A stretch of 64,000 nucleotides of DNA from Candidatus Competibacteraceae bacterium (lineage in GTDB: Bacteria; Pseudomonadota; Gammaproteobacteria; Competibacterales; Competibacteraceae): assembly GCA_016790045.1 (NCBI GenBank), contig JAEUPW010000003.1:3451-67450 (forward strand), read 5' to 3'. Each line of letters opens with the position of its first letter. Position 1 is the first letter of the stretch. A program made the translations under genes and the position numbers. This document shows, in pieces, positions 1-64,000 of this stretch. Under the pieces are notes generated by a model that did not search any database, had not been told where the DNA came from, and was given only the letters and a program-made list of their open reading frames with translations.

Positions 1-233
1 TCCAGTTGGCCGAGCCGGATTTTAGGCCCCTGCAAATCCTGAAAAATGGCGATATAGCGGTTCAGTTTCTGAGCCGCTTCCCGGACCAATCTGACCGACA
101 AGGCATGATCTTCGTGCGAGCCGTGCGAAAAGTTGAGCCGGATGACATCGGCCCCTTCCCGCAGCAAGCCCTCGATCACGTCCGGATTCCGGGAATTCGG
201 TCCCAGCGTCGCCACGATCTTGGTGAACTTCAT
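1..233 (-). CDS. pyk: Pyruvate kinase, N-terminal part (runs off the window start)
   Basis: Not in the ORF track. Manual reverse-strand translation from ATG at 233 gives MKFTKIVATLGPNSRNPDVIEGLLREGADVIRLNFSHGSHEDH...IAIFQDLQGPKIRLGQL, containing the pyruvate kinase motifs TKIVATLGP, RLNFSHG and DLQGPKIR. Confidence 0.95.
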   Translation of the reverse strand, partial: MKFTKIVATLGPNSRNPDVIEGLLREGADVIRLNFSHGSHEDHALSVRLVREAAQKLNRYIAIFQDLQGPKIRLGQL

Positions 234-280
234 GATTTTCGACATTGCCGCCCCGCTTGAGAGATTTACAAAATTTTAAT

Positions 281-293
281 AATCAATCAGTTA
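281..293 (+). promoter_or_regulatory. Putative IHF-binding site in the pyk/GH57 divergent promoter region
   Basis: AATCAATCAGTTA matches WATCAANNNNTTR and is preceded by an A/T tract (AAAATTTTAAT). Confidence 0.45.
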
Positions 294-462
294 TTTTTAT
301 AGGGTCGCCATGAAGTTTAGGCGAAGCGACTTTCGCGTTCAAACGGGCCGGGCGCGATGAAGCGCAATTCGCTTCAGTCCGGTTAAACTGAAAGCAATTC
401 GAATCAAAACCTCGCCCGACGATCGGGGCCGAGAGCGCTAGCGAACGATGAGAGGCTGCTCG

Positions 463-2592
463 ATGACCGACCCATTCAACCGCATCCTGGAAGTTGTGTT
501 GCCCGACGCGCTGCAATGCGACGATTCCGACCGGAATCCCGCCTTCGCCATCGCCTTTACCGCCGATGGCGTCGTGCCGTTTCCCCAGGTGATCCTGCAC
601 GCGCCGGCGGGCCAGCATCTGCTCAAAAGCGACGCCATGACCGTCAGCGACGGCCCCGGCGGCGAGCGCACCTATACCGTCCGGGTTCCCGCCGGCCTGT
701 CCGGCTGCGGCGAGATCAAGGTTCAGGTCGAAGGCTGCCGCAAGGCCGACATCCATCAAGCCGGCGGCGGCGATTGGATCAAGGAGTTTCGCTCCTTGCG
801 GCTCGCGCCGGCCATCAAGCCAAAGCCGGCGATCCAAATGTCCAGCGCGGCGGACCCAGGAGCGGCCAAGCTGTATTTCGGCATCCACAAGCACATGCAC
901 CAGCCCTACTACAACGCCACCGACCGCCGTTACTGGGACGGCGAAAAGGATTCGATTTTTGGGGCGCGCGGCGGGCCGTACACCCATTTCATCCCGACCG
1001 CCGTCCGCCAATACCTCAACGGCGGCTTGCCTCACGCCGGCCTCTCGACCAGTTGGAGCGGCTCGCTGATCGAACAGCTCGACCGCTGCGCCGCCGAGGG
1101 TTTGTGCGGGGGTCGCTTCGGCGGCTGGAATCACGAATTGCGCGCCGTCGCCCAAGAAAAAACCGCCCTCGGCCACCCGCGCGTCGATTTCAGCGCCTTC
1201 GGTTTCTTCCACCCGCTGATGGCCTTGATCCCGGAGCGCGACATCGTCAAACAAATCGACTGGCATCGCGGCATCATCCGCGCCGCGTTCGGCATCGACG
1301 CCTCCAGCGTCCTGTTCCCGCCCGAAACCGCCTTCCACGTCCGTATGATCCCGGCGCTCAATCGGGCCGGCATCAGGGCGGTGATCTACGATTCGATCCA
1401 CCGTTTTCGCGCGTGCCGCGATTACCCCTACGCCGGCCCCAACGAAGGCATGTTGCCGCCCAACCTGGCCGAGCAGGTCAACCCGCCGGTCGACGACTGG
1501 CTGCAACTGCGCAACATCTGGGCCGGCTCGAAGATTTCGCCCGGCCTGCTCAGGCCGGAATACGTCCGGTACGAAGACCCGGACGGCAAAATTCACCAGA
1601 TCATCGCGGTGCCGGCCGAGCGCTACATCGGCAACGAGGACGCGCGCGGCGGTTTCGGGGCGCTACAGTATCCCGACGTGCTGGGGCAGGTCTACAACCA
1701 GATCGTCGCGACCGGCGCGTTCGATCCCAAACACCCGCCGTTCATGCTGCTGCATTCCGACGGCGACAACCACGGCGGCGGCGCGGACAGCTATTACAAC
1801 CACAACACCGGGCAGCTGGTGCAGTGGCTGCAAGGCGATCCGCGCTTCGAGCTGACCACGATCCACGACTATTTGGACCGCTTTCCGCCCGATCCGGCGC
1901 GCGCCGCCCACATCGAGCCGGGCTCCTGGAGCGGGGCCGACAACGGCGACCCGCAGTTCATGAAGTGGTTCAGCCGCTACGACCAGCCCTACTCGCCCGA
2001 TTTGAATTCCTGGGCGGTGCTGACCGCCTTTCAAAACGTCGCGCACTCGCTGGAAGACGCGCTTCCCGGCAGCGCGTGGCTGGACGATCTCAACCGCTTG
2101 TTGCTGACCGCCGAGACCAGTTGCTACTGGTACTGGACCGGCCAGCACGTTTGGGACCAGCAGGTCACCAACGCCGCCAACGCCGGCTACGGGATGGTCA
2201 AAAGCGAAGTGGACGCTCTGTTGGCGTCCGGCAACGACCGCACCGGCCCGACCATCTTCGCGCCCTGGATCACGCCGGAAAATCCGGGCGGCAAGCGCTG
2301 GGGTCAGGGCTGTTTGCTCGACGCGCCGCGCGAGGGCACGGTCCATACCTTCGCGCACGACATCAGCGGTTTGAGCCGGGTGACCCTGGTGCTGCGCGCG
2401 GCTTCTGCCGAAACCCGCATCAAAATGACCGACCATGGCCCCTATCCCTCGCAAACTGGCGCGGCCGTCACCGCCCGTTACTTCACCGCCGAACTGCCGG
2501 CCGGCGCGGGCGACGCGCGCTATTACATCGAGGCGGAAGACGGCAAGGGCAACCTGTCGCGCGGCGCGCTGGAGCGGGTGTATCTGGCTTGA
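463..2592 (+). CDS. Glycoside hydrolase family 57 (alpha-glucan-active; amylopullulanase/glucanotransferase-like), probably cytoplasmic
   Basis: GH57 region I HKHMHQP, nucleophile region FPPETAF, acid/base region HSDGDNHGG. No signal peptide. ATG 463 is preceded by GAGAGG (alternative ATG 448). Confidence 0.8.
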   Translation: MTDPFNRILEVVLPDALQCDDSDRNPAFAIAFTADGVVPFPQVILHAPAGQHLLKSDAMTVSDGPGGERTYTVRVPAGLSGCGEIKVQVEGCRKADIHQAGGGDWIKEFRSLRLAPAIKPKPAIQMSSAADPGAAKLYFGIHKHMHQPYYNATDRRYWDGEKDSIFGARGGPYTHFIPTAVRQYLNGGLPHAGLSTSWSGSLIEQLDRCAAEGLCGGRFGGWNHELRAVAQEKTALGHPRVDFSAFGFFHPLMALIPERDIVKQIDWHRGIIRAAFGIDASSVLFPPETAFHVRMIPALNRAGIRAVIYDSIHRFRACRDYPYAGPNEGMLPPNLAEQVNPPVDDWLQLRNIWAGSKISPGLLRPEYVRYEDPDGKIHQIIAVPAERYIGNEDARGGFGALQYPDVLGQVYNQIVATGAFDPKHPPFMLLHSDGDNHGGGADSYYNHNTGQLVQWLQGDPRFELTTIHDYLDRFPPDPARAAHIEPGSWSGADNGDPQFMKWFSRYDQPYSPDLNSWAVLTAFQNVAHSLEDALPGSAWLDDLNRLLLTAETSCYWYWTGQHVWDQQVTNAANAGYGMVKSEVDALLASGNDRTGPTIFAPWITPENPGGKRWGQGCLLDAPREGTVHTFAHDISGLSRVTLVLRAASAETRIKMTDHGPYPSQTGAAVTARYFTAELPAGAGDARYYIEAEDGKGNLSRGALERVYLA

Positions 2593-2729
2593 CGGGCTTA
2601 AACGGGCCGAGATTGGACGGAGCCCGAGCTTCGTCGTTCGGGCGCGTCTCGCCCTGAGCGACCTTCGCGGAAAGTGCTGTCGCGCTCGGCCGGCCCCGCT
2701 GGCCGGCAAAAAAATAACGCTGTTATGAG

Positions 2730-2758
2730 TTGAACCGCTTTCGGGCCATGAGTAGACT
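2730..2758 (+). promoter_or_regulatory. Putative sigma70 promoter of the alaC-hom operon
   Basis: TTGAAC-N17-TAGACT, with palindrome ATAAC-GCT-GTTAT (2714-2726) just upstream. Confidence 0.4.
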
Positions 2759-2875
2759 GCTTTGCTGTTCTGGCAACTGTTGCTTGCCGCGATGCCCTTG
2801 CCAGCCGGTCTCCGATCCCAGCGTGTCCCGTCGGGATCGAGACCTTCGCGACTCTCCAGCCTTGGTAACGCCAAC

Positions 2876-4105
2876 TTGAACGCCGATTTTCAACGCATCA
2901 AACGCCTGCCGCCTTACGTCTTCAACATCGTCAACGATCTGAAGGCCAAGGCGCGCGCCCGGGGCGAGGACATCATCGACTTCGGCATGGGCAACCCCGA
3001 CCAGCCTACGCCCAAGCACATCGTGGACAAGCTGGTGGAAACCGCCCGGCGCGGGGACACCCACCGCTATTCGGTCTCGCGCGGCATCCCGCGCCTGCGC
3101 CGCGCCATCTGCAACTGGTATCAGGCCCGCTACGCCGTCGCGCTCGATCCCGAATCCGAAGCCATCGTCACCATCGGCTCCAAAGAGGGTTTGGCCCATC
3201 TCGCCTTGGCGACTTTGGGGCCGGGCGACGCCGTGCTGGTGCCCAACCCCGCCTATCCGATCCACCCCTACGGTTTCGTGATCGCCGGGGCCGACATCCG
3301 CCACGTGCCGCTGGTGCCAGGGGTGGACTTCTTCGCCGAACTGGAAAAGGCGATCAAGGATTCCTGGCCGCGCCCGAAAATGCTGGTGCTAAATTTCCCG
3401 GCCAACCCGACCGCCCAGTGCGTCGAGCTGGATTTTTTCGAGAAAGTCGTCGCCATCGCCCGCGAGCACGAGATTTGGGTGATTCACGATCTGGCTTACG
3501 CCGATCTGGTGTTCGACGGTTACGTTGCGCCCTCGATCCTGCAAATTCCGGGAGCCAAGGACATCGCGGTGGAATCGTTCACCTTGTCCAAAAGCTATAA
3601 CATGCCCGGCTGGCGAGTCGGCTTCATGTGCGGCAATCCGACCCTGGTCGCGGCGCTGGCGCGGATGAAATCTTATCTCGACTACGGCATGTTCACCCCG
3701 ATTCAGGTCGCCGCCATCGCCGCCTTGGAAGGCCCGCAGGAATGCGTCGGCGCGATTCGGGATCTGTACCACAAACGCCGCGACGTGCTGTGCGATGGCC
3801 TGAACGCGCTCGGCTGGCGCGTCGAGAAACCCAAGGCCACCATGTTCGTCTGGGCGGCGATCCCCGAACAGTACCGCGCGCTTGGCTCGCTGGAGTTTTC
3901 CAAGAAATTGTTGGCCGAGGCCAAGGTCGCGGTGTCCCCCGGCATCGGCTTCGGCGAGTACGGCGACGACCACGTCCGCTTCGGCCTGATCGAAAACGAG
4001 CACCGCACCCGGCAAGCGCTGCGCGGCATCCGCGACATGTTTCGCAAGGACGGCCGCGACCCGCCCGCGCGGGCCTCGGCCCAAACGGCGGGAGCGGCGC
4101 TGTGA
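2876..4105 (+). CDS. alaC: Alanine transaminase (class I PLP aminotransferase)
   Basis: [23 protein letters not shown]-lysine motif [16 protein letters not shown]. Usual position upstream of hom. Start TTG 2876 estimated. Confidence 0.88.
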
Positions 4106-5424
4106 GCGCCTATCCGCCGGTCAAGATCGGCATATTGGGCCTGGGCACGGTCGGCGGCGGCGTCACCCGCGTGCTGGCCCGCAACGCCGAAGAAATCAGT
4201 CGCCGCGCCGGCCGCGAAATCGCCATCACCCACGCCGCCGCCCGCAATCTGGACACCACCACCGCCAACACCGCCGGCATCAAACTGACCGAGGAAGGGC
4301 TGGAGGTGGTGAACGATCCCGACGTGTCGATCGTGGTCGAGCTGATGGGCGGCTGCGAACCGGCCCGCACATTTGTGCTGCGCGCCTTGGCCAACGGCAA
4401 GCACGTGGTGACCGCCAACAAGGCGCTGATCGCCTTGCACGGCAACGAAATTTTCGCCGCCGCCCGCGCAGCCGGCGTGATGGTGGGCTTCGAGGCGGCG
4501 GTGGCCGGCGGCATCCCGATCATCAAGGCGATTCGAGAAGGTCTGGCCGGCAACCGCCTGGAGTGGGTCGCCGGGATCATCAACGGCACCGCCAACTTCA
4601 TCTTGACCCAGATGCGGAGCAAGGGCCGGGATTTTCCGGAGGCGCTGGCCGAGGCGCAAAAATTGGGCTACGCCGAGGCGAACCCGTCCTTCGACATCGA
4701 GGGCATGGACGCCGCCCACAAGCTGACCATCCTCGCCTCCATCACCTTTGGCATCCCCCTGCAATTCGACAAGGTCTACATCGAGGGCATCGGCCGCGTC
4801 ACCCACGACGACGTGGCCTACGCCACCAAGCTCGGCTACCGGATCAAACACCTCGGCATCGCCCGCCGCGACGAGAACGGCGTGCAGTTGCGCGTCCACC
4901 CGACCTTGATCCCGCAGCGGCAGTTGCTGGCCAACGTCAACGGCGTGATGAACGCGGTGCTGGTCAAAGGCGACGCCGTCGGTCAAAGCCTGTTCTACGG
5001 GGCCGGGGCCGGGGCCGAACCCACCGCCTCGGCGGTGGTGGCCGACATCATCGACGTGGTCCGCACCCTGACCGCCGACCCGGAAAACCGGGTTCCGCAT
5101 CTGGCGTTCCAGCCCGACGCGCTGTCGGATTTGCCGGTGCTGCCGATCGACGAGGTGGAAACCGCCTGCTATTTGCGGCTGCTGGCGCAAGATCGCCCCG
5201 GCGTGCTGGCCGATGTCACGCGCATCCTGGCCGATTGCGGCATCAGCATCGAAGCCTTTGTCCAGAAGGAAGCGCCGCCCACCGCCAGCGAGGTGCCGGT
5301 GGTCATGCTGATCAACCCGGTCAAGGAAAAACGAATGAATCAAGCCATCGCCGCCATCGAAAAGCTGGCCAGCATCCGCGCGCCGGTGATGCGCATTCGC
5401 CTGGAGTATCTGGACTCGGATTGA
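4102..5424 (+). CDS. hom: Homoserine dehydrogenase with C-terminal ACT domain
   Basis: GLGTVGGG Rossmann motif, [31 protein letters not shown] motif DRPGVLA. GTG start overlaps the alaC stop. Confidence 0.95.
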
Positions 5425-5448
5425 GCCGCATTAACGGCTTTTCATTCC

Positions 5449-6480
5449 GTGACCTCCCTGCTCCATCTGGTGGTGCCCGGCCTGCTCGGCCCGTGGCCGG
5501 GACACCGCGCCGATCCGGCGTTTCCCCGGCCGCGCGCGCCTTCGCTGGAATGGCTGCTGGCCCGCGCCCGCCCCGCCGCCGCGCCGGCTTCGACCGACGC
5601 GCTGCTATTTCAACTGTTCGGATTTTCGCCCTCGGACGCCGCCGATGGGCCGGTGGCGGCGGTCACGCGCCTGGCCGACGGCGGCGCGCTGGCCGACGGC
5701 TGGTGGCAGCGCGCCGATCCGGTGCACTTGCGGCCCGATCTGCACGGCGTGTTTCTGGCGGATGCTCGCGCGTTGGCCATCGAAGCGGCCGAGGCCCGAG
5801 CGCTGGCCGAGGCCTTCAATCAGACCTTCGCCGACGAGGGCTTGCAGTTGGAAGCCTTGCGGCCCGAGCGCTGGTATCTGCGCCTGCCCGCCGATCCCGG
5901 CCTGCGCTCGCATCCGCTGGAATCCGCTATCGGCCGCGACATCCGAACCCTGCTTCCTTATGGGCCGGCCAAGGCGCGCTGGCACAAGCTGCTGACCGAA
6001 GCGCAGATGCTGTTCCACGCCCATCCGGTCAACCGGGCGCGCGAAGAGCGCAACCAACCCGCGATCAACGGCCTTTGGCTTTGGGGGGGCGGCCACTGCC
6101 CGACCGGCCTCCGCCCGCCCGCCGCCGGCGTGTACGCCGACGATCCTCTCGTCCGGGGTTTGGTGCGGCTGGCCGGCGCGGCGGTCGCGCCCGCGCCGGA
6201 ACGCGCGGACGATTGGCGCGAGAGCGCCGCCGGCGAGGCCGACGGGTTGGTGGTCTTGGACACTCTGCGCCACGTCGCGGCGGACGGCGATATCGGCGCC
6301 TGGGTCGAGCGGGTCGAGCGCTTGGAAACGGCGTGGTTTAGCGCTTGCCGGCGCTGGCTTCGTTCCGGCAAGCTAACGGCCTTGCGCCTCTATCCGGGCG
6401 ACGGCCAAAGCCACACCGTCACCTCGGCCGCCCGCTGGCGGTTTTGGCGACGTCCCCGCTCTTTGGTCCGATTCCTGTAG
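5449..6480 (+). CDS. Conserved phosphoglycerate-mutase-related protein, of the type often found upstream of recJ
   Basis: RADPVHL and LLTEAQMLFHAHPVNRARE...AINGLWLWGGG motifs of the cofactor-independent PGM-like family. Confidence 0.7.
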   Translation: MTSLLHLVVPGLLGPWPGHRADPAFPRPRAPSLEWLLARARPAAAPASTDALLFQLFGFSPSDAADGPVAAVTRLADGGALADGWWQRADPVHLRPDLHGVFLADARALAIEAAEARALAEAFNQTFADEGLQLEALRPERWYLRLPADPGLRSHPLESAIGRDIRTLLPYGPAKARWHKLLTEAQMLFHAHPVNRAREERNQPAINGLWLWGGGHCPTGLRPPAAGVYADDPLVRGLVRLAGAAVAPAPERADDWRESAAGEADGLVVLDTLRHVAADGDIGAWVERVERLETAWFSACRRWLRSGKLTALRLYPGDGQSHTVTSAARWRFWRRPRSLVRFL

Positions 6481-6500
6481 CGACGCTTTCCACGCACGCC

Positions 6501-8219
6501 ATGCCCGATCTCATCGTCCGCCGCCCGGCGCGCGCCCTCGGCCTCGAACTTTCTCCCTCGCCGTTGCTGAATCGGCTTTACGCCGCGCGCGACATCGGTT
6601 CCGCTGTCGAGTTGGCCAAGGAGCTGCGTTATCTGAGCCCGCCCTCGGCGCTCAGCAACATCGGAGCGGCGGTCGATCTGCTGTGCACCGCCTTGCGGGA
6701 ACAGTGGCGCATCCTGATCGTCGCCGATTTCGACGCCGACGGCGCGACCGGTTGCGCGCTGGCGGTGCGCGGCCTGCGCGCCCTGGGGGCCGCCGAGGTC
6801 GGTTACCGGGTGCCCAACCGCTTCGAGCACGGCTACGGCCTGACGCCCGAAATCGTCGCCCTCGCGGCGCAAGCCCGGCCCGATCTGCTGATCACGGTGG
6901 ACAACGGCATCTCCAGCCACGAGGGCGTGCGCGCCGCCCAAGCGCTCGGCATCAAGGTCTTGATCACCGACCATCACCCGCCGGGTCAAACCCTGCCGAC
7001 CGCCGAGGCCATCGTCAACCCCAACTTGCCGGATGACGGCTTTCCCAGCAAACACCTGGCCGGCGTGGGCGTGATGTTTTACGTGCTGTCCGCCTTGCGG
7101 GCGCGCCTGCGCGAATCGGGCTGGTTCGCCGAACGCGGTTTGAGCGAACCCAATTTGGCCCAATACCTCGATCTGGTGGCTTTCGGCACGGTGGCGGACG
7201 TGGTCCGGCTGGACCACCACAACCGGATTCTGGTCGAACAGGGGGTGCGCCGCATCCGTCAAGGGCAGTGCGCGCCGGGCATCCTGGCGTTGTGCGAGGT
7301 CGCCGGCCGCGACCCGGGCCGGTTGAACGCCGCCGATATCGGCTTTTATCTCGGCCCCCGCCTCAACGCCGCCGGCCGGCTGGAGGACATGAGCCAAGGC
7401 ATCGCCTGCCTGCTGAGCGACGATCCGGAAGCGGCGCGGCACATCGCCCGCCGCCTGGATGAAATCAACCGCCAGCGCGGCGAGCTGACCGCCGACATTC
7501 ACGCGCAGGCGCTGGAGCGGATCGAGGGCATCGCCCGCGCGCCAGCCGATTTGCCGTTCGGCCTGTGCCTGTACGATCCCGACTGGCACCAGGGCGTCAT
7601 CGGCATCATCGCCGGTCGCCTGAAAGATCGCCTGCACCGGCCGGTGATCGTGTTCGCGCCCGATCGCGAGGGCAGGATCAAGGGGTCGGGCCGCTCGGTG
7701 GCGGGAATGCACTTGCGCGACGCGCTGGCGGCGGTCGCCACCGAACAGCCCGACCTGATCCACCAGTTCGGCGGTCACGCCATGGCGGCCGGCATGAGCT
7801 TGGCGACCGAGCGTTTCGAGCGCTTCCGCGAGGCTTTCGACGCCGAGATCCGCCGCCGTCTCAGCGCCGACGACCTGCGGGGCCGCCTGCTGAGCGACGG
7901 CGAGCTGGCGCCGGACGAGTTTTCGCTGGAAACCGCGAGGCTACTGCGCGAGGCCGGCCCGTGGGGGCAGGGCTTTCCCGAACCGCTGTTCGACGGCGTG
8001 TTCGAGGTGCTGTCCCATCAAGTGATGCGAGACGGCAAAACGCTGAAACTGAGGTTGCGGCCGCCGGCCACCGCGCTCGAACTGGAAGCGGTCGCCTTCA
8101 GGCGCGCCGCCGAGTTTGAACCGGGGACTCGCCGGGTGCGGATCGCTTACCACCTGGACGTGAACCTGTGGCGCGGCGAGCGCTTGCAATTGCTGGTCGA
8201 GCATCTGGAAGCCGCGTGA
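6501..8219 (+). CDS. recJ: ssDNA 5'-3' exonuclease RecJ
   Basis: DHH-family motifs ADFDADG, ITVDNG, ITDHH, GTVADVV, PRLNAAGR, FGGHAMAAG. Confidence 0.96.
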   Translation: MPDLIVRRPARALGLELSPSPLLNRLYAARDIGSAVELAKELRYLSPPSALSNIGAAVDLLCTALREQWRILIVADFDADGATGCALAVRGLRALGAAEVGYRVPNRFEHGYGLTPEIVALAAQARPDLLITVDNGISSHEGVRAAQALGIKVLITDHHPPGQTLPTAEAIVNPNLPDDGFPSKHLAGVGVMFYVLSALRARLRESGWFAERGLSEPNLAQYLDLVAFGTVADVVRLDHHNRILVEQGVRRIRQGQCAPGILALCEVAGRDPGRLNAADIGFYLGPRLNAAGRLEDMSQGIACLLSDDPEAARHIARRLDEINRQRGELTADIHAQALERIEGIARAPADLPFGLCLYDPDWHQGVIGIIAGRLKDRLHRPVIVFAPDREGRIKGSGRSVAGMHLRDALAAVATEQPDLIHQFGGHAMAAGMSLATERFERFREAFDAEIRRRLSADDLRGRLLSDGELAPDEFSLETARLLREAGPWGQGFPEPLFDGVFEVLSHQVMRDGKTLKLRLRPPATALELEAVAFRRAAEFEPGTRRVRIAYHLDVNLWRGERLQLLVEHLEAA

Positions 8220-8250
8220 TGCCACCCCCGCGCGGGCGCGGGCCTTTCAC

Positions 8251-10245
8251 CTATTCCAGCCCCAGTTGATCGGCGAAGCGCCAATGGTTTTTGCCGGCCC
8301 GCTTGGCGGCGTACATGGCTTCGTCGGCCTGGCGCAGCAGGTTCATCGCCAAATCCAGGTTGGCGGGCAATTCCGGCCGATACAGGGCGATGCCGACGCT
8401 GGCCGTGATCGCGGCTTTGCCGGAATGGAGGAAAAAAGGTTCGGCCAAGCGATCGATGACTTTTTGCGCGACCGCCGCCGCCGCCGCCGGCGTTTCCAAA
8501 TCCTGCAACACGATGGCGAACTCGTCGCCGCCCAGCCGCGCCGCCGTGTCGGTCGAACGCACGCACTGTTGCAGGCGCACGCCGACTTGTTGGAGCAGTT
8601 GGTCGCCCGCGTCGTGCCCCGCGCTGTCGTTCACCTGTTTGAAGCCGTCCAGATCCACCAGCAGGATCGCCAGCAGCCGCCATTGCCGCCGGGCCTGCTG
8701 CAACCCCTTGCGCATGTGCTCGAACAGCAGGTTGCGGTTGGGCAAGCTGGTCAGTTGGTCGTAGTTGGCCAGCCGCCAGTTGCGCAGGCTGACCTCGGCC
8801 AGGATGCGGGTCCGCTCCTCGACCTTGGCCTCGACCTTGGCCTCCAGATTCAGATCGTAATTTTGCAGCAGTTCCTCGGCTTTTTTGTGGAGCGCCTCGG
8901 TCTGCTTTTGCGCGGAAATATCCACGGTCGTGCCCCGGTAGCCCACGAACTGGCCTTCCTCGTCGAACAGCGGCAAGCCGCTGGTGCGAGTCCAGGCCAG
9001 GCGCTCCCGTCCGGGCAGGCGCACGCACAACACCAGTTGCTGGAACGGTTCCCGGCGCTGGAGCGCCGCCGCCAGCAATTCGGCGTCGGTTTCATCCTGC
9101 TGCACGATCAAATCCTCCCAATTCATCCCCAGCCAGACATCGCGAATTTTGAGGGATTCGGCCAGCCGCCCCCGCAGTTCGCGCAGATGGCCAGGGGCGT
9201 CGAACTCCCAAAGCAGGTCGTTGGAAAGTTCGGCCAAATCCCGAAACAACGCGGTGCTGGACAATTTTTCGTGCGAAAACGCGCCGATCAGCAAGGCGGA
9301 GACGCCGGCCACCATCACGATCTGATATTGCAGCGCCAGCTCGGGAGAGCCGAACAGGCCCACCATGATCGCGAGCCCCAGCTCGTAGAGAAACACGCTC
9401 AACACCGCGCCGCGAATGTCGTGCGTCGCCACGATCCAGGCCAGCACCGGAAACACCAGCAGCGCGACGAACGGATCGGGTTGTTCGCGCCACAAATGTT
9501 GGGGAATCCAAAACAACACCGCCAATAGCACGATGCACAGCAGACCCTGCGCCAGCACCTCCAGCATCGCGGCAGGATGGGCGGGCTGAACCGGTCGCGG
9601 CGGCCGCAGCGCCGCGCGCTTGCGAAAGCGCCGGACCTTGGGAGCCACAAACACCAGCAACAGCGGAGCGAACGCGGCGATACCCAGAAAATCGCTCGCC
9701 CACCAACCGACCACCGCCAGGGAGGCGGGCGCTTGCGGCGGCAGGATTCCGGCGGCCTTCAGCAACAGGACGCCAACCAGCGCCCCGAACAAGGCGCTCG
9801 CGGCGGCGGCGGCGAGAAACGCCCCCACCTGTCGCGTGTCGTTGAATCGCCATTGTAGCTGGCGATAACGCGGGAGCCGAGACTGTCGCAGGGTCTGGAT
9901 GGAGACCAAATAACCTAAAGGAGTCAGGATATTAAGGGCCAAATAATAAGGCCAGTGCGCCTGGGGCCAAACCCACGAACCCGCGATAGCGGCCGCGATG
10001 ATCGGCAATGGCAACGCCCGAGCGCCTTTCTCTAGCAGCACGGCGAACGTCAGTCCGGCCGGCAGCGACCACAGCGAGATGCCGGTCGCTCGATCGAACC
10101 GGTAAGCCAGATGCCACAACGCCACCCACGCGACGAGGTAAGCCAGCGCCGCCAGCACGGTGCGGATTCGGGTCTTTCGGGCGAGCGCCATCCCATCAAG
10201 GCTGCGTTCAAGCTTGCTATCGCGGCTCGTGTGTGCGCTTTCCAT
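8251..10245 (-). CDS. Membrane diguanylate cyclase (MASE1-like TM region, PAS, coiled coil, GGDEF)
   Basis: Multi-TM N-terminus, PAS-like segment (LLWEFD...GYRGTTVDI), DQLTSLPNR, DLDGFKQVND, intact RxxD-x5-GGDEF. Start may be 10191. Confidence 0.88.
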   Translation of the reverse strand: MESAHTSRDSKLERSLDGMALARKTRIRTVLAALAYLVAWVALWHLAYRFDRATGISLWSLPAGLTFAVLLEKGARALPLPIIAAAIAGSWVWPQAHWPYYLALNILTPLGYLVSIQTLRQSRLPRYRQLQWRFNDTRQVGAFLAAAAASALFGALVGVLLLKAAGILPPQAPASLAVVGWWASDFLGIAAFAPLLLVFVAPKVRRFRKRAALRPPRPVQPAHPAAMLEVLAQGLLCIVLLAVLFWIPQHLWREQPDPFVALLVFPVLAWIVATHDIRGAVLSVFLYELGLAIMVGLFGSPELALQYQIVMVAGVSALLIGAFSHEKLSSTALFRDLAELSNDLLWEFDAPGHLRELRGRLAESLKIRDVWLGMNWEDLIVQQDETDAELLAAALQRREPFQQLVLCVRLPGRERLAWTRTSGLPLFDEEGQFVGYRGTTVDISAQKQTEALHKKAEELLQNYDLNLEAKVEAKVEERTRILAEVSLRNWRLANYDQLTSLPNRNLLFEHMRKGLQQARRQWRLLAILLVDLDGFKQVNDSAGHDAGDQLLQQVGVRLQQCVRSTDTAARLGGDEFAIVLQDLETPAAAAAVAQKVIDRLAEPFFLHSGKAAITASVGIALYRPELPANLDLAMNLLRQADEAMYAAKRAGKNHWRFADQLGLE

Positions 10246-10301
10246 CGTTCAAAAAAGTAGCGAGCTCGCAGCTTGAGTCAATATGCGTCGCGGCAGAGCG
10301 T

Positions 10302-11168
10302 TCAATAATGTCGGACCCGATATAGGGCTTCGTTTCGCAACGCCCCGGCCAGGGCATCGCCCACCACTCGCGCCCACCGCTCGCAACCCGACGCATCGGC
10401 GATCAAATCCTGGCGCAGTTCGATTTCGGCGTGCGCCAGACCCGCCGCGCCGCCGTGAGCGTTCATGGTAAAGCCCACCTCGCGCCCGGAATAGGGCTCA
10501 TTGTCGCCGACGCATAAAGCTTCATCCGCGCGCAACTCGTCCAGCAGCAGCGAGGCCAGACGCGGATCGCGATTCCATAGCACTCCGATCTGCCAGGGCC
10601 GCCGAAAGCCGTCCATCACCGGGGTGAAGCTGTGGATGGCGATCAGCGCGGGCGCGCGCCCGTTGCCGTGACGCCAGCGCTGGGCCAGCATCTGGGCGAT
10701 GGCGCGATGGTACGGCCAAAACAGCGCGTTCAGCCGCGCGTCCGCCGCCGCATCGTCGAGCTCGAGATTTCCGGGAATCAAAATGCCGTCGCTGACTTGC
10801 GCGATGGAGGTGGGATCGCCGGGCGGGCGATTGCAATCGATCACCAGGCGCGAGTAACCGGCCAGCACGGCCGGCGCGTCCAGGCGTTCCGCCAAGCGGC
10901 GGGTGACGCACGCGGCGCCGATATCCCAGGCGATGTGCCGGGACCGTTCGACCGGCCCCAAACCCAGTTGGCCGAGCGCGGCGGGTATGCGGTTGCTGGC
11001 GTGATCGCAGACCAGCACCGCAGCGGCTGTCCCTTGCGGGTTCAACAGCGTGAAAGGAGGGGGCTCTTCATCGTCCAGCACCGGCCGATACTCCGCTGAG
11101 CCGGTTCGAGAACCGGCCATGGAGGAGAGGCTGGCCGATGCTGGGGCCGCCGCCGGGTCGCCGGTCAC
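10302..11168 (-). CDS. N-formylglutamate amidohydrolase family protein
   Basis: VCDHASNRIP, HIAWDIGA, SRLVIDCNR, IHSFTP, GDNEPYSG, IELRQDLI. Start may be 11120. Confidence 0.88.
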   Translation of the reverse strand: MTGDPAAAPASASLSSMAGSRTGSAEYRPVLDDEEPPPFTLLNPQGTAAAVLVCDHASNRIPAALGQLGLGPVERSRHIAWDIGAACVTRRLAERLDAPAVLAGYSRLVIDCNRPPGDPTSIAQVSDGILIPGNLELDDAAADARLNALFWPYHRAIAQMLAQRWRHGNGRAPALIAIHSFTPVMDGFRRPWQIGVLWNRDPRLASLLLDELRADEALCVGDNEPYSGREVGFTMNAHGGAAGLAHAEIELRQDLIADASGCERWARVVGDALAGALRNEALYRVRHY

Positions 11169-11779
11169 GACAGTCGCTTGAGCACGTTTTGCCGCAACCG
11201 TGCGGCTTGGGCGGGATCGGGCAGCTCTCGCCCCAAAGCCTCCAGGATCAGGTCCAAACTGTTGGGCGAGCCCCAGACTTCATCGCACAAAATAGCCCCC
11301 ATCGGACCGATCAGCTCCACCAGTTCTTGTTCCACGATCAGCCGGGTCGCTTCGTTGATCCGCACGCTTTTGGGATCGCCCCGCTCCGGCGCCCGCGCCG
11401 AGTCGCCGTCGAGCTGCTCCAGAATATAATCCGTGGACGGCATGGCTTCTTTGGAGCTTGGCACATGCACGTTGCTGGCGAAGCGCGTGCTGCCGATTCC
11501 GACCGCTTGCCTCAGCGCCAAGTCGAACGCCTCCAGGGCTTCCAGGCCCTGTTTGTTCTGAAACGACAGAAAAGTGATGGCGCCGGCGGACAGGCCGAAC
11601 TGGGCCAGCAGACTGTTGGTGGTGGCGATGTAGAACACGCCGCTGCGCTGCTCCCGGCACAATTCACGCAGCAGGTCGCCCGCGCTTTTAGCGAACTCGG
11701 AACGGGGTGACTGGGCCATGTGCGTACCTCTCAAAATCGCCGCCCCGACCGGCGCGGCGCCCGCGCGCTCGGAGCGCAT
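11165..11779 (-). CDS. Hypothetical signalling protein (PATAN/DUF4388-like N-terminus plus C-terminal helical IGP(M/I) domain)
   Basis: LLRELCREQRSGVFYI resembles the DUF4388/PATAN start. C-terminal ELVELIGPMGAIL helix bundle. ORF overlaps both neighbours. Alternative start 11719. Confidence 0.6.
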   Translation of the reverse strand: MRSERAGAAPVGAAILRGTHMAQSPRSEFAKSAGDLLRELCREQRSGVFYIATTNSLLAQFGLSAGAITFLSFQNKQGLEALEAFDLALRQAVGIGSTRFASNVHVPSSKEAMPSTDYILEQLDGDSARAPERGDPKSVRINEATRLIVEQELVELIGPMGAILCDEVWGSPNSLDLILEALGRELPDPAQAARLRQNVLKRLS

Positions 11780-12870
11780 CAGGTTTTCTTGCGCAACCGT
11801 TCGAACGCCATCCTGATGCTGACCGCCATGCGTTCGACGGCGCGCGCCAGGGCTCCGATCTCGTCGCGCCGCTCGGTGCCGACAATCTTCATGTCGAAGT
11901 TGCCGCGACTGAGCTGATCGGCGACGGCGGTCAATTCCGAGATCGGCCGCGCCAATTGCCGCGACAGCAGATAGGCGACCCCCAACACCAGCGCCAGCGC
12001 GAAGGCCATCAGGATCAGCGCGTTGCGCCTGGCTTCCAGCAACGGCGCGAAGGCATCGTCATGATTCTGCTGGATAATCAAGGTCCAGCCCAGGGCGGTT
12101 TTGCGGGTGTGTCCGATGACGCGCTCGCCCGCGTCGTCGTAGACTGCGGGCGCTTGCGCCGCCCCTGCGGCGCTCAGCGCCGGATGCGCGCTCAAATCCT
12201 GCAAGCTCCGGGTGATCTGTTGGGGCCGGCCGTGCGCGATGACCTTCTTGTTCTCATCGATAAGGATAGCAAACCCGGTCTCGCCAATCTTGGCGCTGGC
12301 GACAATTCGCGAGATCTCCGCCACCTCCATGGCCAGGGCCAGCACCCCTTCGAGCGCGCCGCCGGCATCGCGGATCGGGCCGGCCAGGATCAGCGCCGGC
12401 TTTTGCGAGGTTTTGCCGATCACCACTTCCTGGCCGACCGGTTTGCCCTCGATCACCTGCCTGAAATAATCCCGGTCGCCATATTGGTAGTTGGCCGGCG
12501 GATTATCGTCGCTGCGGCCGATGTTTTGGCCGTCGCGGTTGACGCTGAAGACCAGATACGCCCACTCGTAAGCGCCGCGAATCGCCTTGAGAACGGGCGT
12601 TTGCCTTGCGGGGTCCATGGACACCATATCGGCCAGGGCGGCGTTTTCGCGCAGGGCGCGCAGGTTGGTGTCCGCCCAGGCATTGACTCGGCCGTCGATA
12701 TCGTTCGCGGTCAGCATCAGCTGCGTCTGGACAATTTCCCGCCAATCCCGCTCGAATTTGTAGCCGCCGATGTAAAGCAGGCCCAGCAGCGGCACCAGCG
12801 CCACGGCGACCATGGTCAACAAAATTTTATGAAATATTTTTAAGTCGAATGTGGAATTTTTCTGTGTCAT
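11779..12870 (-). CDS. Cache + HAMP membrane sensor without a cytoplasmic output domain
   Basis: TM1, periplasmic Cache-like region (YGDRDYF, GETGFAILID), TM2, HAMP (ARPISELT...RRDEIGALARAVERM), then a stop about 13 residues later. Confidence 0.85.
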   Translation of the reverse strand: MTQKNSTFDLKIFHKILLTMVAVALVPLLGLLYIGGYKFERDWREIVQTQLMLTANDIDGRVNAWADTNLRALRENAALADMVSMDPARQTPVLKAIRGAYEWAYLVFSVNRDGQNIGRSDDNPPANYQYGDRDYFRQVIEGKPVGQEVVIGKTSQKPALILAGPIRDAGGALEGVLALAMEVAEISRIVASAKIGETGFAILIDENKKVIAHGRPQQITRSLQDLSAHPALSAAGAAQAPAVYDDAGERVIGHTRKTALGWTLIIQQNHDDAFAPLLEARRNALILMAFALALVLGVAYLLSRQLARPISELTAVADQLSRGNFDMKIVGTERRDEIGALARAVERMAVSIRMAFERLRKKT

Positions 12871-13155
12871 GCCGATCCCCCATCAAAATAAAATAAAACA
12901 TCTGTTCAATTATTTATTAAATCAAGTGTATTCTAATTATGACTATCTTTTCAGGCAAATGAAAATCGTTCAAAAATCATTAAAATCAATACTGACTCGG
13001 CGTTCAAATCGGCCCAATAAAGCGTAGGATGACCATTTTGAGAACCCGGATCGAAAAATGCCGCCGCGCGGCGCTCCGATCGCTCGATGCGAACGTTGCC
13101 CCCGACGGCGATTCAACTAAGATAAGCCAATCAATGATTATTTGGGTGGGTTGAA

Positions 13156-14565
13156 ATGTCCTCCTCCATTCCAGCCGCCGGCGGCACCGAAATCATCGTC
13201 GCGGCGTCCCGCTCGCCGCTGCGGGTCCAGTTCGAGGTGATCGATATCCGGGTGATTTCCGGCCCGGACAGCGGGCAGGAGGCCCGGCTCGGCTTGCCGT
13301 CGGTGCGGATCGGCACCGCGCCGGACAACGATCTGGCGCTGAGCGACCGGGCGGTCTCGCGCCGGCACGCCGAAATCCGCATGACCGCCGATGGCCTGCT
13401 GCTGCGCGATCTCGGTTCCACCAACGGCACCTTCATCAACGACGTGCGCATCACCGAAGCCTACATTCCGGAGAACGCCGAATGCCGGCTCGGCTATTCG
13501 CGGGTGCTGATCCGCCAGCACACCGAAGAGCGGAAAGTGGCGGTGCCGCGCCAGGATCACCTGGGCGAGCTGGTCGGGGCCAGCGAGCGGATGCGGGAGC
13601 TGTACGGCCTGATCCGCGCGGTCGCGCCGACGCCGACCACCGTGCACCTGCGCGGCGAATCGGGAGCCGGCAAGGAGCTGGTGGCGCGCACCCTGCACGC
13701 GCTGTCCGGCCGCTCGGGTCCGCTGGTGGTGTTCGACGCTTCCGTCACCGATCCGGAAATGGTGCGCAACGATTTGTTCGGGCACATCAAGGGCGCGTTC
13801 ACCGGCGCGACGGGCGCGCGCGATGGCGCGTTCCGCCAAGCCCACACCGGCACGCTGTTCATCGACGAGATCGGCGAGCTGCCGCTGGATTTGCAACCGC
13901 GCCTGCTGCGGGTACTGGAAACGCGCGAAGTCACCCCGATCGGCTCCGACAAGCCGCAGCGGGTGGACGTGCGGGTGATCACGGCGACCCACCGTGACCT
14001 GGAAGCCATGGTCAAGGCCGGGACCTTCCGCACCGACCTGTTTTACCGGCTCTCGGTAGTTCCCGTCGAGGTGCCGTCCCTGCGCGAAATCGTCGAGGAC
14101 ATCCCGCTGATCACCCGGCATTTGTGCGAGCGGCTGAACATGAACTGCCGGATTTCCGAGGCGGCCATGGCGGCGTTGCAGAGCTATTCCTGGCCCGGCA
14201 ACGTGCGGGAGCTGCGCAACGTGCTGGAGCGGGCGGCGGTGATGAGCGGCGAGCGGGAAATTCAGCCCGACGATTTGCGGCTGCCCAAGGAAGGCCGCTC
14301 GGCGAACGCTTCCACGCCGTCGCGGGCTCCCGCCGCCAGCGCGCCCGTCGAGCAACCGAGCGGCCCGGCCGATGCGCCGACGGCGGCCCCGAAAACCAGC
14401 ACCGCCGCCGCGCGGGCCCACCTCAAGGAAGTGGAGCGGCAAATGATCCTCGATTCGATGAAAAGCAATAACAACAACAAAGCCGCCGTCGCCCGCGATT
14501 TGGGCATTCCGCTCTCGACGCTGAAGCGCCGCCTCAAGGAATACCGGATCAGCGAGGACGATTGA
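13156..14565 (+). CDS. FHA-domain sigma54-dependent transcriptional activator (FHA-AAA+-HTH)
   Basis: FHA motifs IGTAPDNDL, VSRRHAEI, DLGSTNGTF. Walker A GESGAGKE, GAFTGA, FIDEIGEL, WPGNVREL. C-terminal Fis-type HTH. Confidence 0.92.
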   Translation: MSSSIPAAGGTEIIVAASRSPLRVQFEVIDIRVISGPDSGQEARLGLPSVRIGTAPDNDLALSDRAVSRRHAEIRMTADGLLLRDLGSTNGTFINDVRITEAYIPENAECRLGYSRVLIRQHTEERKVAVPRQDHLGELVGASERMRELYGLIRAVAPTPTTVHLRGESGAGKELVARTLHALSGRSGPLVVFDASVTDPEMVRNDLFGHIKGAFTGATGARDGAFRQAHTGTLFIDEIGELPLDLQPRLLRVLETREVTPIGSDKPQRVDVRVITATHRDLEAMVKAGTFRTDLFYRLSVVPVEVPSLREIVEDIPLITRHLCERLNMNCRISEAAMAALQSYSWPGNVRELRNVLERAAVMSGEREIQPDDLRLPKEGRSANASTPSRAPAASAPVEQPSGPADAPTAAPKTSTAAARAHLKEVERQMILDSMKSNNNNKAAVARDLGIPLSTLKRRLKEYRISEDD

Positions 14566-15748
14566 AACGGCGCTTGTCGGCGCCACCCCCCGCGAGCGGC
14601 GTCCCGCAACTTGCGCCGAGCCAAGGCCCCCGGCCCCGTTTTCCGGCTTGTTCGCTCAACGCCCACGCCACATGTTCCGCCACCAGCGCCGAGGGATGCG
14701 CCGCCCGCGCTCGCAAAGCGGCGATGGCGCGCTCCGAGGCCGGCGCGTTGCCCAGAGCCACGGCGAGGTTGCGCAACCAGCGCTCGTGGCCGATCCGGCG
14801 GATGGCGCTGCCTTCGGTGCGACGCAGAAAATCCGCTTCCTCCCAGGCGAATAGCGCGACGAGATCCGGCGCGTCCAAGCCATGGCGGGCGCGGAAATCC
14901 GGTTCCGTCGCCGGTCGGGCGAAGCGGTTCCAGGGGCAGACCAACTGGCAGTCGTCGCAGCCGTAAATCCGGTTGCCCATGGCGCGGCGAAACTCTGGCG
15001 GGATCGGGCCGCGCAGCTCGATGGTGTGGTAGGAAATGCAGCGGCGGGCGTCCACCCGGTACGGCGCGACGATGGCGCGCGTCGGGCAAACGTCCAGACA
15101 GGCGGTGCAGCGCCCGCAATGCGCCGTCGCGGGCTTATCCGCCGGCAGCGGCACATCCAGATAAATTTCGCCGAGAAAAAACCAGGAACCGGCCCGGCGG
15201 TCGAGCAGGTTGCTGTGCTTGCCGATCCAACCCAGTCCCGCCCGTTGCGCCAGCGCCTTTTCCAACACCGGCGCGCTGTCGCTGAACACCCGGTAGCCGA
15301 GCGGCCCGACGGCCTCGATGATGCGCTCGGCCAGGCGTTGCAGCCGCCGCCGCACCACCTTGTGATAATCCCGGCCCACGGCGTAACGCGAGACATAAGC
15401 CTTGTCGGAATCGCGCAACACCCGCCAGGGCTCCGCGCTTTCCGGCGGCCAGTAATCCATCCGCGCCGAAATGACGCGCACCGTGCCGGGCACCAGCTCG
15501 GCGGGCCGGCTGCGCCGGGTCCCATGCCGCCGCATATAATCCATCTCGCCGTGAAAGCGCTCCGCCAGCCAGTCGAGCAGATGCGCCTCATGCTCGCTCA
15601 GATTGATGCCGGCAATGCCGAGTTGCCGAAACCCCAATTCCTGCCCCCAGCCCTTGATGGCGGCGGCGAGTTCGGCGAGGCGGCTTTCGGTGAGAAGGGT
15701 CACGGCGGCGGCTGAATGTGGGAAAATGACCGGCGTATTGTGCCTCAA
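14549..15748 (-). CDS. queG: Epoxyqueuosine reductase
   Basis: SRYAVGRDYH, DSAPVLEK, GLGWIGK, GSWFFLGE, CGRCTACLDVCPT, IYGCDDCQLVCPWN. Divergent from nnr as is typical. Start uncertain. Confidence 0.93.
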   Translation of the reverse strand: MRHNTPVIFPHSAAAVTLLTESRLAELAAAIKGWGQELGFRQLGIAGINLSEHEAHLLDWLAERFHGEMDYMRRHGTRRSRPAELVPGTVRVISARMDYWPPESAEPWRVLRDSDKAYVSRYAVGRDYHKVVRRRLQRLAERIIEAVGPLGYRVFSDSAPVLEKALAQRAGLGWIGKHSNLLDRRAGSWFFLGEIYLDVPLPADKPATAHCGRCTACLDVCPTRAIVAPYRVDARRCISYHTIELRGPIPPEFRRAMGNRIYGCDDCQLVCPWNRFARPATEPDFRARHGLDAPDLVALFAWEEADFLRRTEGSAIRRIGHERWLRNLAVALGNAPASERAIAALRARAAHPSALVAEHVAWALSEQAGKRGRGPWLGASCGTPLAGGGADKRRFNRPR

Positions 15749-15772
15749 CCCTCACGTTGAAGGAGCTTTTCC

Positions 15773-17287
15773 ATGGGCGACTTGCCTTTCGCGCTGTACC
15801 GCGCCGCGCAGGTTCGGGAGCTGGACCGCATCGCCATCGAGGTTCACGGCGTTTCGGGCTACACCCTGATGTGGCGGGCCGGCGAGGCGGCTTTCGAGCT
15901 GTTGCGCCAACGCTGGTCGGCGCGCCGGATCGTGGTGGTTTGCGGCGGCGGCAATAACGGCGGCGACGGCTACGTGGTGGGACGGCTGGCGCACCAGCAT
16001 GGTTTCGATACCCGGATTCTGACCTTGGCCGATCCCGAGGCGTTGCGCGGCGATGCCCAAACCGCCTGGTGGAACGCCCGATCCACCGGGGTGCCGATCG
16101 TGCCCTTTAGCGCCGATGCGCTGAACGGGGCGGACCTGTTGGTGGACGCCATTCTCGGCACCGGCCTGGAACGGGAGGTCAGCGGCGCGTGGCGGGAGGC
16201 GATTCTCGCCATGAACGACCATCCCGCCGACATCCTGGCCCTCGACATTCCCTCCGGGCTGCACGCCGACACCGGCGTCATTCTCGGCGCGGCGGTCCGG
16301 GCGGCGGCCACCCTCACCTTCATCGGCCTCAAGCAAGGGCTGTTCACCGGTCAAGGCCCGGCCTGTTGCGGCGACATCAGCTTCAACCACCTGGACGCGC
16401 CGCCGGAGATTTATTCGGCCATCCATCCGGCGAGCTGGCGCTACGTCGGCGAGGATTTGGCGGCGCTATTGCCCAAGCGTTCGCGCAGCGCCCACAAAGG
16501 CCACTTCGGTCACGTGCTGGTGGTCGGCGGCGATCTGGGCATGGCCGGCGCGGCGCGGATGACCGGAGAGGCCGCCGCCCGCTGCGGGGCCGGGCTGGTC
16601 AGCATCGCGACCCGCGGCGCTCACGCCGGCTTGCAGGCGGCGGTGCGCCCGGAGCTGATGTTCCACGGCATCGAGAGCGCGGAGGCGCTCGCGCCGTTAC
16701 TGGATCGCGCCACCGTGGTCGCCGTCGGGCCGGGGCTGGGTCGCGACGATTGGGGCCGAATGCTGCTGCGGGCGGTGCTCGCCAGCGAAAAGCCGCTGGT
16801 GGTGGATGCGGACGGCTTGAATCTCCTGGCCATCGAGCCGACGTTTCGGGAAAACTGGATTTTGACGCCGCATCCCGGCGAAGCTGCCCGCCTGTTAAAG
16901 ATGACGCCCCGCGAGGTCGAAGCCGACCGTTTCGCGGCGGTGGAAGATTTGGCGCTGCGCTTCGGCGGCGTGGCGGTGCTCAAGGGCGCGGGTTCGCTGG
17001 TCGCCAGCAAGGCCGAAGGCTCGGTCACGCTGTGCCAAACCGGCAATCCGGGCATGGCCGGCGGCGGCATGGGCGACGTGCTGACCGGCGTCATCGCCGC
17101 GCTGCTGGCGCAAGGCTTGCCGTTGCTCGCCGCGGCTCAAACCGGCGTTTACCTGCACGGCCGCGCCGGCGATCTGGCGGCGCGAGAGGGTGGCGAACGG
17201 GGCTTGCTGGCGACCGATTTGCTGCCGTTTCTGCGCCGCCTGGTCAATCCCGACTCCGCCGAGCCGATCCGCGACCGAGCCCGCTGA
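15773..17287 (+). CDS. nnr: Bifunctional NAD(P)HX epimerase/dehydratase (YjeF)
   Basis: CGGGNNGGDG, VDAILGTG, DIPSGL, HKGHFG, GPGLG, VVDADGL, LTPHPGE, GGMGDVLTG. Confidence 0.95.
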   Translation: MGDLPFALYRAAQVRELDRIAIEVHGVSGYTLMWRAGEAAFELLRQRWSARRIVVVCGGGNNGGDGYVVGRLAHQHGFDTRILTLADPEALRGDAQTAWWNARSTGVPIVPFSADALNGADLLVDAILGTGLEREVSGAWREAILAMNDHPADILALDIPSGLHADTGVILGAAVRAAATLTFIGLKQGLFTGQGPACCGDISFNHLDAPPEIYSAIHPASWRYVGEDLAALLPKRSRSAHKGHFGHVLVVGGDLGMAGAARMTGEAAARCGAGLVSIATRGAHAGLQAAVRPELMFHGIESAEALAPLLDRATVVAVGPGLGRDDWGRMLLRAVLASEKPLVVDADGLNLLAIEPTFRENWILTPHPGEAARLLKMTPREVEADRFAAVEDLALRFGGVAVLKGAGSLVASKAEGSVTLCQTGNPGMAGGGMGDVLTGVIAALLAQGLPLLAAAQTGVYLHGRAGDLAAREGGERGLLATDLLPFLRRLVNPDSAEPIRDRAR

Positions 17288-17305
17288 GACAGGAGGCGCC
17301 CCGCC

Positions 17306-17770
17306 ATGCCCGACCGGCTTCTCGAATCCGCCCGCGCGACCGAACGTTTGGGCGAGCGGTTGAGCCGAAGCCTCGCCCCCGGTTGCGTGCTTTATCTGCG
17401 CGGCGACCTGGGCGCTGGCAAGACCACGCTGGCGCGCGGTTTATTGCGCGGGCTCGGCCATCGCGGCACGGTCAAAAGCCCGACCTTCACGCTGGTAGAG
17501 CCCTATTCGCTCGATAGTTGGCGGCTGTTTCATTGGGATTTATACCGGCTGAGCGATCCCGAGGAACTGGAGTATCTCGGCTTGCGCGAGCAACTCGACG
17601 GCGAGGCGGTTTTGCTGATCGAGTGGCCGGAACGGGGCCAGGGCGAATTGCCGGCGGCGGACGTCGAGATCGCGCTCGCCTACGCCGATGGCGGCCGTCA
17701 TTGCCGGCTGGACGCGGGTTCGGCCAAAGGTCATGCCCTGTTGGCCGGATTGCACCTTTCTCCGGACTGA
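17306..17770 (+). CDS. tsaE: tRNA t6A biosynthesis ATPase TsaE
   Basis: GDLGAGKTT, VKSPTFTLVEPY, HWDLYRL, IEWPE. Follows nnr. Confidence 0.95.
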   Translation: MPDRLLESARATERLGERLSRSLAPGCVLYLRGDLGAGKTTLARGLLRGLGHRGTVKSPTFTLVEPYSLDSWRLFHWDLYRLSDPEELEYLGLREQLDGEAVLLIEWPERGQGELPAADVEIALAYADGGRHCRLDAGSAKGHALLAGLHLSPD

Positions 17771-17774
17771 TTTG

Positions 17775-19220
17775 ATGTTGCTTTCCCTGACCACCACCCA
17801 TCGACCTGCCACCGATCTCGGTTTTTTGCTGCACAAACATCCCGCCAAGATCCAAACCTTCGCCTTGAGCTTCGGTCAAGCTTACGTCTTTTACCCGGAA
17901 GCCGATCTGGAACGCTGCACGGCGGCGCTGGCGCTCGATATCGATCCGGTGGGTCTGGTGCGCGACCGCCAGGGGCCGTCTGGCGAGAATCGCGCCTTGG
18001 AGCAGTACGTCAACGACCGGCCTTATGTGGCTTCATCGTTTTTGAGCGTGGCCATCGCCGAAGTTTACGGTTCAGCCTTGAACGGCCGCTGCGCCGCCCG
18101 CCCGGAGTTGGCCGATGCGCGGTTGCCGCTGGACGCCGAGCTGAGCGCGTTGCCTTGTCGCGGCGGCGAAACTGTGTTGCGCCGCTTGTTCGAGCCGCTG
18201 GGCTACTCCCTCGAAGCGGAGCGCCTGCCGCTGGACAAACAGTTTCCCGAATGGGGCAATAGTCGCTATTACCGGGTCCGGTTGAGCGCGACGGTCCGGC
18301 TTCAGGATTTGCTGGCCCACCTCTATGTCCTGACGCCCGTGCTGGACGACGACAAACATTATTGGGTCGGCGACGCCGAAATCGACAAGCTCTTGCGTCA
18401 CGGCGACGACTGGTTGGCCGCGCATCCCGAGCGCGACTTGATCGCCCGGCGCTATCTGAAACACCAAAAAAGCCTGGCCCGGCGAGCGCTGGAGCGGCTG
18501 CTGGCGGAAGACGGCGACGAGGCCACCGCCGCGATCGGCCCTGATGCTGGCGGGGAACCCGCACTGGAACTGCCGCTGCGCCTGAACGAGCAGCGGCTGG
18601 CGACCGTGGCCGGCGTTTTGCGCGAACACGGCGCGCGGCGGGTGGCGGATTTGGGTTGCGGCGAAGGCAAATTGCTGGGGATGCTGCTCAAATATCCGGA
18701 ATTCGAGCGGTTGCTCGGCGTGGATGTGTCGTTGCGAGCCCTGGAGCGCGCCCGCGACCGCCTGAACCTGGAACGCCTGCCAGAACGCCAGCGCGCCCGG
18801 ATCGAACTGCTGCACGGCTCGCTGATCTATCGCGACGAACGGTTGACAGGCTGCGACGCGGCGACCGCGATCGAAGTCGTCGAACATCTGGACCCGCCTC
18901 GGCTCGCCGCTTTCGAACGGGTGTTGTTCGAGACGTTGCAGCCGCCGCTGGTGGTGCTCACCACCCCGAACGCCGATTACAACGTCCGCTTCCCGCACTT
19001 GCCGGCCGACCGGTTCCGCCATCCCGACCACCGTTTCGAATGGACCCGCGCGGAATTCGCCGGCTGGGCGCGAAACATCGCGGACCGTTTCGGCTACGCG
19101 GCAGCCTTTCGGTCGGTCGGCGAGGTTGATCCCGAGCATGGCCCACCGACCCAGATGGCGGTTTTCACCCGTCCGCTACCGATAGAACTTGCCGCCGAGC
19201 CAAGCGAGCCAGCGCCATGA
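17775..19220 (+). CDS. hen1: 3'-terminal RNA ribose 2'-O-methyltransferase Hen1
   Basis: N-terminal ligase-activating domain MLLSLTTTHRPATDLGFLLHKHP and QYVNDRPY. SAM motif DLGCGEG, IEVVEH, TTPN, RHPDHRFEWTR. Confidence 0.95.
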   Translation: MLLSLTTTHRPATDLGFLLHKHPAKIQTFALSFGQAYVFYPEADLERCTAALALDIDPVGLVRDRQGPSGENRALEQYVNDRPYVASSFLSVAIAEVYGSALNGRCAARPELADARLPLDAELSALPCRGGETVLRRLFEPLGYSLEAERLPLDKQFPEWGNSRYYRVRLSATVRLQDLLAHLYVLTPVLDDDKHYWVGDAEIDKLLRHGDDWLAAHPERDLIARRYLKHQKSLARRALERLLAEDGDEATAAIGPDAGGEPALELPLRLNEQRLATVAGVLREHGARRVADLGCGEGKLLGMLLKYPEFERLLGVDVSLRALERARDRLNLERLPERQRARIELLHGSLIYRDERLTGCDAATAIEVVEHLDPPRLAAFERVLFETLQPPLVVLTTPNADYNVRFPHLPADRFRHPDHRFEWTRAEFAGWARNIADRFGYAAAFRSVGEVDPEHGPPTQMAVFTRPLPIELAAEPSEPAP

Positions 19221-21802
19221 ATCTCTCCATTCCCGAACTGTCGCTGGTCGTTTTGATCGGGGTGTCGGGGGCCGGGAAATCGACCTTCGCCCGCCGCTGC
19301 TTTCTGCCGACCGAAATCTTGTCCTCGGATCGCTGCCGGGGTTTGGTGTCGGACGACGAGAACGATCAAGCCGCCACCGGCGACGCTTTCGACGTGTTGC
19401 ATTTCATCGCCGCCAAGCGGCTGGCCGCCGGCCATTTGACCGTCATCGACGCCACCAACGTCCAGCCGGAAGCGCGCAAGCCCTTGGTGGCGCTGGCCCG
19501 CCAATACCATTGCCTTCCGGTCGCCCTGGTGCTCGACCCGCCGGAATCGCTTTGCCACGAACGCAATCGGGCGCGGGCGGATCGCGATTTCGGACCCCAC
19601 GTCATCCGCAACCAGCACAACCAATTGAAACGCTCGCTGCGCCATCTGGAGCGGGAAGGTTTCCGCCACGTCCACATCATCGGCGATCCGGCGGACATCG
19701 CCGCCGCGACCGTGATCCGCCAGCCGCTGTGGTGCAACCGCAAGCAGGAACGCGGGCCATTCGACCTGATCGGCGACCTTCACGGCTGTTACGATGAATT
19801 GCGCGAGCTGCTCTCGCGGTTGGGCTACGAACGCCGGCCGGACGACGCGGACGGGGCGGAGCCGACCTACCGCCATCCCGAAGGGCGCAAGGCGGTATTT
19901 CTGGGCGATCTGGTGGATCGTGGCCCGAACATTTCAGCGGTGCTGCGGCTGGTCATGGCGATGGTCGCATCCGGGAACGCACTGTGCGTGGCGGGCAACC
20001 ACGATGTGAAGCTGGCGCGAGCGCTGCGAGGCCGACAGGTCAAGATTTCGCACGGCTTGGCGGAATCGTTGCAGCAGTTGGAGCGCGAGCCGGACGATTT
20101 CCGCCGTCAGGCGGCGGAATTTCTGGACAAACTGGTGAGCCATTACGTGCTGGACGACGGGCGGCTGGTGGCGGCGCACGCCGGTTTGCGCGAGGATTTG
20201 CAAGGGCGCGGCTCCGGCCGGGTGCGGGAATTCGCGCTTTACGGCGACACCACCGGCGAGACCGACGAGTACGGTTTGCCGGTGCGGCACGACTGGGCGG
20301 CGGAGTATCGCGGCCGGGCGTGGGTGGTTTACGGCCACACCCCGACCCCGGTCGCGGAATGGCTCAACCGCACGATCTGCATCGATACCGGTTGCGTGTT
20401 CGGCGGCGCCTTGACCGCCTTGCGCTATCCGGAAAAAACGCTGGTTGCGGTGCCGGCGCGGCGGGAGTACTACCCGCCCGTCCGGCCGTTGCGCCCGCCG
20501 GAACAATCGCCCACCCTCAGCGCCCAACAACACGCTGACGATCTGTTGGATTTATCGGACGTGACCGGCAAGCGCATCCTGCACACGACCTTGCAGCCGG
20601 CCATCACCCTGCGCGAGGAAAACGCCGCCGCCGCGCTGGAAGCGATGAGCCGGTTCGCGGTCGATCCGAAATGGTTGATCTATCTGCCGCCGACCATGTC
20701 GCCACCGGAAACCAGCGGCCGAGACGGCTGGCTGGAGTTTCCCGCCGAGGCGCTGGACTACTACCGCCGTCTGGGACTAACCGAGCTGGTTTGCGAAGAA
20801 AAACACATGGGGTCGCGGGCCGTGATCATCCTGTGCCGCGATCGCGACGCCACCCGGCGGCGTTTTGGGATTCAGGATGAAAGTCTCGGAGTGGTGTATA
20901 CCCGCACCGGTCGGCCTTTCTTCAACGATGCGACGCTGGAACGCGATTTTTTGGCGCGCTTGCATCAAGCCGCCGAGGCTTGCGACTTTTGGGAGCGGCT
21001 GGCGACGGATTGGTGCTGTCTGGATACCGAGATCATGCCCTGGTCAGCCAAAGCTCAAGAGTTAGTGGCCCACCAGTACGCGGCGGTCGGCGCGGTGGCG
21101 CGCGCCACTCTCGGCGAGATCGAAAACGCGCTGCAACGCGCGCGCGCGAGAACCGATCTCGATCCCGCCGCCACCGCCACGCTGGCACGGCTGACGGCGG
21201 ATTACGCTCAACGCCTGGAGGCCACCCACCGCTACATTGCCGCCTACCGGCATTACTGCTGGCCAGTGCGCGGATTGGACGATCTGAAACTCGCGCCGTT
21301 TCACCTGCTCGCCAGCGGCGACCGCACGCATTTCGACCAGGATCATCGCTGGCATTTGGCGCAATTGGCGCGGCTGGCGGCGGCCGACCCGCAATGGATC
21401 GTCGCCACCCCGCATCGGACCGTGGCCTTGGACGATCCGGCCAGCGTCGGCGCGGCCATCGACTGGTGGCTGGCGCTAACCGAAGGCGGCGGCGAAGGCA
21501 TGGTGATTAAACCCTTGGCCTACATCGCACGCGGCCGGCGAGGTTTGGCGCAACCGGCGGTCAAATGTCGCGGACGGGACTATTTGCGCATCATTTACGG
21601 GCCGGAATACACCCGGCCGGAACATTTAGCCAGGCTGCGAAAACGCGGGCTGGGCGCCAAGCGCGGGCTGGCGCTGCGCGAATTCGCCTTGGGAATCGAG
21701 GCGCTGGAGCGCTTCTCGCGCCGCGAGCCGCTGCGCCGCGTCCACGAATGCGTGTTCGGTATTTTGGCCTTGGAAAGCGAGCCGGTCGATCCCCGGCTGT
21801 AA
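19217..21802 (+). CDS. pnkp: Polynucleotide kinase-phosphatase-ligase Pnkp (RNA repair)
   Basis: Kinase P-loop GVSGAGKS, metallophosphoesterase GDLHG/GDLVDRG/GNHD, ligase motifs EEKHMGSR and EGMVIKP, C-terminal ESEPVDPRL. ATGA overlap with hen1. Confidence 0.95.
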   Translation: MNLSIPELSLVVLIGVSGAGKSTFARRCFLPTEILSSDRCRGLVSDDENDQAATGDAFDVLHFIAAKRLAAGHLTVIDATNVQPEARKPLVALARQYHCLPVALVLDPPESLCHERNRARADRDFGPHVIRNQHNQLKRSLRHLEREGFRHVHIIGDPADIAAATVIRQPLWCNRKQERGPFDLIGDLHGCYDELRELLSRLGYERRPDDADGAEPTYRHPEGRKAVFLGDLVDRGPNISAVLRLVMAMVASGNALCVAGNHDVKLARALRGRQVKISHGLAESLQQLEREPDDFRRQAAEFLDKLVSHYVLDDGRLVAAHAGLREDLQGRGSGRVREFALYGDTTGETDEYGLPVRHDWAAEYRGRAWVVYGHTPTPVAEWLNRTICIDTGCVFGGALTALRYPEKTLVAVPARREYYPPVRPLRPPEQSPTLSAQQHADDLLDLSDVTGKRILHTTLQPAITLREENAAAALEAMSRFAVDPKWLIYLPPTMSPPETSGRDGWLEFPAEALDYYRRLGLTELVCEEKHMGSRAVIILCRDRDATRRRFGIQDESLGVVYTRTGRPFFNDATLERDFLARLHQAAEACDFWERLATDWCCLDTEIMPWSAKAQELVAHQYAAVGAVARATLGEIENALQRARARTDLDPAATATLARLTADYAQRLEATHRYIAAYRHYCWPVRGLDDLKLAPFHLLASGDRTHFDQDHRWHLAQLARLAAADPQWIVATPHRTVALDDPASVGAAIDWWLALTEGGGEGMVIKPLAYIARGRRGLAQPAVKCRGRDYLRIIYGPEYTRPEHLARLRKRGLGAKRGLALREFALGIEALERFSRREPLRRVHECVFGILALESEPVDPRL

Positions 21803-22405
21803 TCATTCCTCGGCCGGATCTTCCTGAGTCTCCGCCCACAAACCGACCAGTTCCAAGGCGATTTCCGCGAACGGCTCTACCGTCACGACATCTTGGTCCT
21901 GAAACGACCCGATCACGGTCCAACGGCCGTCGCGCAATGCGAACGCTTCCAAAATATGGGCCAACGGGTCCACCAGCCAGAGATAGGGCACGCCATATCG
22001 TGCGTAGAGAGGCATCTTGACCACGCGGTCGATTCGGGCGGTGGAAGGCGAGAGGATTTCGCACACCCAATCCGGTACAACTTCAATCCGATGATCGCGA
22101 GGCAAACGCGGCATTCGCCGCCTCCGCCAGCCCGCCAGATCGGGAACAAGCACCTCGGTATCCCGGATGAAATGCACTTCAGGCTCAAGCAAGATCCACC
22201 ATCCGCCCGGTCCGCCGCGACCTCGATGGTAAGGACCTCCAATATCCACGCTCAAGCCCGCCCCCGCCAAAGCATGGAGCGTGGTCGGACGCGGCTGAGC
22301 GTACAAGCGCCCGCCGATGATTTCGCCGGTCAGATGATCCGGCAGGGCTTCGAGTTGGGCGTAAAGATCGACCGACGACTTTGAGTGATTCCGAGCGGCG
22401 GACAT
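21803..22405 (-). CDS. Uma2 (DUF820) family PD-(D/E)xK putative endonuclease
   Basis: EIIGGRL, GGWWILLEPE, VPDLAGW, PDWVCEILSPST, KMPLYARYGVPYLWLVDP. Start 22405 or 22420. Confidence 0.9.
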   Translation of the reverse strand: MSAARNHSKSSVDLYAQLEALPDHLTGEIIGGRLYAQPRPTTLHALAGAGLSVDIGGPYHRGRGGPGGWWILLEPEVHFIRDTEVLVPDLAGWRRRRMPRLPRDHRIEVVPDWVCEILSPSTARIDRVVKMPLYARYGVPYLWLVDPLAHILEAFALRDGRWTVIGSFQDQDVVTVEPFAEIALELVGLWAETQEDPAEE

Positions 22406-22470
22406 GGCAACCCCCTTCATTCACCCGGCAGCGTTTTCAAGTTGAATCCCGACAGCCCGAGGGCAAACGA

Positions 22471-22896
22471 TCAAGCCGCTTGGCTTTTTTCCTTCTCCTC
22501 CTCCAAATGTTTGCAGTCGATGCACAATTCCGCCGTGGGCCGGGCTTCCAGCCGGCGCAACCCGATTTCCACGCCGCAGGCTTCGCAATAGCCGTACTCG
22601 TCGAGATTCAGCCGGTTCAACGCCTTGTCGATCTTGTGCAACAGCTTGCGCTCCCGATCCCGCGCCCGCAAATTGATCGAAAATTCCTCTTCCTGGCTGG
22701 CGCGATCATTGGGGTCGGGCAAGTTCAGCGGCTCGTCTTGCATGGTGTGGACGGTGCGCCGGCTTTCCTCCATAAGATCTCGTTTCCAGGCCAGGAGGAT
22801 GGTGCGGAAATGGGCCTTTTGCTGATCGTTCATATAATCCTCGCCCTCCTCCGCGCTATAGGGCGCCGATCCCGTAAAGGTTTCACTCATCGTCAT
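22471..22896 (-). CDS. dksA: RNA polymerase-binding transcription factor DksA
   Basis: DYMNDQQKAHF, coiled-coil tip PDPNDRA, 4-Cys zinc finger CEAC...CIDC, RRLEARPTA. Confidence 0.95.
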   Translation of the reverse strand: MTMSETFTGSAPYSAEEGEDYMNDQQKAHFRTILLAWKRDLMEESRRTVHTMQDEPLNLPDPNDRASQEEEFSINLRARDRERKLLHKIDKALNRLNLDEYGYCEACGVEIGLRRLEARPTAELCIDCKHLEEEKEKSQAA

Positions 22897-23055
22897 TCGC
22901 CTTCAATCGATTCGATGCTCGTGGTCGCTAATGAAATGACTTCAATCGATAAAATAGTGCCGGAGCGGCATCCGGCTTGGCGGATGCCCAACCGTCGCGC
23001 ATAACACCATAGACCATTCCGCCGCAGATTTCCGTCAAGTGCCTCTCCGCCGCCC

Positions 23056-24039
23056 TCAAGAGGCAGCTCGCTCTTTGCCCAGACAATCCCGCAGGGAGGC
23101 CGACAATCCGCGCAAAAGCTGAAAATAAGCCTCCGGGCCCGCCGGCAATTCCGCGCCCAGCGGATCGAGAACGCCCCGGTGGGCGGCGCTGCCCGCCAGC
23201 AGGGTCTCCACCAAGGCCGGCTGAAATTGCGGCTCGCTGAACACGCAACGCACCTTGAGACCGCGAATTCGCGACCGAATTTCCGTTATCCTCCGGGCTC
23301 CCGGCCGCTGCTCCGGGCTCAAGACGACCGAGCCGGCCGCACCGAGGCCGTAGCGCCGTTCAAAGTACTGATAGGCGTCGTGAAATACGATATACGGCCG
23401 CTCCCGCACCGGGGCCAGCTCCGCCGCGATCTGCCGGTCCAACTGCTCCAGGCGCTCGATGAGCAGCGCGCCGTTGCGCTCGTAATCGGCCCGATGAGCC
23501 GGATCGACCTCGCCGAGCGCCGAGACGATATGGCGGACCATGGCGACCGCGTTGCGCGGGTCCAGCCAGACATGCGCGTCGCGCCCAAATTTCTCATCGC
23601 CGTGGGCGGCGTTTGCGTGCCGGTGCTCTCCCGGCGTGGCAGGGTCATGCGCATGCGTCTCCCAAGCCCCGCCCGAGCGCAGCGGCAACACCGCCAAGCC
23701 CGGCGCGTCCGACAACCGGATCGACCGCACCCGCTCCTTGGCGTTATCCAGCGGCTTGACCAGAAAGGTTTCCAGCTCCGGGCCGATCCAAAACACTGCA
23801 TCCGCCTCGGAGAGCGCGCGCGCGTCCGACGGCCGCAGGCTGTAGTCGTGCGGCGACGCGCCGCCCTGAACCAGCAGCGCCGGTTCGGCCACGCCGTGCA
23901 TGACGCCCGCCACCAGCGAATGCAACGGTTTGATGCTGGCCGCGACCCGCGCCTCGGCCCATGCCGGCGACGGCGGCAACAACGCCCAACACCCTAGCCA
24001 AAGCAGCCACCTTAACCGCAGCCTGTTACATTTTGTCAT
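23056..24039 (-). CDS. znuA: Zinc ABC transporter substrate-binding protein
   Basis: Signal peptide, ASIKPL, ASPHDYSLRPSD, His-containing loop, HVWLDP, FHDAYQYF. Divergent from zur-znuCB. Confidence 0.92.
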   Translation of the reverse strand: MTKCNRLRLRWLLWLGCWALLPPSPAWAEARVAASIKPLHSLVAGVMHGVAEPALLVQGGASPHDYSLRPSDARALSEADAVFWIGPELETFLVKPLDNAKERVRSIRLSDAPGLAVLPLRSGGAWETHAHDPATPGEHRHANAAHGDEKFGRDAHVWLDPRNAVAMVRHIVSALGEVDPAHRADYERNGALLIERLEQLDRQIAAELAPVRERPYIVFHDAYQYFERRYGLGAAGSVVLSPEQRPGARRITEIRSRIRGLKVRCVFSEPQFQPALVETLLAGSAAHRGVLDPLGAELPAGPEAYFQLLRGLSASLRDCLGKERAAS

Positions 24040-24054
24040 GCGCTTTTTCCGTTA

Positions 24055-24069
24055 TGTTATAAAGTAACA
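24055..24069. promoter_or_regulatory. Zur box
   Basis: TGTTAT-AAA-GTAACA, one mismatch to TGTTAT-N3-ATAACA, in the 76-bp znuA/zur divergent spacer. Confidence 0.8.
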
Positions 24070-24115
24070 ATTGCTATAAGATCATATTTGTCAAACCCGA
24101 TTCAAGTCAGAGTCC

Positions 24116-24607
24116 GTGGACGAACTCGCACAATCCGACCCTTCTCCCGCCGCCGAGACGCGGTGGGCGTTGGCGCGCGCGGCGACGCTATGCGAACAGC
24201 GGGGCACGCGCTTGACCGACTTGCGCAAGCGGGTGCTGGAAATCATTTGGAGCAGCCCCGTTCCCTTGGGCGCTTACGCGATTTTGGACGTGTTGCGCGA
24301 CGACGGCCGCCAAGGCGCTCCGCCCACCGTCTACCGGGCGCTGGATTTTCTGCTGGAACAGGGCTTGATTCACCGCTTGGCCACCCTGAACGTCTTCACC
24401 GGCTGCCGTCGTCCGGACAGCTTTCACGGCGGGCAATTTCTGATCTGCCGGGACTGCGGCCAGGTGGACGAATTGAACAACCCGACGGTCGAGGCGCTGC
24501 TGCGCGCCGAAGCGGCTTCCCGGCGGTTCGATGCGCTTTCCCAGATGATCGAAGTGTTGGGTCGCTGCCCGGAATGCCGGCGCGAAGCGGAATCCCATGC
24601 TCGCTGA
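24116..24607 (+). CDS. zur: Zinc uptake regulator (Fur family)
   Basis: [28 protein letters not shown], two CxxC motifs (CRDC, CPEC). Confidence 0.92.
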
Positions 24608-25361
24608 AACCTTGTTGACCGTCGAAAAGCTGAGTCTGGCCATCCGGGGCAACCCGATCCTGCACGCGGTCGATCTTCGGGTCCGGGCGGGCGAGATCGT
24701 GGCCTTGATCGGCCCTAACGGCGCGGGCAAATCCACCCTGGTGCGCTGCGTCCTGGGCCTGATCCGTCCGGACAGCGGCCGGGTCGCGCTCAAACCGGGC
24801 CTGCGGATCGGTTACATGCCCCAACGCTTGACCGTGGACAGCACTTTGCCGTTGACCGTGCGCCGCTTCATCACGCTCGGCACGCCGGCGTCGCGGGGAC
24901 AGACGCTCGAAATTTTGACCGAAGTCGGTGCCGAGGAAATCATGGAGACTCCGGTGCAAGCGATCTCCGGAGGCGAGCTGCAACGGGTGCTGCTGGCGCG
25001 GGCGCTGCTGCGCCGGCCCGATCTGCTGGTGTTGGACGAGCCGGTCCAAGGCGTGGATTTGAACGGCCAATACGAGCTGTACGACCTGATCGGCGCGGTC
25101 AGGAAACGGCGGGGTTGCGGCATCCTGATGGTGTCGCACGAGTTGCATTTGGTCATGGCCAGCACCGACCAGGTCATTTGCCTCAACCGCCACATCTGCT
25201 GCTCCGGCCATCCCGACCACGTGGCCCGCGATCCCGCTTTTCTCGAACTGTTCGGCATCGAAGGCGCGCGCTCCATGGCGATCTATCACCACCATCACAA
25301 CCACCGTCACGATCTGCATGGAACCGTGGTGGAACCGGCGGAGGATGGCGCGCATGGATGA
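24597..25361 (+). CDS. znuC: Zinc ABC transporter ATPase
   Basis: [33 protein letters not shown], His-rich tail. Confidence 0.93.
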
Positions 25362-26148
25362 TTTCGTGGCGCGCGCCTTGTTGGGCGGCGCGGGCGTGGC
25401 GCTGGCCGCCGGGCCGCTCGGAACCTTCATCGTCTGGCGGCGGATGGCCTATTTCGGCGATACCCTGGCGCACTCGGGTTTGCTGGGCGTGGTGCTCGGC
25501 GCGGTGCTCGGCATCAACCCCGAATTGGGCGTGGTGCTGACCTGCCTGTCCGTCGCTTTGATCCTGGTCCTGCTACAGCGACAACGTGCGCTGGCCACCG
25601 ACACCCTGCTCGGTATCCTCGCCCACACCGCGCTGTCGCTGGGGCTGGTCGCGCTCGCCTTTCTGGAAACGGTGAGGGTCGATCTGGTCAGCTATCTTTT
25701 TGGCGACATCCTGTCGATCAACGCCACCGACCTTTACTGGATTTGGGGCGGCAACCTCGCGGCGCTGGCGGCGCTGGCCGGATTGTGGCGGCCGCTGCTG
25801 GCGGCCACCGTTCACGAAGAGCTGGCGCGGGTCGAAGGCGTGCCGGTTTTTCAGATACGCCTGACCTTCATGCTGTTGATCGCCGTCGTGATCGCGGTGG
25901 CGATGAAAGTGGTCGGCATCCTGCTCATCACCTCGCTCCTCATTATTCCGGCGGCGGCGGCGCGCCGTTTCGCCCGCACGCCGGAAGGCATGGCGGTGTT
26001 GGCGAGCGCGTTTGGCTGCGCGGCGATCGGCGCGGGCTTGTGGGCGTCGTTGCGTTGGGACACGCCGGCAGGCCCCTCGGTCGTGGTGGCGGCGACCGCG
26101 CTGTTCGCGCTGGGTTCGGCCGCCCCAAAACGCTTGCGCGGGCGCTAG
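25354..26148 (+). CDS. znuB: Zinc ABC transporter permease
   Basis: [44 protein letters not shown] 25354 overlaps the znuC end. Confidence 0.93.
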
Positions 26149-26346
26149 CGGTTGGCCGGAAGCGACGGCGGCAGCGGTTGCGACGCCGCCGCAATTACCC
26201 TAGTCTAAACAGACGCTTTGACTCATTGCGGTTTGCGAGCGCAGAAAAACCGGCATGAAACCTTCGCTGTCGCCTTCACTCGCCCCCTACCCCTCACGGC
26301 CGCGGCCAAGCTTGGCCGAGCGGCCGCTCTACCCTGTTTACAAGAG

Positions 26347-29283
26347 ATGGTCGTGAACACTGCAAACAACACTGCCCCCCGGCGTCCCTTGTCCGCGTTG
26401 GACAACAGCCCGGAATTCATCGCCCGCCACATCGGACCGAGCGCCGCCGAGCAAACCCGGATGTTGTCCGCGCTCGGTTTTGACTCGATGGAGGCTTTCA
26501 TCGCCCAGGTCGTGCCCGCCGGCATTCGCGCCGACCGACCGCTGGCCCTCGACCCGGCCCGCAGCGAGGCGCAAGTCCTGGCGGCGCTGCGGCGCGTGGC
26601 CGCGAAGAATCAAACGTTTCGCTCTTTGTTGGGGATGGGCTATGCGGATACCTACACTCCCTCGGTCATTCTGCGCAACGTGCTGGAAAATCCGGCCTGG
26701 TACACGTCCTACACCCCGTACCAGCCGGAAATCTCGCAAGGGCGGCTGGAGGCTTTGCTGAATTTCCAGACCATGATCGCGGATCTCACCGGCATGGAGA
26801 TCGCCAACGCCTCGCTGCTGGATGAAGCGACGGCGGCGGCCGAGGCGATGACCTTCTGCCGGCGGCTATCGAAGTCCAAGAGTGACACTTTCTTTGTCTC
26901 CGAAGGCTGCCACCCGCAAACCGTCGAGGTCGTGCGCACGCGCGCCGAGCCGCTCGGCCTGGCGGTGGTCACGGGCGATCACCGCCGCGATCTCGACGCC
27001 TTCGACGGGTTCGGAATCCTGGTGCAATACCCCGCCACCTCCGGCGAAATCCACGACTACGCCGACACCATCGCCAACGCCCAGGCCAAAGGCGCGCTGG
27101 CGGTGGTCGCCGCCGATTTGCTGGCCCTGACTCTGCTCAAGCCACCGGGCGAATTCGGGGCCGACGTGGTGGTCGGTTCGGCCCAGCGCTTCGGCGTGCC
27201 GCTCGGTTACGGCGGCCCGCACGCGGCGTTCTTCGCCACCCGCGAGCGTTTCAAGCGCGACATGCCCGGCCGGCTGGTCGGCGTTTCCATCGACGGCAAG
27301 GGCAACAAAGCCCTGCGGCTGGCGATGCAGGTGCGCGAGCAGCACATCCGCCGGGAAAAGGCCACCAGCAACATCTGCACGGCGCAAGCGCTGCTGGCGA
27401 TCATGGCCGGGCTGTACGCGGCCTATCACGGCCCCGAAGGCTTGAAGGCCATCGCCGAACGGGTGCACGGCCTGGCCGCGACCCTGGCGGAAGGGATCGG
27501 CCAATTGGGCCACGAGGTCACGACAGCCGCCTTTTTCGATACGCTCACCGTCAAGACCGGACAGAGGACCGAGGCGATTCGCGCGGCGGCGCGCGAGCGT
27601 GGCATCAACCTGCGCGCGCTCGGCGGCGACGCTATCGGCATCGCGCTGGATGAAAAAAGCACCGTCGAGGAGGTGAAAACGCTGTGGGCCGCGTTCGCCG
27701 AGGCGGCTTCGGCCGCGCCGGACTTCGCCGCCGTCGAAGCCAAAGCCGCCGGCCGCATCCCGGCCGCTCTCGGCCGGACTTCCGAGTTTTTGACCCATCC
27801 GGCGTTCAACACCTATCACTCGGAAACCGAGATGCTGCGCTATCTGCGGTTTCTGGCCGACCGCGACTTGGCGCTGGACCGCTGCATGATCCCGCTCGGC
27901 TCCTGCACCATGAAACTCAACGCCGCCACCGAAATGATCCCGGTGACTTGGCCCGAATTCGGCGGCCTGCACCCGATGGCCCCGCCCGATCAAGCCCAGG
28001 GCTACGCGGAGCTGTTCGCGGATTTGGAACGGATGCTGGTAGCGTGCACCGGCTACGACGCGGTGTCGCTCCAGCCCAACGCCGGCTCGCAGGGCGAATA
28101 CGCCGGGATGCTGGCGATCCGCGCCTATCACGCCAGCCGGGGCGAAGGCGGACGCAACATCTGCCTGATCCCGTCCTCGGCCCACGGCACCAATCCCGCC
28201 ACCGCGCACATGGTCGGCATGCAGGTGGTGGTGGTGGCCTGCGACCCGCGCGGCAACGTCGATTTGAACGACCTCAAGGCCAAGGCCGAGAAACACGCGG
28301 CCCACCTGGCGGCGATCATGATCACCTATCCGTCCACCCACGGCGTGTTCGAAGAAGCGATCCGCGAGATTTGCGCCATCGTCCATTCCTGCGGCGGTCA
28401 GGTCTACATCGACGGCGCCAACCTCAACGCGATGGTGGGCCTGTGCCAGCCCGGCCAGATCGGCGGCGACGTGTCGCATTTCAACCTGCATAAAACCTTT
28501 TGCATCCCCCACGGCGGCGGCGGCCCCGGCGTCGGACCGGTCGGCGTCAAAGCGCATCTCGCGCCGTTCCTGCCGGGCCATTGCCTGTGGCCGGAGCGCG
28601 CGTCCGGCGCGGTTTCGGCGGCGGCCTGGGGCAGCGCCAGCATCCTGCCGATCAGTTGGACTTACATCAGCCTGATGGGGCGCGAGGGGCTCAAGCGGGC
28701 CAGCGAGGTCGCCATCCTCAACGCCAACTACATCGCCCACCGCCTCGCGCCGCACTATCCGGTCTTGTATACCGGTGCCGGCGGCCGGGTGGCGCACGAG
28801 TGCATCATCGATCTGCGCCGGCTGAAAGACCGCGCCGGCGTGACCGTCGATGACGTGGCCAAACGGCTGATCGACTTCGGTTTTCACGCGCCGACCATGT
28901 CCTTTCCGGTCGCCGGCACCCTGATGATCGAGCCGACCGAAAGCGAGCCCAAATCGGAGCTTGACCGGTTCTGCGATGCCATGATCCGCATCCGCGAGGA
29001 AATCCGCGCCATCGAAACCGGCGCGATGCCCGCCGCCGACAACCCGCTGAAGAACGCGCCGCATACGGCGCTGGATTTGGCGGGCGAGTGGAGCCATCCG
29101 TACAGCCGCGAACAGGCGGCGTTTCCGGTCGCCGGCTTGCGCGCCGCCAAATATTTCCCGCCGGTGGGCCGGGTGGATAACGTTTACGGGGACCGCAATC
29201 TGGTTTGCGCGTGCCCGCCGCTCTCCGCTTACGGCGAACAAAGCGTTTATGCCGGCGCTCGACCCGCCTCAGCAGAGAATTAA
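26347..29283 (+). CDS. gcvP: Glycine dehydrogenase (glycine cleavage P protein)
   Basis: [49 protein letters not shown] lysine NLHKTF. Confidence 0.96.
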
Positions 29284-29286
29284 ACC

Positions 29287-29799
29287 ATGATGACATCCAT
29301 CGTTCTGACCGTGATCGGTCAAGACAAGCCGGGGTTGGTCAAGGCGGTCTCGCAAAAGATCGTCTCCGGCGGCGGCAACTGGCTGGACTCGCGCATGGCG
29401 AGCCTGGCCGGCCAGTTTGCCGGTTTGCTTCTGGTCAGCGTGCCCCGAACAAAAGCCGACGCCCTGATCGCCTCGTTGCAGTCGTTGGAACGAGACGGTT
29501 TGCGGCTGATGATCGAGCGCGGCGCCGAGACCGCGCCGGCGGCGGGCCGCACGCTCAAGCTCGATCTGACCGGCCACGACCGGCCCGGCATCGTGCGCGA
29601 TATTTCCGACGTTCTGGCGCGGCGGCAGGTCAATATCGAAGAAATGGAAACCGCTTTCTTCAGCGGTTCGTTCTCCGGCGAAGACCTGTTCGAGATGCGC
29701 GCCACCCTGCGCGCGCCGGCGGAGTTGACCGACTTCGCGTTGCGCGAGGCTTTCGAGAGTTTGGCGAGCGATTTGATGGTGGATATCACCCTCGCCTAG
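29287..29799 (+). CDS. Tandem ACT-domain protein (GcvR-like)
   Basis: Two ACT motifs, GQDKPGLV and GHDRPGIV. Lies between gcvP and gcvT. Confidence 0.85.
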   Translation: MMTSIVLTVIGQDKPGLVKAVSQKIVSGGGNWLDSRMASLAGQFAGLLLVSVPRTKADALIASLQSLERDGLRLMIERGAETAPAAGRTLKLDLTGHDRPGIVRDISDVLARRQVNIEEMETAFFSGSFSGEDLFEMRATLRAPAELTDFALREAFESLASDLMVDITLA

Positions 29800-29893
29800 C
29801 GCCCGGCCCGCGCTCGTTTCCAGCGACCTGCCGGGAGGGCTGGCGCCGCGCGCGCCGCCCTCGCCCGGTTTCACCCCACTTTGGACGCATGAC

Positions 29894-31015
29894 ATGAGCC
29901 ATACAGAAGCGCTCGCCCGCACGCCGCTTTACAAGCTGCATCTCGAACTCGGCGCGCGGATCGTTCCCTTCGCCGGCTACGAGATGCCGGTGCAATATCC
30001 CTCGGGCATCATCAAGGAGCACCTGCACACTCGCGGCCAAGCCGGCCTGTTCGACGTTTCGCACATGGGGCAGGCGCGGCTCTCCGGCCCCCAGGCGGCG
30101 GCGGCTTTGGAAACGCTGGTCCCCGTCGACCTCATCGACCTCCCGGCGGGCGGGCAGCGTTACGCTCTGTTCACCGACGAGCGCGGCGGCATCCTGGACG
30201 ATCTCATGGTCGCCAACAGCGGCGATTCGCTGTTCGTCGTGGTCAACGCCGCCTGCAAGCGGCAGGACATCGCGCACCTGCGCGCGCACCTGTCCGACCG
30301 GTGCCGGATCGAGGAGCTGGCCGACCGCGCGCTGCTGGCCCTGCAAGGTCCGGCGGCGGCGGCGGTGATGGCGCGGCTGGCCCCGGAAACCGCCAAGATG
30401 GTGTTCATGACTCACGCCCGGGCGACCCTGCTCGGCGCGCCTTGCTTTATCAGCCGCTCCGGCTACACCGGCGAGGACGGTTTCGAGATTTCCGTGCCCG
30501 CCGAAAAGGCCGAGGCACTGGCGCGCTGGTTGCTCGCGCAACCGGAGGTCGCGCCCATCGGCCTGGGCGCGCGCGACTCGCTCCGGCTGGAAGCGGGCTT
30601 GTGCCTGTACGGCCACGATATCGACGCGACCACCACGCCGGTCGAGGCCGGCCTGGTTTGGGCGCTGTCCAAGGCACGACGGCGCGACGGCGCTCGACCG
30701 GGCGGCTATCCCGGCGCGGACATAATCTTCCGGCAACTGGCCGACGGCGTCGCCCGCAAGCGCGTCGGCCTGTTGCCGGCCGGCAAGATGCCGGTGCGTG
30801 ACGGGGCCGAACTGGTGGACGCCGGCGACCGCGCGGTCGGTCGAGTGACCAGCGGCGGTTTCGGCCCGACCTTGGGCGGCCCCGTGGCGATGGCTTATGT
30901 CGAGAGCGCGTCGAGCGCGCCGGGAACTCCGCTCAACGCCATCGTGCGCGGCAAGCCGGTTCCCGTCGAGGTGGCGAAAACGCCGTTCGTGGCGCAGCGC
31001 TATTACCGGGGTTGA
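29894..31015 (+). CDS. gcvT: Aminomethyltransferase (glycine cleavage T protein)
   Basis: FAGYEMPVQY, GLFDVSHMG, SRSGYTGEDGFEI, GLGARDSLRLEAG. Confidence 0.96.
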   Translation: MSHTEALARTPLYKLHLELGARIVPFAGYEMPVQYPSGIIKEHLHTRGQAGLFDVSHMGQARLSGPQAAAALETLVPVDLIDLPAGGQRYALFTDERGGILDDLMVANSGDSLFVVVNAACKRQDIAHLRAHLSDRCRIEELADRALLALQGPAAAAVMARLAPETAKMVFMTHARATLLGAPCFISRSGYTGEDGFEISVPAEKAEALARWLLAQPEVAPIGLGARDSLRLEAGLCLYGHDIDATTTPVEAGLVWALSKARRRDGARPGGYPGADIIFRQLADGVARKRVGLLPAGKMPVRDGAELVDAGDRAVGRVTSGGFGPTLGGPVAMAYVESASSAPGTPLNAIVRGKPVPVEVAKTPFVAQRYYRG

Positions 31016-31462
31016 CCGCTGAAAACCGCCGCCTCGGACGGGCGCGCCCCCCGGCTCCCTCCTCGGGCTGAACCCCCGCCCGTAGCGGCTCGACCGCCCG
31101 GATCGGGAGCGCTGATGCCGGCCTGTCCGGCGTCGGGTTTGGCGGCTGCCGGCCGGGTTGCCGACAGCGCCTCCCGAACCGGCCCGGTATAGCGCGACAC
31201 CCCAAAGAGGTCGGCATGCGGCTCAATACTCGGTTTTTTGACCGGATCGGCATCTTCCAGGAGATGCTGTCGGTCTTCGCCGCGCGGCGGCCGAACGTGA
31301 CGGCGGCCATTTGCGGACATCGCACAGGCGCTTCCCAAAAGGACGGCGGCAAAACGCTCAGGCTGGGCATCTGGAGAATGCTCGAATCCGCCGCCGCGTT
31401 TTGTCCCGCAGCCGACCCGATCACCGACACTCCATAACACCAAAAGTGAGGACACGATTTCG

Positions 31463-32848
31463 ATGAGCCTTCTACGCTCGTATCTGCGCATTTCCCTGGT
31501 CACCCGAATCGCTGTCGGCTTCCTGCTCGGCGCGGCCATCGGCGGCATCCTGTGGTACGCCTCGGTCGCTTTCGGCGCGAAAGAAGCCGTGCAGCAAGCC
31601 ATGCGTTACGCTTCGCCGTTCGGCACCGTGTTCATCGGCATGCTGAAAATGATCGTGGTGCCCATCGTTTTCCTTTCGCTGGTGGGCGGCGCGGCTTCGC
31701 TGCCGCTGCAAAAACTGGGCAAAGTCGGCGGCAAGGTGATCGGCTGGTATTTCGCGACCATGGCCTTTGCCGCCGTGCTGGGCATCGCCTTGGCGCGCTG
31801 GGTCAATCCGGGCGCCGGCGCTTCGCTGGAAGGCTGGAAGGAGCTGGCGCAGCAGTTCGGCTCGCAGGCGCAAAGCGTGGCGACCGCAGCGGCGCCCAAG
31901 TCGCTGGTCGATATTTTGGAAAAGCTGTTGCTCGATTTCTTCCAAAATCCCTTCAACGCGCTGGCCAACGGCAATTTTCTGGCCATCATCGCCTTCGCGA
32001 TCCTGTTTGGGATCAGCGTTCGACTGGTGCTCGAATCGACCAGGGACCCGGCGGTTCAAGCCAAAATGACGACGGTGATCGACCTGTTCGACGCCGCCAT
32101 GCTGGCGATGAACAAAATCATCGACTTCGTGATGAATTATTCGCCCATCGGCGTGTTTTTCCTGTCGATGGTGATTTTCTCGGTTTATGGTCCGGCCATC
32201 ATCGGCCCTTATGTGACCGTGCTGTTCGGCGTGGCGGCGGGTATTTTGTTTATGATTTTTGTCGCCTATCCGATCCTGATCAGCCTGATCGTGCGCAAGA
32301 ACCCCTACCGGATTCTGGGCAAGATGCGCGAGGCCATGATCATGGCCTTTGTCACCCGCTCCAGCGCGGCCACCTTACCGGTGTCCATGAAAGTCTCGGA
32401 GCAAAATCTCGGCATCAACCGCGAGCTAGCCAGCTTTTCGCTGCCGCTGGGCGCGACGATCAACATGGACGGCGTGTGCATCCACTTGCCGATGTTCGCG
32501 ATCTTGGCCGCCAACATGTTCGGCATTCATCTCGGCTTCGGCGATCTCGCGCTCATGACCGTGACCACGGTGCTGGCGGCGGTGGGGACCGGCGGCGTCC
32601 CCGGCGGCAGTCTGATGCTGCTGTTCATCATCCTGGGCGCGATCGGGCTGGACGCCTCCCAGATCGCGGTGATCGTCGCCCTGGCCATCGGCATCAACCC
32701 GATTCTCGATATGTTCGAGACGATGGCCAACGTGACCGGCGACATTCTCTGCACCTACTCGGTCGCGTCGCTGGAGGGTCTGGTCAGCGAACCGCAGCCT
32801 GAGGAAAGCGCCGTCGGTCCGGCCGTCAGCCGAGCCACTACCGCCTGA
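31463..32848 (+). CDS. Dicarboxylate/amino acid:cation symporter (DAACS; probably serine/alanine/glycine)
   Basis: LKMIVVP, TRSSAATLP, GATINMDG, GVPGG, DMFETMANVTGD. Directly upstream of sdaA. Confidence 0.9.
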   Translation: MSLLRSYLRISLVTRIAVGFLLGAAIGGILWYASVAFGAKEAVQQAMRYASPFGTVFIGMLKMIVVPIVFLSLVGGAASLPLQKLGKVGGKVIGWYFATMAFAAVLGIALARWVNPGAGASLEGWKELAQQFGSQAQSVATAAAPKSLVDILEKLLLDFFQNPFNALANGNFLAIIAFAILFGISVRLVLESTRDPAVQAKMTTVIDLFDAAMLAMNKIIDFVMNYSPIGVFFLSMVIFSVYGPAIIGPYVTVLFGVAAGILFMIFVAYPILISLIVRKNPYRILGKMREAMIMAFVTRSSAATLPVSMKVSEQNLGINRELASFSLPLGATINMDGVCIHLPMFAILAANMFGIHLGFGDLALMTVTTVLAAVGTGGVPGGSLMLLFIILGAIGLDASQIAVIVALAIGINPILDMFETMANVTGDILCTYSVASLEGLVSEPQPEESAVGPAVSRATTA

Positions 32849-32863
32849 CCGGGCGTTGCCGCC

Positions 32864-34243
<1,380 letters not shown>

Positions 34244-34605
34244 GGCGAGCGTTATCGCTTCACCTTCGCGGCTTGAGCCGGGAAGGTTTTTTAGCCCGGA
34301 TAGCCGCTACCGCCCACTCCCTGCGGCCTTGCGCGAGCGACGCGCCGGTATCGCGGTGCCGGGCAACATCGCGGCCGTCTCGGCAAGCCCCGTTTTGCGC
34401 GGTCGCAGCCCCCGAAAACGCTTTTCGCGAACAAACGCGCCAAGCGCGGTCGCGCCGTGAACCTTCAAGGCTTGCCGTCTCTCTAAAAGTGGCCAGCTTG
34501 AACGGAAAGCGGAGGGTGCGCGTTTCGCGTCCGCCGCCCGTCCCGAGACAGCCTGGGTTACCGCCACCGGTGGCACCACCGATCCAACGCTTATGGAGAT
34601 CGAAC

Positions 34606-34809
34606 ATGGCCAAGCAATCGGACACATCCAAGCCCATCCCGCCGCAAAGCCCCAAACCCGCCAAAGGTTCCAGCGCAGCGGACGGCGCGAAGGGCTCCGG
34701 CAAGAAATCCACCGCCAATCCTTCCGCCGGCGCCGAAAAGGCGCTGCGCGCCAATCCGGCCAAGGACACCCGGCCGCCGGCAAGTTCAAAATCCTCCCAC
34801 AAAGCCTAG
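34606..34809 (+). CDS. Small Lys/Ala/Ser/Pro-rich basic protein (67 aa)
   Basis: GGAG RBS 7 nt before the ATG. MAKQSDTSKP...SSHKA, low complexity, fills an otherwise empty intergenic gap. Confidence 0.6.
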   Translation: MAKQSDTSKPIPPQSPKPAKGSSAADGAKGSGKKSTANPSAGAEKALRANPAKDTRPPASSKSSHKA

Positions 34810-35036
34810 ACTTCCCCCGTTCGCCAACTTGTTCATCCGGTATCCCCCCAAACTTCCACAGCAACCTGCCGGAGCGTTTTGGGGGCCGCCCGATTGAGGA
34901 TCGAGCGGAGAAAGCGCGTATAAAGACGCTTTGACCAAGCGTTTTGCGGGGCTTCTGCACCTGGGGTTGAGCCAGATTTCGAGATCGCTCGGGTTTGGCT
35001 TAATTTTTTTCATTATTTTTGAAAGCAGACATCAGC

Positions 35037-36362
35037 ATGACAACGTCCCCGACGGTGTTTGAACTTTGGTGCCTCATTGTCGGCGCGCTGCTGATCGCCA
35101 TGGCGTTGTCGGGCACGTTGCTCAAGCGTCTGCCGATCAGCAGCGCGCTGCTGTATTTGGGCGTGGGCTATGGCCTTGGCCCCGGCGGCCTCGCGTTTCT
35201 GTCGCCCGACCCCTTCGCGCACACGGTTTTGCTGGAAAGGATGGCGGAAATCGCGGTGCTCATTTCGCTGTTCGCGGTCGGCCTGAAACTGGAGTTGCCG
35301 CTGGCGAGCAAACGCTGGCGGTTGCCGGTGCGGCTGGCTTCCGTGTCGATGGTGTTGACCGTGGCGCTCATCGCGCTGATCGGGGTCGAAGGTTTAGGGC
35401 TTTCGCCGGGCGCGGCGATTTTGCTGGGGGCGATCCTCGCGCCCACCGATCCGGTGCTCGCCTCCGATGTGCAAGTGACGGAAGCCAGCGCGCGCGACCG
35501 CTTGCGCCTGAGCTTGACCGGAGAAGGCGCTCTGAACGACGGGGCCGCCTTTCCGTTCGTCATGTTGGGCTTGGGGTTGCTGGGTCTGCACGAATTGGGC
35601 GAATCCGGCTGGCGATGGGTCGCGGTGGATGTGGTGTGGTCGATCGCGGCCGGATTGGCGATCGGCGGCGGCCTGGGCTGGCTGATCGGCAAGCTGGTCG
35701 TTTATTTGCGCAAGCGCCATCGGGAATCGGTCGGCCTCGAGGAGTTTTTGGCTCTCGGGCTGATCGCCTTGAGCTACGGCCTGGCGCTGGTCTGCCACAG
35801 CTACGGCTTTTTGGCGGTTTTCGCCGCCGGCATCGCGCTGGGGCGCGTGAAGGAACCGGCCGGGCACCGCGAGTTGCCGGCCGTCGCCAATGGGCTCAGC
35901 CCGCAGGACGCCAAAGAAAAATTGGCGACCCACCCGGAGTTGGCCGGCGTTTATCTCACGCGCGAGGTTCTGAATTTCAACGAGCAACTGGAACGGATCG
36001 CGGAGGTCGCGCTGGTGCTGGTGGTCGGGGCCATGCTGTCTTACGTGACGCTCCCGGCCAACATCGTGGGGTTTTGTTTGCTGCTGTTTCTCGTCGTTCG
36101 CCCGCTATCGGTCTACATCGGCTTGATCGGCGCGCCGGTCGGGGACAACCAGCGCGCCTTGATCGCGTGGTTCGGCATTCGGGGCATCGGTTCGATTTAC
36201 TACTTGATGTATGCCATCAACCACGAGCTGCCGCGCGACATCGCCGAGCAATTGCTCGCGTTCACCCTCCCCGCGGTGGCCGCGTCCATCGTCTTGCACG
36301 GCATTTCGGTCACCCCGCTGATGGCGCGCTACACCAGGAAGGGGGCGGAAGCGGGCGGTTGA
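35037..36362 (+). CDS. Cation:proton antiporter (CPA1/NhaP-like)
   Basis: About 12 TM helices, LAPTDPVLA, GEGALNDG, WFGIRGIGS. Confidence 0.9.
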   Translation: MTTSPTVFELWCLIVGALLIAMALSGTLLKRLPISSALLYLGVGYGLGPGGLAFLSPDPFAHTVLLERMAEIAVLISLFAVGLKLELPLASKRWRLPVRLASVSMVLTVALIALIGVEGLGLSPGAAILLGAILAPTDPVLASDVQVTEASARDRLRLSLTGEGALNDGAAFPFVMLGLGLLGLHELGESGWRWVAVDVVWSIAAGLAIGGGLGWLIGKLVVYLRKRHRESVGLEEFLALGLIALSYGLALVCHSYGFLAVFAAGIALGRVKEPAGHRELPAVANGLSPQDAKEKLATHPELAGVYLTREVLNFNEQLERIAEVALVLVVGAMLSYVTLPANIVGFCLLLFLVVRPLSVYIGLIGAPVGDNQRALIAWFGIRGIGSIYYLMYAINHELPRDIAEQLLAFTLPAVAASIVLHGISVTPLMARYTRKGAEAGG

Positions 36363-36453
36363 CGCCGCTCGCCAAGCCCCCGGCGCGCCCGCGCTCGCAA
36401 CGTCAAACGGCCCGAAGTTGCAAAGGCGCGACACCGAGTTGCGGAGAATCGCG

Positions 36454-38997
36454 CTACAGTTCCCGCAGGCTGCGCCAAGGCGGTTGACCGAGCGCCGAGC
36501 GCGCCCCGATCAAGCCGGCCAAACCCACGCCCACCACGCCCGCGATGGCGCCCAACAGCCAGACCCAGGCGTTCCAGCGATACGGAAAGTCGAACACCTG
36601 CACCGCGAGCACGTAGCTCAACACGGTCGCGGCGGCGGCGGCCAGCACCCCGGCCAGCAACCCCAGAGTGGCGAACTCCGCCAGCAGGCTTTCCCGCACC
36701 ACCGCCCGGCGCGCGCCCAAGGTGCGCAACACCGCGCTTTCGAACCGCCGCTCGTCCTGGGTGGCCTGAATCGCGGCGTACAACACCACCAGCCCGGCCG
36801 CCAGCGTGAACAGAAACACGTATTCGACCGCCGCGACCACCCGGTCCATGATCTCGCGGACTTTGCCCATCAGCGCGTCCACGTCCAGCACCGTCACCGA
36901 GGGATGTTGCCGGACCAATTCCGCCAGCAGCGGTTTCCGGTCCAAGGGCAAATGAAAGCTGGTGATCCAGGTCGCCGGATAAGCGTCCAGCACGCCGGGC
37001 GGAAACATCACGAAAAAATTGACCCGAAACGAATCCCATTCCACGGTGCGCAGGCTGGTGGTTTTAGCCTCCAAAGTCTGGCCGGCGATCTGAAATCGCA
37101 GGGTATCGCCCAGGCCGATGCCGAGCAGTTCGGCCAAACCCTTCTCCACCGAAGCGACTCCCTGGCCTCGCTCCGCCGCGCCCCACCAGCGACCGGCAAT
37201 GATGTGGTTGTCATCTTGCAAGCGCTCGGCCCACGAGAGGTTGTATTCCCGTTCGACCAAACGCTTGGCGCGCGGGTTGTCGAAGTCCTCCGGCGCGATG
37301 GCCCGACCGTTGATCGCCGTCATCCGCCCCCGCACCATCGGAAACAGCTCGACGCCGGTCAGGCCGCGCTCGCGCAAAAACGCTTGCACGCGATCCACCT
37401 CGCCGGGCTGGATGTTGATCAGGAAATGGTTGGGCGCATCGGCCGGCAAACTGGCGCGCCAACTGGTCAGCAAATCGGCGCGCACCAGCGTCAGCACCAG
37501 CAAAGCCATCAACCCCAAACCCAGCGCCACCACTTGCGCCGCGCTGCCGGGACCGCGCCGGGCGATGTTGGCCAAGCCGAACCGCCAGGCCACCCCGACC
37601 CGGCCGCGCAGCAGGTTCAAGGCCTTGACCAAGCCCCAGGCCGCCAGCGACAGCGCGATCACCGTTCCCGCCACGCCGGCGCACACGTAGAGCGCCAAGC
37701 GCCATTCGCCCGCCTGCCAGACCAGCAGCGCGGCGGTCGCCAGCACGGCGGGGCCGTACAGCGCCAACAGGCGCGAATCGACCGGCCCGAGATCGCGCCG
37801 CAACACCCGCAGCGGCGGCACTTCCCGCAGCCGCAATAGCGGCGGCAAGGCAAAACCCAGCAACGTGACGAAGCCGGTCAGCAGCGCCGGCACCACTGGC
37901 CGCCAGGACGGCGGCGGCAATTCGGCGCGGCTGACCAATTGCCCGAGCACGCCGCTCAAGCCGTACTGGGTCAGATAACCGACCGCCAGACCCGCCGCGC
38001 CGGCCAGCGCCGCCAGCAGCAGCAGTTCGAGCGCGAACAGCCGGGTCACCAAGGCTTGCGTGGCCCCGACGCAGCGCAGGATCGCCACGCTGTCCCAGTG
38101 GCGGGCGGCGAAGCGGCGGGCGGCGATGGCGATGCCCACGCCCGCCAGAATCACGCTGACCAGCGCCGCCAAATTCAAAAACCGCTCGGCCCGCTCCAGC
38201 GCCACCCGCAACTCGACCCGCGCGTCGCGCACGCTTTGCAATTTCTCGCCGGCCTTCAACAGCGGTCCCGCCGCATCTTTAAACGCTTGCAGCGCGGCGG
38301 GTTCTCCGGCGACCAACAGCCGGTATTCGGCCCGGCTGCCGGGCTGGATCAACTGGGTCGAGGGGATGTCGGCCACATTCAACAGCGCGCGCGGGGCGAG
38401 ACTGAACAGGTCACCCGCCCGATCCGGCTCGTACGCCAGCACCTGAGCGATTTGAAAAGCGCGCGCGCCGAGGTTGACGCTATCGCCGACTTTGAGCCCC
38501 AGCGCTTGCAGCAAGCGCTCGTCCAGCCAGACCTGACCGGGTTCGGGAATCGCCGTCGCCACGCGGGCGGGCGCGAACGGCTGGTCGCTGATTTGCAGCG
38601 CGCCGCGCAGCGGATAGCCGGGCCCGGCCGCCTTAACCTCGGCCAACTGGGTCAGATCGCCGGACACCACCACGCTGCGAAAATTGAGCAGTTCGGCGGT
38701 CGAAAGACCTTGCCGGCGGGCCGCGTCCGCCAGCGCCGGTTGCAGGGGGTTCGGCGCGCTGACCGCCAGATCGGCCCCCAACAATTCGCTGGCCTTGCGC
38801 TCCATCGCCTGCTGGATGCGGTCGGTGAAAAAGCCGACGGCGGCGACGCTGGCGACCGCGATCAACAAAGCGGCCGCCAGCACTCGCAACTCGCCCGCCC
38901 GCCAGTCGCGGCGCAGCGCCCGCCACGCCATCCGCGCCAGCGCCGACCACGGCTGGAGCGGGGTTTTATCCTCAGGGCTCACGCTATCGGCTGACAT
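36454..38997 (-). CDS. ybbP: YbbP-like FtsX-type ABC transporter permease
   Basis: RRDWRAGEL, GYPLRG, APNHFLINIQ, VEWDSFRVNF. Conserved ybbP-ybbA/tesA synteny. Confidence 0.85.
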   Translation of the reverse strand: MSADSVSPEDKTPLQPWSALARMAWRALRRDWRAGELRVLAAALLIAVASVAAVGFFTDRIQQAMERKASELLGADLAVSAPNPLQPALADAARRQGLSTAELLNFRSVVVSGDLTQLAEVKAAGPGYPLRGALQISDQPFAPARVATAIPEPGQVWLDERLLQALGLKVGDSVNLGARAFQIAQVLAYEPDRAGDLFSLAPRALLNVADIPSTQLIQPGSRAEYRLLVAGEPAALQAFKDAAGPLLKAGEKLQSVRDARVELRVALERAERFLNLAALVSVILAGVGIAIAARRFAARHWDSVAILRCVGATQALVTRLFALELLLLAALAGAAGLAVGYLTQYGLSGVLGQLVSRAELPPPSWRPVVPALLTGFVTLLGFALPPLLRLREVPPLRVLRRDLGPVDSRLLALYGPAVLATAALLVWQAGEWRLALYVCAGVAGTVIALSLAAWGLVKALNLLRGRVGVAWRFGLANIARRGPGSAAQVVALGLGLMALLVLTLVRADLLTSWRASLPADAPNHFLINIQPGEVDRVQAFLRERGLTGVELFPMVRGRMTAINGRAIAPEDFDNPRAKRLVEREYNLSWAERLQDDNHIIAGRWWGAAERGQGVASVEKGLAELLGIGLGDTLRFQIAGQTLEAKTTSLRTVEWDSFRVNFFVMFPPGVLDAYPATWITSFHLPLDRKPLLAELVRQHPSVTVLDVDALMGKVREIMDRVVAAVEYVFLFTLAAGLVVLYAAIQATQDERRFESAVLRTLGARRAVVRESLLAEFATLGLLAGVLAAAAATVLSYVLAVQVFDFPYRWNAWVWLLGAIAGVVGVGLAGLIGARSALGQPPWRSLREL

Positions 38998-39001
38998 GGC
39001 G

Positions 39002-39766
39002 CTAGCGGGCCTCCGCGTTGTGTTTTTCGCCGCGCAAGCGCCCGTCGTCCAATTCCAAAATCCGGTCGCAGTAAGCCGCCAATTCCGGGTCGTGCGTCAC
39101 CAGCACCAAGGTCGTCCCGTGTTCGCGATTGAGCGCGAACAGCAACTCGATGATGCGATGCCCGGTCTTTTGGTCGAGATTGCCGGTCGGCTCGTCGGCG
39201 AACAGCACGTCGGGATTGCCGGCGAAGGCGCGGGCGATGGCCACCCGCTGTTGCTCGCCGCCCGACAGTTGGCTGGGATAGTGGCGGGCGCGGGCCTTCA
39301 AGCCGACCCGGTCCAAAAGCTCCAGCGCCAGCCGGCCGGCCTCGGCCTGACCCGCCAATTCCAGCGGCAGCATCACGTTTTCCAGCGCGGTCAGACCGAG
39401 CAGCAACTGGAAGGATTGAAACACGAAGCCGACCCGTTGCGCCCGCAGCAGCGCCCGGCCATCCTCGTCCAAACCGCCGAGGTCCACCCCGGCCAGCCAC
39501 ACGCGGCCCTGGCTTGGCGTATCCAAACCCGCCAGCAAGCTCAGCAACGTGGACTTGCCGGACCCGGACGCGCCGACCACGGCCACGCGCTCGCCCCGGC
39601 CGATCTGAAAATGGATCGCGTCCAGAATGACCAGCGGGCCTTCCGGGCTGATGACCTGCTTGCGCAGGTTTTCCGCCCGCACGATGGTCTCGCTCCGATT
39701 GTCTGATCGTGGCGCGCCGGTTACGCTAACGCCGCTGCCCGCTTCCTGGTCAACATCCACCCGCAT
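39002..39766 (-). CDS. ybbA: YbbA-like ABC transporter ATPase
   Basis: [34 protein letters not shown] 39766 with GGGAG RBS. Confidence 0.88.
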
Positions 39767-39780
39767 GACGCCATTCTCCC

Positions 39781-40413
39781 ATGATGAAAACGAAGGCCTT
39801 GAAACCATTATCGATCCTGCTTTGGCTGAGCGCGCTGCTCTGGATGGTACCCGCCCGCGCCGACGCTCCGGTCATTTTGATTTTGGGCGACAGCTTGAGC
39901 GCCGGTTACGGCATTCCCATCGAGCGCGGCTGGGTCAACTTGTTGCAAGCCCGGCTCGTGGAGCGCGGCTTTCCGCATCGCGTGGTCAACGCCAGCATCA
40001 GCGGCGACACCACCAGCGGCGGCTTAAGCCGGTTGCCGGCGGCGCTGGCGCGCGAGCGGCCCGCTATCGTGGTGCTGGAACTGGGCGCTAACGATGGCTT
40101 GCGCGGCCAATCGCCCCCGACCATCCGCGACAATCTGGCGCGGCTGATCGAGCTTTCCCAACAAGCCGGGGCGCGGGTGCTGCTGGCCGAAATGCGGGTT
40201 CCGCCGAATTATGGCCCTTCCTACACGCAAAAGTTTCAGGCGATGTTCACCGAGCTGGCCCAGCGTTACGCGATCCCGCTGATCCCCTTCCTGCTCGCCG
40301 GCGTGGCGGGCGATCCGGCCTTGACTCTGGACGATGGCTTGCACCCGCGCGCCGAAGGCCAGCAGCGGATTTTAGACAACGTTTGGCCGACGCTGGAGCC
40401 GGTTTTGCGCTAA
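39781..40413 (+). CDS. tesA: Arylesterase/acyl-CoA thioesterase I (GDSL/SGNH)
   Basis: Signal peptide, GDSLSAGY, NASISGDTT, ELGANDGLRG, DGLHP. Confidence 0.93.
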   Translation: MMKTKALKPLSILLWLSALLWMVPARADAPVILILGDSLSAGYGIPIERGWVNLLQARLVERGFPHRVVNASISGDTTSGGLSRLPAALARERPAIVVLELGANDGLRGQSPPTIRDNLARLIELSQQAGARVLLAEMRVPPNYGPSYTQKFQAMFTELAQRYAIPLIPFLLAGVAGDPALTLDDGLHPRAEGQQRILDNVWPTLEPVLR

Positions 40414-40611
40414 ACCCGCAACTCAAACGCCGGCGAGACGCCCGCGATCGCCGCCCAAAATGGAGGCGAGATTTTTTCGTGCGCTGGCATTCGCTCGCGC
40501 TCAACACTGAACCCGCATGGCCGCATGGCCGGACATCGGCGGGCGACCCCAGAGCTTGACTGGCCGCTTATCGAGCGCTAACGCCTTCAAAAACAGGCCG
40601 TTACTTTCGGG

Positions 40612-40628
40612 TGCGGCAATTTGTCACA
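40612..40628 (+). promoter_or_regulatory. Putative RegA box 1 (TBDR operon promoter)
   Basis: TGCGGCAATTTGTCACA, 24 nt upstream of TAAAAT (40653-40658). Resembles boxes 2 and 3 and the GCG(G/A)C...GNCGC RegA/PrrA consensus. Confidence 0.65.
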
Positions 40629-40687
40629 TTCAAATGGACGCGACCTTGTCCCTAAAATGAGCGGATGCTCTGAAGGGAACACTTTGA

Positions 40688-42802
40688 ATGCCAATAACAA
40701 TAAATCGCTGGGTCTTGACCCTCATCTGTCTTCCTCTGGTTGGCCAGGCGCAAGATAAAACAGAAGAAACGCGCCTCGACGAAATATCTGTCACCGCCAC
40801 GCGCGAGGAACGCGCCAGCGGCGACGTGCCGCAAGCCATCGCCGTGGTCGGCAAAGCCGAGTTGCGCGAAAAAAAGCTGTTCAACGTCAAGGAAGCGCTA
40901 CAGGAGATTCCCGGCGTTTTCGTGGACAGCAAAAACGGCGGTTTTGACGCCCGCCTGATCATTCGCGGCGCGGGCTTGAAAGCGAATTACGGCATCCGCG
41001 AGATCATGGTGTTGCGCGATGGCGTGCCGCTGACCGACCCCGACAGTTTCAGCCGCCTGGATTTTGTGGACACTCAGGACATCGAGCGCATCGAGGTGGC
41101 CAAGGGACCGGGCAACCTGTTCGCCGCCGGCAGCAGCGGCGGCGCGATCCAGATTTTCTCGAAATCGGTGTTCGACGAGAGCGCCAACAACCTCAAGCTG
41201 GGTTTGGGCGCGGAAGGCACCCAGAACTATCACCTGCGCTACGGCAAGACCTTTGAAAATCAGGCGGTGGCGCTGACGGCCACCCATCGCCGGATGGACA
41301 ACGACTGGCGCATCTGGAACCAGTTCGACACTACCCAAATCTCTCTGAAACATGGCCTGCTGTTCGGCGACGGCAGTTTGGAAAGCGAAATTTCCTACGC
41401 CGAAGCCAACATGCAGCTCCCCGGCGCGCTGGATAAAACGCTTTATGATCGGTTCGTCGCCAGCGGCGAGCAGACCGCCACGTCCGAGGCGTGGAAGCAT
41501 TCCGGTCGTTATTCCAAGGTGTTGTTCCTGAATAGCAAATACGAAATCGAGCGCGGCGATTTCGCCTTTAAGCCCCGGATTTACTACAACACCTGGTATC
41601 ACGACCACCCGGTGACCGGCCTGATTAACGAGAGCGAGGACTGGGTCTGGAATCTGGGAGCCGACCTGGAAGGCCACTGGCAACATCCCGGCGGCAGCTT
41701 GGTGGGCGGTGTCACCGTCCGCCAGGAAAGAACGCCCGACGCCCGCAAATACCAGTATGGTCAGGTCAAAACCACGACCAGCGGCGGAGCGTGCGTCGAT
41801 TCGGCCACGGCCACCGGCCGCATTCTGGCCACCTGTTCCGACAGCAAGGGCCGGCTGGCGGAAATCGACGACGCCACCAATCTGCTCACCGGCGTTTATT
41901 TGCAAGAATCGTGGCGACCGCTGGAGCGCTGGATCGTCGATATCGGAATGCGCTATGACGTGATCGACTTCACGGACGATAACCGGCAGTTGTGGAAATA
42001 CGACTACGCCGCCGGCAAATACATCCCCGGCGAAGGCGTGACCCATTCGGAAAAAACCTACCGCCTGCCCGCGCCCAAGCTGGCGGTGCTTTACCAGTTG
42101 ACCGACACGCTCAATCTGTTCGGCATGATCGCCCAGGCCGGACAGGTTCCTTCGCAAAGCGAATTTTCCAACAACCCGGAGCTGGAAGCGCCGGTTTCCC
42201 GCAACCACGAAATCGGCCTGAAGGGACGCGGCAAGGATTGGCGGCTGGATGCCAGCCTCTATCTGAACAACGTCAAGAAAGAAATCGTCACCGTCAACAC
42301 CGGCGGCATCAACGACTTCGTCAATGCCGGGGAAACCGAGCGCAAGGGCCTGGAACTATCCGGCAGCGTCAATCTCCCCGAAGGCTTCGAGGTCGGCGGC
42401 TACTACGGCTACGCCGATTACACCTACAAGAGTTTCAGCGAACCGGTCGCAGGGGCGAATGTGGACCGGGCGGGCAACGCGGTGCCGTTCGTGCCGAAGA
42501 ACCAGTACGGCCTATTCCTCGGGTGGTCGTCGCCCGCCGGCTGGAAGGCGCGCCTGTCCTCCAACACCTGGGGAGAATATTGGCTGGATAACGCCAACAC
42601 CGAAAAATACGAAGGCTGGGACTGGGTGACCAATTTCTCTCTGAGCTACGCCCGCCACGGACACTCAATCACCTTCAACGCCGACAATATGTTCGACAAG
42701 CACTATGCGATGGAGGTCAAGAAAGACACCGCCGGCAAGGTCACGTACGCCGCCGCCGCGCCGCGCACCGTGATGTTGACCTACCGCTACGATTTCAAGT
42801 GA
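40688..42802 (+). CDS. TonB-dependent outer membrane receptor
   Basis: Signal peptide, TonB box DEISVTATR, plug LQEIPGV...IIRG...IERIEVAKGP, beta-barrel-type C-terminus PRTVMLTYRYDFK. Confidence 0.93.
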   Translation: MPITINRWVLTLICLPLVGQAQDKTEETRLDEISVTATREERASGDVPQAIAVVGKAELREKKLFNVKEALQEIPGVFVDSKNGGFDARLIIRGAGLKANYGIREIMVLRDGVPLTDPDSFSRLDFVDTQDIERIEVAKGPGNLFAAGSSGGAIQIFSKSVFDESANNLKLGLGAEGTQNYHLRYGKTFENQAVALTATHRRMDNDWRIWNQFDTTQISLKHGLLFGDGSLESEISYAEANMQLPGALDKTLYDRFVASGEQTATSEAWKHSGRYSKVLFLNSKYEIERGDFAFKPRIYYNTWYHDHPVTGLINESEDWVWNLGADLEGHWQHPGGSLVGGVTVRQERTPDARKYQYGQVKTTTSGGACVDSATATGRILATCSDSKGRLAEIDDATNLLTGVYLQESWRPLERWIVDIGMRYDVIDFTDDNRQLWKYDYAAGKYIPGEGVTHSEKTYRLPAPKLAVLYQLTDTLNLFGMIAQAGQVPSQSEFSNNPELEAPVSRNHEIGLKGRGKDWRLDASLYLNNVKKEIVTVNTGGINDFVNAGETERKGLELSGSVNLPEGFEVGGYYGYADYTYKSFSEPVAGANVDRAGNAVPFVPKNQYGLFLGWSSPAGWKARLSSNTWGEYWLDNANTEKYEGWDWVTNFSLSYARHGHSITFNADNMFDKHYAMEVKKDTAGKVTYAAAAPRTVMLTYRYDFK

Positions 42803-43701
42803 GATCGGCCATGCGCGCGCTCGCCTTGGCCTTATGGTGTGTATGGGTTTCGGCTGCTCTCGCGGCCGACGGCGGCCATGCCGGACACGGGCAGGCCGGA
42901 TCGGGACACGAGGGGCACGGGCCAGGGCTATCTGCCGCTTGGACCGACCTGCCCCTGATCGAAGCGGTTCCGGGCCGCGACCGCTCCTCCGCGACGTTTC
43001 ACCTGAGTCAGCTCTCGGCGGGCGAGGTTAAAGCATACGCTCCGGGCGACCAAGCGCCACTGCCGGAAGGGGTGCGCTTCAAGGCCGACCGCCTGGAATG
43101 GGAGATTCCGGTGCGGAACGGTCGCTTTCGTCTGGAATCGACCGGCGTCGGCAACTACCACTGGCTGCAAGCCCGCGAGGAAACGCCGGAAAGCGTCAAG
43201 GTCGCCAGCACGGCGCATTTCTTTTCCAACCCCGGCCCGGCACCGACCGCGATGCTGGCGCGCCCCAAAACCGAACTGGAGATCGTGCCAACGCCGCTAC
43301 CGCGCGAGCACAACCGGTATCGCGCTGGCGAGGAATGGGATTTTGCCTTGCGCTTTCGCGGCCAACCGCTCGCCGGCGCGACCTTGCAGTGGATCAGCGA
43401 TGCCGGGACGCGAGCAAGCTTCACCAGCGACGCGGCCGGCCAGGCCAGAGTCCGCTTTCCCGCCGATGTGCGGCCCGCCGCCGGCCAGCGCGCGCAACAC
43501 GGCCGGGGCGCGGCCAACCGCTTTGTGCTGGCGGTGGAACACACCGTCGATGGCCGCCGCTACCTCACCGCGTTCAACGGGAGCTATGCCGAAAACGCCT
43601 TTGCCCGGAGAAGTTTGCTCTGGGGAAGCGGCTTTCTGGTGGTGGGCGGCCTGCTCGGACTGCCGCTGATCGTGCGCCGCAAGGAAACCCGTCATGCCTG
43701 A
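42799..43701 (+). CDS. Exported His-rich protein with DUF4198-like domain and C-terminal membrane anchor
   Basis: Signal peptide, then GHAGHGQAGSGHEGHG. LEIVP...FRGQPLAGA...TSDAAGQA resembles DUF4198. C-terminal TM plus basic tail. Start GTG 42799 or ATG 42811. Confidence 0.7.
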   Translation: MRSAMRALALALWCVWVSAALAADGGHAGHGQAGSGHEGHGPGLSAAWTDLPLIEAVPGRDRSSATFHLSQLSAGEVKAYAPGDQAPLPEGVRFKADRLEWEIPVRNGRFRLESTGVGNYHWLQAREETPESVKVASTAHFFSNPGPAPTAMLARPKTELEIVPTPLPREHNRYRAGEEWDFALRFRGQPLAGATLQWISDAGTRASFTSDAAGQARVRFPADVRPAAGQRAQHGRGAANRFVLAVEHTVDGRRYLTAFNGSYAENAFARRSLLWGSGFLVVGGLLGLPLIVRRKETRHA

Positions 43702-44746
43702 AACCGCTCCGCCACCCGTGTTGACCGTAAGCCGCCTGCGCCTGAGCGTGCAACTGCTGATGCTGGTTTTGACCGTCTGGGGCGGCGCGCTGGTCGGCCA
43801 CTACGCCGCCGAAAAAATCTCCCAAGCGTTGCCGGCCCTCTCGTGCGCTTACGACCGCGCCAACGGCGCGTATTGCGTGCTGATCCCGCTGCAACATCAG
43901 ATGCACCACCGGATCGGTGAAATGATCCAGCAGACCGGTCATTTCGCGTTGAGTTTCTTGTTGCCGGTGGTCTTTACGCTGCTCGCCTTTTATGCGTTTT
44001 ATTTCTTTATCGGCAAGGCGTTCTGCGGCTGGGTGTGCCCGCTGGGCACGGTGCAGGAATGGCTTTACCGCCTGGGCCGCGTGTTGCGCCGCCCCTTTCA
44101 TCTCTTATCCGAGCGAGCGGCAAAACGGTTGCGTCCGCTGAAATGGCTGCTGTTGCTGGCGCTGGTCCTGGGTCTGCCGCTGGCGGCCGGCCTGGGCTTG
44201 ACACCGCACGCCACCGGCGATGTGTTTTGCCAGGTGTGCCCATCCCGTCTGGCGACCACGCTGCTGACCGGCGACACCGAACAGGCCGCGATCCGCACCG
44301 GCGGCGTTCTGGATTTTGCCTTCGGCGCGCTGGCCAACACCATGTTCGGCTTTGTGCTGATCGCCGGCTTGGCCGTGCGCCAGCCCTTCTGTCGCATCTG
44401 CCCGCTGCTGGCGCTGAACGCCGCGTTCCAGCGCCTGTCGCCTTTGCGCCTCGTCAAGCAACCGCACGAGCAATGCGCCAAGTGCGGCATCTGCACCAAG
44501 GCTTGCCCGATGGATATTCCCGAAATCTGGCATGAGTCGGGGCAAAAAGCGTTTGCCGAGGACTGCACCCTGTGTGGCCGCTGCGCCGAATATTGCCCGG
44601 ACGATGCGGTGATCCAAATCAAATTCGGCCCGGTGCGGCTGTTCGGCTCGTCGCGCGCGTACTACAAGGCGCGGATCAAAGGCGAAAGCCCGCAAGGCGA
44701 ACTCAAAACGGTGCGCTGGTTCCCCCGCCGGATTCCCCATGCTTGA
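43694..44746 (+). CDS. Membrane 4Fe-4S polyferredoxin (NapH/MauN/CcoG/NosR-like)
   Basis: About 4 TM helices, CX3CP motif CGWVCP, additional FCQVCP and FCRICP, two ferredoxin motifs CAKCGICTKACP and CTLCGRCAEYCP. Confidence 0.88.
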   Translation: MPETAPPPVLTVSRLRLSVQLLMLVLTVWGGALVGHYAAEKISQALPALSCAYDRANGAYCVLIPLQHQMHHRIGEMIQQTGHFALSFLLPVVFTLLAFYAFYFFIGKAFCGWVCPLGTVQEWLYRLGRVLRRPFHLLSERAAKRLRPLKWLLLLALVLGLPLAAGLGLTPHATGDVFCQVCPSRLATTLLTGDTEQAAIRTGGVLDFAFGALANTMFGFVLIAGLAVRQPFCRICPLLALNAAFQRLSPLRLVKQPHEQCAKCGICTKACPMDIPEIWHESGQKAFAEDCTLCGRCAEYCPDDAVIQIKFGPVRLFGSSRAYYKARIKGESPQGELKTVRWFPRRIPHA

Positions 44747-45365
44747 ATCGGCTCACTTGCTTTCGGCCTGGTTGCTCGGTTTGTCGTTGGGGCTGACCGC
44801 CTGCACGGCCACCTGCCTGCCGTTCATGGGAACCTGGGTGCTGGCGCGCGAGCGCGGCGCGGTGCTGGCCGATACCGGCCTGTTTCTGGTCGGTCGGGTC
44901 AGCGCCTACACGCTGCTCGGCTTGATCGCCGCCTTGAGCAGCGCGCGGTTGATCGCCGTTTTGCAAAATGGCGTCGGTCATCTGGCCATCGGCGCGGCGG
45001 CGATTGGGGCCGGCTCGTGGCTGTTGCTGGCGGAACAGCGACCGCGCGCCTGCGCCACGTCGCACAGTGCGGGAGCGCCGCCGTTCGCTTTGGGCTTCGC
45101 GCTGAGCCTGACGCCCTGCGCGCCCCTGGCGTCTCTGCTGGCTTTCGCGGCCCAATCCGATTCCGGCTGGTTCGGCGCGTTGCAGGGTCTGGCGTTTGGT
45201 CTGGGCGCGGCGGTCACGCCTTTACTGCTGTTGCTGCCGCTGCTGTCCGCGTTGGGCGCGCGGCTGCGGGCGGAACAGCGCTGGCTGGGTTTGTGGTTGC
45301 GGCGCGGCGTGGCGCTGAGCCTGTTCGTGCTGGGCATGTATCGGTTCTGGCTGGGAACGATATGA
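44739..45365 (+). CDS. DsbD_2/CcdA-like Cys-containing membrane protein (often annotated TauE/SafE)
   Basis: About 6 TM helices, GLTACTATCLP in TM1, GRVSAYTLLG, LTPCAPL in TM4, AFGLG. Confidence 0.75.
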   Translation: MLESAHLLSAWLLGLSLGLTACTATCLPFMGTWVLARERGAVLADTGLFLVGRVSAYTLLGLIAALSSARLIAVLQNGVGHLAIGAAAIGAGSWLLLAEQRPRACATSHSAGAPPFALGFALSLTPCAPLASLLAFAAQSDSGWFGALQGLAFGLGAAVTPLLLLLPLLSALGARLRAEQRWLGLWLRRGVALSLFVLGMYRFWLGTI

Positions 45366-45784
45366 ACAATTTAAAAGAGCTGGTCGAATACGGCGTGCTG
45401 GGTTTGCTGCTGGCGCTGTCGGTGTGGGCGGTCGCCATTGGCGTTGCCCGGTTCTGGCACTACCGGCGGATCGACGTTTCAGCCTGGGGCAAGCGAGCGG
45501 AATTGGAAGCCGATCTCACCGCCGGATTGACCACCGTGGCCACCGTGGCGGCCAACGCGCCTTACATTGGCCTGCTGGGCACCGTGCTAGGGATCATGCT
45601 GACCTTTCAAACCCTGGGCCTGACCGGCGACATCGACGTGAAAACCATCATGACCGGACTGGCGCTGGCGCTGAAAGCCACCGCCGCCGGTCTGCTGGTG
45701 GCGATTCCCTGCGTGGCGCTGAACAATGCGCTGCGCCGCCGGGTCAAGCTGTTGCTGGCGCGCTGGGACGCTCACCATGGATGA
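45362..45784 (+). CDS. exbB: Short (140 aa) ExbB/MotA-TolQ family energiser
   Basis: ANAPYIGLLGTVLGIMLTF, LALALKATAAGLLVAIP. Confidence 0.9.
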   Translation: MNNLKELVEYGVLGLLLALSVWAVAIGVARFWHYRRIDVSAWGKRAELEADLTAGLTTVATVAANAPYIGLLGTVLGIMLTFQTLGLTGDIDVKTIMTGLALALKATAAGLLVAIPCVALNNALRRRVKLLLARWDAHHG

Positions 45785-46145
45785 GGAAATCGCCTCCATC
45801 AACGTGATTCCGCTGGTGGACATCATGCTGGTGCTGCTCACCATCGTCTTGACCACCGCCACCTTCATCGTCACCGGCCATATTCCGGTCGATCTGGCGC
45901 GAGCGCAACACGCCGCGCCGAGCCAGCCCAGCCCAACGGTGCTGACGCTCACTTTGCAACGCGCGGTTTATCTCGACGACCGGCCGGTCGCCGATCTGCC
46001 GGCCGCTCTAGCCGACCTTTCGCGCGCGACCCCGGTGGTGGTGCGCGCCGATGGTGGACTGGCTTTGCGCGATTTCATCGATCTGGTGGAACGGATCAAG
46101 GCGTTGGGCTTCGCCCAGGTGAGCCTGGAAGTCAAACGGACATGA
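45777..46145 (+). CDS. exbD: ExbD
   Basis: INVIPLVDIMLVLL with the conserved Asp, VRADG. Confidence 0.9.
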   Translation: MDEEIASINVIPLVDIMLVLLTIVLTTATFIVTGHIPVDLARAQHAAPSQPSPTVLTLTLQRAVYLDDRPVADLPAALADLSRATPVVVRADGGLALRDFIDLVERIKALGFAQVSLEVKRT

Positions 46146-47044
46146 ACTGGCGGGCCTGGGCGGCTTCCCTGGTCCTGCATTCCGCGGTCGTGGCTCTGCT
46201 GGTCGGTTTTGCCGGCGCCGATCCATCCCTTCGTCGGCCCGAACGCTGGCAAGTGCAACTGGCGTTCGCCGCGCCGCCGGAACCTCCGCCGGCACCGCCG
46301 TCACCGTCGGTTCCCGCGCCGCACCCCCCCGTGCACTCCCCGGTTCCGACGCCCCTGGCGAGCGCAGTGACGCCAAGCCCGACCGTTGCCACCCAGCGCC
46401 CCAAGCTGTCGCCGGCTCCCACCGTCCAGCCACTGCCCCGAACGAAGCGCGATTCGCTGTCGCAACCCCGACAACCGCCGCGACCAGCGGTTGAAAAACC
46501 GGTATCGGCCCCGCGCAAACCGTCCCCGTTGCCGCCCACTGTCGCCCTCAAAGCAGCGCCCCGACCATCGAAACAACCGGCGACGTCTTCTGCCGCGTTG
46601 TCGCGACCGATAGGGCAGGAAGTGCTTGATTCTTCCCGGCCTGGGCTTAGAGAAACAAGGCAGTCTCCACCAGAACACCGGACGGCGGTCGGCCACCCCG
46701 CAGCGCGACCCACCACCCGCGATCACCCGCCGCCCGCCAGGTCCAGCCCGGAATCTGGGGCGGCGAACTGGAACGCCGCCCTGCGCGCCAAGCTGCGGGA
46801 AATGCGGGTTTACCCGCCCATCGCGCGCCGTTTGGGCCAGGAAGGCATCGTGACGCTGCTGCTGGAGATCGGCGCAAACGGCGATTTGCGCGGGTTGGCG
46901 GTCCGGCAAAGTTCCGGGCATGCGGTACTGGATCAGGCCGCCCAGCAACTGGCCCGCAACGCGGTTTCCGCGCTGCGCGGCCAACTGTCGCCACCCGGCG
47001 AGAGCAGGCTGGAAATCCCCGTCGCGTATCGGCTGGATCGCTGA
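46142..47044 (+). CDS. tonB: TonB energy transducer
   Basis: TM with SLVLH, long Pro-rich linker, C-domain YPPIARRLGQEGIV...SSGHAVLDQAA. Confidence 0.9.
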   Translation: MNWRAWAASLVLHSAVVALLVGFAGADPSLRRPERWQVQLAFAAPPEPPPAPPSPSVPAPHPPVHSPVPTPLASAVTPSPTVATQRPKLSPAPTVQPLPRTKRDSLSQPRQPPRPAVEKPVSAPRKPSPLPPTVALKAAPRPSKQPATSSAALSRPIGQEVLDSSRPGLRETRQSPPEHRTAVGHPAARPTTRDHPPPARSSPESGAANWNAALRAKLREMRVYPPIARRLGQEGIVTLLLEIGANGDLRGLAVRQSSGHAVLDQAAQQLARNAVSALRGQLSPPGESRLEIPVAYRLDR

Positions 47045-47189
47045 TTGGAATATGCGGTGCAGGTTTCCAGCTACTCCGGCTTAGCCGTTCACCTTGGCGC
47101 TGGATCGTAATGGAAGCGAAACGACCGGACGCGAGCGCCTGTTTTGGACACTCCCGCCGTGGCCGCTTGCGCAAACCCTTGATGGACCG

Positions 47190-47609
47190 TCACCAGCTCA
47201 TCGTCTTGGTGTCATCCTTGAACAAAGCCCCTCCGGTCAATTCCGGTTTGCCGACCAGAATGCCGGGCAGCAGGTCGGCCGTTTCGATGCCATAGTGTTT
47301 CATGCACATCAGACAGGCGATGACGGTGGCGCCTTTCCCCATCAGCTCGCCCAAAACCTTCTGGTGTTGGCCATATTTCGCCGCATGGGCCTTCGCGCCC
47401 ACGAAAACCCCTTTGTCGTTGAGGAAGATCGTCAGCGGATGGCCTCGCTCCATCTGGGCTTTTCCAAAACTGATGGCCATGTTGGCGCGGTGGGCTTCGT
47501 CGGTGGTCATGTTCACAAACAGCGGATCGCGCTCTCCGGCGAACACGTGCTCGGACGCCACACCAGCCCACAGCACCAGAGCAGCCAGCAATGTTGTTAA
47601 GGCTTTCAT
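47190..47609 (-). CDS. Exported DsrE-family protein with CxxC
   Basis: AGGAG RBS, signal peptide, LTIFLNDKGV, GATVIACLMCMKHYG. Confidence 0.8.
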   Translation of the reverse strand: MKALTTLLAALVLWAGVASEHVFAGERDPLFVNMTTDEAHRANMAISFGKAQMERGHPLTIFLNDKGVFVGAKAHAAKYGQHQKVLGELMGKGATVIACLMCMKHYGIETADLLPGILVGKPELTGGALFKDDTKTMSW

Positions 47610-47980
47610 GGGTTTCTCCTAAGTCAAATCGACAACAACGCAAGGTATCTGGAGCACCTGCAACCGGGCCGAAAAACGATCAGGGGCAGTTTTTATGTTC
47701 TCGAATCAGTCGGTCGCTTGATCCGCTTTCAGCCGCGAGGCCATGAAACCCATGCCACCCGCGCCGCCATGCCTCGAATCCGCCGCCGGCATGGCCCAAG
47801 GACAGATGATTTCAATGTCCTGCAACCGGTAGCCACGACCGCTGGCGAGCAGCGAAAAATCCGTCGATAGCGATGCGGTGAACCCGCAGGAAAACCGCTG
47901 CAAACGCACCACCAAACTTCTGGGACCACGCGGTAGGCTCAATGCTTGCTCATGCTAAATCACGGAGATTAGAGCGAGAA

Positions 47981-47997
47981 TGCGACAAATTGTCGCA
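47981..47997. promoter_or_regulatory. Putative RegA box 2 (perfect palindrome)
   Basis: TGCGACAA-A-TTGTCGCA. On the minus strand TAGCAT (47957-47952) follows after 23 nt, pointing toward the dsrE-like gene. Confidence 0.75.
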
Positions 47998-48051
47998 CTC
48001 CCGAAACCCCGAAAGTCGCTACAATCTAACGAGAATCGCCGAATGGAGGCT

Positions 48052-48651
48052 TCAAAGAGCGCAACCCGCTCGCGCCAGTTCGGCATAGGTGACCGGCTGT
48101 CGCGACGGATCGATGTTTAAGCCTAGCCGCAAGCCGATGTGCGATAACGAGAAAATACCGCGCACCGCGCGCTCTTCCGGCTCCGCACCGCCATCGAGCA
48201 CCAGCGCGTGCTGGCGGTCGACTTGCCGCAACGTCGCGATGATATCGCCCACTCGCGCCCGCGAGATGTCCTCCATCAGCAGCACATCCAGTTTCGGCCT
48301 GAGCGTCATGACATCGGCAGCCACCAAATCTTCCCAAGCGCCGCCGGATTTGGTCAGAATCCGTTCGGGTTTGCCGTCGCAAAGATCGCGGCTGGTCAGC
48401 AGACCAACAATTTTACCGTCGGGTTCGCAAACCAACAGGAGACGTACCTTTTGCTCGATCATGAGAGCCAGAACGCCATTTAATGGAGTCGACCGCCCGA
48501 CGGTGCAAGCGGGGACCCGGTTCAAATCGGTCATGACGGTCACGGCGGGATCGTCGAGGGTAACGCGTCGGGACGATAGGCGCTGGAGACAAAAAAATCG
48601 GATATCTCTTTCCAACGGATGCAACGGCAGCGGTCGGTAAGCGCGCTTCAT
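48052..48651 (-). CDS. CBS-domain protein
   Basis: GGAG RBS before ATG 48651. PAVTVMTD, VRLLLV...IVGLLTSRDL, ADVMT, RGIFS form a CBS pair. Confidence 0.85.
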   Translation of the reverse strand: MKRAYRPLPLHPLERDIRFFCLQRLSSRRVTLDDPAVTVMTDLNRVPACTVGRSTPLNGVLALMIEQKVRLLLVCEPDGKIVGLLTSRDLCDGKPERILTKSGGAWEDLVAADVMTLRPKLDVLLMEDISRARVGDIIATLRQVDRQHALVLDGGAEPEERAVRGIFSLSHIGLRLGLNIDPSRQPVTYAELARAGCAL

Positions 48652-48739
48652 CGGAAATCTCCAGGAACAGAACCCTATTGTGGCCAGCCGTTCGGCGGGT
48701 GATCTCACGAATCTTACGGGATGGCCACCTGGCCCGGAA

Positions 48740-48756
48740 TGCGGCATATCGCCGCG
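48740..48756. promoter_or_regulatory. Putative RegA box 3 between the CBS gene and regB
   Basis: TGCGGCATATCGCCGCG. Minus-strand TAAGAT (48716-48711) lies 23 nt away. Plus-strand TATACT (48777-48782) points toward regB. Confidence 0.6.
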
Positions 48757-48836
48757 CCTGCGAGCCGGACAAACCCTATACTTGGCCGTTTAAAACCCCC
48801 TCCATCAATCAGAAATTGAATCGGAAACCCCTGTCG

Positions 48837-50072
48837 ATGGACGATTTGCGACGCTTGCTGTTGCTGCGCCTGTTGGTGGTTTTGGGACCGGCCATCATGC
48901 TGCTTTGGTTGCGTTTCGGCTTGACGCCGCCGCAACCGCTCCCCTTGTGGGCGATTGCATTGTTTCTGGCGCTGATCGCCTCAGGCTCTATCGGGTTGTA
49001 CTGGCGGGTTCGATCACCGGTTTCGATCACCCCCTGGGAACTGTTTGGCTACTTGCAGCTCGATGTGCTGGCGCTGGCCGGGCTGTTGTATTTCGGAGGC
49101 GGGGCCAGCAACCCGTTCGTTTCTTTGCTGTTGCTGCCGCTGCTGATCGCCGCCGCTTTGTTGCCGGCCGTTTGCGTCTGGATAATGGCGGGCATGACGG
49201 TCGCGGTTTACACGGGCTTGATGTTCTATTACCTGCCGCTGCCGGGGATGCTGAGCGGGCACGGCCCCGGCTTTCACGCCCACTTGTGGGGCATGTGGCT
49301 GGTGTTCGTGATCAGCGCCTTACTGGTGGCGGGCTTCGTGGCCCGGCTGGCGGCGGCGCTGCGCCGGCGGGACCGCGAGGTGGCCCGGCTGCGCGAGAAA
49401 GCCTTGCGCGACGAACAAATTTTAACCTTGGGGATGTTCGCGGCCGGCGCGGCGCACGAGTTGGGCACGCCCTTGTCCACCATCGCGGTGCTGGCCAAAG
49501 AGCTGGAACACGAATACGGTGCGGAGGCTTCGCTGCGCGCCGACTTGCGGACGCTGCGCGGGCAAGTGGATGCGTGCAAGGCCATCCTCGGCGACCTGCT
49601 GCGCGCCGCCGACTTGAGCGCCGACCGCGAGTCGATGCAACCGCTGGATCAGTTGTTGGAGCGCACCCGCAACCGCTGGCAACTGCTTCGCCCGCAGGTG
49701 CCGCTGCGGGTCCATTGCGCCGGATCTCCGCCGCCGCCGACCGTTCCTTCGCCGCAGACCGTCGGCCAAACCTTGATCAGCCTGCTCAACAACGCCGCCG
49801 ACGCTTGCCCGCAGGGCGTCGATCTGGCGGGGCGCTGGGACGCGCGGCGGGTGATTATCGAAATCCGCGACCGGGGTCCTGGGCTGTCGCCGGAACTGGC
49901 CCAACAGGCGGGAAAGGGATTTTTCACCACCAAAGAAGGCGGCTCCGGCATCGGCTTGCTGCTGGCCAACGCCACGCTGGAGCGGCTGGGCGGGCAAGTC
50001 ACCCTGTCGCGCGACCCGCGAGGAGGAACCTGCACCCGCATCGATTTGCCCGCCCGGCTCCAAGCCGCATGA
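48837..50072 (+). CDS. regB: RegB/PrrB-type redox sensor histidine kinase
   Basis: About 6 TM helices, quinone-sensing GGASNPF motif, H-box AAHELGTPL, downstream conserved Cys (QVDACKAIL), LLNNAADA, DRGPG, GIGL. Confidence 0.9.
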   Translation: MDDLRRLLLLRLLVVLGPAIMLLWLRFGLTPPQPLPLWAIALFLALIASGSIGLYWRVRSPVSITPWELFGYLQLDVLALAGLLYFGGGASNPFVSLLLLPLLIAAALLPAVCVWIMAGMTVAVYTGLMFYYLPLPGMLSGHGPGFHAHLWGMWLVFVISALLVAGFVARLAAALRRRDREVARLREKALRDEQILTLGMFAAGAAHELGTPLSTIAVLAKELEHEYGAEASLRADLRTLRGQVDACKAILGDLLRAADLSADRESMQPLDQLLERTRNRWQLLRPQVPLRVHCAGSPPPPTVPSPQTVGQTLISLLNNAADACPQGVDLAGRWDARRVIIEIRDRGPGLSPELAQQAGKGFFTTKEGGSGIGLLLANATLERLGGQVTLSRDPRGGTCTRIDLPARLQAA

Positions 50073-50626
50073 CAGCCGTTGCCGATCAGCCCAGTTTGCT
50101 GTTGGTGGACGACGACCCCGTTTTTTGCCGGGTGTTGAGTCTCGCCTTGGGGCGGCGCGGCTTTGCCGTCGCCGTCGCGCGCGACGGCGAGAGAGCCTTG
50201 TATCAGGCGCGGGCCGAACCGCCCGATTGCGCCGTGGTGGATCTCAATCTGGACGGCGATTCCGGCTTGCGGTTGATCCCGTCTTTGCTCGCGCTCAATC
50301 CCGCCATCCGCATCGTGGTGCTGACCGGCTACGCCAGCCTGGCGACGGCGGTGGACGCCATCAAACTCGGCGCGATCAACTATTTGGCCAAACCGGCTGA
50401 CGCCGATGAGGTGGTCGCCGCCTTGGCCGCCACCCCAGGCGAGGCGTCCGCGCCGATCAGCCGCCGCCCGCTGAGCGTCAACCGCCTGGAGTGGGAACAT
50501 ATCCAGCGGGTGCTGCGCGACAACGGCGGCAACATCTCCGCCACCGCGCGCCAGTTGGGAATGCACCGCCGCACCTTGCAGCGCAAACTGGCCAAGCGGC
50601 CGGTGAAATTTTCAATCGAATCCTGA
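50069..50626 (+). CDS. regA: RegA/PrrA-type response regulator
   Basis: LLLVDDD, VVDL, LTGYASLATAVDAIKLGA, signature HTH EWEHIQRVL...NISATARQLGMHRRTLQRKL. Confidence 0.93.
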   Translation: MTAVADQPSLLLVDDDPVFCRVLSLALGRRGFAVAVARDGERALYQARAEPPDCAVVDLNLDGDSGLRLIPSLLALNPAIRIVVLTGYASLATAVDAIKLGAINYLAKPADADEVVAALAATPGEASAPISRRPLSVNRLEWEHIQRVLRDNGGNISATARQLGMHRRTLQRKLAKRPVKFSIES

Positions 50627-50749
50627 CGCCCGCGCGGGCGTCACACCAGCCGGATCGAGCGTTCCGCGCCAACGCTTCAAAGCTTGCCAAAATCGAATCG
50701 AACCCCGCGAACCGCGCGCTCGACGAAGCGATCTTCTCGCGGCGCTCGG

Positions 50750-51775
50750 TCAAACCACCACCGGTTCCGGCTCCAGCACCACGCCAAATTCATCCAGCAC
50801 CGATTCCTGGATCGACCGCGCCAGCCGCAACACATCCTGCCCGCGCGCCCCGCCGCGATTGACCAGCACCAGCGCCTGCTTATCGTAAACGCCGACCGCG
50901 CCAAACCACTTGCCTTTCCAGCCGCAGCGCTCGATCAGCCAACCCGCCGCCAGCTTGACCGCGCCGTCCGGCTGCGGGTAATGCGGCGCGCCGGGATAGC
51001 GGGCGATAAACTCGGCGAACGCGGCGGCGTCCACCACCGGATTTTTGAAGAAGCTGCCGGCGTTGCCGATCTGCGCCGGGTCCGGCAGCTTGCGGGAGCG
51101 CACCGCGACGACCGCATCGGCGATCTGCCGCGCGGTCGGCTTTTCGATCTTGGCGGCTTCCAGCTCGCGCGCCAGTTCGGCGTAACCCGTGACGGGCGTC
51201 CAGCGTTTCGGCAGGCGAAACGTCACGCTGGCAATCAAAAAGCGGTTGGCCGCCTCGCGCTTGAAAACGCTGTCCCGATAACCGAACCCGCAAGCGTCGC
51301 GATCGAACGCCCGCAGCTCACCCGTCGCCAGATCAACCGCCTCCAGACCCTGAAACCGCTGCGCCAACTCCAAACCGTAAGCGCCGATATTCTGAATCGG
51401 GGACGCCCCGACCGTGCCGGGGATCAGCGCCAGATTCTCCAAACCCGGCCAACCTTGCTCCAGCGTCCAACAGACAAACTCGTGCCACGGCTCGCCCGCG
51501 CCGGCCCGCACCAGCCACGCCTCTTGATCCTCGCCCACCAGCGCCCGGCCCGGAATCCGCGCGTGCAACACCAGCCCGTCAAAATCGCCGGTCAAAATCA
51601 CGTTGCTGCCGCCGCCCAGCACCAAGCGCTGCAAATAGCGCCATTCCGGCGTCGCGATCAGCGCGGCGAGCCGCTCCAGGCTATCGACGGCGGCAAACCA
51701 CGCGGCGCGGGCCGGCAGGCCGAAGGTGTTCAGCCGGTGCAGCCGGATGTCGCGCTGAAACAAAACGGAGGACAC
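50750..51775 (-). CDS. murB: UDP-N-acetylenolpyruvoylglucosamine reductase
   Basis: [61 protein letters not shown] 51775 with GGGAG RBS. Confidence 0.95.
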
Positions 51776-51786
51776 GGGCGTCTCCC

Positions 51787-52824
51787 TCAATTCAGCGAGT
51801 GTTCCAGATCGTCGATGAATTGATCGACCGCCTCGCGGGGGGTATTCCAAGAGCACATCAAGCGGGCTCCGCCGACGCCGATGAAGGTGTAGAACTGCCA
51901 GCCCTTGGCCCGCAGCGCCTCGATCGCCGGCGGCGGCAATTCCAGAAACACCGAATTGGCTTGACGCGGAAACATCAGGCGCGGACCCACCATGGCGCTC
52001 AAACGCCGTTCGAGATAAGCGGCCATCTCGTTGGCTTGGCGGGCGTTGCGCAGCCACGCGCCGGTTTCCAGCAACCCGAGCCAGGGCGCGGCGATGAAGC
52101 GCATCTTGGAGGCCAGTTGCCCGGCCTGCTTGCAGCGATAGGCGAAATCGGCCGCCAGTTCCCGGTCGAAAAACAAGATCGCCTCGCCCACCGCCATGCC
52201 GTTCTTGGTCCCGCCCAAACACAAGACGTCGATGCCGGCTTGCCAGGTCGCCTGGGCCGGCGTCCGCTCCAACGTGACCAGCGCGTTGGCGAAACGCGCG
52301 CCGTCCATGTGCATTTTCAGGCGGTGGCGGTCGGCCAATTCGCGCAGGGCGTGCAACTCCTCCACGCCGTACACCGTCCCCAATTCGGTCGCCTGGGTGA
52401 CGCTGACCACCTTGGGCTTGGGGTAGTGAATGTCGGAGCGCCGCACGATCAGCCGCTCCACGTCTTCCGGATCGAGCTTGCCGCGCTCGCCCTTGGCCAG
52501 CAGCAGCTTGGAGCCGTTGGAGGCGAATTCCGGCCCGCCGCATTCGTCGGTTTCGATGTGGGCGGTTTCGTGGCAGATCACGCTGTGATAGGACTGGCAC
52601 AGCGCGGCCAGCGACAGCGAATTGGCCGCCGTGCCGTTGAAGACGAAAAACACTTCGCAATCGGTTTCGAACAGCTCGCGGAAGCGGTCGGCGGCGCGCT
52701 GGGTCCAACTGTCGTTGCCGTAAGCGGGCGCGTCGCCCCGATTGGCCGCCAGCAGATACTCCAGGGCTTCAGGGCAAACGCCGGAATAGTTATCGCTGGC
52801 GAACTGGCGGATCGGCTCGGACAT
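51787..52824 (-). CDS. ltaE: Low-specificity L-threonine aldolase
   Basis: [45 protein letters not shown]. Confidence 0.9.
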
Positions 52825-52907
52825 GGCGGATCTCGGGGCGGCGGGAGTGGACTGAAAGTAACTCGACTCCGCAAAAGGGCGCAAGGCGTCAGGAGACTTG
52901 CGCCCAT

Positions 52908-52932
52908 AAAAAAACCCGCCGCGAGGGCGGGG
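52908..52932 (-). terminator. Intrinsic terminator of rpoH
   Basis: Minus strand CCCGCC-CTCGC-GGCGGG followed by T7, just after the rpoH stop. Confidence 0.85.
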
Positions 52933-52948
52933 TGTCAAACGCTCGTGC

Positions 52949-53830
52949 TCAGGCGGCGGGCAGGCTCGCCCGCAATTTTTTCATGGCGTTGTTTTCCAGT
53001 TGCCGGATCCGTTCGGCAGACACGTTATATTCGGCGGCCAGCTCGTGCAGGGTCGGCTTGTCGTCGTCCAGCCAGCGGCGCTGCACGATGGCGCGGCTGC
53101 GCGGGTCCAGGCGCTCCAGCGCCTCGCTCAGCCGGGCGGTGGTCTGATCTTCCCAGTCGTCCTGTTCCAGCGCGTCGGCCGGGTCGGCCTGTTCGTCTCG
53201 CAGGTAGGCCGACGGCGTGTAGCTTTCGTGCTCGTCCTCGCTGTCGCTTTCCGGCGCCGGATCGAACGACACGTCATAACCGCTCAGCCGCGATTCCATT
53301 TCCAAAACCGCCTCGGAGCTCACGCCCAGCTCGCGGGCGACGGTGTCGACTTCCTCGCCGTTCAACCAGCCCAAGCGCTTCTTGGCGCCGCGCAGCTTGA
53401 AAAACAGCTTGCGCTGGGCCTTGGTGGTGGCGACCTTCACGATCCGCCAGTTGCGCAGGATGAACTCGTGAATCTCCGCCCGAATCCAGTGGACCGCGAA
53501 CGACACCAAGCGCACCCCGTGCGCGGGATCGAAACGTTTGACCGCCTTCATCAGGCCGACGTTCCCTTCCTGCACCAGATCGCCCAAAGGCAAACCGTAA
53601 CCGGTGTAACCGCGCGCGATGTGCACCACGAAACGCAAGTGCGCCACGATCAGCCGTTGCGCCGCCGCCAAGTCGTTCTGCAACCGCAACCGCCGGGCGA
53701 GTTCTTGCTCGTCCTCGACGCTTAAAACCGGCACTTGGTTGACCGCCTGAATATAGCTGTCCAGGCTGTCGACCGGAGCCGGCAAATGTTGCAAGTGGGG
53801 AACCAGCGCGGTGGTCATCGTCTTCGTCAT
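52949..53830 (-). CDS. rpoH: RNA polymerase sigma-32 factor
   Basis: [22 protein letters not shown], RpoH box [18 protein letters not shown]. Confidence 0.96.
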
Positions 53831-53868
53831 GCATCCCTCCCAACCGTCAAAACATTACAGTATTCATT

Positions 53869-53895
53869 TTAGCACTCTAGAACTCAGAGTGCCAA
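53869..53895. promoter_or_regulatory. CIRCE element (HrcA operator) upstream of rpoH
   Basis: TTAGCACTC-TAGAACTCA-GAGTGCCAA, one mismatch to TTAGCACTC-N9-GAGTGCTAA. Confidence 0.9.
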
Positions 53896-53913
53896 ATCCG
53901 CCAAAAGTTTCGC

Positions 53914-54984
53914 TCAGGCGTCGGCTTCATCGTCCAGCAAGGCGACCACAAATTCGTCCGCGTCAAACGGGCGCAAGTCCTCGATCCCCTCGCCGACGCC
54001 GATAAAGCGGATCGGCAACTCCAGCCGCCGGGCGATGGCGAAGACGATGCCACCCTTGGCGGTCCCATCGAGCTTGGTCAGGATCAAGCCGGTCACCCCG
54101 ACCGCCTCGTGGAATTGCACGGCCTGATTCAAGGCGTTCTGGCCGGTGCTGGCGTCCACCACCAGCAGCACTTCGTGCGGGGCTTCGGCGTCGACTTTGG
54201 CCGCGACCCGCTTGATCTTCTTCAATTCTTCCATCAGGTTCGACTGGGTGTGCAGGCGGCCGGCGGTATCGGCGATCACCACGTCCACCTGCCGGGCCTT
54301 GGCGGCCTGGATCGCGTCATAAATCACCGAGGCGGAATCCGCCCCGCTTTGCTGGGCGATCACCGGGATGCGGTTGCGCTCGCCCCACACCTGCAACTGT
54401 TCGACGGCGGCGGCGCGAAAGGTGTCGCCGGCCGCCAGCACCACCGACAGCCCGTCGCGTTGCAGTTTCTTGGCCAGCTTGCCGATGGTGGTGGTCTTGC
54501 CGACGCCGTTGACCCCGACCGTCAAGATGACATAAGGCCGGGAGTCGCTGGGCCGCCACGGCTGTTGACACGGCGCGAGAATCCCCAACAATTCCTCGCG
54601 CAGCGCCTCGATCAAGGCCGGTATGTCGTTGAGCTGGCGGCGCGAGACCCGCTCGGTCAGGCGTTTCATCAAGTGCTGGGTGACCTCGACCCCGACATCG
54701 GCCAGCAGCAAGCGGCTTTCCAGCTCTTCCAGGGTCTCGTCGTCCAGCTTGCGGCCGGCGAACAAGCCGGCCAAGCCGCCGACCAGCCCCTGACGGGTGC
54801 GCCGCAACCGCTCGCGCAGGTTGGAAAACGGCATGATCGGCTCGGCCGGGGCTTCCGTCGCGCGCTCCCGGCGAAACGGCAGATGAAGCGGCCGGTTCAA
54901 GACCTCGAACAGGCTGGCTTTTTTGCGCGCTGGCGCGTCGTACGCGCCGGACGGCGAGCGGGAATCAGGTTTGGGTTCGGACAT
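53914..54984 (-). CDS. ftsY: SRP receptor FtsY
   Basis: [31 protein letters not shown]. Confidence 0.96.
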
Positions 54985-55078
54985 AAAGCGGCAAATTGAC
55001 CGATATACTGATAAGTGTTGGAACTTATCGTACCATTTTAGTCTGTTTTAAGCAGGCCTTCAGTCAACGATCGAGATC

Positions 55079-56452
55079 ATGCCCACTTATCGCAAATCGT
55101 TCTTAGCCGTTTTGTTGTTCGCGCCCGCCGCCTTCGCGGCCGCGCCCGTCCACGAGTTCAATCTCGCCAACGGCCTGAAAGTGCTGGTGCGCGAGGACCG
55201 GCGCGCGCCGGTGGTCGTCTCGCAAATCTGGTACAAGGTCGGTTCCAGCTACGAGCCGAGCGGGCTGACCGGCATCTCTCACCTTTTGGAACACCTGATG
55301 TTCAAGGGCACGACCGAGGTGCCGGGCGGCGAATTTTCCCGCTTGATCGCGGCCAACGGCGGCGACGAAAACGCGTTTACCAGCCGCGACTACACCGCCT
55401 ATTTTCAGACTCTGGAAAAAGAGCGGCTGGAGCTGAGCTTCCGGCTGGAAGCCGACCGGATGCGCCATCTCGTATTGAAGCCGGACGATGTGAGCAAGGA
55501 AGCGCAAGTGGTGGCCGAGGAGCGCCGGCTGCGCACCGAGGACCAGCCCGAAGCGCTGACGCAGGAACAATTCCTGGCCGCAGCCTACGTCACCAGCTCC
55601 TATCGCCAGCCGATCATCGGCTGGATGCAAGACCTGCAAGCCATCAAGCCGGACGATCTGCGCCGCTGGTACCAGCAATGGTATGCCCCCAACAACGCCA
55701 CGCTGGTCGTCGTGGGCGATGTCGATCCGGGCAAGGTGCGCGAGCTGGCGGAGAAGCATTTTGGCCCGCTGCAAGCGAGCGAGCTCGCGCCGCCCAAGGC
55801 GTCGGCGGAAATCCCGCAACAGGGCGAACGGCGGATCGTGGTCAAAACCCCGGCCGAGGTGCCCTACGTCACCTTGGGCTACAAAACGCCGACCTTCAAA
55901 ACCGCCGCCGAGGCGTGGGAACCCTATGCGCTGGACGTGCTGGGCGGCATTCTCGACGCCGGTTCCAGCGCCCGGCTCAGCCGGAACCTGATTCGCGGCA
56001 GCCAAGTCGCCGCCGCCGCCGGGGCCGGCTACAGCCCCACCGCCCGGCTCGACGAGCTGTTCGTGCTGGCCGGCAACCCCGCGCCCGGCCGCACTAACGC
56101 GGACTTGGAGCAAGCCCTGCGCGCCGAGGTGGCGCGGCTGCGCGAGGAACTGGTCAGCGCCGAGGAACTGGCGCGAGTGGTCGCGCAAGTGGTGGCCGCC
56201 GAGGTTTACCAGCAGGATTCGCTGTTCTATCAGGCGATGCGCCTGGGCACCTTGGAAACGGTCGGCTTGGGTTGGAACAAGCTCGACGACTACGTGCAAC
56301 GCATTCAGGCGGTCACGCCCGAACAGGTCCGCGACGTCGCCCGCAAATACCTGATCGACGACCGACTGACCGTGGCGACGCTGGAACCGCTACCGCTGGA
56401 TGGCCGCCGCCCGAAAGCGCCCGCCGCCGCGCTGGACCACGCGATCCGTTGA
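55079..56452 (+). CDS. M16 zinc peptidase, catalytic subunit
   Basis: Signal peptide, inverted zinc motif HLLEH, NAFTS, WYAPNNA. Confidence 0.92.
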   Translation: MPTYRKSFLAVLLFAPAAFAAAPVHEFNLANGLKVLVREDRRAPVVVSQIWYKVGSSYEPSGLTGISHLLEHLMFKGTTEVPGGEFSRLIAANGGDENAFTSRDYTAYFQTLEKERLELSFRLEADRMRHLVLKPDDVSKEAQVVAEERRLRTEDQPEALTQEQFLAAAYVTSSYRQPIIGWMQDLQAIKPDDLRRWYQQWYAPNNATLVVVGDVDPGKVRELAEKHFGPLQASELAPPKASAEIPQQGERRIVVKTPAEVPYVTLGYKTPTFKTAAEAWEPYALDVLGGILDAGSSARLSRNLIRGSQVAAAAGAGYSPTARLDELFVLAGNPAPGRTNADLEQALRAEVARLREELVSAEELARVVAQVVAAEVYQQDSLFYQAMRLGTLETVGLGWNKLDDYVQRIQAVTPEQVRDVARKYLIDDRLTVATLEPLPLDGRRPKAPAAALDHAIR

Positions 56453-56501
56453 GCCTTGACCCCATGCGCCGTCGCCGTCAGCGGACGGAAGACGGCCGAG
56501 G

Positions 56502-57866
56502 ATGCCCTTTATCATGCTTTATCCGAAATCTCTGTTAACCGGCGTTCTAGCCGCCGTCGCGCTGCTGGCTTCCAGCTTGGCCGCCGCCGTGCCCGCCATC
56601 CAAAACTGGCGCACCGGCAACGGCGTGCCGGTTTATTTCATTCCCGCGCGCGAATTGCCGATGGTGGACGCGCAAATTCTGTTCAACGCCGGCTCGATCC
56701 GCGACGGCGAGCGACCCGGTCTGGCGAAACTGACCAACGCCTTGCTGGAAGAAGGCGCGGGCGACTGGTCGGCCGACGCCATCGCCGACCGCTTGGACCA
56801 AGTCGGCGCGCGCTTGAGCATCGGCTCGCGCCGGGATTCCGCCTCGGTCGCCTTGCGCAGTCTGGTCGATCCGCGCTACCTGCAACCCGCCGTCGAAACC
56901 GTCACCCGGCTGCTGAAGGAGCCGAGCTTCGCGCCGGACGCCGTGGAGCGAGTCCGCCAGCAGATGCTGACGGCGCTGCGCGAGCGCGCCCAATCGCCCG
57001 GCCTGATCGCTCAGGACACGTTCTTTATGGCGCTCTACGGCGCTCACCCTTACGGTTCGCCGCCCGAGGGCACGCCGGCCAGCCTCAGCGCCCTCGACCG
57101 CGCTGCCGTTCAAGATTTTCATCGGCGCTACTACACCGCCGCCAACGCGGTGGTCGCCATCGTCGGCGATCTGGACCGGCCGGCCGCCGAGCGTTTGGCC
57201 GAAAATTTGGTCGGCGGGCTAGCCAAAGGCGAGGCCGCGCCGCCGGTTCCCGCGCCGCCGGCCCCGAGCCCTCAAACCATCCGCGTTCCCCATCCCTCCA
57301 GCCAAAGCCACCTCCTGATCGGCCAGCTCGGCGTCAAGCGCGCCGATCCCGATTACTACGCGCTGTTTCTCGGCAACCACGTCTTGGGCGGCAACGGCTT
57401 GGTCTCCCAACTGTCGCAGGAAATCCGCGAGAAACGCGGCTTGGCCTACGGGGCCTATAGCGCCTTTTCGCCGATGCAGCAGGCCGGACCTTTTTTGATC
57501 AATCTGCAAACCCGCAACGATCAGGTGGATACCGCCTTGCAAGTGGCGCAAACCACTTTGCGGGAATTCACCGCCAACGGCCCGGACCCCAAAGCCTTGG
57601 AAGAGGCCCGCCAAAACATCACCGGCGGCTTCGCCCTCGATTTGGCTGGCAACGGCAAGCTGACCGGCGCGCTGGGCGCCATCGCCTTCCACGGGTTGCC
57701 GCTGGATTATTTGCAAAACTACATCGCCATGATGAACGGCATCACCCTGGACCAAGTGAAATCCGCCTGGCAGCGGCGCGTGCAACCGGACCAGCTCATC
57801 ACGGTGATCGTCGGCGGCGCGCCGCCCGCGCCTCCGGGCGAGCCGAAGCGGCCCGCCGGCTCATGA
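56502..57866 (+). CDS. M16 peptidase, non-catalytic partner subunit
   Basis: M16 fold without HxxEH (KLTNA at that position), IREKRGLAY. Confidence 0.88.
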   Translation: MPFIMLYPKSLLTGVLAAVALLASSLAAAVPAIQNWRTGNGVPVYFIPARELPMVDAQILFNAGSIRDGERPGLAKLTNALLEEGAGDWSADAIADRLDQVGARLSIGSRRDSASVALRSLVDPRYLQPAVETVTRLLKEPSFAPDAVERVRQQMLTALRERAQSPGLIAQDTFFMALYGAHPYGSPPEGTPASLSALDRAAVQDFHRRYYTAANAVVAIVGDLDRPAAERLAENLVGGLAKGEAAPPVPAPPAPSPQTIRVPHPSSQSHLLIGQLGVKRADPDYYALFLGNHVLGGNGLVSQLSQEIREKRGLAYGAYSAFSPMQQAGPFLINLQTRNDQVDTALQVAQTTLREFTANGPDPKALEEARQNITGGFALDLAGNGKLTGALGAIAFHGLPLDYLQNYIAMMNGITLDQVKSAWQRRVQPDQLITVIVGGAPPAPPGEPKRPAGS

Positions 57867-58474
57867 GCCGAGGCGGCCGCCCCAGCCAACTGCGCGTCAT
57901 CGGCGGCCGGTGGCGGGGCCGCCGCCTCCCGTTCCCCGATCTGCCCGGCCTGCGCCCGACGCCGGACCGGGTGCGCGAAACGCTGTTTAACTGGCTCGCT
58001 CCGGTGCTGCCCGGCGCCCGCTGCCTGGATTTGTTCGCCGGCAGCGGCGCGCTCGGCATCGAGGCGCTGTCGCGCGGCGCGGCGGAAGCGGTGTTCGTCG
58101 AGCGCCATCCGGCGGCGGTTGAAGCCCTGCGCGATAACCTGGCGCGCTTGCAAGCCCAAAACGCCCGCGTGGAACGGGCTGAAGCGTTGAACTGGTTGTG
58201 TCAAGCCGCGACGCCCTTCGAGATCGTGTTGCTCGATCCGCCGTTCGAACAGGCGCTGCTCGAACCGGTTTGCCAGGGGCTCGAACGCGGCGGCTGGCTG
58301 GCTCCGAGCGCTTGGGTTTACCTGGAGGCGGAAACGGCGCTGGCGCTGGCGCCGCCAGCCCACTGGTCGATCTTAAAAGACAAGACCGCCGGGGCAGTCC
58401 GCTATCGGCTGGCGCGGCGCGACATCGACCGCGACGGCGAGGCCGGAGCGGTCGCGCCCGAGACCGCTTGCTGA
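57863..58474 (+). CDS. rsmD: 16S rRNA m2G966 methyltransferase
   Basis: LRVIGGRWRGR, RPTPDRVRETLFNWL, DLFAGSGALG, LDPPF. Confidence 0.95.
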   Translation: MSRGGRPSQLRVIGGRWRGRRLPFPDLPGLRPTPDRVRETLFNWLAPVLPGARCLDLFAGSGALGIEALSRGAAEAVFVERHPAAVEALRDNLARLQAQNARVERAEALNWLCQAATPFEIVLLDPPFEQALLEPVCQGLERGGWLAPSAWVYLEAETALALAPPAHWSILKDKTAGAVRYRLARRDIDRDGEAGAVAPETAC

Positions 58475-58518
58475 ACGCCGGCTGAACGGTTAGCCTTGCC
58501 GTGTGCCATTTCCGATAA

Positions 58519-59040
<522 letters not shown>

Positions 59041-59053
59041 TGGATTAAAATAG

Positions 59054-59404
<351 letters not shown>

Positions 59405-59674
59405 GCGAGGGCGGTCGCCCCGTCGCCGCATCGGGGCCAGAGGGGTCCGGTGCGCTCATCGTCTGCCCGCCCGGCCGGGTTTTCGAGGGCGCGAGTTCCA
59501 GGCCCGAAAGCGTTCCGGCCAGAGCGTTGCGAGACGGGCCGCGCGATTCCGCGCAGCGGCGCGGGATAGCTCGCCACGGCGGGCAACGGCCCGTTGCCGA
59601 GCGCGGGCGTCCCTGAAAGGCGGCGGGCGGGGCGTCTCGTTCGAGCCTCCAGAATCCAGCAGAGAGCATCGTCG

Positions 59675-60334
59675 ATGGACGTTCAACGACAATCGGGAAC
59701 CCGCGTGTTGCTGGCCGGCGCGACCGGGCTGGTGGGCGGTCATTGCTTGCGCCAATTGCTGGCCGATGCGGACATCGGTCACGTCGCCGCGCTTTCGCGC
59801 CGGCCGCTCGAATCGACTCACCCGAAGCTCAACGTTCAGGTCGTGGACTTCGAGCGCCTGCGCGAACAAGCCGGCGCCATCGAAGCGGACGCCGCGCTCT
59901 GCTGTCTGGGCACCACCTACCGGGCGAGCGGTTCGCCGGAAGCCTTCGCCAAGGTCGATCACATCTATGTCGTCGAGCTGGCCAAACTGGCCGCCGCGCG
60001 CGGCGTTTCTCGCTTCGTGCTGGTGTCGGCGGTCGGCGCGGACGCCAGTTCGCCGATGTTTTACAACCGGCTTAAGGGACGCGCCGAAGCCGAGATCAGC
60101 GATCTGCCGTTTGCGGCCGTCCACCTGTTGCGGCCTTCGCTGCTGCTGGGCGAACGGGCCGAACCCCGGCCGATCGAGGATTGGAGCAAACAGATGGCTC
60201 CTTTCTGGTCGCTGTTCGCCTGGGGGCCTTTCAGCGCCTATCGGCCGGTGCAGGCCGAAGCTGTCGCGGCCAAGATGGTGGAACTGGCGAAAAGCCGTTC
60301 GGAAGGCATCCACGTCCACTATTTCAAAAGCTGA
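59675..60334 (+). CDS. NAD(P)-binding oxidoreductase (YraR/TIP30-like atypical SDR)
   Basis: GATGLVG, CCLGTT, VSAVGA, YNRLKG, RPSLLLG. Confidence 0.85.
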   Translation: MDVQRQSGTRVLLAGATGLVGGHCLRQLLADADIGHVAALSRRPLESTHPKLNVQVVDFERLREQAGAIEADAALCCLGTTYRASGSPEAFAKVDHIYVVELAKLAAARGVSRFVLVSAVGADASSPMFYNRLKGRAEAEISDLPFAAVHLLRPSLLLGERAEPRPIEDWSKQMAPFWSLFAWGPFSAYRPVQAEAVAAKMVELAKSRSEGIHVHYFKS

Positions 60335-60339
60335 GCCGA

Positions 60340-61305
60340 ATGGCGCCCATCGACCAGCATCCCCGATCCCCGTGGCGACGGGCGACGCGAGCGCTGCTCG
60401 CGGTGGCGGTTTTGGGGCTAGCGGCGGTCTCTGCTGCAACCGCCAAAAAACTCTACAAATACCAGGACGCTTCCGGGGCCTGGATTTACACCGACAAACC
60501 GCCCGCCGCCGATGTCAAGGCCGAGGTGCGCCCGTTGCCGGTCAGCGAACTGCCGGCCCGGATCAGCATTCGCAACCGCGGCGCGCCCGACGCGCCGATC
60601 CTGGCGGTGGTCAACGACTATTACGGCCCGGTCGAGGTCGAAATCAGCGGCGAGGGGCTGGAAAACATGCGCGCCGAACCGCCCTTGCCGGTGCGGGTCG
60701 TGGCTGCGGCCCGCGCGGAAACGCCGGCGGTGACCCTGAAACCGACCGGCGCGCGCTGGCGCTACGGTTATCGGGTTCGGGCGGTCCTGGGGGATCCGGC
60801 CGCCAACCATCAGCCGGAACAACCTTACGCGCCGCCGTTCGCTTCCGGGCAACGCTTCGTCATCGGCCAAGCCTTCGATGGCGCGTTCAGTCACCGGCAC
60901 CCGCAAAGCCGTCACGCGGTCGATCTTTCCCTGCCGCTGGGCACGCCGGTTCGCGCCGCCCGAGCGGGCGTCATCATGGATGTGGCGGGGGATTTCTTCG
61001 ACGGCGGGACCGATCCCAAATACCAGACCCGCGCCAACGCGGTGAGAGTCCTGCACGCGGACGGCACCATGGCGATATACGGGCATCTGCACCCCGATTC
61101 GATCCGGGTGGCCTCCGGCCAGCGCGTGGAGCGCGGGACCTGGCTGGCCAATTCCGGCAACACCGGTTTTTCCACCGGCCCGCACCTGCACTTCGCGATC
61201 CAGCGCAACGCCGGCATGGAACTGGTGTCGGTTCCCTTCGAGTTTAGCGGCGCTGATGGGCGCGGCGTCATCCCGGTCGCGGGCTCGCTGCTGGCCGCGC
61301 CGTGA
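60340..61305 (+). CDS. M23 family metallopeptidase with N-terminal DUF4124-like domain
   Basis: Signal/TM segment, LYKYQDASGAWIYTDKP, HAVD, GTPVRAAR, YGHL, GFSTGPHLHF. Confidence 0.88.
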   Translation: MAPIDQHPRSPWRRATRALLAVAVLGLAAVSAATAKKLYKYQDASGAWIYTDKPPAADVKAEVRPLPVSELPARISIRNRGAPDAPILAVVNDYYGPVEVEISGEGLENMRAEPPLPVRVVAAARAETPAVTLKPTGARWRYGYRVRAVLGDPAANHQPEQPYAPPFASGQRFVIGQAFDGAFSHRHPQSRHAVDLSLPLGTPVRAARAGVIMDVAGDFFDGGTDPKYQTRANAVRVLHADGTMAIYGHLHPDSIRVASGQRVERGTWLANSGNTGFSTGPHLHFAIQRNAGMELVSVPFEFSGADGRGVIPVAGSLLAAP

Positions 61306-61353
61306 GTCCGCCCGCAGTCTTGCTCGGCTGGCGCAATGGGCGCCGCAATTCCC

Positions 61354-63927
61354 TTAATGCTCGCCCGGCAAGGCGTCGACTTCCGCCGGGCGGGTGTGGG
61401 TCAAAAATGCCTTGCGCAACACCTCGCGCAGCAACGAACCCGACAAGGGCTTGCGCAAAAACTTGTAGATCGCGCCGTCGTTGATCAGCTCGATCATTTG
61501 CTCGACCCCGCAGTCATCACCCATCACGATCCGCAACGTTTTCGGGTGCAGCTCGCGAAAACAGCGAAACACCTGATCGCCGTGCGTTCCGGAGAGCTGG
61601 AAATCCGCTAACACCACCCCGACATCGTGGCTCGTCAGCAGATCGAGGGCGGTTTGGGCGTTACCGGCCGTCAGCAGATGATAGCCCTCCGGGCGCAGCG
61701 TCTCCGCCAGCGTCGCCAAGCTCGCGGGATCGGGATCGGCGATGAGCAGCACGCGGGTGTCGCCGGCGAACGCCGATGGCTCGGTCATGTTTTTTTGATG
61801 GCGCTGGAACATTTTGGTCAGTTCGTCGACCGGCAGCGGCCGGCTCAGAAAATAACCTTGAACCTCATCGCAGTTCTTGGATTTGAGGAAACGCAGTTGG
61901 GCTTCGTTTTCCACGCCCTCGGCGATGACCCGCAACCCCATGCTTTCCGCCATGGCGATCACCGCCGTGGCGATGGCGGCATCGTCGGGTTGCAGGTTGA
62001 CCTCGCGCACGAAAGCTTTGTCGATCTTGAGCCGGTCCAGCGGCAATTGCTTGAGCCGGCTCAAGCTCGAATAGCCGGTGCCGAAATCGTCGATGGCCAG
62101 TTGCACGCCGAGTTCCTTGAGGGCTTGCAGGATGCTGGTGGCGCCCTCGGGGTCCTTCATCAACAAGCTTTCGGTGATCTCCAGCTCCAGAGCTTCGGGC
62201 GCGAGGCCGGTTTCCTCCAGAATCCGCGCCACCAGTCCCGGAAAGCTCGGCTGCACGAATTGCAGCACCGAGATGTTGACCGCCATCCGCTGCAGCCCGA
62301 CCCCTTGCTCCTGCCAGCGTTTGGCCTGCTGGCAGGCGGTGCGCAAAACCCATTCGCCGATGGGGATAATCAGGCCGGTTTCCTCGGCGAGCGGGATAAA
62401 ATCGACCGGCGACACCGAACCCAGCACCGGGCTTTGCCAGCGCAACAGCGCTTCGACGCCGCTGATCTGCCCGCTCGGCAAATCCAGTTGCGGCTGGTAA
62501 TGCAGCGACAGATCGTTCTGGTCGATGGCTTTGCGCAACTGGTTTTCCATGGTCAGACGCTTGAGCGCCGCCTCGTTCAAGGTGGCGTCGAAAAACCGGT
62601 AGAGATTGCGGCCCTGGCGCTTGGCCAAATACATGGCCATGTCGGCGTTTTTCAACAAAGTTTCGGAATTGTCGCCGTCCTCCGGGAAAATGGCGATGCC
62701 GATGCTGGGGGTGATGAAGACTTCGTGACCGCCGAGCACCAGCGGCTGCGACAGCGCGGTCTGGATCCGTTCGGCCACGTTGGCGACATCCTCGCTGCGC
62801 CGGACCTCGGGCAGCAACACCGTAAATTCGTCGCCGCCGAGCCGCGCGATGGTTTCGTTCTGGTCTTCGGGGCTTTCGAGTCGGGAGACCGTATCGCTCT
62901 GGCGCACGCTGAGCTTGAGGCGCTCCGCCGTCGCCTGGAGCAGCATGTCGCCCACGCTGTGGCCGAGCGTGTCGTTGATCCGCTTGAAATTGTCCAGATC
63001 CAAAAACAGCAGGGCCGCGCGCCGGCCGTGGCGCTTGGCCAGGCTCAGCGCGGCGCTGAGCCGGTCCTTGAGCAGCTCGCGGTTGGGCAAGCGGGTCAGG
63101 CTGTCGATAAACGCTAGCTGGCGGATGCGCTCCTCGGCCCGTTGCAGTTCGGTGATATCCTGCAAGGTGCCATACAACTGGACCAGCCGACCCGATCCGT
63201 CGCGAATCGCCTCGACTTGCTGGCGGACGTAGCGGAGTTCGGGGCCTTTTGGGTTCAAAATCCAGTGGTTGAGCCCGGCGAGATCGCCCGGCTCTTGCAG
63301 GCTGGCAAACCACTGTCGAACCCGGGAGCGCTCTTTTTCCGGCACGCAGTCGAACACCGCCTCGAAGGGGACCTCCGGCGCATTCGGGTCCAGGCCGATG
63401 ATGCGGCAAACCTCCTCGGACAGATGAAAAGTGGTGCTGTCCGCGCGCCAATCCCAGTGGCCCAAGCGTGCGATGCGCTGGGCGACGGCCAAGCGACGCT
63501 CGCTTTCGCGCAGGCTATTCATCGCCGCGCTCGCCCGCAACAGATAGCGCACCCGGTGCCCCAGTAGCGGGTAGTTGATCGGCTTGGTGATAAAATCGGT
63601 CGCGCCGGCGTCGAACGCCTGATCGATCGACCCGTGATCGTCCAGTCCCGTCATCATCAAAATCGGGACTTGCGCCCCGCCGGGCCGGCGACGCAATTCG
63701 GCGCTGGCGGCGAAACCGTCCATCTCGGGCATCATCACGTCCATCAACACCACATCGGGATGGACCTGCTCGAACTTCTCCACCCCCCAGCGACCGTTCT
63801 CGGCCTGTTCGACCTGAAAGCCCGCCTGCTCCAGCGACACGCTCACCAGCAGCCGAATCGATAAATCATCGTCGATCAGCAGCACCAGCGGCCGATGGGG
63901 CGTACTTGCGGATAGCATGGCTTTCAA
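61354..63927 (-). CDS. REC-PAS-GGDEF-EAL-REC c-di-GMP cyclase/phosphodiesterase
   Basis: N-terminal REC (IDDD, MDVMMP, KP), PAS, GGDEF, EALLRW, IDDFGTGYSS, EGVE, C-terminal REC-like domain. Start 63927 or 63918. Confidence 0.93.
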   Translation of the reverse strand: MKAMLSASTPHRPLVLLIDDDLSIRLLVSVSLEQAGFQVEQAENGRWGVEKFEQVHPDVVLMDVMMPEMDGFAASAELRRRPGGAQVPILMMTGLDDHGSIDQAFDAGATDFITKPINYPLLGHRVRYLLRASAAMNSLRESERRLAVAQRIARLGHWDWRADSTTFHLSEEVCRIIGLDPNAPEVPFEAVFDCVPEKERSRVRQWFASLQEPGDLAGLNHWILNPKGPELRYVRQQVEAIRDGSGRLVQLYGTLQDITELQRAEERIRQLAFIDSLTRLPNRELLKDRLSAALSLAKRHGRRAALLFLDLDNFKRINDTLGHSVGDMLLQATAERLKLSVRQSDTVSRLESPEDQNETIARLGGDEFTVLLPEVRRSEDVANVAERIQTALSQPLVLGGHEVFITPSIGIAIFPEDGDNSETLLKNADMAMYLAKRQGRNLYRFFDATLNEAALKRLTMENQLRKAIDQNDLSLHYQPQLDLPSGQISGVEALLRWQSPVLGSVSPVDFIPLAEETGLIIPIGEWVLRTACQQAKRWQEQGVGLQRMAVNISVLQFVQPSFPGLVARILEETGLAPEALELEITESLLMKDPEGATSILQALKELGVQLAIDDFGTGYSSLSRLKQLPLDRLKIDKAFVREVNLQPDDAAIATAVIAMAESMGLRVIAEGVENEAQLRFLKSKNCDEVQGYFLSRPLPVDELTKMFQRHQKNMTEPSAFAGDTRVLLIADPDPASLATLAETLRPEGYHLLTAGNAQTALDLLTSHDVGVVLADFQLSGTHGDQVFRCFRELHPKTLRIVMGDDCGVEQMIELINDGAIYKFLRKPLSGSLLREVLRKAFLTHTRPAEVDALPGEH

Positions 63928-64000
63928 TTCCTTGAGCTGCGTTAACGGGTCTTTTTATCGTCCGTCGCCCCGGCCCCGCGCCGATCAAACCGAAACCGGT

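Follow-up and report, generated by a model that had tools for sequence, protein, structure and literature searches.

In the FtrABCD iron uptake system of Bordetella and Brucella, a metal-binding protein in the periplasm works with a permease of the inner membrane and a membrane polyferredoxin. The genes of the RegB/RegA system of Rhodobacter are arranged as regB-senC-regA. In Bordetella pertussis, the cruR-crtA-crpH locus encodes a TonB-dependent receptor together with an inner-membrane electron-transfer protein (PMC9426467, PMC12914433, PMC13038864). A precedent for TonB-dependent copper import is CrtA-CrpH, which includes a membrane reductase and supplies haem-copper oxidases (PMC12914433, PMC13038864). 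It overlaps functionally with CcoG, and some of its loci contain their own ExbBD-TonB or Sco/PCuAC genes. Among the DUF4198 proteins, Zcp of N. gonorrhoeae binds zinc (PMC12663993) and IsDUF4198 of Ideonella binds nickel with a Kd of 18 nM; DUF4198 genes adjoin TonB receptors and NikR (PMC12537917).

The window, a 64,000-nucleotide stretch of a Candidatus Competibacteraceae contig, contains an operon of seven genes on the plus strand (40688–47044). These encode, in this order, a TonB-dependent receptor (TBDR), a DUF4198-fold protein, a NapH-like polyferredoxin, a DsbD_2/CcdA-fold protein, ExbB, ExbD and TonB (Table 1). The overlapping arrangement noted in the first-pass annotation is borne out by the ORF listing and by family scans. 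The overlap between neighbouring genes is 4 or 8 nt, given that the starts of ExbB and ExbD are set as in relatives; the start of ExbD at 45777 yields 122 residues and an 8-nt overlap, the same as in Sulfuritortus. No thioredoxin-like partner is encoded within the operon.

Table 1. Features of the uptake operon and its surroundings (positions in the window).
Feature	Position	Strand	Evidence
RegA/PrrA-like box 1, TGCGGCAATTTGTCACA	40612..40628		fits YSCGGC(5)GWCRMA; abuts −35 hexamer
Sigma-70-like operon promoter, TTCAAA-18-TAAAAT	40629..40658	+	promoter search, conserved −10 hexamer
TBDR, outer membrane, 704 aa	40688..42802	+	Pfam Plug and barrel
Periplasmic DUF4198-fold protein, 300 aa, N-terminal His-rich tract, C-terminal membrane anchor	42799..43701	+	AF2, Foldseek
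Four-TM NapH-like polyferredoxin	43694..44746	+	Fer4_5 plus two 4Fe-4S motifs
DsbD_2/CcdA-fold six-helix membrane protein	44739..45365	+	family scan, structural match
Short ExbB, 140 aa	45362..45784	+	TIGR02805 exbB2, 142 bits (cut-off 135)
ExbD	45777..46145	+	family scans; alternative ORF opening at 45726
TonB	46142..47044	+	Pro-rich linker, TonB_C domain
Exported DsrE-like protein with CLMC	47190..47609	-	Pfam DsrE, E 4e-9
Conserved region on the downstream side of box 2, untranslated leader or small ORF	47610..47980	-	comparison with L004
RegA-like box 2, TGCGACAAATTGTCGCA, perfect palindrome	47981..47997		only zero-mismatch box of the assembly
Weaker box 3, 2 mismatches, divergent CBS/regB region	48740..48756		motif scan
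Stand-alone CBS-domain protein	48052..48651 (ORF reaches 48747)	-	family scan
RegB-family redox sensor kinase (regB)	48834..50072	+	NCBIfam ActS/PrrB/RegB best match, 228 bits, full length, cut-off 350
RegA-family response regulator (regA), REC domain and Fis-type HTH	50069..50626	+	NCBIfam ActR/PrrA/RegA best match, 188 bits, cut-off 250

The operon is conserved and so far uncharacterised, as had been proposed. In the neighbourhood comparison, the DUF4198-like, polyferredoxin and DsbD_2 genes are syntenic, their order being shared by essentially all of the 80 loci that were fetched, and no publication describing the cassette was found in the literature searched. Directly upstream of this trio, about 30–35 of the 80 loci encode an orthologous TBDR and most others a TBDR of another type. 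Sulfuritortus holds the full cassette. The polyferredoxin gene is the most conserved and is invariably linked; relatives of the protein (60–90% identity) are encoded in 332 species.

The DsrE-like and CBS genes, listed earlier as following the cassette, do not belong to it. Both are on the minus strand and convergent with the operon and thus lie outside it, and they are not conserved alongside the cassette. The DsrE-like gene is absent at other cassette loci, including that of the close relative L004. The adjoining region between this gene and box 2 has no Rfam match and shares 72–78% identity with its counterpart in L004, which leads into no DsrE gene. A CBS gene is located next to regB in L004 as well. 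Upstream of the operon, the ABC and FtsX genes (36454–39808, minus strand) are part of a tesA/ybbAP-like module.

The nearest solved relative of the receptor is YncD/PqqU (119 bits), with all other solved receptors at 53 bits or below. A CrtA-type receptor is ruled out by a score of 52 bits and by the CrtA signature residues E337, Q356 and H358, which fail to align. The receptor thus falls outside the CrtA cluster. His222, His305, His307, His333 and His659 are conserved, and no Cys or Met is; the lack of a conserved Cys excludes an OprC-type receptor. The distance from both copper receptor types and the kinship with the PQQ importer PqqU count against copper.

The DUF4198-fold protein carries a signal peptide, is rich in His at residues 27–41 and has a transmembrane helix at its C terminus. 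Its Pfam DUF4198 score of 25 bits is below the cut-off of 34. The AF2 model (pLDDT 85.9) is matched best by Zcp (E 9e-10) and nickel-bound IsDUF4198 (E 5e-7) in Foldseek. The cassette protein shares the fold and would share the exported, metal-binding character of Zcp and IsDUF4198, a type whose genes often lie beside those of TonB receptors. In contrast to Zcp and IsDUF4198, to which it is 12–17% identical, the cassette protein carries the helix anchor and a disordered His-rich N-terminal tract, and its gene invariably accompanies those of the polyferredoxin and DsbD_2. The metals bound best by characterised DUF4198 proteins are zinc or nickel, which counts against copper.

With CcoG/RdxA and the NapH/MauN/NosR-type proteins, the polyferredoxin shares the Fer4_5 membrane domain, Cys-Pro motifs near the membrane (two of the CxxxCP type) and two C-terminal 4Fe-4S motifs, which are cytoplasmic. 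It differs from CcoG, NapH and MauN in its family-specific outer loop with invariant Cys51, Cys61 and a QHQxHHR motif, in a CxxCPSR motif, and in scores below the cut-offs (NapH/MauN 69 bits, cut-off 213; CcoG 21 bits, cut-off 317). The earlier label "CcoG-like" therefore holds at the superfamily level, whereas membership of the CcoG family is rejected. Cys and His residues are conserved in the predicted periplasmic loops. The DsbD_2 protein contains C22xxxC26 and a Pro-Cys127 pair; Cys22, Cys26 and Cys127 are invariant and Cys105 is conserved to at least 90%. Its best structural match is CcdA (5vkv, Z 8.8 across 192 residues). The reductive release of the metal and the thiol relay proposed at first are conjectural.

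The operon promoter is the sole promoter-like site across 40350–48900. The reported RegA-like box is present, and three such sites were located in total. The box is a 17-bp palindrome, TGCGNCA-N3-TGNCGCA. The PrrA motif is quoted as YSCGGC(5)GWCRMA, and for At. ferrooxidans RegA no motif was definable (PMC5506826). The window box is an exact fit to the PrrA motif and departs from the RegR motif by 1–2 mismatches. The two best boxes of the 2.76-Mb assembly both flank the cassette. Box 1 is invariant in five Competibacteraceae promoters despite divergent flanks, and the −10 hexamer is kept too. Many genomes from several orders have the palindrome ~75–130 bp upstream of the cassette; it lies within the promoter interval at 23 of 71 loci (expected, 0.024 per 500 bp) and is near-unique, with one or two perfect copies per genome. 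Box 3 is positioned in the regB promoter region, and its counterpart in L004 has 1 mismatch.

The adjacent regB-regA is the single such pair in the assembly. RegB contains a GGGASNPF stretch, an H-box and a Cys ~40 residues past the H-box His. The pair resembles RegB/RegA, PrrB/PrrA, RegS/RegR and RoxS/RoxR in domain architecture, in the GGxxNPF stretch, in the PrrA-type DNA motif and in genetic linkage to Sco/SenC copper chaperone and terminal oxidase genes. Unlike the RegB/RegA equivalogs, both proteins score below the NCBIfam cut-offs. Orthologous regBA genes are found within 10 kb of the cassette at no fewer than nine loci, in three different arrangements, and the link between cassette and regAB is thus recurrent; most loci are without them. 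The reported absence of a Fur box and of a riboswitch was confirmed by a box scan and an Rfam scan: in the window, no Fur- or Zur-like box rises above background (for Fur, nor in 26 other cassette promoters), and no Rfam family is significant. Judged from sequence, the cassette appears to be controlled by RegB/RegA rather than by a metal sensor. We infer RegA binding at the box from the motif match and the linkage.

Compared across genomes, the same box connects the cassette to copper. It occurs once in the complete Sulfuritortus genome, as an exact copy in the cassette promoter. Sulfuricella has two exact copies. One is within the locus of the cassette, immediately ahead of a second TBDR gene that lies 3' of DsbD_2; the other precedes a PCuAC gene by 79 nt and has identical box-to-−10 spacing. 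Within cassette-bearing genomes, 20 of 30 PCuAC loci have a box at most 1.3 kb upstream, often at the head of operons comprising an unknown gene, Sco/SenC and PCuAC. A NosL pair is located within 10 kb of the cassette at six loci, five of which also contain a second DsbD_2 gene; in L032 and L082, a box and then two NosL genes come after this gene. In Azonexus, locus L082 brings together regBA, cydAB, the cassette, both NosL genes and Sco-PCuAC, and it contains three boxes. The presence of this box at the head of Sco-PCuAC and NosL operons is the reason for favouring copper. Of the copper or nickel chelate suggested initially, copper is thus the likelier. Against copper, the PCuAC gene of this assembly, which is 76% complete, lacks a box, and searches there for cbb3, NosZ and NosL genes found none.

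Reductive iron uptake, with import of a ferric chelate, reduction of Fe(III) by the polyferredoxin (FtrD-like or PepSY-type) and entry of Fe(II) through DsbD_2, is unlikely. The siderophore-receptor subfamily is the best NCBIfam model for the receptor (175 bits), several TBDRs are grouped around the core trio, and DsbD_2 belongs to the LysE/DsbD superfamily, where FTR1 is also placed. In some species, iron limitation elicits a response of DUF4198 genes (PMC12663993), feo is directly activated by RegA and the TBDR/tonB genes of Methylomonas are RegA-dependent (PMC13274454). However, the Methylomonas island is a separate haem/siderophore locus that RegA does not bind in ChIP, the cassette promoters have no Fur-like box above background, and the genes under the same control encode copper chaperones instead of iron functions. 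The last point also distinguishes the cassette from FtrABCD, which it resembles in the logic of metal-binding protein, permease and polyferredoxin; the cassette is TonB-dependent and has neither P19 nor an FTR1 permease. Uptake of nickel, cobalt or zinc, with a DUF4198-fold shuttle, DsbD_2 as permease and the polyferredoxin as accessory, is quite improbable. None of these metals calls for a reductase, yet the polyferredoxin gene is the one that is always linked. The Pfam family DsbD_2 includes UreH-type nickel permeases, and the fold match to IsDUF4198 and Zcp and the metals bound by these two, together with a receptor that has conserved His and no conserved Cys or Met, would suit such a role. 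The regulon partners are copper chaperones, no Zur-like box was found, and NikR is absent from the sample of neighbours scanned with Pfam.

There is little chance that the redox-active organic cofactor or sulfur compound of a further alternative is imported and reduced. A quinone-like substrate such as PQQ is suggested by the relationship to YncD/PqqU, but the NCBIfam PqqU model gives 139 bits against a cut-off of 1200. A nearby DsrE-like gene would speak for sulfur, but it is read from the minus strand and is not kept with the cassette; the conserved His-rich tract and the DUF4198 fold suggest a metal. It is also doubtful that the palindrome is the site of another regulator, such as a copper-responsive one, with regBA adjacent through shared physiology. 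The published RegA, PrrA and RegR motifs are degenerate and unlike each other (PMC5506826). One or two perfect boxes per genome are odd for a global regulator, and regBA is missing within 10 kb of most cassettes. Against this stand the exact PrrA match, the three arrangements in which different lineages link regBA to the cassette or to a PCuAC operon with a box, and the box located in the promoter region of regB. Around the cassette, genes for other regulators do not recur. Moreover, Fis-type HTH proteins such as NtrC have sites resembling a 7-3-7 palindrome.

On balance, a TonB-energised copper acquisition operon in a small conserved RegA-family regulon is somewhat favoured, and the operon most likely brings copper in for respiratory enzymes. 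The protein families give the receptor, powered by its own ExbB-ExbD-TonB, an uptake role; its substrate would be Cu(II) or a copper chelate. The anchored DUF4198-fold protein may capture the metal via its His-rich tract, by analogy to Zcp and IsDUF4198. As in CcoG and CrpH, the polyferredoxin could pass electrons from its 4Fe-4S clusters to the Cys and His residues of the outer loop and reduce Cu(II) to Cu(I). The Cys-lined DsbD_2 protein might be a Cu(I) conduit across or along the inner membrane, or a supplier of reducing equivalents. Copper would then reach the Sco-, PCuAC- and NosL-dependent assembly of haem-copper oxidases and N2O reductase. Since the −35 region abuts a PrrA-type box, expression would follow the quinone-pool or respiratory redox state sensed by RegB.

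Compared with CrtA-CrpH, the candidate reductase is an Fe-S polyferredoxin instead of a haem PepSY_TM protein, the DUF4198-fold and DsbD_2 proteins are additional, and an apparent RegA-type box takes the place of the copper-sensing CruR uORF. Conservation, redox-type box and regBA linkage remain from the first interpretation, without the DsrE and CBS genes and the CcoG family assignment. Boxes of high quality mark out a very small regulon centred on TonB uptake and copper chaperone genes, which is unreported for RegA in the papers found.

The seven plus-strand genes listed by the first-pass annotation are recovered by ORF and family scans, and consecutive genes of this cassette share overlaps of 4 or 8 nt in the window. 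The DsrE-like and CBS genes, which that annotation listed as following the cassette, are both encoded on the minus strand and converge with the operon. As the DsrE-like gene is also absent from all other cassette loci, its exported CxxC product was dismissed as a redox partner. A paralogue of the DsrE-like protein (75% identity) and one of the CBS protein (57% identity) are encoded at other sites of the source genome (G000, contigs C107 and C121). Upstream of the cassette, the FtsX-type permease, the ABC ATPase and the GDSL thioesterase (184 bits on the TesA model) form a tesA/ybbAP-like module unrelated to the cassette; the layout resembles that of E. coli tesA/ybbA-ybbP. The source assembly (2.76 Mb, 76% complete) has its closest relatives in Candidatus Competibacter.

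Positions of the features discussed, in the window or, where a locus number (L) precedes them, in the fetched locus
Feature	Position	Strand	Remark
MacB/FtsX-type permease and ABC ATPase, divergent from GDSL thioesterase	36454-40413	- (permease, ATPase)	
Box 1	40612-40628		TGCGGCAATTTGTCACA
TonB-dependent receptor	40688-42802	+	ORF and family scans
Exported 300-aa protein, His-rich tract, C-terminal TM helix	42799-43701	+	ORF and family scans
Polyferredoxin, four TM helices	43694-44746	+	ORF and family scans
DsbD_2 protein	44739-45365	+	ORF and family scans
ExbB, short	45362-45784	+	ORF and family scans
ExbD	45777-46145	+	ORF and family scans
TonB	46142-47044	+	ORF and family scans
DsrE-like gene	47190-47609	-	convergent with cassette
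Conserved segment	47610-47980	-	
Box 2	47981-47997		
CBS gene	48052-48651	-	convergent with cassette
Box 3	48740-48756		
regB	48834-50072	+	downstream of cassette
regA	50069-50626	+	downstream of cassette, after regB
regA-regB to unknown-Sco-PCuAC, Azonexus sp. MAG	L082:3815-19700		three boxes
Second DsbD_2/NosL module	L082:13774-15735; L032:11812-13677; also L010, L012, L077		
~170-aa Cys protein	L093:267-806; L089:840-1376; L107:855-1361; L109:286-804; also L018:6539-6856		
410-aa BNR/Asp-box protein	L051:13918-15150; also 8 other loci		

The ~330 nt between box 2 and the start of the DsrE-like gene match their counterpart in L004, a close relative, at 72–78% identity; no DsrE gene comes after it there. 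The conserved core may specify an RNA or else a short peptide (PWAMPAAxSxHGGAxGMG), for which both sequences have a TTG start at the equal aligned position. It has no Rfam match and is not found in the other loci.

Relatives of the polyferredoxin are 60–90% identical to it, and 332 species encode one (scan with one genome per species). In 80 fetched loci, the order DUF4198-like protein, polyferredoxin, DsbD_2 protein is kept wherever the contig permits. An orthologue of the receptor (at least 44% identity) is located directly upstream of this trio in about 30–35 of the 80 loci, and most of the remaining ones have a TonB-dependent receptor of another type in this position. ExbB-ExbD-TonB follows the trio directly in Competibacter, Thiobacillus, Gallionellaceae, Chromatiaceae and Sulfuritortus and is found a few kb away in many further loci. 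By this comparison of neighbourhoods, the cassette is conserved as a unit. The carriers are mainly sulfur and iron oxidisers and denitrifiers, among them Thiobacillus, Sulfuricella, Sideroxydans, Rhodocyclaceae, Magnetococcales and a Solemya symbiont. In nine loci, a second TonB receptor beside the cassette is followed by a gene for a 410-aa BNR/Asp-box β-propeller protein.

The strongest result concerns regulation. A 17-bp palindrome (TGCGNCA-N3-TGNCGCA), a putative RegA site, abuts the sole σ70-like promoter of the region. Box 1 fits the PrrA motif YSCGGC(5)GWCRMA exactly, and the RegR motif is matched with two mismatches by box 1 and with one by box 2 (both motifs as quoted in PMC5506826). 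Five Competibacteraceae cassette promoters align only at the box, the −35/−10 hexamers and the ribosome-binding site. With at most one mismatch, the box is present in the promoter window of 23 of 71 loci (0.024 expected per 500 bp); this count is an undercount because of ORF-calling errors in GC-rich loci, where greedy calls gave antisense shadow ORFs that were removed by hand. A second box is often located ahead of the next TonB-dependent receptor or TonB gene behind DsbD_2. Consensus scans for Fur and Zur gave no site over background, and Rfam models (39500-51500, E up to 1) yielded two chance-level matches and no known riboswitch. The first-pass annotation had named a RegA-like box in place of a Fur box or riboswitch, and both halves of that statement stand.

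Comparison of loci also supports its suggested link to regBA. The assembly contains a single regBA pair, that of the window, and its two best boxes both flank the cassette. Nine loci have orthologous regBA genes no further than 10 kb from the cassette (L004, L006, L007, L023, L050, L051, L064, L079 and L082), either downstream, divergent and adjacent, or with cydAB in between; the chance of finding one specific operon within 10 kb is well under 1%. ActS/PrrB is by far the best model for RegB (full-length, 228 bits, under the equivalog cut-off of 350). The sensor family is marked by GGxxNPF of the quinone site, the H-box and a redox-box Cys; GGGASNPF, an H-box and, about 40 residues further on, a Cys can be read in the sequence. 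Likewise, ActR/PrrA is by far the best model for RegA (full-length, 188 bits, under the equivalog cut-off of 250), and the REC domain and Fis-type HTH are present. Exact boxes between truB and pnp in a Chromatiaceae genome and within a mannitol dehydrogenase gene in the Solemya symbiont were treated as chance. The RegA-dependent TonB receptor and tonB genes of Methylomonas (PMC13274454) do not represent the cassette; they belong to an island with haem and siderophore genes that has no polyferredoxin.

TonB-dependent transporters are defined by an N-terminal plug and a 22-strand barrel domain. The Plug (70.9 bits) and barrel (137 bits) models of Pfam both score over cut-off with the receptor, which by its domains belongs to this family. 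The copper site of OprC/NosA consists of Cys, Met and His. The 22 orthologous receptors conserve five His, a single Met and no Cys, and no OprC chain is found among the PDB matches at E ≤1e-5; an OprC/NosA-type transporter was therefore rejected. A CrtA-type transporter, which should fall into the CrtA sequence cluster and share its site residues Y130/W265/E337/Q356/H358/R395, was rejected too. YncD/PqqU is the nearest relative (119 bits), and CrtA(Bp) (9rvq) is a distant one (52 bits), so that the receptor falls outside the CrtA cluster. In a low-confidence alignment with CrtA, E337, Q356 and H358 are paired with T310, G329 and W331 (H330 is adjacent).

The 300-aa protein scores 25.2 bits with Pfam DUF4198 (PF10670), under the gathering cut-off of 34. 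Its AF2 model (pLDDT 85.9) retrieves the Zn-binding Zcp (E 9e-10, TM ~0.55–0.59 on target) and the Ni-binding IsDUF4198 (9gcb, E 5e-7) in Foldseek, and as modelled the protein has the fold of both. A metal site in DUF4198 proteins is recognized by three His (H29/H31/H142 in Zcp) or an N-terminal His. H30 and E170 are each present in at least 90% of the sequences and H171 in about 90%; the C-terminal anchor and the composition of the His-rich tract behind the signal peptide are also conserved. This tract is disordered in the model, hence no site geometry can be read from it. The receptor and the DUF4198 fold would suit other divalent metals equally well.

The polyferredoxin has a Fer4_5 domain, CxxxCP motifs and two 4Fe-4S motifs. 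According to the positive-inside rule, the latter, together with CGWxCP and FCRxCP, are located on the cytoplasmic side, and invariant C51, C61, Q67-H68, H71-H72-R73 and C179-x-x-C182-P are predicted in the outer loops. With 69 bits against the NapH/MauN model TIGR02163 (cut-off 213), the protein is classed as a relative of this family and not a member. An identity with the cupric reductase CcoG/RdxA/FixG was rejected (TIGR02745, 21 bits, cut-off 316.7). In the label "NapH/CcoG-like", the second half applies at the level of the superfamily only.

DsbD/CcdA thiol-disulfide membrane transporters are defined by a match to Pfam DsbD_2 or DsbD_TM and one essential Cys in each of two pseudo-symmetric helices (Pro-Cys). 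The DsbD_2 protein shows both, with 59.8 bits for DsbD_2 (cut-off 24.9), 28.5 bits for DsbD_TM (cut-off 27.1) and invariant C26-L-P and P-C127-x-P. Two further Cys are atypical: C22, which is invariant, and C105, which at least 90% of the sequences share. Foldseek against the PDB gave no match to the model at E ≤0.001; in the wider VIA search CcdA is the top match (Z 8.8 over 192 residues, middling for helical bundles), followed by RnfE/NqrE-type subunits. No cognate periplasmic thioredoxin-like acceptor is encoded in the operon or recurs among the scanned neighbours.

The genes that share the box point to the metal. The complete Sulfuritortus genome has a single exact box, that of the cassette promoter, and Sulfuricella denitrificans has two. 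One Sulfuricella copy is located within the cassette locus, just ahead of a second TonB-dependent receptor gene behind DsbD_2, and the other 79 nt upstream of a PCuAC gene, with the same 23–24-nt spacing to the −10 hexamer as at the cassette. In 20 of 30 cassette-bearing genomes, a box is present in the 1.3 kb ahead of PCuAC. It stands immediately before this gene or heads an operon of a 170-aa Cys protein, Sco/SenC and PCuAC; regBA adjoins the boxed Sco-PCuAC operon in three genomes. Six loci have a NosL pair no more than 10 kb from the cassette, and a second DsbD_2 gene is present in five of these; in L032 and L082 this gene, a box and two NosL genes stand beside the cassette. Within 17 kb, the Azonexus locus L082 combines regA-regB, cydAB, the boxed cassette with its receptor, a second DsbD_2, the boxed NosL pair and the boxed unknown-Sco-PCuAC operon; of all single loci, it lends itself best to dissection by experiment. 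The role of Sco, PCuAC and NosL as copper chaperones of haem-copper oxidases and NosZ is established, and bd oxidase is the alternative oxidase that has no copper. Because of this regulon content, copper is favoured over iron, nickel and zinc. In the window's own genome, no box is found at the PCuAC gene (assembly incomplete, 76%), and NosL, cbb3 ccoN, NosZ and CcoG gave no match over cut-offs in this assembly, in which the NosZ control is also silent, so that these negatives carry no weight.

The recurrent second DsbD_2 protein is of a different kind (motif GSGHCxxMCGG). Its grouping in one module with a RegA-like box and a NosL-family gene pair suggests a broader partnership between DsbD_2 proteins and copper chaperones. 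A P-type ATPase gene adjoins the module in L032, and L047 has the NosL pair only. The ~170-aa protein at the head of the boxed Sco/SenC-PCuAC operons, also found just upstream of the cassette in L018, has an N-terminal TM helix, the Cys motifs PxCDL..AC and LPVCITG.M.W and no Pfam match. It is a candidate for a new copper-handling protein.

By type, the cassette would belong to the TonB-dependent metal uptake operons that include a membrane reductase; new are the component families and the putative RegA-type control. Judged from the protein families, uptake would proceed via the TonB receptor. Capture, reduction and transfer of the metal would proceed by analogy with CcoG, a cupric reductase polyferredoxin, and with CrtA-CrpH of Bordetella, a TonB-dependent copper importer and membrane reductase that support oxidase function and overlap with ccoG (PMC9426467, PMC12914433, PMC13038864). 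The DsbD_2 protein could transfer Cu(I), pass electrons via thiols or hold an intramembrane centre. Such a centre is present in NqrD/E. Taken together, a RegB/RegA-governed copper regulon of beta- and gammaproteobacterial chemolithotrophs and denitrifiers is a serious possibility, somewhat short of probable. Its import arm would be an inner-membrane pair of a kind so far undescribed, an Fe-S polyferredoxin acting as cupric reductase with an outward Cys/His site and a Cys-lined DsbD_2 conduit for Cu(I). A dedicated TonB receptor and a DUF4198 shuttle with a His tip would supply this pair.

A full-text search found no paper on this gene set, which the first-pass annotation had called a candidate undescribed system. 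A flavinylation survey describes NapH-like, PepSY/DUF4198 and DsbD systems without the combination seen here. Little is known so far about the routes by which Gram-negative bacteria obtain the copper of their respiratory oxidases and N2O reductase, and the first TonB-dependent copper importer with a reductase, CrtA-CrpH, was described only in 2022–2026 (PMC9426467, PMC12914433, PMC13038864). The cassette would add a second route with a different mechanism, based on Fe-S and Cys chemistry and not on haem. It occurs widely among sulfur and iron oxidisers, among denitrifiers and in wastewater organisms (Competibacter, relatives of Dechloromonas), and culturable hosts allow its implications to be tested. 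As a candidate operator of the RegA family, the box is sharply defined, in bacteria whose RegA motifs have been elusive. If the reading is true, the copper supply of haem-copper oxidases and NosZ is tied to the respiratory redox state and not to a copper sensor, which suggests that this supply is anticipated from redox state via RegBA. Since NosZ needs copper, the cassette could be relevant to the release of N2O by treatment plants and sediments.
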